A model generated the notes under the pieces. The model had not been told where the DNA came from. It saw only the letters and a program-made list of their open reading frames with translations, and searched no databases. The translations under genes and the position numbers were made by a program. A stretch of 63,651 bases of DNA, the filler included, from Dugesia japonica (Eukaryota), in NCBI GenBank assembly GCA_001938525.1. It is 5 parts of 5 records of this genome, joined end to end, with 100 filler letters (N's around TTAATTAATTAA, not from the genome) between each part and the next. Parts side by side here need not be neighbours in the genome. Positions count along the whole stretch, not along the records: positions 54,740 to 63,651 come from MQRL01631254.1; 4 more parts are not named here. The stretch is one strand, 5' to 3'. Below, in pieces: positions 1-63,651 of this stretch (position 1 is the stretch's first letter; every line of letters begins with the position of its first letter).

Positions 1-725
1 TTAGTAATACCCAGATCATATTCGTGCTTAGCGAATATGTGATCATATTTCCTCAATAACATATTCACAAGGATTGATAGAATTGATGTTTCAACTGTTA
101 TTTCATCATTCAGGATGTATATCGTTCCCATAATTGTATCCGGAAATAATGTTAGTGGTTTTATATCTAAATTTCTAATTTTCACTGAAAACGTGCCATC
201 CATAACATTGCTGACACTGCAAGTCTTTGGGATGCAATATTTCTCCGTTAATAACGGATTTGATTCGAACATTATTTCTCCTTAATGTTAATTTGTAGTA
301 GTTACTATACACACCGCTTCTGTTAATGGTGGAATAATAATTGGTTGATCCACATAGGCTATGTGCCCATTGTAAACCTTTCTACCTGTACGTGTTGCTT
401 CCACTAATTGTCCTGATACGCAATCGAAAACAACATCTTTTAGTTTACGCATGGTATCCATTTCAAGTAGAAATTCGAATATACATCTCCTCATGACTTT
501 GAGATTGTGCGTCATTTCTTGATCGCATAGTTTTATTTTACATTCCAGATAGCCAATTATATCTAATTCTGCCCCATTTACTCCGTTGTGCCTACTGTTT
601 GTTTTCATTATCGATCCCATTTCCGATTAATTTAACAAACTGGCTTCTATGATAGTAACTTCTGACCCTGAGTCTATCATAGCATAGACCACATGTTTAT
701 TGATCCTTATTCATCCTCGACCTTA
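1..725 (-). pseudogene. Pol N-terminus: retropepsin protease, post-protease beta-rich segment, start of RT region
   Basis: One frame with several point stops: IRINKHVVYAMIDSGSEVTII...GVNGAELDIIG...FLLEMD, then IIIPPLTEAVC...VKIRNLDIKPLTLFPDTIMGTI, then LLRKYDHIFAKHEYDLGIT. Confidence 0.85.
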
Positions 726-959
726 CAACCAACGTTTCCGATTTCTTTTGTTTCCGCTGAATTTAACATCTTCCCAATCTCGAAATTTCTTGCTTGTCCG
801 TTTTCTTGAACTTTGATTAGTCTCTGTATCACTTTTAAATCCATTATCGCTGGAATCACTGTCTTCATCATCCGGTTCCAATCGTACTACTGTATGCTTA
901 ACAGTTCCATGTCTCATTTTTAATTTTCTAATCTCATCATGATGATGCTTCAACAATAG

Positions 960-2088
960 AAATTTAGCACAAAATGTAAAGAAACCAATTATTTACTGCC
1001 ATGTGCATTCACCAACTTTGAATATACTATAAGTTGACAATAATTGTGTAAATACCAATTTTGCCAACACACAAATAACAAACTATGATAAGCATAATCA
1101 ACCTTGTTATTTACATAGTTTATTATTTTTATATCTTTGGCATTCAATTNNNNNNNNNNNNNNNNNNNNNNNNNNNNNNNNNNNNNNNNNNNNNNNNNNN
1201 NNNNNNNNNNNNNNNNNNNNNNNNNNNNNNNNNNNNNNNNNNNNNNNNNNNNNNNNNNNNNNNNNNNNNNGGTTGATATTAAGACAATTGGTGTACTCTC
1301 TACCCCAATTCCCTCCTTTTGAATGTTGTTCACCATGCTTCCTACCTGCTTTTTATTTAACCTTTTTACTTTTTGATTGTCCATTAATCTGGATCCCTTT
1401 TCTTCTGTTTTTTGTCTAGTTCCCTTTATTTGCGTGAAAGATAACTTTTTTAATAATGTCAATTCACAAAAACCACGTCTTTCTTCATATAAGAGTGTTG
1501 CGAACCCCGTTCGTCATGTAGAAAACTTTGAATTGCAATGTGGATTTCCAACCATATTTTCTGTTTCCACTTCGAATATTCCTTCATATTCTCTCAATTC
1601 AACTGTATAATCCTCTAAATCAACTACTCGATTTACCAAATTGTTTTGCCTTGTTTTTGTTCGACCAGTACAATCACCGTCTTCGTCGATATTTCCACTT
1701 CTAAAAATTGCTTCTGCCAGCGTCTTTCCGACTTCTGCTGTTAACGTCATTTCGCTATCGATAAATAATCTTCTGGTAATATATTTACTGGCCTTGGTAT
1801 GAGTTTTGCTGATAATATAGCAGCGTAACTATTCGTTCCACAGTAATATTCGAACACTGCCTTTTGAACTCTACATTCTCTCACTTTAGTTCTGTAAAAC
1901 TCCTATTCTTGATAAATATAATATACAGATGGCTTCAACATATCCAATCTATCGGGATAAGCTTCATTGCATTCTACTACATCTACCAATGAATATATGC
2001 CTGATGGAATAGGATTTTTGCAATCATATGCTAACAAACTACCTGTTTGCTTTATTAACCCTAACATCATCAAAGTAAATAATATGAT
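960..2088 (-). pseudogene. Env-like class III fusion glycoprotein (chuvirus/gB-type), internally deleted
   Basis: Hydrophobic signal IILFTLMMLGLIKQTGS, then LLAYDCKNP..YSLVDVVEC, ECRVQKAVFEYYCGTNSY, GNIDEDGDCTG, CNSKFST*RTG..FCE and INYVNNKVDY. The sequence then jumps to a hydrophobic tail FVICVLAKLVFTQLLSTYSIF...IIGFFTFCAKFLLL. As I recall it, this Cys and motif pattern matches chuvirus-like glycoproteins found in LTR elements. Confidence 0.75.
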
Positions 2089-4180
2089 TTGGGTTGGACT
2101 TTCGATTCCTGAACTAGTTGAACGAAATTCTCTCGGATTGAATTCATACCTCGGCATTTCACCATTAATTAATGGAAATTCATACCTATTTCTATGTATC
2201 TCTTCTTTCCACTCACTGGAAGATTCGATCCAAGCTTTGAATCTGAAATCATATACTAGCACAAACTTTAAAATTTTAGCTTGCACTTTGCGAACATCAT
2301 TGCCTGCATTTGCTAAGGCATTTCTAATCATAAGTGCTAAGGCAGTTATAGCCCGCCCTGTTGTAACTCCTTGTTCGGCCAAAGTATAAATAGTATTCTT
2401 TGTACTTTCACATGGTTTTTCTTGGGTAACCGTTTGATGAGTGTTTTTAGCAATAAAGCTAGCTTACTCATATCCCAATCTCCAGATCTCTTAATTTTCA
2501 ATTCTAGCTTTATAAGTCGAATTATTTGCATGATTTTGCAACCTGTTTCGGGTAACATTGACCCATCTATTTCATTTTCTAAATCAATTTCATTGATTAT
2601 ATTTTCTAAAACTTTAGCTCTAATTTCTCTAGCAACCGTTTCATCCACCGTTTCAACATTTGTTTTCTTTTTAGGTCTGCCTCTCTTTTCAACCTTTGGT
2701 TGATTTGTCTCAATCGGAGCTCTAGGTGTCAATGCCTCTGCATTTATTCCTGAATTACGAACAAGACAAGGATCTAATTCTTCTTCCACAAATATTTTTC
2801 GTGGTATGTTTAGTGCATTATCTATTGCATCTAAATCAACTTGAGGATCATACTCCTCGTTTTTGTTTTCAGCTACAGTTACCAGATTCTGCTGATTAAA
2901 CTCTGCTATAACTTCTGGCAGCCTCAACATTGTCCAGTATAATCAGCTCCTTCTACTGTCAATACTGATGCTAAAGTTGTCTGTGATGGCAAACATCCAA
3001 CATCTACTAAATATTCGTCATCAACTTGATTTCCCCAAATCACTATTAAGCAGGTGCTTGGATATCTAATCCCAATATCCATTCTCAACTTCAACACTTA
3101 CAAGAATATCTTTTGATTTCAGGTACCTCCTGATCTGGTTTTCTTATTTCTATTAAGAAATGACTCTGTCTCTTTGGGTCTTGTCTAATTGCTTTACCAA
3201 TTTTCCGTATCAACAGTCGGATTTCGTTCTGATAACTACTTGGCGTACCAGCCAGAGGTAGTAACAATGGTACTATTTCCTTTAATGTATCTGTTAGAAT
3301 GTTCAATGACAATGTCCAACTCAAAAATCATTAATACTTTCATTGTTTCTCGGGTTTGATTGAATTTCTCTTTCCAATCGCCGTTGAATCGCCTGAGCTT
3401 CTTGGAGCTGGTCTAATTCCATATGTTCTATAGCATATACACTATCTGGCTAGTAGTGGCTACCTCCACCACTTTCTCTTTAGCCTGTAATTCTGTCTTC
3501 AGATTCGGAAGAATTCCGCATAACAGAATCATTTTTTCTCTGTCTAATTTTTCATTGAACAAATATAGTTCAAATTCTCTGCGTTTTACTCTTTTTAAAT
3601 GCGTTGTTAACCTAGCTACTGGTTCCCGCACATTTATTTGAATGACTACATCTGCCCTTTTCGGCATATGTATAACTACTTGAGCATTTCTCAAATCCCA
3701 ATCATGCTGCAATTTGTTGCCTATTTTACGACAAATTTCTGCAATTGGTTTAAAATAAACATTTTCATGCTTAACTGTAGATAANNNNNNNNNNNNNNNN
3801 NNNNNNNNNNNNNNNNNNNNNNNNNNNNNNNNNNNNNNNNNNNNNNNNNCATTTAATATGATTTGAAAATCCTTCCTGGATTCAACTATGCTTTTACAGC
3901 TGTCAAGAATCTCGGATTCTTGATGATATACTTCTGGGTTTGTACCCTGTGATTGCTTATTTCCGACAATCGTTGCTGCGGACTCCTCCAATCTCGGTTG
4001 GGGATCCTCTGTTATAATAAAGACTTGATTTACTTCTGGGTCTGTACCCTGCGATTGCTCATTTGTGACAATCGTTGCTGGGGATTCCTCCAATCTTGGT
4101 TGGGGATCCTCTGTTATAATAAAGACCGTGTCCTTATTATTTAACTTAGCTAATCTGTTTCTCTCCTCCTGGATTTCCAT
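2089..4180 (-). pseudogene. Unidentified coding region of the retroelement polyprotein between Gag and the Env-like protein
   Basis: Chain of minus-strand ORFs (3428-4180, 3091-3324, 2346-2930, 5' part of 1903-2382) linked by stops and frameshifts. Charged composition, no motif recognised. Confidence 0.6.
3931..4126 (-). repeat. 102-bp (34-aa) in-frame tandem duplication
   Basis: VFIITEDPQPRLEES(P/A)ATIV(T/G)N(E/K)QSQGT(D/N)PEV occurs twice. Confidence 0.95.
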
Positions 4181-4790
4181 TTCCAGTTAAAGTAAATACG
4201 TCATACCCTCTCCCAAGTTGATCATATTTACTGATTGCTTGGCTGCTTGGCCAACTTTATGTTGTTCTTGTGGACATGATACCTTCAAGTGCCCGAACTT
4301 TCAACATCCGTGACACTTAATTTTTCCGTTTGAATTGACTGTGTCTCTATCGACATTATTATTATTTGCTTTGCTTCTGCAAACCTTGGCTACATGGCCC
4401 ATTCGTTTACAATTTTCACAATTTAGATTTTTCTTTTTGCAATTCTCTGTAGTGTGATTATAATAATCAAATTTTGTACATTGAATACCCTTATTCTGCT
4501 CTGCATTCAATTTAACTTTACAATCTTTAGATATGTGCCCCTTTTTATGACATCAATAACACTCAACCACTTTTGGTTTCTCTGAATTTATTGCAAAGGT
4601 GCTTTTGGTATTAATTAAGCTTGTTTCTATCAACACAGCTTTCTTGGTTAGTTCCTCGTAGTTTTCTCCTACATATAAGCTCAACGCGTTTCGCACCGCT
4701 GGCTTTAAACCTGACCACATCTGGTCCCTTACAATTAATCTAGTGGCATCATTCCACTGTGCTTTGTTTCCGAAAGCTCTTTCTGCTAAT
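4181..4790 (-). pseudogene. Gag C-terminal half with four zinc knuckles
   Basis: Reads ILAERAFG...VRDQMWSGLKPAVRNAL, then CY*CHKKGHISKDC, CTKFDYYNHTTENC (degenerate), CENCKRMGHVAKVC and CHGC*KFGHLKVSC. Same frame as ORF 3428-4180. Confidence 0.85.
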
Positions 4791-4806
4791 ATTTTATTTG
4801 TCTTGT

Positions 4807-5065
4807 TAAGTTAATTATCATTATAATTCTTGTTGTAATGATTAAAACGTAACGTAAATTATCAAATTTTAGTGTATTATTAAGTTAATTCCATTACAAT
4901 TTTTATAGTAATGATTTAAACTACATAATATTATCAACATTTTTAGTGTAATAATAAGTTAATTTCATTGCAATGTTTATTGTGATGATTTTATTAAAAT
5001 TGCTAAGTTAACTATCATTATAATTTTATTGTAATGATTTAAATTTAACATAATATTATCAAATT
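4807..5065. repeat. Degenerate ~74-bp AT-rich tandem repeat
   Basis: taagttaa(t/c)t...catt.caat...gtaatgattt recurs at ~4807, 4881, 4955 and 5004. It truncates the gag region. Confidence 0.65.
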
Positions 5066-5389
5066 TTAAATTAATAATTTTTACTTAACTTCATGATTTT
5101 AATTGAACTAAATGATTTAACTTCCTAATATAACTTAATTTTTTTAATTTAATGATTTAACTTACTGATATTAATGAATGATAAATATATATTTTTAAGT
5201 TTTTATTACTTTTTAGTGTGATTTTACCTGACTCAATATATTTATCGATTTAATTGTAATTTAATTGATTTGATTATAATTGTATAGCAATTTAATGAGT
5301 TTTATATTCCTTTAGATAAATGCTTACTGTACAAAAACTACTATACTAATACAAGACATAATGTTGACTGCCATAAAGTGATGCAGAAA

Positions 5390-7173
5390 TAAATCGTGTC
5401 CGAATACGGTCAACATGGTGCTCTAATTGTTTAAATGGATTCGGAAAAAATGCAGCTTTTGAAAAACATGAACCTCTTTGTAGTAAAATCCAGACAGGTA
5501 CCACGTTATATACCATGCCGACCGATCCTAACTTATAATTTAAAGACTACTCAAAAACTATAAGTTCTCCATTTGTCATATACGCTGATTTTGAATCAGT
5601 ATTATCACCAGATGAAGATTATTATCAAAAACATTTACCTATTACAGCCGGACTTCTGTTAGTTAACAACTACACTAACGCAAAAAAATATCAAGAATTT
5701 ATTGGAAGCGACGGTGTTTTTAAATTTTTGAAAGAGATTGAGGAAATCAGCAAGATAACTGTGCATCCGTATTATATGAATAATGGTAAAAAAAGTGAAT
5801 ATAACTCTGGATCAAGAAATTTCCTTTGTTGCTACCAAAACATGTCATTTATGTAAGAAATCATTAGTATGTTCTGTTAGAGACCACGATCATTTCAGAG
5901 GTGAATACATGGGTGCAGCATACAACAGTTGCAATCTAAAGAGAAGAATAAATATGCAATTACCGGTTGTATTCCATAATTTAAGAGGATATGACATGCA
6001 TCATATTCTTAAGTATGGACTTCGTCAGTTCCCATATTGGGACCTTAGCTGTATTCCAACTACAAGTGAAAAGTTCTCGTGTCTTATTGCACATCAAACA
6101 AAGTCACCTACCATTCGATTTATTGATTCATATCAATTTATCAACTCATCTCTAGATTCAGCTGTTAAAACCATTAAAACATATCCTTTAACATCATTGG
6201 AATTTATCGACAACAGAATTATAAGGACAAAGGGGATTTCAGATACAATCACGATACCAATTTACAAGTAATGGTTAATACAAAGGAAATGCCACCAAAA
6301 TGGGATGGAGTTAGTTATGAAGAACATAAAACAGCGGTGGATATGTGGAAAATCTTGAAATGCAAAAACTTACTGGACTATATGCTGGTGTACATGATGC
6401 TGGACGTCTTTCTCCTAGCTAACTTTTTTCAGAAATTCCGAGCCAAGTCATTAGTTCACAACCGTCTGGAACCCTTAAATTTCTTTGGCATTCCAGGTAT
6501 GAGCGGGGCATCTGCTCTGATGACTTTAAACACACCCATCGAGCTTTTGACTTTTAATGACATGTACGCCTTTTTTGAAGATGGAATTAGAGGTGGGCTC
6601 ACCTTTGTCAACAAACATCATGTTATTTCAGATGAAAACGCAGAGTTGTTATACATCGATATAAATAACCTGTATGGTTTGGCTTTGAGTCAGAAGTTAC
6701 CATGCAAAGATTTTGAATGGGTATATTGTGGATTAGAAATAGTTTTAGAAGAATGTAAATATGCAGATCTCGATTCGTTACAATATGGATACACTCTAGA
6801 AGTTGATATTGAGATTCCCAACGAACTTCACAATTATCTCAGTGACTTACCCATTTCAGCCGAACATCAATGTGCTCCAGGAAGCAAGGTCAAGAAATTA
6901 ATGTTGACTCATTATTCAAAGGTCAATTACATAGTGCACTTGAGATTACTGCAAATGTACTTGCAATTAGGCCTGCGAATTACAAATGTTCACAGGGCAG
7001 TTAGATTTTCACAAAATCATATTTTCAATTTCAAACAATTTAGAATAGGAACAAAAAACCACTAGCTGTATAGTTTCTTAGGACTAAAAGTCGCATTAAC
7101 CAATAATGACGACAAAAGAGTATGGACTGACAAAAACATAAGCGTACCATACGGACATTATTCTATCTCGTAG
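5390..7173 (+). pseudogene. Protein-primed family B DNA polymerase (Polinton/Maverick/adintovirus type), frameshifted and internally deleted
   Basis: Zn finger CSNCLNGF...HEPLC, ExoI VIYADFES, EndoVII-like CHLC..VRDHDH..G...CNL, ExoII FHNLRGYD, RFIDS, ExoIII Y...DV, GIRGG and motif A YIDINNLYG. It then jumps to the C-terminal KVALTNNDDKR...PYGHY*. Confidence 0.9.
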
Positions 7174-7389
7174 TAAAAAAGACTCGGATGAAAAGAAGAA
7201 CATTTACAGGTAATTTATTTGGGTATTTAACTAATTAATTTGTATTATTAAGATCTAATTTACAATGAGGATTCAGATTTAAACAACTGTACACAATGAC
7301 TGTGATTATCTGTGTTTTATCAACAATAAGTTTTATGTTTTGATTAGTCTTTCCATTTGTCTTTTATATATTATTATTAATATTGTCTA

Positions 7390-7829
7390 AAAAGCATCTA
7401 ATCTTAATATTGCCCGGGGGAATATTAACTTCACTTCAAAATTTAAAAGTTTTAACAAAATAGGTTTTACCATCGATTTTCAGTGAAAAATACATGAAAA
7501 TCATTAAATCAGTTAATTTAAATAAAAATCTCAAAAATCTGTAAATTTAAACCAATCATAAAAATCAATTAATTTTAACAAAAATCGTTAATTTCACTTA
7601 ATTTAAACCAAAACAAATGACCTTGACCTTAAAACCGTACGATGACCTCAACAAAGCACAATGATGACTCATCGAAAATCGAGACCAGTTGACCTTGACC
7701 TTAAATTTTCGGCAATCAAAAACTTTAAAAACGTGTGTGTGGCTAATAAAACGTTTAAAATCGGGCCCAGTTGAAATTTTCTTTCTCGATTGGGGGGAGG
7801 GTGGCCACGTGCGCCACTATCCATCTACT
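7390..7829 (-). mobile_element. Polinton-like terminal (TIR) region
   Basis: Ends ...ccactatccatctact (reverse complement AGTAGATGGATAGTGGCGCACGTGGCC). Contains repeated tgaccttgacct and a cccggggg-aatattaa motif. Lies 650 bp downstream of pPolB. Confidence 0.65.
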
Positions 7830-8460
7830 CGATTTATCTCATATTTCTTTTCTAGTAATTCTTTTTCATTCTTTTAAAGTATTTTAATATAATATTTTGT
7901 TTTAATTCTAATTTATTAAAATAATTATTTTATTATATTATAATCATCATTTTATGATAGTTATACTTATATAACATGAATATAATTATAATGTATAATA
8001 TATAACCAATTTCAGTTCCATTTTCGTTTTCATTTCGTTTATTACTTCTTCTTTACTGTTTTCTGTCATGATTTATTTATTGAATAATTATTGGATTATT
8101 ATTCTGTTTATTTCGCGAATCTCATGTATATTTCTGAATTTATACTTTGAGCTTCTTTTTAATTAATTGATTTATTACTTTCTTGAGCTCTTGTTTCAAT
8201 CATTAATTTCATTTCCACTTTTATTATTATAATTTAACGACCAATTCTTCTTGCTGAGCTCTAAATTATTTCGGTATACAATGTATGCTTGTTTCTTTTA
8301 TTCCGAATAATATTTTCTTACGAGTTATTTGTTTATTCCAAAAATTACTTCTTGAAGTGCCGTTTTTCTAATACTAATTTCTTTTTGTCCATGAGCATTT
8401 GTTTGATTCAGAATTATTACTTCTTCGTAAAATAGGTCTCATTTTTTCCCCTTATCCTTT

Positions 8461-8968
8461 ATACAGATGCAAGATTTGATGCCATTGGAGAAGTTTTATC
8501 CAAAATAAAGAAAAATAAAGACAGGAACAATTAATGGTATATCATATTCAGATACATATAAATGCCAAAGTAACGTAGAAGAAATTAAACAGATAACAAA
8601 TGATATAAGAAATATAATATGTAAAAACCTTTGATTAATAGAAGATATAATAAAAACAAAAGATGGCAAAATATGGATCCCAACAGAAAAGAAAATTCAA
8701 ATGGTAAAAGAAATTCGTGGTTTATTGGTTCACACAGTTACGGAAAATGTGATGAATTATTTGAAAAATGAATATGATATGGAAGATTTAAGAGAAACTG
8801 TGTAAAAACTAATAAAAGAATGTACAGCGTACCAAATGAAGATAGTAACAATAGTCAGAAAAAGGCGGAAACTTTAAAGTTAAAGGCTAATGAACCATTT
8901 GAAAGGATTTATATAGATATTTGTGAACCATTCCAAGAAACCTTAGGAAGAAAAAGATATATATGTGC
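8461..8968 (+). mobile_element. Gypsy RNase H/integrase fragment; inverted near-identical copy of 12519-12987
   Basis: TDARFDAIGEVL, then sequence matching the reverse complement of ~12519-12987 almost base for base. Confidence 0.85.
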
Positions 8969-9627
8969 CAAGAATAGAAATAACTGCTGACTGTTCATTG
9001 GGATATGCGTAGAGGATGCTATTTTTCACAATAAAAATTTTCATAATTTAAATAAAAATATTCGTTTGTTAAAAACCGAAAAACTCCAAAAGATTCTTGA
9101 AATTTTGACACAATGTTGCATTCAAATCCAGACAGTTTCAAATATACCTTGTGAGGTGTTTTGAAAAGCAAGTTGAAATTTTGTGTGATTGAGGATCTTA
9201 TTTTTAAAATCTTTTCTTTAAAAGAGAGATTTAAATTATTGATGAAAAATTTAAATAAAAAAATATTTGGTTTAAGGATAAATTAAAAATATTGAATTAA
9301 ATTAAATTAATTTTAATAAATAAAAATTTTAAAAGTGAGTGAAAATTTTGACGTAAATTATAATTTAAAATTAAGTAAATAAAAAAAGTGGTTTTAGTTA
9401 AATTAAATTAAATTATTTTTAATAAATAAAAAGTTTCAATTTTTAATTTTAGAAAGAAGATCACCAATTAAAACACGGTATTTTAATTTGTTTGATTAAC
9501 AAAAATTGTCGGTTATAGTTTTTATTTTAATAAATCGTTGTAATGAATTTGAATTCTGATGTTAATGATTCGATGAGTTTTCAAAACCCAACTAACATAT
9601 CTATTATATTTTAATATGCCTACATTA

Positions 9628-9817
9628 TCTATATAAATAAAAATGTAAGTGTTCGTTTGTTCAAAATCGAACATTCGCCTAAGCAATGGAACAAAGAATA
9701 TTGTATATCCAGAAGCATAAATAAAATTAAATATATTAGAAACGTATTCATTCTCTTTTCTTTTATGTTTCATTCAACCAAACTGAGCCCCAGCAATGCG
9801 TGACTGGGTTTAGCTTG
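9628..9817 (+). mobile_element. Short non-autonomous Helitron-like element
   Basis: Starts a|TCtatataaataaaaatg. Has a 3' hairpin cccag...ctggg and ends CTTG|t (degenerate CTAG), inserted between A and T. Confidence 0.55.
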
Positions 9818-11845
9818 TAAACTAATAAATCTTTCTTATTTGAAGCCCTCAAACTTATTTTTTACAAATCATTTTTATGTAATGATTGTGAATATCTAAA
9901 CATTTTACAAAATAAATAATTAATTTTATTNAACTTATTCTACTTATTAGTGCTTGTAGTATTCTAATATTTTCACAGAAAATATTATCTTTTTTTTCTG
10001 TTTCTCACACATAAATATTATTATATTCCAATAATTTTTTAAACCTAAATAATTCATATTTTTTTTCAACTTTTGTAATTTAAATAAAATACAATTTCTT
10101 AAATTCTTCCTTACTTAATTGACCCTTTGGCTTTAATATTATTTTACATTCTGGTTTACCATTTTTACAAATTCATATTTCTTTATGTTATACGTAATTT
10201 TTTCTATTTGATTTTATAGTCTTTTTTTCAACATTATTTTTACTTTGTTCTCAAATTTTCAAGTAAAGTAAATTTTTCTTTTTATCTATTTTTATCTGTA
10301 ATTTCTAGACCATAGGTTGCTCAACATGACGGTTTAGCACATGGTGTTACAATTTTTCATAGTCTAAACTTAGAGTCATTTATTAAAGGAATAAAATCTA
10401 GCTTTGCTTTTATTTACGTTTTACTCGAAATAAGAATTTCATAAATTATTTTTATTTTTTAAAATAGAAACACTTCTGCACAAGTTTAAATCAATTTAAT
10501 TTTGATCCCATCATGAGACTTTAAGTCGATTTTTTAGATTTTAACTTTTTTCAAGTTCTTTCAATTTAATTGGTATATCTTCATTATTATAGACTTTTCC
10601 ATTCCTATTTTCGTTTCATTTCATCTTGTATTAAAATTTGATTTTTCTTCTCGTAAAACCATTAAATTTTGAAAAGCTTCAGCATATAAATATTTAATAA
10701 CTTATTCAATGAAAATTTTATTTTAATCAAAAATTTAAGGATGCCTGGGCTTCAGAATGTAGTTTTTGAAATCTTTTTTGTCGGCTGATTGCCTACTCTG
10801 CCTATTGACAAAACTGTAATGAATTTGGATAGTGAAACAAGATGTAAGAATTAAGAAATTAGAAAATGAATTAAAGATAATAAACGTGTAGAGGAATTAA
10901 TTATCAAAAGAAAATTGTAAGAATTAAAATATGAACAAAGAATCAAAGGATTAAAGAAATGTTTTGCAAAAAAAATTAAATGAATCAAATAAATTCATTA
11001 CAGAAAATGCAGATTATAGTCATTCAATTTTTAAAAATGATTGACATAAAATATTTCTGTCTTCAGGAACAATATCTAATCTAATGAAAGCTGGTGATAT
11101 AGTTTTTCAATCTTTACAATTATCAAATCCTATAGTTATTTGTAATGCCAAATAATATTATAGAATATCATTAGAATTATAAGATATAAATAAAATAACT
11201 TTGGAAAATAATTTCTTTCCAAATCTATTCAAATCAATCAATGGATTTTGGAAAATTTTATCCCATATTTTGAATAGATGTAAGTGCACAAGATGATAAA
11301 TTAAACACTAATAATGTATATTAGTTAAATTGAGAACTTCACAATTTTTCAAAAGTTTTATTTATTATCACAATTGTTTTATTAAAGAAAAAAGATGCAA
11401 GAATAATCCGTCATCATTAAACAAATAATCCATATCAGAAAATTTAAAATTTTATATTTAAAAATATCGATTTTCAAAAAAAAATACACATACGATAATT
11501 GTTTTAATAATCCCTCAAATAATTTTAAAATTCTTCAAAATAATTTTCCAATTAATTTTTACTTTTTTTAAAAAATTGGTAGTATAAATATTTCAAAAAT
11601 ATTACTATAATATAAAAAATATTTTTATTAAAAATAATTTTCATACAATTCAATATAAAAATTATTTAAACCAATTTAAATTTTCACAATAAGAACTTTC
11701 GACTTCTATTTTTCAAAATCTTTAATATACTTTGTTTTTAATATAAAATATTTAATATATTTTAAAAAATAATTTTAATATAATACTATATAATAATTTA
11801 TTAAATTAAAAACCTCTCAGGATTTAAATCATTTATGAATTACCC

Positions 11846-13686
11846 TTACATCATCTCTTTAAAACTTTTTTTAATTTTTTCCACATTTCTTTCGATCATC
11901 TTGTCTTCTGAACTCTTCAGCAGGTATCGCTGTTCATGAATATGTTTTATCACCTCGTATGGACCTACATATCTTTCTTTGTCTTTTGATCTGTTTTCTA
12001 CCTTGGTAAACACATCTTCTCTAACTTGAAAATATCTCTTTGTTGGTGTCAACTATTCAGAATTTCATTCTTTTCTCCATTACTGAACAATCGTTCTCTA
12101 TGTATCTTCTTACCGAATATCACATCTGCTGGACTTATCTCAAAAGTCTTCTGGCTTGTTGCATTTAGTGTATATACAACCTTTGGTATTAACTCGAAAA
12201 TTTTAACTCGACCAATTTTTATTCTTTTTATCTTTTAATGTTGCATTAATATAATCTCTGATCGTTCTGAATTGGCATTTTACTATTTCATTTATATTAT
12301 GATGATATATACTTGAAAAGCAAATCGCTATATTGATTGAATCTGTCATCTCTTTAAAACCATTCGATTCGAAGATCTTTCCGCAATCTAGATGTATCTC
12401 TTTTGGAGCACCAAATCACAGGATTCATTTTTACATAATCGTTTTCTTTATTGATTCTTCATCTTGTTTGACTGGGGCTGTTAAAAAATATGTATCTACT
12501 AAATTCATTTATTATGTCACATATACATATTCTCCGTCCCAAGGTTTCTTGTAATGGTTCACAAATATCTAAATAAATACTTTCAAGGGGTTCATAAGCC
12601 TTTAACTTTAAAGTTTCCGCCTTTGTTCTGACTATTGTTACTATCTTCATTTGGCACGCTGTAAATTCTTTTATTAGTTTTGACGCAGTTTCTCTTAAAT
12701 CTTCCATATCATATTCATTTTTCAAATAATTCATCACATTTTCCGTAACTGTGTGAACCAATAAACCACGAATTTCTTTTACCATTTGAATTTTCTTTTC
12801 TGTTGGGATCCATATTTTGCCATCTTTTGTTTTTATTATATCTTCTATTAATCAAAGGTTTTTACATATTATATTTCTTATATCATTTGTTATCTGTTTA
12901 ATTTCTTCTACGTTACTTTGGCATTTATATGTATCTGAATATGATATACCATTAATTGTTCCTGTCTTTATTTTTCTTTCTTTTGGATTCTCATGATCTG
13001 TTAAGCATTGTACACATGTACCACAATTCATTGTCGACAGCATATCTGCATTCGTATGTTTCGCAACTTGTCTAAATTCCAATACCATATCTAGTCTACT
13101 AAGAAATTTCATCCAAGTCTGAAATTGTAGAGTAATTGGCTTGTTTGTCTTTTTCATAAATGCTATCGCTTTGCGATCTCTTCTTACCAAAAATCTTTTT
13201 TCATACAGATTATGTTTGAAATGGTTACCGAAATAGTAAATAGTAAAAAAATTCTATTCTTTTTATACAATATCCTTTTTCATGAGCTGACATTGAATGT
13301 AACCCATATGCAATGACTTGTTCTGAACTTCTTTCATCTATTTGCAATAAAACTGCTCCGATGGCATCAAAACTTGCATTTGTATCTAGTACAAATATTT
13401 TTTTGATATCTGGAAAACTCAATATTGGTGCTTTTGTTAATGCCTCTTTCCTATCATTAAAAGCTTTGTCAGAATTTTCACACCACACAAGTTTTTTTAT
13501 TGTTACTTCCACAAAGCTCTTCCAAGATTCTTGCTTTCTTTGAGTAATTATTGATAAACCGTCTATAATAATTGCATATTCCCAAAAAGCTTCTCAAGTT
13601 CTTTACACATTTAGATCTTCCGAAATTTGGAATCGCTTCAATATTTGTTGGATTCGTTCAAATTCCATTCTTGTCTATGACATGTC
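11846..13686 (-). mobile_element. Ty3/Gypsy pol remnant (RT end, RNase H, integrase with GPY/F)
   Basis: APILSFPD..FVLDTNASFDAIGAVLLQ..VIAYG, PLESIYLDICEPL and RYVGPYEVIK. Multiple stops and frameshifts. Confidence 0.9.
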
Positions 13687-13756
13687 AGTAGTGAGACATG
13701 TCCGCACTGAACCTCCACTTTTTCTACCCCCTCCCCCCTGTTACTAAAAATAGATT
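13687..13756 (+). mobile_element. Probable Polinton-like terminus interrupting the Gypsy RT
   Basis: AGTAGTGAGACATGTCCGCAC followed by a C-rich tract, starting where Gypsy homology stops. Confidence 0.45.
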
Positions 13757-13856
13757 NNNNNNNNNNNNNNNNNNNNNNNNNNNNNNNNNNNNNNNNNNNN
13801 TTAATTAATTAANNNNNNNNNNNNNNNNNNNNNNNNNNNNNNNNNNNNNNNNNNNN
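13757..13856. other. Artificial scaffold spacer
   Basis: Exactly 100 bp: N44-TTAATTAATTAA-N44. The core has stops in all six frames. Confidence 0.95.
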
Positions 13857-13881
13857 TGAAATTTTGTAATAAATAAATTAC

Positions 13882-14304
13882 TTTTTATATCTCGATGAAC
13901 TATCTCAATTTTGTGCATTTCAACCAATTGTTTTAATATGTCAAAGCATATCTTACAAATAAATTCTTCAGGCAGAAATGATTCTCCTGTCTTCGGCTTC
14001 GATTCATACGTTTCTATATAATAACGCAAAGATTTCTTAAATATAAGTAAAAAATAATTTCAAATTTAATAAAAACCTTTTCAAAATACTGCATACTAAA
14101 TACAATATTCTCATTATAACGGTACAAATCATGGAAAGTTTCTAATTCTTTAGAAAACTTTAAATCGCTTTGAATATTTATATCTCTTTCCAATATTTTC
14201 GGATCATTGTTATTTTTCACTGCAACCAGTTTATCTGATGACCTATATAAGAATATTTCCCCAAATGATCCTGCGCCAATAGATTCTACAACACTTCCAT
14301 CCAT
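13882..14304 (-). CDS. Ser/Thr protein kinase, N-lobe to catalytic loop (partial, 2 exons)
   Basis: Exon 14304-14077 has IGAGSFGEI and VAVK. A 41-nt GT-AG intron at 14076-14036 joins it in frame to exon 14035-13882, which ends IVHRDIK followed by a gtaatt donor. The rest is lost at the spacer. Confidence 0.8.
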
Positions 14305-17054
14305 TCTAATATTATACAAAATATGATAATGAAAATAATTATATTTTAAAAAATTATATTAAAAACTGGAATCAAATTATATTTCCTAAAATTCTTAAGA
14401 GAATCTTTCAAAAATTTGCGAATCATAAATAAACAAATAAAATCAAAATATTTACCAAATTAATTATTTTTATTTTTGATGATTTTCTATTGATTTTTGA
14501 AGAAATGTCACCCATGAAAATTACAGTATTTATGTGAAATGTAAGATTGGTATTGTGAGGTAAATTAAATAGACAGATTGATTCGGGGAATTTTTTTGTG
14601 GCAAATCAATAAAAGAATAANNNNNNNNNNNNNNNNNNNNNNNNNNNNNNNNNNNNNNNNNNNNNNNNNNNNNNNNNNNNNNNNNNNNNNNNNNNNNNNN
14701 NNNNNNNNNNNNNNNNNNNNNNNNNNNNNNNNNNNNNNNNNNNNNNNNNNNNNNNNNNNNNNNNNNNNNNNNNNNNNNNNNNNNNNNNNNNNNNNNNNNN
14801 NNNNNNNNNNNNNNNNNNNAAAATTGCCAGAAATAAATTCCTTGTCAAATTTGTTTGTTTAATCACCTTTGTTATGAAATAGAATATTTTACAACTCAAG
14901 TGTTAATTTTTATGGAACCAAATAACAAAATAAAAGATTCTGAGGAAACTACTTACAGGTATATTTCAATTTTCTTTAATAAGATTAAAAGGAAAAATAG
15001 TTCAACCGAGGGAGAATCAAATGAGGTATTTACATATGGTAGAGACAAGCAATTTTGATAAAAAATAAAAATAATTTAAAATTTTCACACGAAATCTATC
15101 TAAAAGAGCTCATTAAACATTAAATAATAGAGATTTAGAAAGATATGCTATTTTATTAATAGATGTTCTAGCTGATATTTTTATTTGAATAAGTATTATT
15201 AGTTCCAGTTTTAGATAGCTTAAGACTTTATTTTCACAAATATTTCAGAATCGTTCTCTTTGTTATTTCTCTAATTGAAATCAATCAACATGATTATTTT
15301 GTTTAAAGAAATACATAAAACTTGTACCTATACAAATTACTTCAAATAAACAGAGATTATTTAGCTTAACAAAATCTTATCTATGGTGACAAGGTGAAAA
15401 ATGTCTTTCTTTTTCATGTTAATATATATTTATATTAAGAAAACTAAATGGATATATTAAAACTGATATAATATAAAAATTAAATTAGCATAATAAATAC
15501 ATTAACATTGTTATAAAAACCACAAAACTCTCTTTCCGAAATTACATCGTCATATCTAAACTACTNNNNNNNNNNACCAATGGCGTGAATTTTTCAGTCA
15601 CAAACCCATTCCAAATATTGGAGAGGGGGTGTAAATTGTTTTTATGCGCTACTATCTAACTACTTGAAATGTTGTGTTTACATGTTAGAAAGATTGTTAG
15701 TTGTATTTTGTGTCGAAATAAACAAAATTCTTAATAATATCAGTAATACTTGAAATTTGGAGTTACTATTAACTGATTCACAAAAACTTTCAATGAAAGG
15801 TTGTGTATAATTTGTAACAAATGTCCAAAAATAGTTCGTTATTAGTAAAAAGGATTTGCAAGTTGTTTATACATGTTAAGGTTTGAAAATAAAATAATAC
15901 TTTAATTAATTTGATTAGAAATTAATTTCAGATTGATTGCGAAACACCAGTTAAATGAAATCCTAAATGATTATGTAATAAACAGGTAATGAGCTTGACA
16001 ATATAAATGATTATGAAACCAATTGATAATCCACGTAGTGATGATTTCATAGTTCTTTAATGATGACAAAACATCAAAATAACCTTTTTAGACATAAGTT
16101 CCTCTATACTGAGAGGATACATAGACCGCGTAAGTAAACTAGAAGCTGTGTTTTATATGTAAGAAAACTTTATTTTCCATACTTACATATATTTATTATA
16201 AATATGTTATATAGTTAATCATTAAATTGAGTAATAAGTCTTTTCGTATTTTTAAGAAACATTCCAAGTCAATTTTTTATAATTATAAAAAATTTTATTC
16301 ATCAGTTGTTTTACCAAGTGTTCACAATCTTCACATGTTTTATCCCGATACAAAATTTTTGAAAAAAGTTCTGACTTACGTGTTCACTTACAGAACTTTA
16401 TACATTCGCCTTATCACTTTTCCTTTTGGTTTGTATTGCATTTTTACATATACCGAATTAAAACAACTAAAATATTGATTGTTATCTGCCATATTTTCCC
16501 AATATTTTGAACTAATCCGCTAGATTTATTTTGAAAATGAGGTATTTACAATGAGTGGGCAAATATACAAATATAAAACAAATATACGCTATTTTAAATG
16601 AATTAGACTTTCAATATTTTTCTTATTTGAATTTTTTACTCAACCCAATAAATATTTCAATTAAATGCGGTATATTCAAATGATTTAACAACCAAGAATA
16701 TTTCGTCGATTTGTATTAGGAAACCGATGAATACTTTACTACGTACCGATTTTCAAAAATGACGATTTATTAACAAAAAGTATTCAAGAATATGTAAGAG
16801 TTAACATATCTTGTAATCATAGTTCCTTTTAATCTCTGAGCCTATGAAACTTGGGAGTAAAGTTAGAGATGTTTTAATCAATTTAAAGAGAAATTACTTT
16901 GCCGAGTAGCTCTGAAAAATATTGAAGTAAGTGAACAATAACAAACATTGAATTCTTCAATTACTTATGCAATGTGTGGTGAAAGTAATTTACTTGTTTA
17001 CGGGAAATGACAAAATAGTTATTATATATCGCATAATAATTAAGTAATTATTAA

Positions 17055-17524
17055 TTATGAACAATTAAAGAAAAATGTTAACTTGAGAATTAACAGAAAA
17101 TGTATAGTCATGTTTTTTGTAAGAGTTATTTCGTCAGCATGATTGAGAGATTCTGTTTCATACCCAACAAAGTGTAAATCGTTCGGTGTTATTCCAAAAT
17201 GCCATGAAGTTATTTCCTTTAATTCCTTCAAGGTTCGTTGACCTAGAGGAATCGGTAAATGTTCGGTAAATTTTGAACAACCAATTTTGATGACAGCATA
17301 ATTTTCTAAGCTGATAAATTTAATAAGTTCTGTCAATGTAACCAAATCATTTCTAACCAATTTCTTCTGAAATTATTGAAATTCTCTGATTGGAAATTCG
17401 ACAAAAAGAATTTTTTCACAAATCTTTAATATATCACATAAAATAACATGTATTATTAACATACAAATTAATGATATATGAACCATCAGTTTCTTCATTT
17501 CCCAAACGTTGTAAAGCATCAAGA
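17055..17524 (-). pseudogene. Possible spliced gene fragment of unknown product
   Basis: Short exon-like LDALQRLGNEETDGSYIIN bounded by ag and gtatgt, a ~41-nt intron-like gap, then ORF 17055-17360. Joining them needs a stop or frameshift. Confidence 0.3.
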
Positions 17525-18094
17525 CTAAATAAAGATTTTTATATCATAATTTAATATAATTTTATCACAGTATTTGACGAAGAGTATAACTGTAAATAAT
17601 TTACAATTAATATNATAATAATTATATTTTATAATTACTTTTGCAAAACTTTACTTTTCGATTTCTTTTTCTCTGATAAAACATCGTGAATCATAATCAT
17701 TCTGTGAGAATAAATTTATAAATTTAATATAATATTATAAATTTAATATAATATAATAATTTAATAATATTTATATTAATAATAATAATTTTACAATTGC
17801 AATTATTGCGAGAATAATTGTTGGGCATAACCATTGATCGTTTTTGAGATTTCATCAAACTTCTAATAAAATTTATTNNNNNNNNNNNNNNNNNNNNNNN
17901 NNNNNNNNNNNTATATGATGATAAAATAATAAACTTGAACTGCAGTGAAAGCTAATCCTACAAATGATGAAATGAACAAAACGACAAATAAACTAATATA
18001 TTTCGTAAATTTATTACATATTTAGTATAAATGTCGCGCCGAATTTTTGTATTATAATAATAATTATAATAATAACAATAATAATAACAAAAAT

Positions 18095-18260
18095 AGTAGG
18101 ATAGTAGCGCGCCGGATCGACCCTCTTCCTCCCGTGTGTAAAAAGTGGTCTATAATTTTTCCAATGTAAATAGGCGAGGAATTTTGCTCGTACTTTTTGT
18201 GTGCTTTGTTCGAAATTTTTAGGTTTTTTCAAATTTTGCCCGCATTTTTTATTTTAATTA
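18095..18260 (+). mobile_element. Polinton-like terminus
   Basis: AGTAGGATAGTAGCGCGCCGG... is a GC-rich island in AT-rich DNA and resembles the termini at 7829 and 58707. Confidence 0.5.
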
Positions 18261-19703
18261 TTTATTTTAAAATTATTCGTTGTAAACAATAATTTTTAAA
18301 TTACATTAAATTTTTTAAAAATCTTAAATTATTAATCAAAATTATAAATACACATAATAAACACAACATATAACACACATGATTTAAAATACAAAATAAT
18401 AATAATAATANNNNNNNNNNNNNNNNNNNNNNNNNNNNNNNNNNNNNNNNNNNNNNNNNNNNNNNNNNNNNNNNNNNNNNNNNNNNNNNNNNNNNNNNTA
18501 ATAATTACAAATACAAACAATAATAATTATAATAAATAAGAAATTTCAATATAGTATTATATAAGAATTTTAGTTAGGTTAAATTTTATCCAGTCAATTT
18601 TAGATTTTAATTTTTTTCGATTATTTTACGTTAATTTTTATTCTATAATTTAATTAAATAATTTATATAAATTAAAATTTTTACAGTAAATTTTAATTAT
18701 GTTAAATTTTACAGTTTATTTTTCCAGTGGTATTTAATTTTCTAAATAAGATTTTAGTAGTTTATTTTAGGATATTAAGATAGTAATTTTTTACTCTATA
18801 TTTTTAATAGGTTCATTTTTAGCAGTTAATTTTAGAATTAAATTTTTTATAAGACTTTCACCGGTAGTATTTTTACAATTGATTTTTATAAGTTAATTTT
18901 CACCGACTGTTTTTTAATTTTTTATTTGATTGATTTTTAACGGTTTATTTTGGAATTTTACCCAGTGGTATTTAATTTTTAATGGATTTTAATTAGATTA
19001 ATGTTTATTCTATAACTTTTTTATATAATATCTAATATAGATTAATTTTTATAAGATTGTTCTTAAAATCTTAGCCCCTAGTAATATTGCAAAGTTTTGC
19101 CTCTGTTTATATTTAAACTTTACCTTGATAGTATTTTAATTTTGCCTCTGTTTGATTTTTCAAATTTTATACCCCTGTTGATCTGATTGATTTAATTAAT
19201 TAATTAATTGATTTATGAATTAATTAAGTTAAATGAAGTAAAAATATTAAATTAATTAACTATAATGATTAGATTAATGGATACATGTTATTAGCTTTGT
19301 AAGTGTATTATATTTGGTTTATTTAGATTTTTGAATGTTTTTTAGTTTATTAAGTATATTTGACTTATATTATAAGGTGTACAATGCTTGCAATGTTCAT
19401 TGTCTTCATGAATATATTGAATAGAGTAATCAAGTAATCTGGATGAAATAAATAGGTCGAATGTATGGAATGCTTTTATTAAATTAGGAAAATTTGATGA
19501 ATTGATAAATTATATTGAATGTATTAAGTAGATTGAGTATATTATAGGTCTTAGTTGTATCAAATAATTTAAAGTGTTAGATCATTTTTAAAAAATGACT
19601 CCAAAAGTGAACAATTACAACAAATGACCCTACAGTCACACATGTTAAAAATATGATACTAAAATAACACAAGTTAAAGAAAATGATCCTAAAATTACTA
19701 ATA

Positions 19704-20584
19704 CGCCCATCCCTCGCTTAACACGGAAGATAGGTTCTGCTAGATCAGCGTGTTAAACGAAACCGTGTTAAGCGAGACTAACAAATATATGAAAAAGAGA
19801 GGATAGGTTCTTTTTTAGAAATATTTAAGAAATTGGTAGATAGGACTGAAAATTTATTGAAACATTATGAATACAGATAAAAGATATTATTTAATGTCAC
19901 TCTCACTAGAAGATATTAATATGGGGATCTTCCTTCTTTTTATTGGGTGAATGTCATCATCACAAATACTTTCGGTTACATTTTCTGTTATGTTCCGTCG
20001 ACGTTCAAAACAATCGGTAATCCGCAGTTGTTTTTCTTAATATTCTTGTAAATTTCCTCATATTTGGCAACGCATTGTTTAATTTCTCGTTGAAATTTCA
20101 AANCTCGATCCATATCTAGATCATTATTTAGGAAATGCGTTTCAATATTTCATGCCATTTGCAACCTATCTTTTATTGTTTGAGCAGTAATCGTTGAAAT
20201 TTGACTAGAACTTTCAGTGTCGCTTTCAGTATCGTTTCTGATTTCCGGAGGAATCTTGTGGTCATATCTATTAATTCTTCTTCATTCAACTCCTGTTCTT
20301 CAACCCTAACCTAAATAGTTTATCAGCTGCTGGAACTTAACAAGTGATCAACAGAGTGGGCAACGAGAGACTAAAATGTCTGATGTATTATTTTCAGGTA
20401 CTATTTTTTTTACTTTTAAAATGGACAGTTATTGTCCAGATATACTCTGTTCGTTATTCTTAGAAATTTCCACAGCTGTGCGCACGTCTGAAAAGCAAGA
20501 TTTAATCGAACAAAACTGTTTTTTAAAAACCGTGTTAAAGCGAAACCGTGTTAAGCGAGTATCGTGTTAAGCGAGGAATGGGTG
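19704..20584 (-). mobile_element. pogo/Tigger-like deletion derivative
   Basis: 22-bp TIRs C(G/A)CCCAT(C/T)CCTCGCTTAACACG (20/22 identical), TA TSDs and subterminal cgtgttaagcga repeats. Internal transposase C-terminal remnant reads FLNND..DR..KFQREIKQCVAKYEEIYK. Confidence 0.85.
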
Positions 20585-20669
20585 TATATTTAAAAATGAC
20601 CCTAAAATAATACATATTAAAGATTTACAACAAAATATACATAATTAATAATACATAATAATAATTAAA

Positions 20670-22760
20670 CATTAATTAAACATTAATTTTTATGTGTTTG
20701 ATCACAATTTTAGTTTATTGGTTTTAAATGTTTATGTATTGGTTTAGAATTTTGTATAATGGTTTATAATTTTATTGTGTTGGTTTAAAATATTTGTATA
20801 TTGGTTGTAAATATGTGTGATGGTTTTGAATTTTTATGTATTAGTTTAGATTTTTTGTATGATTGTTTACACTTTATAAGTTTGATTGTAAATTTTGCGT
20901 ATTGGTTTATAATTTTCATAAAATATGTTACAATTTTTATTGTGTTGATTTAAAAGTTTAATGTATTGATTTCAATTTTTATGTATTGGTGTGGTATTAG
21001 TTTGAAAATTTTATGTATTGATTTAGATTTTCAAATATTAATTTTGGACTTTAAAGTGTTGACTTTGAACTTTATTATATAAGTTTTCAATTTCGTTTCA
21101 AGAGTTTAATTTCTTACATGTTGATTATTAATTTTTATGTAATATGGTACAATTTATTATTATGTTGGCTTAAAATTTATGGGGCGGTTTTAAATATTTG
21201 TTTGGTGGCTTAAAATTATATAAGTACGATTATACAATTCATATAAGCTTCGATCAAAATCTTTTGTTTCTATTGATATTTGATAACAATTCGATATTTC
21301 GATTTAATCTTCTTCAGGAATTGACTTTTAAAATAATTTTCATGTAATGTGTTACAATTTATATTTTGTTGGCTTAAAGTTTTAGTGTTGGTTTAAAATA
21401 TTTGTATTTTAATATAAATTTTAAAAGTTAGGTTTCAAATTTTTATGTATTAGTTATTATCAGATTTTTGTATGTGTATTGGTTTCAAATTTTAATATAT
21501 TGGTTTAGAAATTTGTATGATGTGTTATAAATTTTATGCTTTTGATTACAATTTTTATTGTGTTGCCTTAAAAGTCTTTATGTATTAGTTTAGATTTTCA
21601 TCTATTTGTTTTGAATTTTTAAGTGTTGACTTATAGTTTTTATGTGATATATGTTACTTTTTGTGTATTGATTTTGATAATTCTTTTTTGTATGACAGAT
21701 TATAATTTTATGTTTGATTAAGAATTTAGTGTGTTGATTTAGACCTTTGGTGTATTGGTTTAGAATCTTAGAATAATTGATTTTAATTTTCACGTGATAG
21801 ATTAAATTAATTAGGTTTTAATTATTTACTTTAAGTTAAACTTTGCTCGTGTAAAAATAACTGACTGATTTATATGTACGATAGAGTGCATTATGAGAAT
21901 ATTTAGATGAATGATTAATGTATTAAATTAAATATATTTTACTAGTTTTAATAGATGATTGATTGATGAATAAAATACATAAGATAGATTAAAAAACTTT
22001 TTATATGGGTTCTTTTTTAGTTCAGTTTGATCGATATTTTCATTAAATTAATAAAGATTTAAATTAATTACTTGTATATTAGCTTGATTTAATTCATATC
22101 AGTAAAACGTTTGGTTTCAGTAAGTAAAGTTTTAATGTCAAGAGTGAGAAATGCAGTTATGTTATAGCTTTAAGTGCCAAATATTTATAGTGAAATGTAT
22201 TGCATATCAGTATATTATTTACTTTTAAGTGTTGATTCGATTCTGAGTGATTTAATTTAGTTTCACGTGTTTTAATTTAGTGTAATGGTTAAGATTTTAG
22301 TGTTATGGATTATAACTTACAGATCATGAGAAAAGTTGTTATATTACTGGTTAAGAAATTTAGTGTATCGGTTAAGAATTTTGGTGAATTGATTTTCAAT
22401 TTCAAGTCATGATTTAATTATTTTTCATTTTAAGCATTAATATTTATATGTTAGTTTTGAATTTTTATGTGATATATATTACTTTTTGTACGATGGATTT
22501 TAATTTTTGAGTATTAGTTTAGAATTTTGTGTAATGTATTATAATTTTTATGTATTGGATCATAAAGTTTTGTATGTCAGCTTTGAATTTTTTTGTGTTG
22601 AATTAAGTTTTGTATAATGATTTATAACTTTCTTTAGTTTGATAGGTTTCAATTTTCATATATGAATTAAGAATTTAATGTATTGGTTAAGTATTCTACA
22701 TGATGGATTATTATTTTATGTCTTGGATTAGAATTTTTAATCAGATTAAGATGATTGAAC
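20670..22760. repeat. Degenerate ~21-bp TG-rich minisatellite
   Basis: Units such as tttatgtattggtttagaat recur with strong strand asymmetry. Confidence 0.75.
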
Positions 22761-23199
22761 TCAAATTATTGAATCAAACTATGACCGTAACAGACTTTAG
22801 ACTCAATTATTATTGTGTATTTTTCATTAAATCTACTTATTCATATGATCGTAATGGTTATATAAGTGTATTGTATAAGTTTCATAGTAGATTAAGCGAA
22901 TGATTGATAGATGGATAGTACGATATGTTAGAAAAAATAGATTTATTAAGTTGATATTAGATTAACTGGAATGAAATCTTATTGTCCTGTTCACAATTTT
23001 TTAAACAAATGTTTATTGTGTGTTTCTAGTTTAATGGATAAAACGGTTTATATGATGTAATTATTGAATAAATTAAATGTTAAATGGTTAATTGTCTCGA
23101 AAATCTAGTTATATTTGTATGAAATTACATTATAAATATTGTAATATGACTTTTAATTATATTACATTTTAAATTAAAAATATTCTTTAAACAAATTCA

Positions 23200-24830
23200 T
23201 TTTGTCCATCAATCTGGTTCTAGCAAATTGAAGCAATCTTCAGGATTTCAAGAATATTAAGAGAAGATTCCTAGTGCCTTCATCTTGTCTCCAACTTACC
23301 ATCAGCAGTCCTTTCAACTTTTCAGGAATTGTTAGATACAGAATCCAAAACACCATATACATATCTTTGAGAAAATATGATCAACAGTAGAAAACTACGG
23401 ATCTCATATCATGAGGATAAAATGTTTCTCCTTGAGCCTCTTGGAGATTAAAGACCATTAGATTGTCTTCGAAAACTACGCAGAGACCTCAAAGAGATAG
23501 AACCTAATTAGAAAGATGCAGACAATAGCATGCTGTTACGAAATGCTTTTATAAGAGCAATGCCTCAAAATATCAAGCCTCAACTTGTCTCCAAAGAAAT
23601 CTGCCATTGAAAAAACTGTGACAATTGGCTGACAGACTTGCGCAAATTGAATTTTTACAAGTTGTACACAGCATCTCTAGTGAAACAAATTCAAGCAAAT
23701 CACATCTACTACGAGATGAAATAAATCAACTGAAAATGGTTCATACACAAAAGTCAATATCAACAGATGGAACTTGCTAATAACACCAAAAATTTGGGAA
23801 ATTAGCCAGAAAATGCCGTGAACCATGTGATTAGAATTCTAAACAAACCCAAGGAAATGACAAAGATTCTCAATAATTCCGCTGATTTAGAACCTTATCA
23901 CACTTGAACCGGAACTAATCTCTACAATATTCACTGTTACAGCAAATTATCAAAGCAAGGTAATAAATCTTGTAATCAACATAGAAGCAGATGTTAGTAT
24001 TCTACCAGCCAAACAATTTCACACCGCTCAATATGAAACGAACAAATAACTAATTTCAGCTGGCAGTAAAATAATTCCTAATTGGGGACAACGGACTTTG
24101 TACTTTAATATCGTTGGTATTCCACAAAAATTCAAGTGAACATTCATAGTCGCAGAAGTTCATCAACCGATATTGGAATCAGATTTCTTCAGACATAATG
24201 GGATTATAATAGACTGTCGACGGAATCAAATTATTTTCGACAACAACAGAGCGCAAGAATCGTGGTTGAATGATAATTCCAATAGAACAGCACATAAATA
24301 TAATCTACAACATAAACCAGAACTTCAATTTCATGACAACTGGACTACTTATCTCAAAAATCTCGACGAATAGCTGGAACAATGCTTGAAACAGTTCGCG
24401 AAAAAACAGCATGAAAAAGCTTATTTGGATATCAAAGCAGCACTGAATTGAATTACAAATATGACTCCGTCTGATTGAAACAAAAAAGTAATACTTCAAA
24501 CGGACCCATCAAACATTGCACTTGGAGCAAGTCTGTATCACAAAGTCAACGACAAACTTGCTCCCATCTCATTTTTTTCAAGAAGATTAAACAAGACAGA
24601 ACACATATGTTCAACATTTGATTGTGAACTCTTAGTCATCTATCTATCCATCAAGAATTTCAAACATTAGAAGGCAGCGATTTCACAATTTTAACAGATC
24701 ACAAACCACTGCTATATTCTCAATCGATGAAAAACCCAACAAACAGGCAATGGCGTTACATTGAATTTGTCAGCTAATTCTTATTACAGCTTAAATACGT
24801 GAAAGGATCCGAAAACTTTGCTGTATGAAC
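23200..24830 (+). mobile_element. Gypsy remnant of the CsRn1/Kabuki/Boudicca type (gag, protease, RNase H; RT largely deleted)
   Basis: Gag CHCC motif C**HQKFGKLARKCREPC (~23775), degenerate protease LVINIEADVSILP, and RNase H QTDPSNIALGASL...PISFFSRRL...STFDCELL...ILTDHKPL. Confidence 0.8.
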
Positions 24831-25239
24831 TCAACACATATAATATTGGTTGATATATCTTATTAGAATTTATTGTTTATCTTAATGAAATTTATGTTTG
24901 CCTAGATGAATCTTTATCTTTATTAAAATCCTAAATATTACTTAATCAATACACACAACACGTGACATATGACATAATGTAATAAATCATGAATCATCTT
25001 TAGTTTCTATGTTACGCAATAAAAGCTCCCCGGGAATATTGATATCACTATTAAATTACTCATAATAAAAGAAAAAGTAATGTTTTATAATTTTTATTTT
25101 AGTTGTCATAATTGCATTAAAAAACATCAAATAAAAATTACAAAATACATTTAAAAGAAAAACAAAGTAATTATTAGTTTTCTTTTAAATGTATTTTGTG
25201 TTTTTTTTAAAATTATAACTAATAATACAAAGATCTAAA

Positions 25240-25840
25240 CTAATACATAAAAATTGTAATCCGATACATAAAATTTATAATCGTACTTATATAATTTATA
25301 ATCAAACAAATTTACAACCAATATACAAATATTTTAAACCAACACAATAAAATTATAAACCATTATACAAATATCTAAACCAATACATAAATTTGAAACT
25401 AATACACTAAAATTGTGATCAAACACATAAAAATTAATGTTTAACATGAAAAATTCAAACATTAGAATCCATAACATTACACAGTAATCTAACATAGANA
25501 AAATTAAACCTCTGACATAGAAAATATTATTCCAACATATAAAAATTAGAATTCGTCACCCTAATCTAACATACAAATTTGAAATTAATCAGAAAATATT
25601 AACCTAACATATAAAACTTACATAAATCACATGAAAATTATAGTCTAACATACAAATTCAAAACCAGCTTATTAAAATTAACTTAATACATTCAATAAAA
25701 TTAACACTTTCAATTATTTGATACAACTAAGACTTATAATATACTCAATCTACTTAATACAATCAATATAATTTATCAATTCATCGAATTGACCTAATTT
25801 AAAAAAGCATTCAATACATTTGGCCTATTTATTTCATCAA
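25240..25840. repeat. Inverted copy of the 19440-19580 and 20677-20812 blocks, including the 21-bp minisatellite
   Basis: 25310-25444 is the reverse complement of ~20677-20812. 25702-25838 is the reverse complement of ~19443-19578. Confidence 0.8.
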
Positions 25841-25899
25841 AATTAGTGAAAAACATAATTCAAAATTTATTTGCTTTAATCTGTATGAAAAGCAATTGA

Positions 25900-26210
25900 C
25901 GATGAAATTTGCACTAATATTAACATTCACAGATTTCCGAAAAGAATTTACACTCGCCACTGATGAAAGTTTTAATACCATTGGAGTGGTATATCAGAAA
26001 ACAATGAATACGGATATGAAAATGTAATATCTTGTCGATTTCATTCCTTGAATGGTCATGACAGATGTTACTGTATTACCAGGAAAGAATTGTTAGAAAT
26101 CTACTATTTAAGTCGGCATTTTAATCCCTACTTATACTGTAAAGGATTAACATTACATACAGAACATAAAGCGATTATTTTCATGCTAACTACTATTAAA
26201 TTAAAAAGGA
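25900..26210 (+). mobile_element. Gypsy RNase H remnant
   Basis: ILTFTDFRKEFTLATDESFNTIGVV and YCITRKELL...HFNPYLY...TLHTEHKAI. Confidence 0.75.
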
Positions 26211-26767
26211 AGTATGTATTGATAATTTAGAATATAAATAAAGTATACTCAGTGTTTCATCATAATTTGAAAACGAAGAAAGGAATTAATATTTTTGTAA
26301 ATATTTTAAATATTTAATTTTTATTTTAGACCAACCAAATAAACAATAAAAGGTTTACCACAACGAATAACAATATGACCATGAACCCAATGAAGAGACA
26401 AATCAATAAAGTTTTATGATTTTTAATTAATTTAATTTAATTTGATATTTTTAGAACAATAAAAACATTAGAATCAATGATAATAAATTGCTAATGAATA
26501 AAGAATTGAATCGGAATTTTATGACAAAGCAAGAAGTTTATGTTAGTATTGTGAACCATGACAATTTATGCAAAATGATAATTTAATGAATTTAAAAACA
26601 GGTTAGTTATTTTTAATTTTTAAAGGTAATTATTTTGAAATAATAATTAATTTTCACTTTATTATAATAACTTTAATTAATTTTGATAATTAGGTGTAAT
26701 TTTGTTTTTTTATAATACTGTAATTCATTTCCCTCCTTTAAATCGTATTTGAATTATTTAATAGGTA

Positions 26768-27637
26768 CAGTCCGTTTTAAAAGTCTGTTCGCACCCATGT
26801 AAATTCATAAGTAAATAAATAAGTATTTGTAATTTTTTTCAATTTGTTTTAGTAAAGTAACTTGCAAAATATAGTAAATAATATTTTTAAAAATTTTATC
26901 AACTGATATTAAATGTATTTAATATTATATAACACATTTTAGATATAATGAATAATCGAAACGTCCTGATGAAGCACATCAGAATAGTTGTGAAATTGAT
27001 GATGGAAGGGTATAGTACTTGCTCAATAAAGCAAGTAATGATGGACAGGCATTATATTGATATGTCAAAGAGTGGTATTCAAATAATTGTCTATAAATAT
27101 AAGACCGAAGGAATGTCTGTGGATCGGAAACGCAGTGGAAGATCGCCGAAATTATCAATACGGCCACACAGATTTATTCGACGCGTATGCCTTAAAAAAG
27201 CAGCATGTCGATAACAGAAATAGCACGTAATTGTAATATGGGTAGCATTCAACATGTGTCCAGATGCGCAGTTCACTGCATTCTCAATAAGTACGGATTA
27301 AGAAGTCATCCAGCTGTTAGCAAGCCGTTGATCAATGATAAACAAAGTAAAAGAAGATTGCGATGGGCGATATCTAAACAGCAATGGGATTTTGATAAAT
27401 TGGCACATGTTGTCTTCAGTGATGAATCAATGTTTTGCATATATAGTCATAGTCGCTCCAAAATAATTAGGTGGTTTCAACATGAAAGATTAAGTCTTAT
27501 TTGTACTAAGAAGGTTATTTAATATGGTGTGCAAATCCATGTTTGGGGATATTTTTCGCGATTCGGTGTAGGAATTTTGAAACGAATACAGGGTACGTTG
27601 AATTCTGCAACCTATCAAAAGAAGATTGTCAGTGACA
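26768..27637 (+). mobile_element. Tc1-like transposon, 5' part (frameshifted transposase)
   Basis: ta|CAGT start, HTH with RSGRSPKLS, KPLI..RRLRWA, VVFSDES and VWG..S..GVG.L.RIQGTLNS. Cut by the spacer. Confidence 0.85.
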
Positions 27638-27737
27638 NNNNNNNNNNNNNNNNNNNNNNNNNNNNNNNNNNNNNNNNNNNNTTAATTAATTAANNNNNNN
27701 NNNNNNNNNNNNNNNNNNNNNNNNNNNNNNNNNNNNN
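27638..27737. other. Artificial scaffold spacer
   Basis: N44-TTAATTAATTAA-N44. Confidence 0.95.
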
Positions 27738-29900
27738 AATTTGATGATAAAAAGCATCTTCCATGGTCAGCATGAATCGATCTTGGTGAGCCAAACTTCA
27801 GTAAGCAATATTCACTCAAAATCTTGATTAAAGTTTAACCACCTTGATTTTTTACTGTTTTTAGTGAAATATATTTGCTATACTGATTGCAAATATATAC
27901 TTTTTTCCTGTGATTGTCAATTTAAATGGTCCACACAAATCTATATAAATAAATTCAAGTGGTTCATGAGACGCTAATTTTAGGCATTTTTCTTTTGTTT
28001 TCATTGTATACACTTTTCTTTCATGAGATATTCTGCAATTCTGAATATTTTTCTTGACATATTCTTCAAAGTTTTCTATATAATATTTTTGTTTCTTGAA
28101 ATGGTATACCTTTTGAAATCTAGCATTGTATAACTTTTTGTGCTTTTCCGTAATTTTGTGATTTCGTTTATCCCTAGGAACATATATTTTATTATTTTTA
28201 AAAACAATTCCGTCTTGATATTCAAATTTTACTGTCTTTTTACTTTCAATCCTATCTATTGTTTTATTAATTTTTTTATTATTTCTCTGCATTTCACACT
28301 TCATGATATTTTCATTTTTAACTAATAAACGAGTTTGGGTTTTCTAGTTTTAGCATCAGCGTGTTCTATATTACATTGTTTACACAACTTGTTATTCAAT
28401 CTTGATAAAGCATCTACGTTTGAATGTTTCTCTTCTTTTCTGTACTCCAACTTTTTATTTAAACTATTGATAAAATTTGTCCAATTTTGAAATTGAGCTG
28501 AATTTGGTTTTTTTGTTGTTAAAATAATGTTTATCGCTTTATGGTTTGGTCGCTATACAAATTGTTTTCCGTATAAATAGTGCTTAAAGTGTTGAGTAAA
28601 GTGAAATACTGAAAGTAATTATTTTCTCGTAATACAAAAATTTTCATTATTTACAAAGATTAAATCCGTATTACATCTAATTCATTATTAAAGTAATTAT
28701 GAAAATTATCAAACGAATTACTCGAATAAACAAAAAAATCTAAACAATTTTCAGAACATTCATTCAAACATATATTATAAACAGACATAAAATCACATAA
28801 ACTCACAGTATTACATTTATATTTAATAAATCTTGAATCAAAGGCATCACTTATTCCATCTAAATAGCTTTGATCATTTCCTTTTTGGTTGAAGCTTTGT
28901 AGTTTTCGTAAACATTTGAGCATCTCTAGTTTGAGAACAGACATTATCTAGTGTAGCAACTCGATCATATCGAATGGAAAATATCCTGTCATAAAAATTC
29001 TGAGTTCTATAATTATCATAATTTTTTCTATTGGTAATATTCTTCTCTCTGTGATTGTTTCTTAATTGAAAACAATTCCTGCTTAAATGTCCTCTCCTTT
29101 GACAAGTTGAACAATGCAAATTTTGGAAACTTTCTTCTGACATGGTTGAATTCTTGGTATCCATAACATTGAAAGTTTTTTTATAATTGTCAGAATTCAT
29201 TGGTTTTGTATGGGTTGGTCTTGGAATTGTCTTTGATTGTTGGTTTTATATTAATTTCTTGATTCTTCACCGTAATATTTTTTTTAATTATCTCACTTTG
29301 AACATATGGATACGAATTGTATTTTTGCAACTTGGGCATAAATTGGTCTATTGAGAATCAAAATATGTGCATTTCGATTTCTTTCTGCAACTGATTTTAA
29401 AATTTCTTTGATATATTTCACTGGAGTTGGTCCTCATTGATCTTCAATTTCCTATTTTCCTGATTTTAATTTGAGAAAAGATTCTGTATACTTAAATCTA
29501 GAAACTTCTTCTTTCATTGTTTTATCATCCAGGGATTACTTCAATAAAAAGTGGTGCGTTTAGTCGACGTCAATTTGTTTCGCATTACTTTCTCTACGTT
29601 CTTTTCAACTTATTGGATATATTCTTCGATTGAATTATTCCTTTTTCAATATTGTAACGTATTTTGTGTCTTCTGCCAAATTACTAGATTAGCGATTAAT
29701 TTTCGTAATTTTTCTTCATAACTATTTCAACCATTGAGCTTTTCTAATTGTCTTCTAGAATCTTCGTCCATAAAAGCTCGAATTAATATATTTCTTTGTT
29801 CTGGATTGATTTGGATTAAATCGAANAAATTAATTAATTTTTACGATGAATTCTTCTACATTCATATTTGAGAAGAAAATATTCGGCTGTGGAATTAATC
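27738..29900 (-). mobile_element. Ty3/Gypsy remnant: gag with knuckle, RNase H end, integrase
   Basis: CSTCQRRGHLSRNC (~29075-29117); FCITRK*LLSVFHFTQHFKHYLYGK; integrase KIYVPRDKR...PLEFIYIDLCGPF. Confidence 0.8.
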
Positions 29901-30116
29901 AAATAAGTTCACTTGTATTTAATGTGATCGTCATATTACTATTCAGAAATAAAACCAATTCAATAAACTTATAAAATAAAAAGTGCTTATTTCACATCAA
30001 TTGCATTCTTAAATATGGGGAATATAAGTGATGCAATGATTCATACAGTTCGCATTAATCATAACATACTTACGGGCCAAATCAATATTTAATTTTCACA
30101 AATATATCCTAATCAC

Positions 30117-30117
30117 A

Positions 30118-30183
<66 letters not shown>

Positions 30184-30233
30184 NNNNNNNNNNNNNNNNN
30201 NNNNNNNNNNNNNNNNNNNNNNNNNNNNNNNNN

Positions 30234-30298
<65 letters not shown>
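30117..30298. repeat. (ATT)n microsatellite spanning a gap
   Basis: Direct inspection. Confidence 0.95.
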
Positions 30299-30299
<1 letters not shown>

Positions 30300-30929
30300 T
30301 TACCATTTATTTTATAATTACAATTATTGTGAGAATAATTGTTGGACTTAACCGTAGATAACATTTGAGAATTCATTAAATTAAAAGCTTCGATCAGGAA
30401 TTTGTGAAGAAGACAAAAATAAAATATTCGTTTAACTACCAAAAAGGAAATAAAATAGCAAAACAACATTTTGATCGATGCTTTTAATTTTATGAAATTT
30501 ATTTAAAATAGAATTTATTTAATATGTAAGTTAATTATTTTCTATTATTTTTATTTATTTTAAAATGTTTTATTTTTATTTTATAATATATGTTCTGTAT
30601 TTATTTTATAATATATGTTCTGTATTATTGATAATCATATTTTCAGAGAATGGTAGCAACTCTTCGATTGATCAGTGATCAAGATTTAAGTATATAAGTC
30701 ACTCGATCAAATCTCAAATTAAGAAAATTCTAAATTAAAGTTATTATTATTTCAATTCCTTAATTTACAGTTTCATTATAATTATAATTTCATAAAAACA
30801 TCATTTTAAAAAAAATAAATCATCTTTAACAAATAAAATTTTTTATTAACTTTCTATAAAATAAAATAAAAAAAATTGTATATTCAAATTGCAATCAGTA
30901 AGTTAAGTTCAAAGAATGTGTCCTTTTTA

Positions 30930-31270
30930 TTTGTTGCCGATTTTAATATGTAAAATCAAAACACGTATTTCAGACATATTTTACTATTTTATAACCTGAG
31001 AAGAAAGAAATATCGCAGTTTTATAAGATACATGATGTATACGGAGAGGAAGCTGTAAATTAGCAACAATTACGAAATCGATTTGATAAATTCTGAAGTG
31101 GCGATTTTAAACTGAAATGTAAGTAATGCTTCTGTTGTCCAATAAAAGTTAATGACAACAAAATCAAAGCACTAATAAAAAAGAATCGTCATAGCGCAAG
31201 GTGTGACATTGCAAGAAAACCGTCTCAAAAAGATTGGCTATGTGTAAACACTACATTTATAGATTCCTTA
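30930..31270 (+). mobile_element. Mariner transposase N-terminal remnant
   Basis: YFRHILLF, DVYGEEAV, FDKF*SGDFKL and PIKVNDNKIKALIKKN. Confidence 0.6.
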
Positions 31271-32119
31271 ACTTATTAGCATCCAGCGTCCAATTTTGAG
31301 GTGACGCTTTATAATTTTTCTAGTACTCTACCTAAACCTTATTCCATTCTAATTTTAGAATAAGAATAATAAACAATAATATGCCTACACTTGGCATGTA
31401 TTGCTTTTATCAGACGTATTTTAGTGTTTGTGTTATTCGCTTCTAAACGTCTGTAAACATTTAGCTCTTTGCACTGCATCACATAAAAATTTAAAATTAA
31501 ATTGGGCGTTATTTTTTTTTATTTTCTTATGTCCAGTAAAAAAGAAAATGTTTGAGAATGTTACCTTATCATGAATGACAGTACAACAATTTTATAGTGC
31601 NNNNNNNNNNNNNNNNNNNNNNNNNNNNNNNNNNNNNNNNNNNNNNNNNNNNNNNNNNNNNNNNNNNNNNNNNNNNNNNNNNNNNNNNNNNNNNNNNNNN
31701 NNNNNNNNNNNAAAATAAAAGTTTATATTTTTAATCTTTTATAAAGCCTTTTTATTATGTTTACTACATATTTTAATAAAATTTGCTGTATTTCATAGCA
31801 AATGGTTAATGATCTCTCCCTAAAAAAATTCCCCACGCTTTAATTATTTTTAATTCGAAAATTTTATTTCGATTTGTTATTTTATATCAAGTTATTTATA
31901 TAACTAAAGCTACACTATAGAATTTTTCCAATGTTTTAACGTTCTCATTTTTAAAATAACTTTAGTGTATTTTATTTTAATTCATAAGAGAACATTTGCT
32001 ACTTTTATAGTTTAACAAAATTATATTTAAAACTTAATTAATTTAAAAATTTATATAATAAATTTATTTAGAAAAAAAATTATAAATTAACCATTAATCA
32101 ATATTTTTTAGATTATATA

Positions 32120-34433
32120 TTGAGTGAAAAGAAAAATAGAAACTGAGCGTAGAATATTTAACTCGGAATGGATAACCAGATATTTATTTACTTTATTGCA
32201 AGATAAGATAATTTGTCTCGTTTACCGTGAAACAATAGCAGTTCCAAAGGAATACAATCTTCGTCGCCACTTTGACACCAAACACCAAACATTATCCAAA
32301 TAAGATAAAGAGAAAAAACACAAAGAAGCGACTTTGATGTCAGCCATAAGTAGAGAGTAAAACATTTTTAAGAACATTGTAGCAGAGAATAAAACAGCAA
32401 CTCGAATAAGTTTTCAGATTTCAAGGGAAATTGCTGCTGCCTTTATTGAAGATGAATTTGTGAAGAAATGTATGTTAATGGTAGTTTCTGATTTAAGTCC
32501 AGTAAAAAAGAAAATGTTTGAAAATGTTACCTTATCATGAATGACAGTACAAAGAAGAATAACTGAAAATATCAATGATCAACTCAAAAGGAAAGGTCGG
32601 GAATTTTCATTCTTTTCTTTGTATATAGACTAAAGTACAGATTTACAAGATATTACCCGACTTATTGTTTTTATTAGAGGTATTGACAAAAATTTTAATA
32701 TTACTGAAGAGTTTGTTGAAATATGCTTCATGTCTGGACGTACAATAGGAAAAAAATATTTAATGAAATGAAAAAATGTCTGACCAACAATTTGAATATT
32801 AATTTTACTAACTTGGAAGCCATTTGAACATATAACGCCCCAGCTATGTGCGGTAAAAAATATTTGTGCTGTCACACTCCTTCAAGAATTTACTGGGAAG
32901 AAAATCATACAATTGCACTGCATTGTACATCTCCAGGTTTTATGCAGCAAGGTTTTAAATTTTGAACATGTAATGAAGGTGATAGTTTCTGTTGTTAACT
33001 ATATTCGATCTAGTGGACTTAAGCATAGAACTTTTAAAGCTTTTCTAGAAGAAGTGGATACTAACTTTACGAGTTTACTCTACGATACAGATATTCGTTG
33101 GTTAAGCCTTGGACGGACGCTTCAGCGTTTTGTTGATTTGAAATCCGAAATTGTTGCTTTTCTCCAAAATGAATTACGAAAATTTCTTGACCTTTGAGAT
33201 AACGCTTGGAATTTTGATTTATTTTTCTTCTGTGATATTACACAGCATTTGAATGATTTGAATATGCAACTTCAAGGAAAAAACCAATCTTTATTTGAAT
33301 TATTAGCTGCTATGAGAGCCTATTGAGGTTGAAACTTTTCAGAAGTCAATTATTAAAAGTTGAAATGTCTCATTTTCCTACTTGCAAGCAACAAATTCCC
33401 ACCATAAGTATACAGATCTAGGACAAAAATATGCAGAACAAGTCGATTTATTAATTGAAGAATTTGAGAGTAGATTTACCTTATCTGATAAAACATACGG
33501 TCATCTAAAATTAATTGAAGATCCATTTTCTGTTGAAGTTGAACATGTACCACTTAAGCTGCAGTTTGAGGTTATTGAACCCCAGTGTTCAATAATATAT
33601 AAAAATAATTGCAGGGAAAAGAACTTACTGGATTTTTACAAAAGTTTGGACAGTAACAAATATAAAAATCTTATAGAAGTTGCAATGAAAAATGTTCAGC
33701 ATTTTGATAGCACTTACTTAAGCGAGCAAATCTTTTCACTAACAAATTTTAATGTCTCACAATTTTAATTTTAAGTTCATTAATTGTCTCACAAATAACA
33801 CATGGAAGAAATTTTAAGAACAGTAACATCAAATATGACACTAGAATATGATATGCTTGTCAAGGAAAAGAAGTGCAATACTTCTCATTAAATTTATATA
33901 AATATTAATATTTTATTTTGTTTATTGTGAAAATTAAACTTTGTGTAATTATTCACTTTTTTAAAATTTTTAACCATTGATCTGTAATATAAAAGAATTA
34001 AATATTTTCAAAATTACGAAAATAAACTAAGGCGTAGATCAAAAAAGTTTCAAAAAAATGTTTCTTTTTAAAATTTTTATTAAAATAACCAACATTTTTA
34101 ACAAAACGTTTATTTTTTCCAAATTTTCGATTTTATCTGAAGAAGAATAAGAAGATAAAATCGAAAATTTGGAAAAAATAAAAAACGTTTTTTGAAAAAT
34201 TTTTGTTATTTTAATAAAAATCTTTAAAAAGAAACATTTTTTTGAAACTTTTTTATTCTACGCCTTAGTTTTTTTCGTAATTTTGAAAATATTTAAATTT
34301 TTTATTGATATTTTATTTAAAACACATTTTTTCTTTATTATTATCAAGCATAGTCTTCTATATTATTTATGGCCCTCCACAATTTTCCCATAAATTTGTG
34401 GCCCTTGAAAGCAATCTAAGTTGTGTAGGCCTG
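32120..34433 (+). mobile_element. hAT transposon of the Charlie/SPIN/GTF2IRD2-like group, decayed
   Basis: RIFNSEW..Y...CLV..TIAVPKEYNLRRHFDTKH, D*STD, HCIVHLQVLC, RWLSLG and STYLSEQIFS. The 3' end gtggccc...aagttgtgtaggcctg is followed by 8-bp gccTAaat. Confidence 0.9.
33998..34296. repeat. ~300-bp near-perfect palindrome (hairpin MITE-like) within the hAT 3' region
   Basis: Arms 33998-34138 and 34153-34296 are reverse complements around a 14-nt loop. Confidence 0.9.
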
Positions 34434-34497
34434 GCCTAAATCATACTATCAGTAGATTATTAATATAATTTAATTAAGTAAAGAATATTAATTATAA

Positions 34498-34795
34498 TAT
34501 GATGCCGTTCAATAATTAAGTCAACAAAATTGAGGGAGGGATTTTGAAGACGTTTGACAATTTTCGACTAAAGGAGAAAGATGTCCAAGAAAAATTAACG
34601 TCAACACTTTTTTCCGATAAATTAAATAAATCAAAACTTTTAGTTAAAATATTGTTAATTTGCGGGAGAGAGATAAACATTTGTTGACATAATTTTATTA
34701 GTGAGATCTTTGAAGGTTTGATAGTTGTTGATAATGGGGGGAAGAAAGTTAAAATTTGTCTTAAAATGGTTGAAATAATTAATGGAGAGCTACTA
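34498..34795. mobile_element. Degenerate Harbinger-like MITE
   Basis: Starts gatgccgttcaataattaagtca, ends aaataattaatggagagc, with internal G-rich tracts. Resembles the element at 51284. Confidence 0.4.
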
Positions 34796-35336
34796 TTGAG
34801 AGCATTCCATTTTGTAATTTTTGTAATTTGTAACTTATCGAATATTATAAAATATTTAAATAATAATTTATTTTTATTAAGTAATTCTAATTGGATTCGA
34901 GAACCTTTTATTTATGTACTTGAACTATTTTTGGAATTATTATTTTTGTTCATATTGTTATTTTTAATAAAACTTTTGATCAATTGTAGTTTTGAAAGAT
35001 TATTTAATTGTTAAAATAAATTTTGCTGTTGAAAATTAATTTTATATCATTTAATTATTTTCTTAAATATAAATATGAAATGCTTTTTGCTTAGAATTTT
35101 TTTTATTTTATCAAATTAATCTTAATAAATCCTTATCGATATTCATAATATTATCGGCAAATATATTTTAAATTGATATTATTTGCAACGATTAACATTA
35201 AGACATGTTTTTCAGGAAAATGAAATATTAAACATATAATTAATAGATTTTTATATAATTATTATGTATTATTGTTATTTGATGTGTAATTAAAACTATT
35301 ATTGATTGATATCATCATTCGTTCATTAATTCATTG

Positions 35337-35337
<1 letters not shown>

Positions 35338-35403
<66 letters not shown>

Positions 35404-35455
35404 NNNNNNNNNNNNNNNNNNNNNNNNNNNNNNNNNNNNNNNNNNNNNNNNNNNN

Positions 35456-35517
<62 letters not shown>
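35338..35517. repeat. (AAT)n microsatellite spanning a gap
   Basis: Direct inspection. Confidence 0.95.
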
Positions 35518-35559
35518 TTATAAGCTTAATTATTTTCATAGTTTACCATTATAATGATA

Positions 35560-35725
35560 GTAAATAATGTTTCTTTACCAATGCCCGATCATGCAAATCC
35601 TTCTCCTTGAGCCTGTTTCTCACTCTTTTGGGGTTAACAGAAGCAAGGTGCAGATTAGCAAGTTCATTTGCAATATGTATTGCACAAGGAGTCACAGAAA
35701 TCTCAGCTATTCTCAAAATTTTGTT
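35560..35725 (-). mobile_element. Tc1 transposase DNA-binding-domain remnant
   Basis: AIHIANEL...VNPKRVRNRLKEKDLHDRALVKK. Confidence 0.55.
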
Positions 35726-35779
35726 ATCAATCCTATATATAGTTTTTATAGGTCGAATCAGTTGAAAATGTAATTATAA

Positions 35780-37390
35780 AAGCGTTTATTACAACAGACG
35801 TAGTTAAATGATTTGAATAGTGGATTCAAAGATTGAAGATTTTAAAACAAGGTGTAGAGAAGGATTTTCTAAACTTTCAGATCTTTGTAAAGATTTAATT
35901 AATGCTTTTAAATATCGAAGACTTAATGAATCTTTTATTTTTTTTAAAAAGTTGAGAAGTTGGCAGATAATATTCTGCGTTACCAGTTAACGAAGGAAAA
36001 ACTGGTCTAATTCCTTTTTAAAAATTCAATGGATGATAAAGAAGTTCAAAAGGAAAGTAACATGCGAGATATAGAAGATGTTGAAAATATGAAAGAAGTT
36101 ATAATTAAAATTTTTGGATTAAAAAAGAAAATGGAACCAGAATATGGAATATCAGCGTTGAAGAAAAAATTATCTATGCAACAATAGCACCTAAAATTCC
36201 AAATTAAAATAATAAATTTAATAAACGAAGATTCAATGGAAATTTAAATCAAAATAAAAATTATGAGCAGAAAATTGATTCAAAATTTTATCGAAGAAAT
36301 ATTGGAAATTTCATGTGACGAAATCATGTACTCAATTTTCAAACGTTTAGAGTAAGAAAATGTTGAGTATGCAGAAACAAAGGTCATATACGCTCACAAT
36401 GCCCTAATGTTAAATGCTCGCATTTTAAGAATCCAGGGCATCTCCGATTCCAATGCCACAAAATTAATCCCATGAGAGCAGAAAGAAGACAAATGTATAA
36501 CAAGACACGAAGATTTCAAATGAATGCCTTTGATGATGATAATGCCTGTCCCAGTGATGGAGTAGATAAAAAAGAGAATTCGGGACATGACAAAGCTCTG
36601 ACGAGAGAGGATTCTGTTGGAGCAATAAATCTAGGTTAGATAATAATGTTTTGAGCCCTAATGTATGTGATATGAAGGCTTGTCAATGTTTGTTTGATCT
36701 AAATAAAGAAAATTTAAAAAAATTGAATGATTTAGTTTACTTCAATGAATATAAATATTTGTTGATTAATGATTTATTTAACAAAACTTTGGAATATAAA
36801 AATGAATATTTTATAGATAACATTTTAATCTCTAATGATGTTTCAGTTTTAAATAAGGATTTAAATAATGTAAATTTAATAAATAATTATGAAGATAAGA
36901 TTGCGTATAATAAAATGTCAGAAAGACAATGTTTAAAGTTAAAATTAAATAACGAATTAAATGTTAATTGTTTACCTGATACTGGCGTCAAGATTAATGT
37001 GATTGACTATGCAATATTTTTAAAATTAAATATTATTAAAATTAAAAGTGAATATATTAATGTTACTTGTGCTAAAGAAAGCCAACTAAATACAATAGTG
37101 AGAATTATATTAAAAATTACACTTAATTAAAGAAATTTAAAGCGTAGAAGAATTATATACAATTTAAATATCTATGAATATTCAAAATATTTAGAAAAGA
37201 ATAATACTATTAGAAAATTTAATTTTGGTGATAAAGTTTTAATTAAAAGAGAAAGTCCACGTAAAATTGAAAACAGATATGAAAAACCAGAAATAATTAC
37301 AGAGAAAATACATGATAAAAGTTTTAAATTAGAACTCATTACTGGTAAAAAAAATAATATTTAATGATTAAAACACTTAAAAAATGGGAA
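35780..37390 (+). mobile_element. Gypsy remnant: gag with two decayed knuckles, protease, integrase tail
   Basis: C*VCRNKGHIRSQC and CSHFKNPGHLRFQC; CLPDTGVKINVI; RKFNFGDKVLIK...KIENRYEKP. Confidence 0.75.
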
Positions 37391-37615
37391 TCTGAGATAA
37401 CTAAGAATTGTATAATATTTCTATATTGATCTCTGAAAAAATATATTGACATGTTTTTGATAATAGATGAATGCGTGATTGAATGTACGCGTGTGCGTGT
37501 AATTTGAAGTGATCAAACATTATTACATAACCTATTCCTCATAAGCTACATATATTTGTTACAGTGTCGTTTTTGTTGAATAAATATATTTTACGCATAA
37601 CTTTATTTCAAAGCC

Positions 37616-37616
<1 letters not shown>

Positions 37617-37681
<65 letters not shown>
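37617..37681. repeat. (AAT)n microsatellite
   Basis: Direct inspection. Confidence 0.95.
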
Positions 37682-38539
37682 NNNNNNNNNNNNNNNNNNN
37701 NNNNNNNNNNNNNNNNNNNNNNNNNNNNNNNTGATATTTGAAAATTTCTAATAAATATTTATTATTATACTTTAAAAATTCTCATACAGTTAATCTAACA
37801 AATGTAATTATCAATCTCTCGGAAAACAAAAATAATTATATTGTCTCAAATTTTTTTAATGAAAATCCTATATATTTTCTGTCCCAGATATTTTTAACTT
37901 TAAAGCTTTTATCACAATTCTCTGTATTAACTGTATAAAAAACTGATCAGTCGAATAAACTGGAAACGAAAGATAAACGTTTTCAAAATTATTTTGAGAG
38001 ATTTTACATCTACTTTAATTTAGAAAGGAAATATTTAGTAAAGTACTTTACAATTATTTCATTCTTTAAAAATTAATATTGAATGAAGAAAATAAAATAT
38101 TATGCATTGATCAAATTAATCAAGTTTATTTGAAATGATATTTTTACGAAAGAAAATGGCTGGAGAGTGAAAATGGTTATATAAAACATAAGGTAATATT
38201 AAATAATTCATTGTTTATCCCACCTGTCTNNNNNNNNNNNNNNNNNNNNNNNNNNNNNNNNNNNNNNNNNNNNNNNNNNNNNNNNNNNNNNNNNNNNNNC
38301 GGTTTATGAATTTAGACACATTATTGAGTAATGGGTGTGTACAGATGTATTATGTTAGAATTAAAAAATCATTGTATAATCGTCAAAAATTTATTTTTTC
38401 TTTAAATTAAGTGAAATTAATGATTTTTTAAGAATTTCTTCAAAGAAAATTTGTGGAAAAAACTTCTTTTGCTTACATTACCCAAAGTTTTCAAGTTTTT
38501 AAGTAGTCATGTGAATTTCTCCTAGACAATAATAAATGA

Positions 38540-38745
38540 AGTTCCTCTGCGAACGATATTAATATTAGATGCTTTCCGGGCAATTTTAAAATTAGTTGAT
38601 TGTAAGTTAATATTAATGTGGACTGCTTACCGACAATAATAATATTACATGCTCCAAGGCAATATTAATGCTAATATTAGTCGCTATCCCAAATAATTAG
38701 TTGCTCTCCCGAATAATTAGCTGATATCCCGGATAATATTAACAA
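38540..38745. repeat. Short ccggg/aatattaa repeat cluster related to Polinton subterminal sequence
   Basis: The reverse complement aaagcatctaatattaatat matches 7391-7410. The motif style is shared with 25025 and 58120-58260. Confidence 0.5.
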
Positions 38746-39099
38746 TAATAATAGTAATAATAATAAAAATAATAATAATATAAATATTAATAGTTATTAT
38801 TAATAATTATTTCATGTGTCATTACACACCAGGATGTTCTAGAATGAAATAACATTCATTTATTTTATATTATACTGTTAAACAAAAAACAATTCATATA
38901 TAAGTTTATCATAATTATAAAATAATTATTTATCAGCCATATTTTTTATTTATTATGGTAATTCAAAATTTAATTTTTTATTATTATAAGCAAATAATTA
39001 TTATTTAATAATTTCATCCAATAGAAACTGATTAAACTGAATAATAGTATTTAATTAATTGTAATCTTAACAAACTTGTGTTGTGTTAATGAAATAAAT

Positions 39100-41380
39100 T
39101 ATGTCTAAAAATATTATTTGTGATTTGGAAAATGAATTATCAATCGAATATTTACCTAATTTTGAAACTAACATGGTGGCAGCGGTAAATACCGATTCTA
39201 TTACAAATAGATTATTGCTGAATATGTTCTGCGGGTAAATGATATTGAGAAATTCATCAAGCGGTGCGAATTGTGTTTTTAAACCTAAAAACATCACCCA
39301 GGTGGAACAACAGTAGAGATTAGTCTCTTGTTTGTTAGATGATGATTTGGTGAAATAATATGTAAATACGTTGAAAACAGTTGAAGGTTTCCAAGCTTGT
39401 TTACGCATGGTATTTGAGAAAGAAAAAGATGTTTAAAAAGACTTTCACAATTTGATTAACTCCAGGCGGTGAAATGAAGAGATTCAAGTTCATTTTAAAA
39501 ATGTAAAAGATTTAGTGGAAAGATTAGTTACAAATAAAACTTTTACTGAAGTAAAAATGGTAACAAAGATGCTAGTATAAGATTGGAACGAAAGTCTTGT
39601 CTGATAGAAAATAATATTTATTTAACAAATAAAGACAACATATAAATTGAGAAATATATTCAAAACATCACTATGAAGAATTTTTTTGCTTAAATGTATT
39701 ATTAAATGCTTTGTTCAAATGTTTGCTTTCTATATTATAATTAAATAATTGTTTCAGATAGTGATCNTTTAAAAAAAGTATTATTTTGTGACATATAATG
39801 GAGTTTAACAGAAGCGACTTAAAAAAGCTGACGTATTTTTTGTAGAAAAATGGAATGAATGCGCCTGCAATTGAGAAGAAGATTAACTCAGTGCTTGGCA
39901 ACGGTACTGTGTCTGTGAGAAACTCCCAGCGAACAATTGCAAAATTCATTGTTGGCGATTTCGTCATTGATGATGAAAAGAGAAGTGGTTAAAGATGATG
40001 TAGAAAGTCGAATCAAAGAGGTTCTGACGCACGACCAATATGCTACATCTCGTAATATAGCAGAAGAGCTGCCGTTGTCTTGCACAACAATACTCCGACA
40101 CTTGCACAAAATGGGAAAGCAATACTTGGCAAACAGATGGTTGCCACATTTTTTGTCAGATGAAAATAAAGCCAACAGGGAAAGTTTTGTGGCGAATTGT
40201 TGGCTATGCACCAACAAAATGACTTTCTATCCCAACTCATAACGGGGGATGTGGTGTGGGTATATTGGGGAAATGCCAATCAATCGTATTACGACCGATC
40301 TTGGTACGGTGCTGTTGATCAACCAACAACATTAATTCGTCAATGTTTGACAGCACAAAAGCACCTTGAAACTATTTTTTGGACGTGAAANGAATTCTCT
40401 TGTGCGATGTACTTCTTCAAGGAAAAAACATAAACGCAGAAATTTACTGCACTCAGTTGGACATACTCGTTGATGCGATTCGACAAAAGAGACGCCGGCT
40501 GCGTGGAAACAGTTTTGAAAATTTTTATTTTTCCACGACAATTCTCGACTGGATACGGCACGATTAACTCAAAGTAAGCTTGCTGAGATCAGTTTTACGG
40601 TATTGCCACATCCACTATACTCCCCAGACCTTTCCCAATCCGACTATTATCTATTTTCTCCTATGAAAAACTCACTTCGTGGTGATTTGGAAGAATTCTA
40701 TGCAGAATTTTATGCTAACGGCATAAAACAACTTCCAGAACACTGGCAAAAGTGTGTGGACCTTAAAGGTGACTACTTTCAACATTTCAGATCCACGGAC
40801 GAATGATGTTTTGTTTAAATTTCTCAATTTACATGTTGTCTTTATTGGTTAAATAAATATTATTTTCTATCGTACAAGACTTTTGTTCCAATCCTATAAA
40901 TTGTTCAGATAACAAAAAAGTTGAAGAAGAAGTGACTTTACAGAAACGACAAAAATTTAGAAGAAATTGAAGAAACAATGACGTTAGTAGATCGAGTAGA
41001 GAGAGTTACGCGACAGTTACAAGTCGAAATTATCAGAAACCTGTAAATTATAAAGTGAATAGACATATGGATCAAAGAAACGAAAAGCAAATTATTGAAT
41101 ATTGGGCATGTCATAATGTTGGTCCTACTAAAGCAAATTGTCCGACAAAAAAATGGCAGAGTGTTGGACTTGTCATAAAACAGGACATATAAGCGAGATT
41201 GTTCAAATAAAAATCCAACAAAATGTTTTGGTTATGTAAAGGTTAACCATATTAGAAGTTTATGTCAAGAAGTAAGTTGAAAACGATACGGTAATGGTGG
41301 ACATAGTGAAGAAGAGTGGTACACAATTTTAAAAATGGAAAGAACAAGTGAGAAATTTTATTTCTGCCGAAAGATCCAGA
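39100..41380 (+). mobile_element. Gypsy gag remnant split by a mariner insertion
   Basis: Gag-like coding sequence flanks the mariner, with decayed knuckles after it (WACHNVGPTKANC, CFGYVKVNHIRSLC). Confidence 0.55.
39578..40896 (+). mobile_element. Full-length mariner element (1319 bp) with frameshifted transposase at 39798-40806
   Basis: ~78-bp TIRs (TAAGATTGGAACGAAAGTCTTGT.../...ACAAGACTTTTGTTCCAATCCTA) and TA TSDs. Motifs RWLPHFL, ITGD, FHDNS and YSPDLSQSDYYLF. Confidence 0.92.
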
Positions 41381-41439
41381 AAACAATATAGTAGTAGTAA
41401 ATTTATAATCATTTTTAATCACTTCTATCTAGTTTTTAG

Positions 41440-42101
41440 TAGAATTGGTTATAGTTTATGTGATGAAATACAATTTTTGTATGATGAAATGTAATTTTTA
41501 TGTGTTTGCTTAAGGCTTTTACATGTTGAGTGTTAATTTTTGTTTGTAGAATTGTAATTTTATATGATGGAATGCAAATTTAGTGTGATGAATGATAATT
41601 TTAATGACTTCTATGGAATTTTTAAAGACTTCAATCGACTTCTAGTAAATCTTTGAAAATTCTTTTGACTTCTATGTAATGTTTTGAGAATTTTGAAAGT
41701 TATCTATTACTTAGTTGTAATTTATGAAACATTTTTATGACTTCTATGGAATCTTTATGTGTTCAGTTTTAATTATCATGGTTGAATAAATATTTTGTGT
41801 GAAAGATTATATATTTAACTGCGGATTTTAGAAATTTTCATGAGTTAACTTAGAAAGTTTGCGTGATTGAATGTAATTTTAATGTCATGAATTTTAGTTT
41901 TTTATGTATTGGATTAGAAACTTAGATGGAAGTCAAGAAAACACTTCAACAATTACAAAGAAGTTATTAAAAAGTTTCATAAATTACAAAGAAGTCAACA
42001 AAATGCTAACCAACTAAATAAATTAATAACTCATCACTTTGATGGTTTAAATCAAGACTTTAAAATTATAATCTAGGCATTAAAATTACATTTTATCACA
42101 C
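41440..42101. repeat. Degenerate ~21-bp minisatellite / low-complexity repeat
   Basis: Recurring taattttta(t/g)tgtgatg and gacttctatg units. Confidence 0.55.
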
Positions 42102-42201
42102 NNNNNNNNNNNNNNNNNNNNNNNNNNNNNNNNNNNNNNNNNNNNTTAATTAATTAANNNNNNNNNNNNNNNNNNNNNNNNNNNNNNNNNNNNNNNNNNN
42201 N
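42102..42201. other. Artificial scaffold spacer
   Basis: N44-TTAATTAATTAA-N44. Confidence 0.95.
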
Positions 42202-42503
42202 TATTATTTAATTTTAAGTAGTAAGAGTAGATGAAGCTCTTCATTCTTTAATTTAGATTTTAGATTTGTGAAATAATTTGAATTAAATAATAGTTTTAGT
42301 TTTAAATTTGATCAAGAATTAGATTTATTTAAATTAATAAATAATAATCTATTCTAGATTGAAGTTTTGAAGAATCATAAATTGTTTAAACAATGCAAGC
42401 TAAAAGGAAAGTTATTTCTTTGAAAAAAATTATGAAGGAACCTAAAAATGTGTTTTATTGAAAACACAGCCTTCGGACATTTGTCTAAACCAGGAGTTTT
42501 GAA

Positions 42504-42569
<66 letters not shown>

Positions 42570-42619
42570 NNNNNNNNNNNNNNNNNNNNNNNNNNNNNNN
42601 NNNNNNNNNNNNNNNNNNN

Positions 42620-42683
<64 letters not shown>
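42504..42683. repeat. (ATT)n microsatellite spanning a gap
   Basis: Direct inspection. Confidence 0.95.
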
Positions 42684-42684
<1 letters not shown>

Positions 42685-42987
42685 GTAAAGAATGTGTGAT
42701 GTATCAAATTATTAAACTGGATTGCGAAATTGTTAAAATTTGTTTGTTTTTAAAAATATTTGGTTTTTATTTAAATATTACTTTTTTGGGTAAGTGTCAA
42801 ATAAGATTTTTTAGAAGGAATTTTTGCAATGCAGGTTAGTGTTAAAATTGATTATTTTGTATACAATATTTATTAAGCTGATTTGTNTTATTATTCTAAA
42901 TTATTTAGATGTGAATTGTAATATTTAATAACAATTTTGCTAATTATTTGTATTTAATATTTTTTGTATTTACTCAGTTTTTATGTA

Positions 42988-44225
42988 TAAGGGGTGCCTA
43001 GAGAAAATTACCGTTTAATGTAGATGTACATAAATATCACAACAAAATGGAAACTTAAAATAAAAAAAATTAAGTACCAAATTATATATTTTAAATTTGA
43101 AATTGTTGAATCGATATGTCATTGAAATAAAATTGGAATACATAAATTTATTCATTTCGATTGTTACGTAATGATGTAATTCATGGCGACAGATATCCAA
43201 AAAATTTTTATCAAATCATTGGACAAAGAATTTCGCGAAGGAAACGAAAATCCAGCAAATGGTACAGGAAAGAACATGTTTCGTCAGAAAAATGGTTTTG
43301 GACGGCCTCAAAAAACTTGAACTGCTGATAACATAGACGAAAGACGTTATTGAAAATGATCATCGTTTCTTAGTCCAAGCTATAAGTGATGTTTTAGGGT
43401 TTTCTTGGAGCACAGTTTAGTGAATCTTGACATCTGATCTCCAAAAATGTAGCGTGTGTGAAATAGGCTGTCTTTATATTATAAATGTCATGAAAAAACA
43501 GAGTATTCACAACCAAAACCATCCTACAGGACCTCGATAGAAGTGTGATAGCGATAGATGAGAAATGAAAAGATCATCTATCACAGATGTGGAAAGTTGA
43601 TAACACAGGGGATAGATTTGAGGTTGCTTGACGTCTCACTAGTGCCAATAAATTTTAAATAATTGTTGAAATTAATTTCAGAGGTGAACACTATTTTGAG
43701 GCAATCGAACATAGTATCTTGGTGAATAAAGAACGATACGTACAATTAATTAGTCACTTAATTGCTGTTATAGACGAGAACACTTAAGAATCATGTAGAG
43801 CAATCCAAGATCACATAGTGCAAAAGTTACCCAAAAATTCCTTAGTGAGAATAACGTTAAGACTCTTCATCAAAAACCATACTCACCAGGCATGAATCTT
43901 TTAGACACATTCGTGTTTAGAAATATAGTAATGGCATGAAAAGACATTATATTTACCAATACAGAACACATCCATACGTTTCTTACCGATGTTTTGTTTG
44001 GTAAGATAGAAAAATCGTTGAGCAATCAGTTGTCAAATTTGAGAAACGATCTTCAAAAAATCATTGATAGAGGCGGAAATTATTTGTGAATGATGACACC
44101 TGTATATAAAGAACTTTGCCAATAATTTGTTACTTATCATAATAATTTTAAAATACATTAATTCCATTTGTATTTATATTTATATACATCTACTTTAAAA
44201 CTGCTATTTTTTCTGTGTACCCCTA
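42988..44225 (+). mobile_element. Decayed Tc1/mariner-superfamily element
   Basis: Imperfect TIRs TAAGGGGTGCCTAGAGAAAAT / ATTTTTTCTGTGTACCCCTA with TA flanks. Motifs GRPQKT, VIAIDEK and KPYSPGMNLLDTFVF. Confidence 0.75.
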
Positions 44226-44592
44226 TAAATTTATTAAAGGTTCTAGTTCTTTTTTCCTAATAGTAATTATTAATAATAATTTGAAGATAAAAGAAACAGT
44301 CGAAATTTTTAATTATACGAAGAAAATATTAATTGGTTTTTAATAAATATTGTAAAAATAAATTCTGAATTATTAAATATTTATTAAATCTTAAATACTT
44401 AAGTATAATAATTATTTTAAATATATCGTCATCTACTATTGAAAATAGTGAATTATTTGTGAATTTGCACCATGTAGTATTTAAAATGTATTAAAAGATT
44501 CAAAATGAAAGGTTCTAGTGAAAAAAACAAAACATCGAATATTTTAAAAAATTAAGAAGCTTACAAATAATATATTTAAAGAATAAACGTAC

Positions 44593-47500
44593 TTTCCATG
44601 CTCGCCACGGCAATCTTAGTATAGTAGCATCCATGTTTAATACTTGACGGCAAGTTTGAATAAATACTGGTTCTTTTTTATTGATTCGATCGATCCGAAC
44701 TAGAGAAGTGTATGTCCTATTATTGATCATGCTTCCGTTTAAATATCGATAAATTGCAGATGATATAAATTCAGTATTAATGAATTGTCTAACATCATTA
44801 TTTTGAAAATTACTAAAAGGTTTCCAATTCCAATTAGATTGTGAAAATAATAGTTGTCGATTATTAATATGCGGCCAGTCTTTATGTAATACGTAATATT
44901 TCAAAAAAATAATAATCAATGTACCTTTGAAAGATTTAGAAGAATATATATAATATTTTGAATCGTAATCAGATGTATCGTAATGTTGATTAGTTTGAGG
45001 AATCCAAAATTGCCAAGTGAGACGAATCATTTCATTCCAATATAAAAGGAAAATTAATCGAGCCGTCATATCAAATAAGTTGAATCCAGAACTGTGTAAA
45101 GCTGGATACTTTAAAGAGAAAATTTCATGTATGTCATTGTGTTTAAATTGTGGGCCGGATGGAATATTATTTCTATATGAATAAGGAGAATGAGAACTGA
45201 CTGCAACATGATCTCGACCACATGATACCTTCAATATTATCATGAAAAATATGTTATGTCATATATATTTATTCATTATCGAGATTTTTTATTTAAATAA
45301 ATTGCATCAAGAATTACTTCTAACTAGTCATGATATCTGTGAGATATGACTGTGAATTATATAATATTCCTATATTGATCTTTATATATTTGATGTAGTA
45401 AATTGACATAAGTATTTATTAATAGGTGAATTATGATTGAATGCATGAGTGTAGATATGATGTAAATGCTCGAACACTGTTATATAATCGATTACTCAAA
45501 AACTATATATTTATTACAGTGTCCTTTTGTGTTATTTATAAATATATTATGATCAATTCAATTGTAAAGTCTAAGGTGTGGTCTACACCAATCCTGAAAT
45601 CTCGAATTCCAACACCCAAGATTCTCGAGATAGATAAAATATAAGCGTTTATGATACAGGATGTAGTCAAATTATATGAATCAGTGAATTCAAATATTGG
45701 AGATTTTGAAAAAATATGTAGAGAAGCATTTTTAGAGTCTGAAATCTTGGTAAAGATTTATCAGTCCTTTAAAATATCGGAGACTTAAGGAATCATTTTT
45801 TGCAAAGGTTGATAAATTAGTAGATAATATTTTGCGTCACCAATTAACGAAGGGAAAACTGATAAATTTCTTATATAAAATTCAATGGATGACAAACATG
45901 TTAAAAAGGAATTTAAAAGGCGATACAAAAGATGTAATAAGTTATTATTAAAATTGATGGATTACAAAAGGAAACGAAATCAGAATATGGATTATCCACA
46001 TAAAACAAAAATATTAGCTATGCAAAAGTAGTGCATGAAATTTCAGATTTAAATAATAAATTTAGTAAAACTAGATCCGAAGGAAATTCAAAATAAAAAT
46101 TATGAACAGAAAATTAATTTGAAAATATATCAAAATAGCAATGAAATAAACATACATTATATAAAATACATACAGAACCATCTAAACNAGTATTAAAGAA
46201 CATCAGAAACATGAAGGAAGTGACAAGTTAGAGTAATCAGATTCATATAATAGTTAGCCAAATAATTTTTATCTTAATTGAAATATGAGGCTTCATTATT
46301 TAGTAAATTTCTGTGATGTTGAGATTCAACAATGTTTCCGAGAATTTTAATAAAATTTTCAAATGAAATAAATAAGAATTGAGTTGCCAATAAAATAAAA
46401 AATTGAACTGCATGAATTAACTACCCCGTGATAAGAATCCTTACGAGACTAAATCATGTCCTGGTTCGGCTAGCTTAAAGCTGTTTAACAAAACAAATGA
46501 AGAAATAAAAAGGCACAGGAAAATAGCAGGATAATTTGGGAACCATACTTTTCTTCCTCCAACAGACAGACTGGTTCCAGAATTATTGCTTTAAAGCTCT
46601 TTGATCTTCAATATGCCAGCCTGTTNNNNNNNNNNNNNNNNNNNNNNNNNNNNNNNNNNNNNNNNNNNNNNNNNNNNNNNNNNNNNNNNNNNNNNNNNNN
46701 NNNNNNNNNNNNNNNNNNNNNNNNNNNNNNATACACCAGACATTTTTAAACACTATATATTTTTTTAATATTAGACACCCTACTGAGATCGTCTCAATGA
46801 GAATCTTCTAATTCGGTAGGTTTTTCTGGATGTCCTCCTTGAGTGGCATATACTTATTTATGTTCGTGTTCCTTGCTAATTTTAAATGACTGGATGGTGT
46901 CTTCACACCCAGTAAGATTATACGCCTCTCGTGCTATTGATAAGCTGCAATTTAACGCGACCAGTCCTTTTAACATGATTACAGATCTTACCGAAAATGA
47001 CTTTGAAGCTTGTGTTAGATCGAACAAATCTGGCAAGCAATTCAAGCACATCATGGTGAAGTCTTGTACAGAAAGCTGAAGAAGGCGCACAATGACAACG
47101 AACATGTGTTTCAGTTTCTAGGTGGTAAGAACACTTCAGACAAGATTTGAAAAACATTCCATGATTGCTTCCCATAGAAAGATTGCTTGTTCTGGTTCTG
47201 TCAATAAACTGCCAGTGTTTAGGATTTATAGAGCCATTATATAACGGTTTGGTTGAGAGTAGGGACGCTATTATCGCAGTGGAAAGCGCTCTAGTCTTAA
47301 AAAAGACATTCCATTTTTTGTTTGAGCCCAACCTATACGATTATGAAGTAGTTTGGTCATTGAAGGAAATCATGTAATTTCTTTTAGAGATGCAATCGAT
47401 GACCTGTAAACAAAGATTAATCTTCTTATTTTATAAATTTTAACTATCGTTAGTACCCTGATTGTATATTTCTAACTTTTTTTTACACAGTAATGTTTAC

Positions 47501-48361
47501 AAATTTTACTTAATTTATGAATTCTTATACACGACCCCACTATAATATTTACGTACACATTCAAATATATTTAGACATTAATATATTTATACCTGTTGTA
47601 AGTGAATGTCTTTATGAATTAGAATAAGTTCTGGATTGTAAGCATGGATCTTGCCACCTAATCTCAACAAGTTGTTATGATTAGAGCCCCATCCATATAA
47701 ATTCCCAGTAGACATTAAAGTAAATGTATTATTATTTCCAGCACATATATCGATTGCAACTCCGACAACATTAAGAGATGAAATATGTGTAGGTAACAAT
47801 ACATGATTTTCTACTAAATCAAGTTCTGAATTAGATGAAGATATTCCAATAAAATCAGAATGTCCCCATGTGTAAACATCTCCACTTTTTGTTAAAGCTA
47901 CACTAAAATTCTGTCCACAAGCAACTTTTAGTAAAGGTTTCTAAAAAAAATTCTTGAAATTACCTTAAAGAACATAAAAACTACTTTATGAAGACTAACT
48001 AATACTGGACTGAAATGATCGTTAACATCCCCAACTCCTAATTTACCATATGCACCTTCGCCAAAAGCAAAAAGCTTTAATCCATCTGTTGATAGAGCAA
48101 GTGTGTGATTTACACCACATGAAACAAATCCAATCTTTTAATATTTATCAGTTATATTTTATAAAATATATATTTCAAATTGTCAAAAAACGATTTTAAT
48201 ATAAATGTAAAAAGAATGAATATAAATTGAAGTAAATTTCTTTTCATTCACACGAAAAATATTTTAATAAAACAATGATCATAAATTATATAAAATTTTT
48301 AAAGGTAGTAAAAGTCCACTATAGAAAAGTAATAAATTAATTTAATGAAATAACTTATTTA

Positions 48362-48400
<39 letters not shown>

Positions 48401-51400
48401 TAAATAAATAAAGAAAAAAATTCTACAGGATCTACTTCTTTACCCCAAACAAATTCAATAATCAGTTAACCATTATATTATATTAATTAGCTAATTCAAA
48501 CACACTTATATAAATTATTATTGACTTTATGTCAGATGTTCAATTTTCAATCAGGTTTTTCGAATTTTCGACGATGTTCTTCATTATTGATTTACTTTTT
48601 ACTGACAAAGACTATCGTCAAAAAATCTGATTCCTAAGAACTATAAAACACCATTTTTATCTAAACTTTCTCTTGTATCGAAATTTTAAAAATGGTATCA
48701 ATAATTAAGTCCAACAATTATTCTTGCAATAATTGTGACTGAAAATAGAATATAATTACTAAAAAATTTTATTATGTGCATATAAAAATTTATTATGTGC
48801 ATTTTAGTAAAATTATTATTCATTTTATATATTTAATAATTAATTAATTTCACAAGACGTATGTAATAATGAATTATCAAAAACTCACTCTCACATCTGC
48901 ATCCCCAAAATTCACTAAGCGCGGTGTATCACACCCTGTAAGAATTTCTATTCCCAATTGTCCATTGGCACCTAAGCCAAAGGTATAGAGTTCACCAGAC
49001 GATGTCACTACAGCACTATGCATATGGCCACAATCAGACTAAATGAAGTTAATTATTAATTATTATCTAGGTTTTGTAATGTATCAACCATAATTGCGCC
49101 TTTTCCTCTAAGAGTTTCAATAGATTTTGGTTTCTTTAACGTAGTTGCGTGACCATGCCCTAATTTTCCATGTGATCCAATACCCCAGCTGAAAACTTCA
49201 CCAAAAATTGTAATAGCTATAATATGACTTTCTGGACCTTGTGATGCAGAAACATGAGCAATCTTATAATCTAAATATAATAAATATACAGTTTATGATT
49301 ATACATAACATATTTATATTAAATACCAGGTGGTGTATGTTTGTGAGTGATTCTCAAAATTTTAAATTTCAAACCCCAAACTAATGATACAGATTTATAT
49401 TTATTGTATGAAAAATTTATTAAAAACTAAAAATTTGAAAAAATTTGAAAGAATTTGAAAGATTTAATGAAAATAATTCAGAAAATGACCAAGAAAAGTA
49501 TACAAAAATGGTCAACTTCAATGATGATAATTTTAACAATTTTAATGAAAATTTTAAAACTTTCAATGAAATTAATATATTAAAAACTCAGTGGTGTATG
49601 TTTTTTTTGTTTGTGCGTGATACTCAAAATTTTTAAATTTTAAACTAAAGCAAAGTGAGCATAATCAAGCAACTTTCTGAAGTAATTGATGTGCCAAAGT
49701 TGGTGGTGAAAAATCAAGTGGACCTGAGGTCCGTTGAACAACAGGAAGAAAGAGAGCAGACGGACGCCACTGATGTCGAGCAAAATAAGATCTCTTGAGC
49801 AAGCCTTGAGTAAACAAACGATTAAAACAACAATATGGTACCTAAAAGACGGATGGTTGGTAGGAACCCTTTTAGCAGACCTCATTTGTATGCCCCATTG
49901 ACGGTCAATATGTATCTTTTCATTTTTTCTTTTGTAAAAATATAATGATGAATAAATAAATTTTAATTCAAAAGAATTCTGTAAATGTTTTTTACGCACA
50001 TTATTTGACTACCGGGCGGATTGCTGCTCATAAACCACCTAGTATTACTATTAGTTAGTTTATTTTCAAAATAAAAACAATCCATTTCAAATGAATGAAG
50101 AATTATTCTTCCTATAATATTTTCCTACTATTATATAGAGATCGAAAGTTCTTAAAATAACTATGACTACGGACTACCAAAATCTAAAATATTATAATTA
50201 TATTTGGTAATCTTTCACGGAATACCAAAACAATGATTATTATTGCAAGGTAATTAGTACCGTTTTATTAATAAAAATAGCTGGTAACAGTCATAATATC
50301 AAAGATAACTAACTGTAAACTCAAAAATTACTTATGTACTTCGTTTTGATGGCCATGAGTACTGAGAAATCAGTTTCACATATATTAGTTGACATAAATG
50401 GTATCAGTAAGTAAGATGACTTTTCCAGCAAATTTTGAATACTCACTGTACGCACTGATCCAATTGTAAATTACTAAACATCACTTACTAAATCTTTTAT
50501 TTTTCTATTTTTAAAAAAAAGTTTTTTAAATGAAAAAGAATGTATGATAAACTTTCTTTTTTTAGAAATAAAAAAAATCCAAACTATTTAATCCCATGAN
50601 CTCAAGAAATGGAAAACTATACGTCAGTAATTACAACATTGAGTTTCAATCATATCTATAAACGAGTCATTAATTAAACAACAACTTCTCATTTCTCAGC
50701 AAAATTTTACTGGATTCGATCAGATTTAGATATGAAGAGAAATACGGTAGCAAAAATAATACTCAATTTATTTCCCAGTATTTCCACTGTAAGATAATTT
50801 AACTCCTTTAAAATTTTAAAATTAATTTAAATGTTGTTATTAATAATGAAAATGTTATATATTGCTAATAATGTTATTTTATATTAAAAAATATTTTAAA
50901 TATATTTAAAATGGTTATGGTAATTTTTCTATAAATATGTTTATAATTTTTGGTAAATATTTAATTATTTTAAATTTTTCAATGGCGGTAAAATGTTTGT
51001 TTGGTTATTCGAATAAAAAAAATAATTTTTAAGATTAATTTTTCAAAAAAAAAATTGTAATATCATAATTACTCTATTCTGAAACTTTATCATCATACTT
51101 ATTTAACACATTATAAATAAAATGACTTGATATTTTTGTACTAAACGCACAATATTAATTTTCAAAATACCAATACCATTTTCAATTTCAAATCAAGAAC
51201 AGAAAAGTTTCTGCTTCTCAAATCTGATACAATTATAATAGCCACCTGTCCTTTGGAAACCAGCTTATACAACCACATAGTTAGGGGCCGTCCATAAAGT
51301 ATGTCACGCTCAGGAGCGAGTAGGAGGTCTAAGAAAGTGTGATAGTTAGTGACACAGAGGAGGGAGAGAAAAGATCATATAAGACGTCACACATTTTAAT

Positions 51401-53399
51401 TTTTTTATCATACATATAAAACCTGAAATTGACAGTAATGTTTAACTTTCTGTTGTGATGGATGTATTCTGACAAAATATGTCACTAGCGTATTGTGTTT
51501 TAGATTTTATTTTAATGAATAGTTAATTTTTAAAATAATTTTTTAGTTCCAGTGTGACGTACTTTCAAGGAGGGTTCAGAAATTTGTTACAAGGAGGAGA
51601 AGACTGGGTAAAAATTGTAAAAAAAATAACTTAAAAATCTAACATTATCCAAAAAAATCTTCAAGATGCAACAATTCAAAATAATGTACAGAATATTTAT
51701 ATCGAATTTCAATAATTGGTGTTTCTTTATTTTTTTTATATTTCTTTGTTCTAGTATGACATTAACACTTTTAAATAAATAATTACATTCATATATTACA
51801 CGATGTACCGTAAATTTGGTAACATTAACATGAATAAATCTCTCAAAGATTTACAATTTTACAAAAGTAAAATTGCAATTGTTTAAAATATATTCTTTTA
51901 TTCGTTCCATGTTATTTTCTACTATGTTTTACTGTCATTTACCAACTTTTTGTTTGATATCACATCCTTTTCACATTGATCGACAATTTTAACCTACCTT
52001 TAAAGTTTTTTTTAATCTATGGCACTACAACCAAATATTTAACGAATTTTATCAATTTGATCGATGAATCCTGACACAATTTGCTAATTACATTTCACAT
52101 TACTTAATGTTTAATAAACAAAGTGGTTAATTATTAAAATCAACAAATTTAAATTACAAAATTAATAAATTAAATTAACAAGTGATATTTTATTTTTCTA
52201 AAACATTATTCAACAAAGCCATCTTTATTTTCAATGCAAAATCTTAATACATATTCATATGATTCTTTTTATGAAAAACCCTATTAGCTGTTGAAATTGA
52301 TAGTTTAATGGTAAATTAAAGTCGTATTGTTCAGTGGAAAATATGGCAAATTAATTAGAAAAAATGACAACTTTTGCCTGGAAAATTTAGCAATTACCTT
52401 TCAACATTAAATATAAATTTAAACAATATTCAGTAAGCAGATTAATAACTATGAAATCTTATAAATTTTTCACGTTATCATAGTGATAGTATTTTATCTA
52501 AATAGAGACAAATATTTAAATATTGTCGTTTGAAGGAATGATAATGTATATATCGGAATATCTATGATATTCCAAGAAAATCATGAGAAAACCTATAAAG
52601 AAAAAATAATTTAACATACCATTCAAGACCGGAACATTGATAATTTGATAAGATTCTTCTCTCATAAAGGGATTAAATATAACTTCTAATCCTTCACCAC
52701 AAGCCATTAATTTATTCTCACAAGTAATTAATAAAGTCACGCCACTACCACATACAATTTGTTGTATTCCATCAATACTTGCTAAAGTTGGTTTAACCCA
52801 ATCAGCTTTTGTTGAAAACCCCAATTCTCCTTTAATACCACAACCCCAGATAAACGTTGAATTTGAATACTCCTTTATCCAATAATCTGGTGAATTCTGA
52901 TACCACTGGTAAAGCTCAATTTGTTTTTTCATAGTCCAGTAATGGTTATTCTAAATCGTATGACAAATAATGTAGAATAAAACTCAAGTACCCATTTTGA
53001 TTCTATATAATGATGAACAAGTTCTTCTGTTCCAACGCACCAAACCCACCACCATTTAGGAATTATATTTACTGGAATTTCACATTCAAAACAAACGGAT
53101 TGTGTAAGTTTCACCATTTCATCAATCATGAACAGCCAATCCAAGTGGTGATTGGGAAGAGCTCTACCATTTATATTCAAAATATGTCTTAATATTCCGC
53201 GATTTTGGTATGTTTCGTTGGTAATTTCAAATAAACATGGTGGTTTAAAACTATTATTTAAATCAATCGGTTCCATAAAAGAACATGACGTGAATTTAGG
53301 AATAAAATTCAATGAAATTGCGAATTGAATTAAGCATTGGAGATATTGAGAAAAAACAATTGAAAATCCAGATTTCACAGATTCCACTTCTTCAAGAAA
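44593..53399 (-). CDS. HERC1: HERC1-like E3 ubiquitin ligase, partial (pre-RLD2, RCC1-like domain 2, start of HECT region)
   Basis: GT-AG exons 53399-52992, 52950-52620, 49270-49089, 49038-48889, 48134-47985 (donor uncertain), 47940-47593, 45228-44925 and 44879-44593 splice in phase to 720 codons with no stop seen. RCC1 repeats include GEVFSWGIGSHGKLGHG, SCGVNHTLALSTDG..FAFGEGAYGKLG and VACGQNFSVALTKSG. The post-RLD segments ARLIFL..W..WQF and PVFIQTCRQV...LRLPWRAWK match HERC1 as I recall it. Confidence 0.85.
45660..46230 (+). mobile_element. Gypsy gag remnant in a HERC1 intron, same family as 35780-36300
   Basis: Shares ggaaaactg...aaattcaatggatga.aaa..gtt.aaaagg and aaaataaaaattatga.cagaaaatt with the 36 kb copy. 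Confidence 0.6.
46400..47410 (-). mobile_element. 3' fragment of an RLE-type non-LTR retrotransposon (R2/NeSL-like)
   Basis: CLKCSYHLETETHVRCHC knuckle and RLHHDVLELLA, then decayed endonuclease GVKTP...ARNTNINKYMPL and ISVGCL. Confidence 0.7.
49326..50041 (-). mobile_element. Small TIR element (Tc1/mariner-like derivative) in a HERC1 intron
   Basis: ta-CCAGGTGGTGTATG at the left end and CATAAACCACCTAG-ta at the right end. The left end is duplicated internally at ~49590-49646. Confidence 0.5.
51284..51635. mobile_element. Harbinger-like MITE
   Basis: tta|GGGGCCGTCCATAAAGTATGTCACGC start, with internal gtgtgacgtacttt and G-rich tracts. The 3' TIR is eroded. Confidence 0.55.
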
Positions 53400-54323
53400 C
53401 TATAATATAAAAGTCAATAGTTTAGTGTAAAAATAAACATCATAAAAAAACAAATGTTATCAATAAAAATATGATAACATCATGAAATAGTATAAAACTC
53501 ATTCAAAGTAACGTTCATTACAGTAAGATCAATTACTTAGTTTTGATTTATCATACAAATTCTTAAAAATAATATGGCATCATCTTTATTTTATTTAATG
53601 ATACCAAAAGAACATTACCACTATGCTTAAATAACTAATGTTCATTAAGATCCTGAATTCTTATTTTTTACAGTGAACCACTTAAAATGCATTTTTAAAC
53701 ACTATCCCCGAAATTCCTGTTAATTAAAGAAAAACAAAGTAGAATATAAAGTAAAGTAAAAAATATAAATAAATAATGATTAGCAATTATTAAAAAAACT
53801 GTCATTTCCTCAAGATTCAATAAATTATTCATGAAAAGACCTAAAATAATTATTTATAATTCGAATAATAATACTTTGATTATTTTGAATATAATTTAAT
53901 GATATATAAATCAAAATAAAAGTAAACTAAACAGAAATTAACTTTTATTAACAAACACAACTCAAACTATTATTAAGTATTAATTAATATTTTGCAGAAT
54001 ATTTCGTTGAGAAATTTTATTTTTATATAATAAGATTATTTCAATTTGGATTTCATTTATAAATTAAATTATATCAACCTAAAAGTTATCAAAAGTTAAA
54101 AAAACTGTTCACTTTAAATATATTTAAAACAAACGTTCAAACTTCTGATAACCTAAAGAAATAACTATTTTCTTGGTATCAGTCTTTTTCATTGTCAAGT
54201 AATTTTCATTTTCAACGAATAATTATTAAATTAAACGTCAATGCTTAACAAATCATATTTAATGAAACATGACTCAAGTAACTAACGAAAGATGACGTAG
54301 TCTAGATTCTCCAAATTCCAAAT

Positions 54324-54639
54324 CAGGCCAGAAACTATGCTTCATGGCATCCGGTCCGAAGCCTAATTTTGGCGCCCCTTAAAACATCAAAAGCGACAAA
54401 AGAAATCAAAAAAAAAAGAAATTAAAAGAATTTTTTTGATATATGAATAACATGGCAGTATTTAGAAGTATAAGAAGCAGAAATTTAAATTTTACTTCTC
54501 AAAAATCAATTTTTCGCGCTTGCTTGGAAGCAAATTCATCGATCAAACCAAAGTAGTCTAAAGCACGCGCAAAACCTTTTTCAATTGCGAGTATCGCTAA
54601 ATCTCTAAGTCTTTCTTGATTCATTGTTGATCTCATATA
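54324..54639 (-). mobile_element. hAT (Tip100/ZMYM1-like) transposon 3' end
   Basis: Dimerisation-domain tail YMRSTMNQERLRDLAILAIEK...IDEFASKQARKIDF*. GC-rich end caggcc...ggcgcccct. Confidence 0.8.
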
Positions 54640-54739
54640 NNNNNNNNNNNNNNNNNNNNNNNNNNNNNNNNNNNNNNNNNNNNTTAATTAATTAANNNNN
54701 NNNNNNNNNNNNNNNNNNNNNNNNNNNNNNNNNNNNNNN
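54640..54739. other. Artificial scaffold spacer
   Basis: N44-TTAATTAATTAA-N44. Confidence 0.95.
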
Positions 54740-55379
54740 GTATATACCTCTAGAAGAGACAACAAGGAGAACAACAGCAAGAATAAGAGAAGAAAAGAAT
54801 AGTAAAACCTCGAAATTCAACAAAGGAAAAAAAATAAAAACTTCATGTTTAAATTTAATAAAAACTTTGCTTGCATAAAATATAATGGATTTTGTACTTA
54901 ACAAAATATTTTTAAAAAATTAAATAAAAAAAATTAATTATAAATAGATAAATAGGAAAAGTTCACTATTTATATATCAATTATAATTATATTATAAAGA
55001 TTGCAAATTATATCCAGTTTCCATATGGGTATTTCTGACTTCTATTGTATCTCGCAACCGGTTGTTTTGATTTTGTAAATTACATTTATCCTTTTCCAAT
55101 TCTCCTATTGTCTTCTTTAATTTGATATTTTCCTTTTCCAATATTTCTTTATCTATATAAATATATCAAATCGAATATCATACAATTAAATAATAGTAAC
55201 CACTGTTGAATTACTTTAATTATTTGGTCAAAATTTTTTTAAATTAAATAAAATCACAGTTACAATTATTGAGAGAATAATTGTTTGACTTAATCATTGA
55301 TTGCATATTTAAAGCTTCAGTAAATTAAAAAAGAAGGTTTAAAAAGTTTACAGAAATATATGAAAGCCTAACAGGCAAA

Positions 55380-56100
55380 TAATGATCTGAATCTGCAGTG
55401 GATAACGATTAATTTTTTCAAGTTGATTAAAGCAGAGTTAAACATAGGTCATACAACAGTTCCGGTCAATTGTGAGAGGTAAAAAACTAGAACAATGGGT
55501 ACCACATGATTTAAATAAGAAACAAAAAATCGGCGTTTTAAAGTTTGATCCTTGTCATTTTTGCGGAACACGAATGATTCAAATGAACTTTACGACAATC
55601 GCAAGCGTCCCGCATATTTATTGGACCACAACCAAGTCCCAAAAATACTAACCAAGACCAGAACATCACAAAATAAAAAACATTATGTTCACTGTGTGAT
55701 TGTATATTAAAGGTATTATTCACAAAAACCTTTTTACTCATGGAGAAAAAATTAAAATTAACAAAAAATGCCAAAACTTCGGCCGAAATTGATTAACAGA
55801 GTAAGTTCTAATTATTCTTCATGACAATATCCGGCCACATCAACACCTTGCAAAAACGACTATAAGAAAGTTGCCTGAATTTGGATACGAAATAATTCAG
55901 AATCCACCATACTCACCGGTCCACTCAATTACGGTTTATCATTTATTAAACATNNNNNNNNNNNNNNNNNNNNNNNNNNNNNNNNNNNNNNNNNNNNNNN
56001 NNNNNNNNNNNNNNNNNNNNNNNNNNNNNNNNNNNNNNNNNNNNNNNNNNNNNNNNGAGATAAATTAACTTATTTCTCATCGGTAAGAATGTATCGATTG
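55380..56100 (+). mobile_element. Mariner transposase remnant
   Basis: KKLEQWVPHDL, ILHDNIRPH and GYEIIQNPPYSP...YHLL. Confidence 0.8.
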
Positions 56101-56888
56101 CTATGTGTTATTTCAATTACTAAATATTATTTGAATTTCTTTATTTGTTTTATTTATTTTTCTTTATTTTAATGAAATCTTTATTTGATTTAAAAAATAA
56201 AGTTTAAATGACAACGTATTACATATAAATGATAATATATTATCACATATTATGTATTAAAAATTTATTCAAAAACTACAATTTTAAAAACTTATTCAAC
56301 ACGCATTAAAATATTTTCAGGCAAAATAATATTAGGAATTAATTTTATTTTATAACTTTACAATTTCCACAAGGAATTGGCTGTATTAATACTCATTCCA
56401 AAGCAAGAATTTCAGAATCTACATGTCCTGGTGATTACTATGTTATCCTTATTGATCAATATGATTAGAAGGCTCAGCATATATAGAACAACGCTAATAA
56501 TTCCTATCATAATTCTGTGGTGCAAATGTTCTATAGATTTCAACTTTTCCAGATCAATGATCAGTTGTTACCATTTATTTGTATTATATTATACTTTTTC
56601 AGTATTTTTTAAACTTAGTCTACTTCTAAACTAAAGGATAATCTCAAAAATCCGATTATAAATCTTAAAAAATTAATAAAATCAATAAATAAAATTTAGT
56701 GGAATCATTTCTGCACAATAAATATTGTTATCTATAAAATAACAATACAAATATTTTAAGTTTGTTACTTTCAAACAATAATTATAACAAACCTTTTCTA
56801 TGCTTTTTGAATTCTTCAATCATTTCTTTGCATTTCTCACAAAAACTTTCTATTTAAAGAAATAAAATAATATTTATTTGTATTTGTT

Positions 56889-56890
<2 letters not shown>

Positions 56891-56957
<67 letters not shown>

Positions 56958-57007
56958 NNNNNNNNNNNNNNNNNNNNNNNNNNNNNNNNNNNNNNNNNNN
57001 NNNNNNN

Positions 57008-57071
<64 letters not shown>
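56891..57071. repeat. (AAT)n microsatellite spanning a gap
   Basis: Direct inspection. Confidence 0.95.
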
Positions 57072-57073
<2 letters not shown>

Positions 57074-57722
57074 TTAGGGTGTCCCATAAGTCTTTTCGTA
57101 TTTTAGTTTTATTATTTCAAATTAATTTTTCTAATTGATTTAAATATTTGAATCTATATGATTATATATAATTTTGAAGAAATTTAAATCCTTTATCAGA
57201 ATTAAATTAATATCTATTAAATAATTGTAAATTATTGTTTTATTTATTTAAAAGAAATGTGGATAAATTTGAAATTAGAGTACTTTTAAAACACTATTAA
57301 AAACAAAATGTCCATACAACTCAAGCAGTCAAGAAAATATGTGAGGTGGAAGGTGAAGACTTTGTTTCCATTCATGTTGCTCAAAATCGGTTCAACAAAT
57401 TTAATCTGGGTCAGGATAACCTTCAAGATCAAACACGAACTATAACAATGGATCTCGAATATATACGCAACGCACTGGAGGCTAATCCATCGAACAGCAT
57501 TCGAAGATATTTTGGCGAACTCGGTATTTCAAAGACATCAGTTTTTAGACATCTTCGTTCAATGGGCACGGTGAACAGATGATATCGACAAATTCCACAC
57601 GAATTAACAGAAAAACGTTTGGAAACGTGTCAAATCCTTCTGATGCCCGTTTTATTTGCCAAATTGTGACTTCAGATGAAAAATGGGTCTACTTAGATAA
57701 CCGTAACAGACATAATCAATAT
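57074..57722 (+). mobile_element. Mariner element, 5' half
   Basis: ta|TTAGGGTGTCCCATAAG start; IRVLLKHY...AVKKICEVEG, IPHELTEK and IVTSDEKWVY. Confidence 0.8.
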
Positions 57723-57759
57723 ACAATCAAAACATTTTCAGTGGCACTAAATGATCGTA

Positions 57760-58125
57760 TCATTTCACCATACGTGTTAAGGTTTCAGCATTCAAAACGT
57801 GTTTGGAGTCTTCAAAATGAACGTTACTTCTAATTATGCATGATAGGAACAATCAAACTAGATAAAAAAATAATGATCTGAGGATGCTTTGCCTCATATG
57901 GTGTTGGAAGCCTTTGAAGGTTAAAAGGAACAATGAATAAAGAATAATATCATCAAATATTAATTAGATAAATAGTATCTTTAGCAAAAAACTTGTTCCC
58001 AGGTGGTAATTACATTTCCCAGCAAGACAACGATCCGAAACACAAAACAAAATTTATTCAAAAATATTTGGAGAGGAAAAAGATTAAAACTTAGGAATGA
58101 CTATTTCAAAGTCTCAGATCCAACC
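57760..58125 (+). mobile_element. Tc1 transposase catalytic-domain remnant
   Basis: IMI*GCFASYGVGSL, GTMNKE*Y.QIL and QQDNDPKH. Confidence 0.8.
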
Positions 58126-58707
58126 CGGGGGATATTAACATTAATAATACGCCTGAACCGGGAATATTAATGTTAATATTAATATTGTCCAGAGGATATT
58201 AATGCTAATATTATTATTGCCCGGTGGTTATTAATGTTATTGTTAATGTTGTCGGGGAAGCGTCAAATGTTGTTTGGAAGAAAAGTTGCTTAACTACTTA
58301 CAAATTTGAAGTTTTTGGTTAATTCCAACAAAAATTTAATTTCCGGTAATTACGCAATGGTTACATTTATTTTAAATTGCACCCTAAAAATAAATATAAT
58401 TGAAATAGTAAAATAATTAAATAACTAAAATTTTCTGCAAGAAATTTTCCTTATAAATTAAATAAAAATAAATAAAATAAATAAATTAAAAATATTGAAC
58501 TAGGTACACATAAGAAATACGAGCAAAAGTTACATAATCAAATCGTTCCGGCTAAATATACGTAACATTCTTAAGGCACTATTATGTAATTATGTGCACA
58601 CATTACCTATATTTATCCTCATACTAAATACACGTGAAATTCTTACACAAATAAAGATATTCTCTCTCTGCGAGTGTAGTGCGGCCGTGCGCCAGTGTCT
58701 ACCTACT
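58120..58707 (-). mobile_element. Polinton-like terminal region
   Basis: ccggg-atattaa repeats at 58120-58260. Ends gcggccgtgcgccagtgtctacctact (reverse complement AGTAGGTAGACACTGGCGCACGGCC), parallel to 7390-7829. Confidence 0.6.
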
Positions 58708-58789
58708 TGCATATGTTTCAACAATATTTAATTATGATATGCTTGTTTAGCGAAGGGGAAGTCTGATCCTGTACGCTCATATCTACCTT

Positions 58790-59370
58790 TTATTCATAAA
58801 CAATTCTATAAATACAATAACTTCAAATACAACGTTCAATCCAAAATTCATGTCAAAACACTGATCTTATAGATCAATAAATGTTCATTGATTGTCTATA
58901 CGTTTTTACAATGATTGGTTCACCACTTGTGATTGTTTTGTGTCTTGTCAGATGTGTGCGTCCTACATCCGATTTATCTGCCATAAAAACATCTTATTTA
59001 CTTTCAATTATTTTCAATAACCGCTGATCCTCTTTAATCTTTAAAATATTTAAGGCTCTAGTCAATCACTATACCTTTTTAAATTTATCTTCCAAATTTC
59101 GCTTCAATATTGCAAATGTAATTTTCGACTTTTCATCCATTTTGATATCAACCTTTCGCATAAGTTGATATACAAAAATCTTCTGCTTATCTATTCCTCC
59201 TATCAGTTCTGGTGTTACTCTTTCAGCAACTAAGAAAGTAATCTCTTTGCAAACGTCATTTATTATCACTCCGGTTCTAACTTTCCCAACAATTTCAGGT
59301 GTACTATTATTTGCAGAATGCAATCTTTCATCACTCATTTCTAAATTTACTCGTAATTTATTAAAACAAT
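58790..59370 (-). mobile_element. Gypsy protease / pre-RT remnant
   Basis: SANNSTPEIVGKV...FLVAERVTPELIGGID and IFMADKSDVGRTHLTRHKTIT. Confidence 0.7.
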
Positions 59371-62300
59371 TCTGTCAGAACGCCAATCTAATGGTAAAAT
59401 TGAGTAAGCCAGTGACTCTACAGGACGCTCTGGCCACATTGCGAATTGTAGCAGATAAACCATCGGAACGAATATTCAAAGTAGAAGGACAGGCAGAGAA
59501 AACTACACCGAGGATATCAGATTTCATCCCTAACACACAATCTATGCTGAAAACCCTGACCCCAGGCCAAGAACGGATTAACAGGAATGATAGACCTAAC
59601 TACCCCCGAGGAAATGGTGGAGGATTTAATGCACCTCGGAATAACTGGCAAAATAATCGAGATAGACAATGCAATTCCTGTGGAAGAAGGGGACATATAG
59701 CCCGGGATTGTAGAGGTAGAGGCAATAATAATAACAACAATCGATTTTGTACTTATTGTAAAAGAACCAACCACAATGTGGAAACGTGTTTATTGAAAGT
59801 TCCAACTGTCTGTTATAAGTGTAACAAAAGAGGGCATATGACAAAGGAATGTCCTAGCGGAAATCAAGTACAGCAGAAGAGACTGGCAAAAAGAAATTTG
59901 CTAAACGAACCACACAAGAATCAATGTAATATGGTTAGAACACATAGGCAAATTTTTAACCAACATGACGAAACTACAGAGGTTACAGAAATGGAGGATA
60001 CTTAAAAACGAATACTAACCACATCACCAGAATTCTAATGGACCAATGAAATCATCTATTAAACCATAGAAACCTCAACGACAACCACCGAAAGAAGGCG
60101 AGTGACGAATCAGCTTCTTCGATTATACCAGCACCCACAAGTACACGCAAAAGTAAAAGCTAACTTACATCGCCGAGCTTTATAAAGAAACTAAGTTAGA
60201 AGATTATGAATTTGAAATTCAATATGTATGGCATAAAAACCCAGAAGTCATTCTAAAACGATTTAAACTACCACTAAAAGGATTGACAGTACGACACTTG
60301 AAACAAGCACTTAACGAAATAAAATGGAGCGAAGTAAACGGTATCAAAAGTAGGACGGTAAACCCGTTGCTCGAATTACCACCATTTAACGATCAGCAAC
60401 AATGGAATGGAAAATGGAATAGGCACAGATTGCAAATAGGTAATATAGGAATCAATATTCTTCCGGATGACAAGAACCTAATTTATTATGAGACCCGACT
60501 CCATGAAACAACATTAATCAAATTAATAAATTAGGGATTGGTGTTCAGGCCACAAATAGTAATTCAAGAAATAGAAACAGAGGAGTTGTATCATAATCTC
60601 GAAGAAACATTCTAAAAGGAAATAGTTACCACCCAAGCTCAAAGCTACGTATGAAAAGTATTTGAGAAAGTAGGAGTAATGGACTATCCAGAAACTTCAT
60701 GAGACAATAAAGAGAAAAGTATACTTAAAACTTACCAATCGATTAGTAGAGTTGTTAGAAGTCATAAAACTGGTCAATAATTTTAAAAGCGATTGAACAG
60801 AATGGTTACCAGTGCATTATGGTTGGGTAATATCCAATATGGTATTATCAGATTACCAAGGAAACATGAAACTGACACTCACGGGATTAATGGTAGAAGA
60901 TCTGGAATCGGCGCTTAATCAAGCAGGCTATCCATGAATAACTGATAAATACGTATGTACTCCAAGTGCTTTAGTGGATTTTAATGCCAAAAAAAGACAT
61001 CTATACGATTTTGGGGTAAAACCAGGAGAAGAAATGGAAATTTTAATATTGGACAAACAATTTGGTATCGACTATGACATATAGGTAACGAAAACCGGAA
61101 GATCAGCATTAGAAATCATGGGAGAAATGGAATACCTATATAAACAAGAAGTGGAACCTATTAAAATAAAGATACTTTCCACAGTATTGGGAAAGAAAGA
61201 CAAACTGACCAAGAAAAAGAGGAAGCAGTTATTGATGACGCGTAACGATTTTCTCAAACAACGATTAAAGAGGAAAGAAAGTAAATGCAACATGATAAGG
61301 ATGTGGCAAATGCCGGCAAGAGAAGTAGTACCAATGCGCAAAGTAGAGGAAATGGTTAACCGAGTACAGATAGAGAACGAGAAGTTACCCCGAAACACAT
61401 ATTGGATGATAATGAATAGAATTTACGATATATATGATTGGTTGGAACTACCGGAGGAAATTGATAATCAATGGCTCATGATTAGACAGAAGTATGCCGA
61501 AGAAATATTGGCAACTACCAAGATTCAGGACTATAAATTATACTTGAATATAGATAAAAATGAACAAGAACTGACTAAATACAGCCGATTAAAACCACAA
61601 GGAATAACCATGATGGATTTAATGGATGCCATTATCGATAAGTGACAAGAATATTGAATAAACATGGTACCACTATTCATAAACGGCAAATTGGTCGAGA
61701 CAGATGATGAGGACGAACACATATTCCAATGCCATGCAAAGCCCGGAGAAATATGCGAGTTAGATGTAGAGGAAGAGCCGCGGACAGCTCAATCACCAGA
61801 TCTCGAGGAACGAATGGAGGAAATAACGGAATTATACGTATCTGAGGTACTAACGGGTATAAAGGAACAAGTAAAAGAAAATCAGAAAATACAGAATATT
61901 GATAAGTTACCAATAATTATCACAAAATCAGTTGAATTTCCAAAAGGGATACCGACAATACGTGATATTTGGATAAACTACACGAAACGAATAACAGATG
62001 AATCAGCCACGTTTCATGCTATCAATGATCTGTTACGAGTAACACGGAAAACTCGACCAGTAGTGAATATCAAAGTATATTGGAAAATGATGAATAACCT
62101 ACGGGATCTAGCAACCTATGGACAACTCAGCTTGTGAGCTCGAGCACAATGGTGAAAAGAGAAAACCTTATACGAAGAGGAAGTACAAAATACATCCACT
62201 ATATCTAACTATTCTATCAGAATCAGCCTTTTTAGTAAAGAGGGAAGCATAAGGAAGATAGATATTATAACCCTGGAAGGATTAACTATCCATCATATCA

Positions 62301-62649
62301 TAAAACCGATCAAGACATGGTTATAGCCAAAACCAATCAAATCATATAAAATACAAGCGGGAGCCACAATGATCATAGCACAAATGTATTATAATGCCTA
62401 TCCACAATATGGTTGGCAACCAATAAATCCACAACCACCACAGGTATGGGCACCAGGTCCTATGTACAACAACCTTTAAATGAGTCCACCACAAGCTCTT
62501 AATATGGCATTATTGACGGAGAATAATCTCGCAACCATTGACAGAAGAACAACGGATCAAAATTTACGTCCTCCGAATAACCAGATCAATGAAGATGATA
62601 AATTAGAAACTCAAACCGTATGCATGATGATTTCTCAGAGAGCGAAATT

Positions 62650-62975
62650 ATTACAAAAAAGGATAAAAATAGACGGCAGATGGGTAATAGCCATTATCGA
62701 TACTGGAGCAAGTATGACGTTAGTCCACAAAAGAATATTAGAGGATTATCGACTACTGCGAATAACAATTACTAAAGAAGTTATCATCACAGCCTCTGGA
62801 GAAAAAATCTCACTCGTTGGGGAAGCAATATGTGCAATAGAAAGTGACGGAATCCGTCTATGGCATAAATTACAAATAATGAATGAACTAACTTTCAACT
62901 GCTTATTGGGACTGGACCTCTTACCACGTCTATGTCCAGAGGGAATATTAGATATGAGGAAACTAACGATTCGGA
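62650..62975 (+). pseudogene. Retropepsin-like aspartic protease 1
   Basis: IKIDGRWVIAIIDTGASMTLV...TASGEKISLVG...CLLGLDLL. Confidence 0.9.
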
Positions 62976-63269
62976 AAAATCATGATCGCGAATATGCGCC
63001 GGTAGGTTATCAGAAAACTAGAATAATAACCAAACAAAAACGACCGCAGCAACGGAAACAACCAATTACCAACCAACAACTACGACTCTCATCAGGCAGA
63101 GGTGAGCAAAATAACTCAAACCAAGATGGTTGGAAAACTAAAAACACGCCTACCATGATAAGAGACGATTGGATAAGATTTCAAGAATGAGAACCAAGGT
63201 GGAAAAACAAAAAACAACTTAACCCCAATCGTAACCCTTCGGAGTTAGTATGCGCAAGTCTCAACGGCG

Positions 63270-63600
63270 TACCCGTACTAACAATTATGGTTAAAATCAA
63301 TGATAGACCTACAACAGCATTATTAGACACAGGAGCAACAATCTCGTTGTTATCAATAGAAGAAATCGCAATAACAGAATATAAAAATATATTACCTACT
63401 AATACTACGGCGGATGTGGCAAACGTAAGCAGTCTTAAAATTTTTGGGGAATTAGCTTGTGAAGTAGAATATCAAGACAACAAAATCAAGCACAAAATGA
63501 TAATAGTAGAAATGGCTGGACAGTGCATTTTGGGTACGGACATTCTCCCAATTTTGATGAAGAATGGCATATTAAAATTCTCCACATTACAGTTGCAATC
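63270..63600 (+). pseudogene. Retropepsin-like aspartic protease 2 (not in the ORF track)
   Basis: VKINDRPTTALLDTGATISLL...VANVSSLKIFG...CILGTDIL. Same frame as protease 1, separated by one TGA at 63188. Confidence 0.9.
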
Positions 63601-63651
63601 CTTGGAGGGGTATACCCACGTTAAAGATCATGAAGTATTCACTACAGAAGA

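Follow-up and report, generated by a model that had tools for sequence, protein, structure and literature searches.

The DNA analysed here (the window) is a stretch of 63,651 nucleotides from Dugesia japonica. Its first 4.8 kb carry the remains of a retroelement in which an envelope gene lies between gag and the protease. With a probability of about 85%, the locus is a copy, decayed and with internal deletions, of an LTR retroelement of Ty3/gypsy type that exists in many copies and belongs to the Burro or GAG-ENV-POL errantivirus kind; its intact ancestor likely coded for Gag, a Bcl-2-like domain, a gB-type env and Pol in one frame. Relatives show the Ty3/gypsy pol order, and neither the RT nor the LTRs of the element are in the window.

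Three-frame translation and Pfam searches on frames read with X at stops gave the order zinc knuckles, spacer, signal-like stretch, chuvirus-type fusion glycoprotein, membrane anchor, aspartic protease and pre-RT segment on the minus strand (Table 1), as an earlier note on this DNA had listed it. That note read the locus as a gypsy-type element whose env sits between Gag and protease, which was likewise borne out, both by the domain order and by relatives that carry these parts in one frame. Translation, Pfam and the long relatives agree on the gag-env-pol order that characterises GAG-ENV-POL errantiviruses.

Table 1. Features of the element and its 5' border; positions count along the window.
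Feature	Positions	Strand	Evidence
AT-rich tandem repeat bounding the element on its 5' side, outside the element	4791..5182	.	TRF periods 74, 19, 13; contig joints back to 4791
Gag C-terminal part: end of capsid region and four CCHC-type knuckles	4274..4790	-	translation; Pfam zf-CCHC E 3.2e-6; tblastn to P0034 133-258, P0002 169-287
Post-Gag spacer	3100..4273	-	translation; no Pfam family assigned
Possible ubiquitin-like stretch (by eye; weak)	2948..3097	-	profile of relatives
Bcl-2-like domain directly upstream of env signal	2194..2472	-	profiles; Pfam in members
Internal signal-peptide-like stretch, small-x-small site at its end	2038..2088	-	stop-free ORF 1906-2463; hydropathy 1.71
Chuvirus/gB-type fusion glycoprotein, N-terminal ectodomain part	1073..2037	-	PF24664; 49 homologues; tblastn
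Env membrane anchor and cytoplasmic tail	918..1082	-	paired HSPs in 4/13 relatives
Acidic/basic linker	711..917	-	translation; probable second deletion joint at 711-714
Retroviral-type aspartic protease	438..710	-	Pfam Asp_protease E 1.5e-7; DSG at 674-666
Segment between protease and RT	1..437	-	tblastn to P0013, P0033, P0050

The locus lacks the 5' LTR and the N-terminal part of Gag, and 20 contigs of run X1 diverge in sequence at 4793. The remaining part shows several CCHC knuckles as known for Burro, namely four knuckle-type motifs at 4561-4274, two of them broken by stops and one degenerate; Pfam counts two stretches. No family other than zf-CCHC was matched by Pfam over 3125-4813 at E-values up to 1. 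Frame switches occur in the spacer, as do a tandem duplication of 102 bp (3924-4126) and an N gap (3785-3849). The spacer had been described as about 2 kb of unknown sequence, which holds for 3100..4273, while the last part was recognised as Bcl-2-like in profile searches.

Upstream of the Bcl-2-like domain, a profile built from the corresponding stretches of five relatives, chosen by eye, matched 3046-2984 weakly with 5.9 bits compared to 3.1 bits for the next match. In Burro, a Ubi2/SUMO-like motif lies upstream of BCL-2 (PMC6431247, section 7). The Bcl-2-like domain has a BH1-like motif at about 2370-2338, a diverged BH2-like motif at about 2235-2209 and a frame switch near 2416. When a profile of seven relatives, with the window left out, was run against all six frames of the whole window, this region was the best match with 8.2 bits compared to -2.6 bits; the members had been picked after the motif had been seen, and the window's own piece is weak at this score. 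Profile A1 matched Bcl-xL with an E-value of 1.7e-5, and all 60 of the 60 matches listed belonged to the Bcl-2 family. The Pfam family Bcl-2 was matched by seven of nine members, every one below the curated cut-off. A protein search with the alignment recovered nothing beyond two of its own members, P0047 as a single query gave one unrelated weak match, and the Atlas gave no usable match for the piece. A BCL-2-like domain directly before env, as in Burro, is present, weakly so in the window's own piece. It is not a new feature, since BCL-2 is already described before env in PMC6431247.

The hydrophobic stretch that opens env was found at exactly the coordinates of the earlier note, in frame with the upstream Bcl-2-like domain. 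Small residues occupy positions -3 and -1 of its putative cleavage site in 25 of 28 relatives (background 7.8%); the hydropathy threshold for a signal peptide was passed by only four of eight long relatives. From 2037 onwards the ectodomain matched PF24664 above the cut-off (E 2.5e-8, 32.8 bits compared to 27, profile positions 4-100), and a second piece covered positions 131-193 of 653 with an E-value of 0.021. By sequence, env is therefore of the chuvirus/gB type that is typical for GAG-ENV-POL errantiviruses; the assignment of the ectodomain to class III is taken from PMC13524379. A PDB sequence search with the env piece gave no match.

A glycoprotein followed by a hydrophobic tail from about 1082 had been noted previously, and both are present (PF24664, translation), but the glycoprotein is not whole. 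The part of env that links ectodomain and anchor, about 235 residues, has been lost at 1073-1082, as seen from paired tblastn HSPs that span the deletion in four of 13 relatives (P0004 469/705, P0013 473/709, P0033 709/945, P0034 887/1122). Two stops also interrupt the ectodomain, its frame changes near 1762, and positions 1150-1270 are an N gap. It was considered whether this gap hides the rest of env, which was ruled out by the lengths of the HSPs across it; they are about collinear, with 222 residues of P0013 over 230 codons. At the end of env, one strong hydrophobic peak was detected in all eight long relatives with no second peak within the next 140 residues, the peak of P0004 being reported as two overlapping windows.

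Downstream of the anchor, the frame from 1082 to base 3 contains six stops in 360 codons, compared to 29 and 34 stops in the other two frames (1077-715 plus 711-1). The shared frame from about 1082 to base 1 that the earlier note had described was hence observed. As an argument against nesting it is weak, because it starts at the deletion joint in env and probably crosses a second joint at 711-714, where contigs of other copies leave the window's sequence; loose contig ends lie at 711 in ten contigs of X1 and four of X8, and at 714 in one of X8. The tblastn alignments to P0013, P0033 and P0050 all end at base 3, which lies 57 residues short of the Pfam RVT_1 start in each of these relatives, so that the RT is outside the window and would begin left of base 1. 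Burro has a dUTPase-like segment between protease and RT (PMC6431247, section 7); no Pfam match to a dUTPase was obtained in 1..437 at E-values up to 1, and the segment aligns to relatives.

Altogether, 49 env homologues were found, and the ten of at least 1000 aa were scanned for domains. These are ORF calls on contigs and represent open frames, not translation starts. Env is followed by a protease in one ORF in seven of the ten, and four also have RT, RNase H and integrase in this ORF; Pfam found a CCHC knuckle before env in two. In P0037 a knuckle was seen by eye, so that one frame of this relative extends from the knuckle through to the integrase. P0050 (4844 aa) comprises env, proteases, ankyrin, RT and integrase, and residues 945-1337 of P0033 align to window positions 1082-3 as a single HSP (E 2e-17). 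P0013, P0033, P0037, P0048 and P0050 have the Ty3/gypsy pol order of protease, RT, RNase H and integrase. Two pieces of env used as queries in word-based protein searches (208-2000 aa and 1100-3500 aa) gave no close relative, and among the relatives found no intact copy of exactly this element family was seen. Of 185 candidate stretches in a metagenome scan, one locus remained, a match of 17 residues on a contig of 2.3 kb.

The family is present in multiple copies: 1107 contigs of run X1 were placed on 600-2500, including 176 with a likeness of at least 99%. The copy in the window is dead, with stops, frame switches, the env deletion and no 5' end. RNA runs X21 and X22 contained 0 and 22 matching reads, respectively, all of the latter less than 95% alike, and are no measure of the copy's expression.

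Env could in principle derive from a fragment of a viral glycoprotein, or from another env-bearing element, that ended up inside or by chance next to an ordinary gypsy element. Fragmentary gypsy elements often flank chuvirus-like glycoprotein EVEs, and PMC10084718 reports no clear capture by Gypsy. This origin is refuted in substance by the recurrence of the same order within single ORFs of many relatives, which bears out the earlier claim that env is not a nested insertion and leaves nesting next to no probability. The depth of related contigs is similar over gag, spacer, env and protease, and env matches a published GAG-ENV-POL element (PMC13524379). LTRs bounding env had been proposed as a sign of nesting; self-blastn of the window, where the element's 5' end is cut at 4790 and its 3' half lies outside, revealed no such LTR-like repeat. 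Only marginally more credit is given to an assembly chimera of several family copies with deletions as short-read artefacts. The element contains two N gaps, the family has many similar copies and no placed contig spans the whole stretch, but the copy-specific stops and differences are evenly spread as in an old insertion, and the collinear HSPs across 1150-1270 speak against it as well. A chimera would alter the state of the copy, not the layout of the family.

It is less improbable, though still unlikely, that the element and gene order are as described and that gag, env and pol are expressed as separate ORFs by stop, frameshift or splicing. Several frame switches lie between 3450 and 1760 in the window copy, where gag and env therefore do not share one frame. 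PMC13524379 describes ORFs in GAG-ENV-POL order, found in a search that allowed gaps of up to 2000 nt, and the terms 'single ORF', 'fused' and 'in-frame' do not occur in its main text. Three of the ten long relatives (P0014, P0016 and P0034) end within or shortly after env without a protease, either at a contig end or at a real stop. However, length differences of other copies lie at or adjoin the switches near 3447, 2938, 2416 and 1762, which fits damage in the window copy. The signal-like stretch has no start codon at its own beginning and sits inside the open upstream frame, env runs into the protease in most long relatives, and Burro is described as in-frame (PMC6431247, section 7). A single ancestral frame is therefore preferred; env in frame between gag and pol is seen in relatives, the window copy being broken.

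The earlier note could not say whether this design is undescribed; it has been published in PMC6431247 (section 7) and PMC13524379. The gag-env-pol layout is unusual, yet it has been in print since 2019 for planarian Burro elements. Burro or GYPSM1 are giant gypsy-like LTR retrotransposons of planarians in which env follows a BCL-2 domain and lies in frame with gag and pol on either side (Arkhipova & Yushenova 2019, PMC6431247, citing Jurka 2007 and Grohme 2018). They share with the window element a Gag with several CCHC knuckles (three or two compared to four here), the BCL-2-like domain, env, protease and an extra pre-RT segment. MATH, BIR and ankyrin domains, which are cargo of Burro, were not found by Pfam in the 4.8 kb of this truncated, deleted copy. 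The Burro env has matches to mononegavirus fusion glycoproteins and was likened to gypsy Env by HHpred (PMC6431247), whereas the chuvirus/gB type is indicated by Pfam here and by PMC13524379. GAG-ENV-POL elements with gB-type env occur in nematodes, bryozoans and flatworms (Chary & Hayashi 2026, PMC13524379) and have the gene order and env type of the window element; they possess intact ORFs, which that paper requires for an element to be listed, unlike the window copy with its stops, frame switches and missing env residues. The nearest named env is that of Smed_errantivirus_4 with 96 of 169 residues identical (~57%, aligned by eye over domain I-II in two pieces, each ungapped; supplementary file 2, PMC13524379), which makes it a sister family and not the same family. 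Bcl, apoptosis and ubiquitin are absent from the main text of PMC13524379, where a polyprotein is not discussed. Nematode endogenous retroviruses also have env before pol in a metavirus, with an env of RNA-virus type (Sacco et al. 2022, as cited in PMC13524379). Their hosts are nematodes, unlike that of the window element. Sacco et al. (J Gen Virol) reportedly described a 'continuous gag-env-pro-pol ORF' in them.

In flavivirus and alphavirus polyproteins, an internal signal, a cut by the host signal peptidase and a membrane anchor alternate luminal and cytosolic parts. A membrane-threaded polyprotein of this kind would fit the conserved signal-peptidase-like site and the one strong peak of hydropathy with which env ends. 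Gag would be made in the cytosol, the internal signal would direct the env ectodomain into the ER, and host signal peptidase would cleave at the conserved small-x-small site. The single anchor would bring protease, RT and integrase back to the cytosol, where the element's protease would release them. The cut signal would remain on the Bcl-2-like domain as its tail anchor, and this domain may damp apoptosis of the host cell. The peak of 25-37 residues could also be two spans, in which case Pol would fall on the wrong side. It is a tentative idea, possible rather than probable, that these elements are enveloped flatworm viruses made flavivirus-style from one membrane-threaded polyprotein, in which signal peptidase frees env, the leftover signal anchors the element's own Bcl-2-like protein by its tail and Gag, Env and Pol arise in equal numbers. 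The likeness concerns the working principle only; genes and replication are unrelated, and here a gB/chuvirus-type fusogen is combined with a retroelement genome. Such a processing model was found neither in section 7 of PMC6431247 nor by word search in PMC13524379.

The locus by itself is of little weight, as a dead copy of a published element kind, and is incapable of any of the proposed processing steps. The element kind is of interest because one frame must deliver a luminal fusogen as well as cytosolic Gag and Pol, and it also carries an apoptosis-regulator-like domain. The conserved signal-peptidase-like site offers a concrete processing model that can be tested in intact relatives.

The minus-strand element at 1-4790 is real, and the layout proposed for it in the earlier note, a gypsy-like element with an Env between Gag and protease, was confirmed by translation of the minus strand and by Pfam scans. 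Between 1082 and base 3, the reading frame of the anchor and protease is interrupted by six stops in 360 codons, compared to 29 and 34 stops in the remaining two frames over nearly the same stretch. Together with the likeness to planarian elements, a GC content of approx. 25% makes a planarian host likely. A second piece of the fusion glycoprotein family (PF24664, profile 131-193 of 653) was matched in the next frame. No LTR-like repeat was found in the window; the element is bordered at 4791-5182 by a tandem repeat of AT-rich composition.

Features of the element and other features in the window
Feature	Position	Strand	Evidence
Four CCHC-type knuckles	4561-4274	-	zf-CCHC, E 3.2e-6 (Pfam, stops read as X)
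Spacer	between knuckles and hydrophobic stretch	-	translation of window 1-4900
Hydrophobic stretch (putative env signal)	2088-2038	-	translation
Glycoprotein	from 2037	-	PF24664 Monjiviricetes_fusion, E 2.5e-8, above cut-off, profile 4-100
Second hydrophobic stretch, linker after	from ~1082	-	translation
Aspartic protease	710-438	-	Pfam, E 1.5e-7
Segment past protease	runs off window edge	-	translation
Type B DNA polymerase fragments, protein-primed	5539-7065	+	Pfam DNA_pol_B_2, E 4.8e-6 and 9.4e-8
Gypsy-type remnants	12462-13593 and 27864-29245	-	RT/RNase H pieces and zinc knuckle
RCC1-like repeat piece	52519-52950	-	
Further retroelement, off right edge	60157-63649	+	two tandem aspartic protease domains, 62480-63187 and 63191-63649

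The design, which the earlier note called unusual and could not confirm as undescribed, has been published, and the element is one decayed representative of it. In the planarian Burro/GYPSM1 elements, a single polyprotein is described that comprises Gag with its CCHC knuckles, a Ubi2/SUMO-like domain, BCL-2, env, protease, a dUTPase-like segment and RT; the env has matches to mononegavirus fusion glycoproteins (Arkhipova and Yushenova 2019, PMC6431247). Ty3/gypsy elements of GAG-ENV-POL order whose env is of the HSV/gB type are reported from Nematoda, Bryozoa and Platyhelminthes by Chary and Hayashi 2026 (PMC13524379), and Schmidtea mediterranea accounts for six of these elements. In a comparison by eye, 96 of 169 positions of the window env are identical to the Smed_errantivirus_4 row of that work. 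Among the six elements, values of 31-38% and, for one pair, 64% are given in the 12 of 15 pairs displayed, and by this comparison the window element is a sister family of Smed_errantivirus_4. For arthropods, Dezordi 2023 (PMC10084718) reports no clear Gypsy capture.

Forty-nine matches came from a phmmer search of 1.84 billion representative sequences in which window 1747-2466 was the query; twelve of them (all ten of at least 1000 aa as well as P0009 and P0029) were scanned for domains, followed by eleven more proteins. The relatives are ORF calls on contigs, that is, open frames and not demonstrated translation units; in all ten long proteins env starts >100 residues into the ORF, in seven a protease follows in the same ORF, and in four RT, RNase H and integrase lie further on. 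Three stop inside env or shortly after. A Pfam knuckle was detected upstream of env in two of the ten, and in P0037 a knuckle was seen by eye, giving one frame from knuckle via env to integrase. The N-terminal start of P0016 matched a dArc2-like capsid (E 0.0068). P0050 (4844 aa) combines env, RT and integrase with ankyrin repeats, C2H2 domains and as many as seven protease stretches. Multiple tandem aspartic protease domains 3' of env were observed in P0002, P0004, P0013, P0019 and P0050. The record of P0033 (2627 aa, env-protease-RT-integrase) assigns this hypothetical protein to a Flavobacteriaceae MAG; it is likely animal DNA within a bacterial bin. In P0029 an env piece is joined to an ion-transport domain and in P0007 to a domain of mitochondrial ribosomal L47; both are probably chimeric gene calls.

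When 13 relatives were compared with the window by tblastn, paired HSPs skipped ∼235 residues at 1073-1082 in four of them (P0004, 469 to 705; P0013, 473 to 709; P0033, 709 to 945; P0034, 887 to 1122), while in the other nine HSPs were lacking on one side of the joint or continued across it with low identity. This makes the second hydrophobic stretch the true env anchor, fused to a truncated ectodomain. HSPs over the N gap at 1150-1270 were nearly collinear and hence the gap does not conceal the missing env part. Beyond the joint, P0033 945-1337 aligned to window 1082-3 as a single HSP, and three relatives aligned as far as base 3, 57 residues ahead of their RT. Contigs of other copies departed from the window at 711-714 (10 in sequencing run X1, 4 + 1 in X8), which suggests a second deletion directly before the protease. 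Length differences to other copies were located at or adjoining the frame switches near 3447, 2938, 2416 and 1762. The family is multi-copy, as 1107 X1 contigs matched 600-2500, just 176 with a likeness of 99% or higher; depth sums of these contigs do not equal copy number.

The stretches directly before the env signal of eight relatives and the window piece were aligned (A1), with members chosen after the motif had been seen; all 60 best PDB matches listed for this profile belong to the Bcl-2 family, the top one being Bcl-xL (E 1.7e-5), to which BH1 and BH2 align in register. Seven of the nine members matched Pfam Bcl-2, every one under the curated cut-off, and P0009 by itself matched Bcl-xL (E 0.01). 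A profile of seven relatives without the window found its top match across the window's six frames at 2472-2194 (8.2 bits vs. -2.6). It recovered eight of 51 proteins at iE <0.001, seven of those by construction, and the Bcl-2-like domain is not shared by all relatives. Near 3046-2984 there may be a ubiquitin-like stretch, as hinted at by eye and by a weak profile built from relatives (5.9 vs. 3.1 bits). The spacer also carries a basic, AT-hook-like motif at 2667-2687 (-), and similar motifs occur upstream of env in P0002, P0013, P0016, P0019 and P0050.

Concerning the other features, the polymerase fragments adjoining the element are likely of Polinton type and the RCC1-like piece is probably a host gene exon. 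The tandem proteases of the retroelement at the right edge recall the multi-protease relatives.

Small residues at -3 and -1 are the rule for signal peptidase sites. They precede the env start motif in 25 of the 28 relatives in which it was found with 20 residues upstream (background 7.8%), and the window sequence matches this pattern. The signal stretch exceeded the hydropathy threshold in four of eight long relatives; the end of env showed one strong hydrophobic peak and none over the next 140 residues in all eight. As the simplest reading, we infer a cytosolic Gag, a luminal env and a cytosolic Pol by way of one anchor: an internal signal would precede env and render its ectodomain luminal, and the anchor at the end of env would leave protease, RT and integrase in the cytosol. 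After cleavage, the signal may remain attached to the Bcl-2-like domain as its tail anchor. The peak read as the env anchor is 25-37 residues long and could instead represent two spans, which would break this model. For polyprotein processing and topology, the intact relatives are the material to study.

Follow-up and report, generated by a model that had tools for sequence, protein, structure and literature searches.

Two diverged retropepsin domains in one frame of a probable Ty3/gypsy-type fragment of Dugesia japonica, and multi-protease polyproteins among its relatives

The analysed DNA, here called the window, is a stretch of 63,651 nt from the Dugesia japonica assembly GCA_001938525.1, made up of five parts joined with 100-N fillers between them. 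All coordinates count along this whole stretch, of which positions 54,740-63,651 correspond to MQRL01631254.1. This last part contains two retropepsin domains in tandem, PR1 and PR2, and the pair is real and not an artefact. The carrier is, on balance, best explained as a copy, decayed and truncated at its 5' end, of a large LTR retroelement of the Ty3/gypsy type, a grading that covers the best explanation as a whole. Its features are as follows:

59373..60005 (+): 3' part of gag with three CCHC zinc knuckles and, by eye, the end of a capsid-like region, within the ORF 59169-60005
60004..62479 (+): decayed middle region of ~2.5 kb with three to four diverged module copies and at least two frame changes
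~60157-60530, 60803-61080, 61397-61790 and 62075-62320 (+): repeat modules of the middle region, from pairwise comparison
62618..62629 (+): VCMM at residues -27 to -24 from the catalytic Asp of PR1, a predicted candidate for a cleavage site or N-terminal strand
62651..62974 (+): PR1, a complete retropepsin with the catalytic Asp codon at 62699, a profile envelope of 62651-62935 and the fold in the AlphaFold model
62975..63247 (+): coding linker rich in Q/R/N/K, predicted to be disordered (AlphaFold, frame statistics)
63188-63190 (+): in-frame TGA followed by G, the sole stop in the linker, due to decay or marking an ORF boundary
63248..63259 (+): VCAS at residues -26 to -23 from the catalytic Asp of PR2, a predicted candidate for a cleavage site or N-terminal strand
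63278..63649 (+): PR2, a complete retropepsin with tail and the catalytic Asp codon at 63326, running off the window

A preliminary description of this locus had claimed two complete retropepsins in the same frame, 209 codons apart. This was borne out by the motif positions, with IIDTGAS of PR1 starting at 62693 and LLDTGAT of PR2 at 63320 (a gap of 627 nt), and by separate Pfam matches. Both domains contain the catalytic D[TS]G and the downstream hydrophobic-hydrophobic-Gly motif, which appears as LLGLD at ~62903 in PR1 and as ILGTD at ~63527 in PR2, and each alone exceeds the cut-off of the Pfam family gag-asp_proteas (31.8 and 30.6 bits vs. 28.2). PR1 and PR2 are identical at 34 of 106 positions (32%, E 5e-14), and their alignment scores 129, a value that none of 1000 shuffles approached (maximum 58). 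At the three codon positions, identity is 0.46/0.59/0.42, with the second position being the most conserved, and the duplication is therefore old. This divergence agrees with an ancient duplication in which selection acted on the protein, and it supports the earlier view that the two domains are not a recent copy of each other.

Among solved structures, the best sequence matches of the window domains are Ddi1/DDI2 and ASPRV1 (E 5e-4 to 2e-3), and the Pfam family Asp (pepsin) is not among the five families matched by the two-domain protein at E<=0.05. A common C-terminal signature was found in PR1, PR2 and one other domain, that is, in three of 100 domains, for a pattern that was drawn post hoc. 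The tail of PR2 scores 15.1 bits against a profile of RT-proximal protease tails and that of PR1 10.8 bits. Since the PR2 tail matches such tails, an RT probably lies downstream of PR2; the window ends ~30 codons after PR2, before any RT of this element.

The linker between the two domains is rich in Q, R and N and holds a single in-frame stop, as previously described. It contains one stop in the frame of the proteases compared to 4-10 in the other five frames, and its A-rich composition is the same as that of its neighbours. No nested LTR, TSD, polyA signal, polypurine run or flanking repeat was found in the linker. A nested element is unlikely due to the frame continuity, the same composition and the lack of a polyA signal, polypurine run or flanking repeat. 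The scenario in which an LTR or TSD would separate PR1 from PR2, named beforehand as a possible refutation, thus found no counterpart in the linker, and the placement of both proteases in one retroelement is supported. No significant homologues of the linker were detected among the fetched proteins. The linker as part of the duplicated unit was rejected, as its score of 25 lies below the shuffle maximum of 58.

For the TGA, 1.7 stops would be expected in the 114-codon linker at the same-frame upstream stop rate, and since the linker makes up 19% of the core codons, a single stop falling there is unremarkable. The core, consisting of gag, PR1, linker and PR2, has one stop in 600 codons compared to 18 in 808 in the middle region (Fisher p 0.0013, in a test that allows for codons one step from a stop and uses region borders chosen after the frames had been seen). 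Since the core is far less decayed than the middle region, there is some room for the TGA as an inherited ORF boundary. No stable RNA structure was found downstream of the TGA (z -0.09 and +0.31). From the next in-frame ATG it is just 13 codons to the catalytic Asp of PR2, so that a restart there would truncate PR2, and reinitiation after the TGA was rejected for this reason. Close copies of the two-protease family were absent among 63 representative matches (best 38% identity), none of 31 pattern matches in prokaryotic genomes was confirmed as a copy, and no long relative of the two-domain protein was present among 3,879 candidates.

The gag part is supported by Pfam zf-CCHC (E 9.8e-9), with two stretches passing and the third knuckle assigned by eye, and it has no stop in 210 codons. 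Its 5' end is cut at ~59,370 by a protease fragment on the opposite strand. This fragment, at 59177-59392 (-), is the C-terminal half of another retropepsin and abuts the truncated gag. Between gag and PR1, the frame upstream of PR1 is heavily broken, with the 18 stops in 808 codons mentioned above. The modules of this middle region lie in tandem at a similar spacing of 678-719 nt and match each other (unit 3 vs. 4 E 1.7e-9, 1 vs. 3 E 1e-4, 2 vs. 3 E 0.008). The region (60004-62479) is decayed far more than the flanking gag and proteases. A ubiquitin-like identity of the modules, suggested by eye, was unconfirmed by profile, hhalign, Pfam, fold and atlas: the profile score was -1.2, the hhalign probability of 0.35 lay within the shuffles, the model reached a pLDDT of 44.5 with a beta-beta-alpha start, and neither Pfam nor the atlas returned a ubiquitin family. 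No env-profile match and no hydrophobic or membrane segment was found in the middle region, and the scanned pieces, which cover part of its codons, gave no Pfam match to BCL2, BIR, ankyrin or MATH cargo. The window copy of the two-protease element is a broken fragment, and its worth is that of a pointer.

A second decayed element with Burro-like order occupies positions 1-5000 on the minus strand:

~4579-4253 (-): gag knuckles
3709-3443 and 3097-2939 (-): ubiquitin-like matches
~2540-2100 (-): BCL2-like stretch, by eye
2088-843 (-): env, with a deletion and an N gap; this element (843-2085) is the sole match of the env profile
719-438 (-): single protease with DSGS, then the region that precedes RT

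Other Gypsy fragments are located at 12152-13684 (-) with RT/RH/IN, at 27861-29245 (-) with IN and a gag knuckle, and at 36591-37178 (+) with a protease. Further pieces were recognised by eye, which we take to be a Polinton-like family B polymerase at 5780-7065 (+), a hAT-like transposase at 32796-33768 (+) and Tc1/mariner at ~57280-58110 (+). RCC1-repeat exons of a probable host gene are present at 47587-47940 (-), by Pfam, and at 52516-52950 (-), by eye. In addition, there is a 317-nt imperfect palindrome at 33989-34305 (88% self-complementary), and (ATT)n/(ATA)n runs border many of the assembly gaps.

Relatives were sought in 1.84 billion representative proteins, and 11 of the 63 representative matches hold two or more protease domains. 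In a second search, residues 133-1800 of P0003 were used as the query and the best 120 of 155 matches were used; domains were mapped on 181 proteins and an RT tree of 104 rows was calculated. It contains a clade of 16 rows (SH-aLRT 100) of Burro-like GAG-ENV-POL elements with the order gag, ubiquitin-like domain, fusion glycoprotein (Pfam Monjiviricetes_fusion), PR, RT, RH and IN, in which the ubiquitin-like domain and env are missing in the N-truncated rows. Nine of the twelve clade members with env and RT have two proteases before RT in one ORF of 2,855-4,057 aa, which is stop-free by construction since the relatives are predicted ORFs. Seven of these nine polyproteins carry a third protease after the integrase, and the other three of the twelve members have one protease. 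Among the proteins with exactly one RT in the best 120 of 155 matches, two or more proteases are present in 11 of 17 clade members compared to 4 of 85 others, a comparison based on a search that favours multi-protease matches since its query holds two proteases. The single-RT count covers 102 of the 120; 18 proteins with none or several RTs, the latter apparently joined gene models, were dropped, and P0096 was added by hand.

Within one ORF without RT, P0002 combines four proteases, and a search with this four-protease region returned only P0002 itself among 6,393. P0002 and P0030 both have a longest contig of 21,743 nt, and should the two be successive ORFs of a single element, its protease domains would number six. 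Extra proteases also occur elsewhere. In P0151, P0153 and P0161, which form a separate RT clade (100), the extra protease lies between RT and integrase, and in P0137 it follows the integrase. P0005 and P0009, both of the GAG-ENV-POL type with an env that is gB-like, each contain two related proteases; P0005 has an integrase-type zinc finger between its two, and the second domain of P0009 has lost the DTG. P0032, with 381 aa, consists of two tandem retropepsins that are Ddi1-like by eye and group together (98/95), possibly a cellular two-domain retropepsin. Read most simply, these sequence comparisons would mean that proteases were duplicated on several occasions, the window pair being one such case.

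The protease tree comprises 100 domains and 122 columns and is weak at its deep nodes. In it, the 32 extra domains of the Burro-like clade all fall into a single group (98/97) that is separate from the RT-proximal proteases, and this split holds in a 34-row subset (98/81). Thirty of these 32 accessory domains keep D[TS]G. Leave-one-out profiles classed 32/32 accessory and 15/15 canonical domains correctly, with all 32 accessory domains being positive. Window PR1 and PR2 fall on the canonical side, with accessory minus canonical differences of -7.7 and -9.2 bits, in the range of unrelated Gypsy proteases. The trees place PR1 outside the accessory clade and do not join it to PR2; by AU tests, a clade of PR1, PR2 and P0006 is not rejected (p 0.33), and the same applies to a position of PR1 within the accessory clade (p 0.29). 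Further within-lineage protease duplications are seen in P0005/P0009, P0136, P0137 and P0032. The window pair looks like a separate duplication of an ordinary pol protease, and since the element lacks an env and has ordinary-type protease scores, its parallel with the Burro-like clade may be convergence.

Retropepsins are active as homodimers, as a passage of PMC11313796 states. The reading that is somewhat favoured for PR1 and PR2 is that of two separately released retropepsins, each forming its own dimer and sharing an enlarged polyprotein. An ancient duplication of the pol protease in this lineage would have given two copies that were both retained, with PR2 as the ordinary RT-proximal protease and PR1 as an extra one after the added middle modules. 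Both would be made within the polyprotein, be cut free at similar sites ~25 residues before the catalytic Asp and dimerise as normal retropepsins. They may then share the cutting of a polyprotein with more junctions, by means of an extra dose, a diverged specificity or both. In 49 clade domains, hydrophobic residues are enriched at positions -27, -26, -24 and -23 from the Asp (0.55-0.63), with 0.39 at -25 and mostly 0.2-0.3 in the flanks, and the VC-x-x motif of both window domains lies within this zone. Similar motifs stand ahead of other modules at 59925, 61286 and 61658. The catalytic residue of the HIV-1 protease is Asp25, and by analogy we infer that these hydrophobic and VC-x-x motifs may be release sites.

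Neighbouring catalytic Asps in the relatives are 133-485 aa apart (576 in one case) and 1,149-1,193 aa apart across RT-IN, and three proteases per ORF are common. Given this variable spacing and the distances of more than 1,100 aa across RT-IN, the proteases cannot all be fixed pairs. In the AlphaFold model, both window domains are folded (pLDDT 73-95 in 10-residue blocks), residues 168-264 are below 50, and the pTM is 0.38. Foldseek matches the model to Ddi1, EIAV, SIV and HIV proteases with a TM of up to 0.73 to monomers. Compared to tethered HIV-1 dimers, it has an rmsd of ~12 A and leaves PR1 and PR2 unpaired, which is weak evidence since the alignment had only 19 rows; alignment A2, in which all single-domain rows were placed on PR1, was left out. 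Of the two explanations offered earlier, a tethered pseudo-dimer is unsupported as the main reading because of the variable spacing, the odd counts, the protease after the integrase, the candidate cleavage site before each domain and the unpaired model. The other, two specificities for processing an oversized polyprotein, gains support from intact polyproteins of 2,300-4,060 aa with two to four catalytically intact proteases; the division of labour itself we infer.

It is possible, if unlikely, that the TGA is a real ORF boundary, where PR1 ends an abundant gag-accessory ORF and PR2 starts pol via readthrough or splicing, so that each ORF would have its own protease and dose. This would agree with the stop-free gag and PR domains next to a broken middle region, with ORFs that end after accessory proteases in P0002 and P0007 or begin shortly before the RT-proximal protease in P0080 and P0081, and with the 21,743-nt longest-contig figure shared by P0002 and P0030. 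However, RNA structure is lacking downstream, a TGA followed by G differs from the usual leaky context, PR2 would be truncated if translation restarted at the next ATG, and nine intact relatives have no break between their two proteases. The 1.7 stops expected in the linker from the upstream rate and its 19% share of the core also speak against a boundary. Pairing of PR1 with PR2, either in cis via the 110-residue flexible linker or as a released heterodimer, would form one asymmetric site as in pepsin or in an engineered tethered HIV protease and is considered doubtful. The model leaves the domains unpaired, a separate candidate release site precedes PR2, the two-domain protein gave no match to Pfam Asp (pepsin), and relatives have three domains per ORF or domains more than 1,100 aa apart, although the catalytic Asp is retained in both halves, the length of the linker is sufficient, the post hoc C-terminal signature is common to both (3/100 domains), and within-lineage pairs recur in P0005/P0009 and P0136. 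A similarly doubtful conjecture is that retroelements repeatedly evolved multi-protease polyproteins and that in at least some, including the window element, diverged proteases next to each other form an asymmetric active site in cis. If so, maturation would be freed from the need to crowd Gag-Pol in the particle, and such pairs would stand naturally between the homodimeric retropepsins and the pepsins with their single chain. As a further part of this conjecture, the accessory proteases of the Burro-like elements could also cut env or host proteins.

That PR1 is a tolerated by-product of a module-duplicating tendency, with no distinct role, is improbable. The middle modules are themselves tandem duplicates with a spacing of 678-719 nt, and three clade members manage with one protease; nevertheless, at an identity of 32% PR1 has retained the fold as well as both catalytic motifs, conservation is highest at the second codon position, and 30 of 32 accessory domains in the relatives are intact. 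An origin of PR1 and PR2 from two elements joined by nested insertion or recombination is highly improbable. Nested fragments are abundant in the window, the element itself is cut at ~59,370, and the two domains are not nearest neighbours in the trees. Against this stand the frame continuity, the same A-rich composition, the single stop compared to 4-10 in other frames, the lack of an LTR, polyA signal, polypurine run or flanking repeat, the common C-terminal signature and the lack of a gag remnant before PR2.

According to the textbook plan, LTR retroelements and retroviruses have a single protease per element. This plan is broken repeatedly, as one clade of giant env-bearing elements keeps a distinct subfamily of extra proteases, intact in their catalytic motif, after env and after the integrase, and several other lineages, probably including that of the window, duplicated the protease separately. 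These are natural pairs for studying the divergence of retropepsin specificity and the processing of polyproteins of 3,000-4,000 residues. A literature search, judged mostly by titles and the beginnings of abstracts, yielded no description of a retroelement with several proteases. Extra domains may already be shown in curated repeat databases or in the original Burro paper (figures of Grohme 2018).

In the accessible text of PMC6431247, planarian Burro elements are described with three CCHC knuckles, a ubiquitin/SUMO-like motif and BCL2; an env lies between gag and PR, a dUTPase-like domain follows PR, and one PR is named. GAG-ENV-POL errantiviruses are reported from flatworms, nematodes and bryozoans in PMC13524379, where the word protease occurs once in the text. 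Like Burro/GYPSM1 and flatworm errantiviruses, the window element has three gag CCHC knuckles, extra modules from gag to protease and a long polyprotein. It differs from Burro in having no env, no BCL2, BIR or ankyrin detected before PR1 and a PR1 that is not of the accessory type by profile, and since no env was found, it was not filed as Burro. The multi-protease clade has the same order of gag, ubiquitin-like domain, env, PR and RT as Burro, and its env resembles, by eye, the Smed_errantivirus_1 row in the PMC13524379 supplement. The env of the second element (1-5000), which has Burro-like anatomy, is also like this row by eye, a resemblance that would point to a flatworm-like host.

Canonical Ty3/gypsy (Metaviridae) and retroviral proteases share with the window pair the D[TS]G, the hydrophobic-hydrophobic-G-x-D motif, the fold, the position after gag and an Asp ~25 residues after the candidate N-terminus, whereas the window element has two diverged intact domains in one frame. 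Retropepsins belong to MEROPS A2. The cellular retropepsins Ddi1/DDI2 and ASPRV1, of which Ddi1 joins a ubiquitin-like domain to the retropepsin, differ from the window pair, which lies behind gag in a mobile element. A duplicated retropepsin that became a single chain is the long-assumed route to pepsin, and multi-protease elements provide a natural test of whether a duplicated retropepsin can begin working in this way. Pepsin (A1) and engineered tethered HIV-1 dimers resemble the window pair in having two Asp-bearing halves per chain, but in the window pair the halves are connected by a 110-residue disordered linker and each is a full retropepsin monomer.
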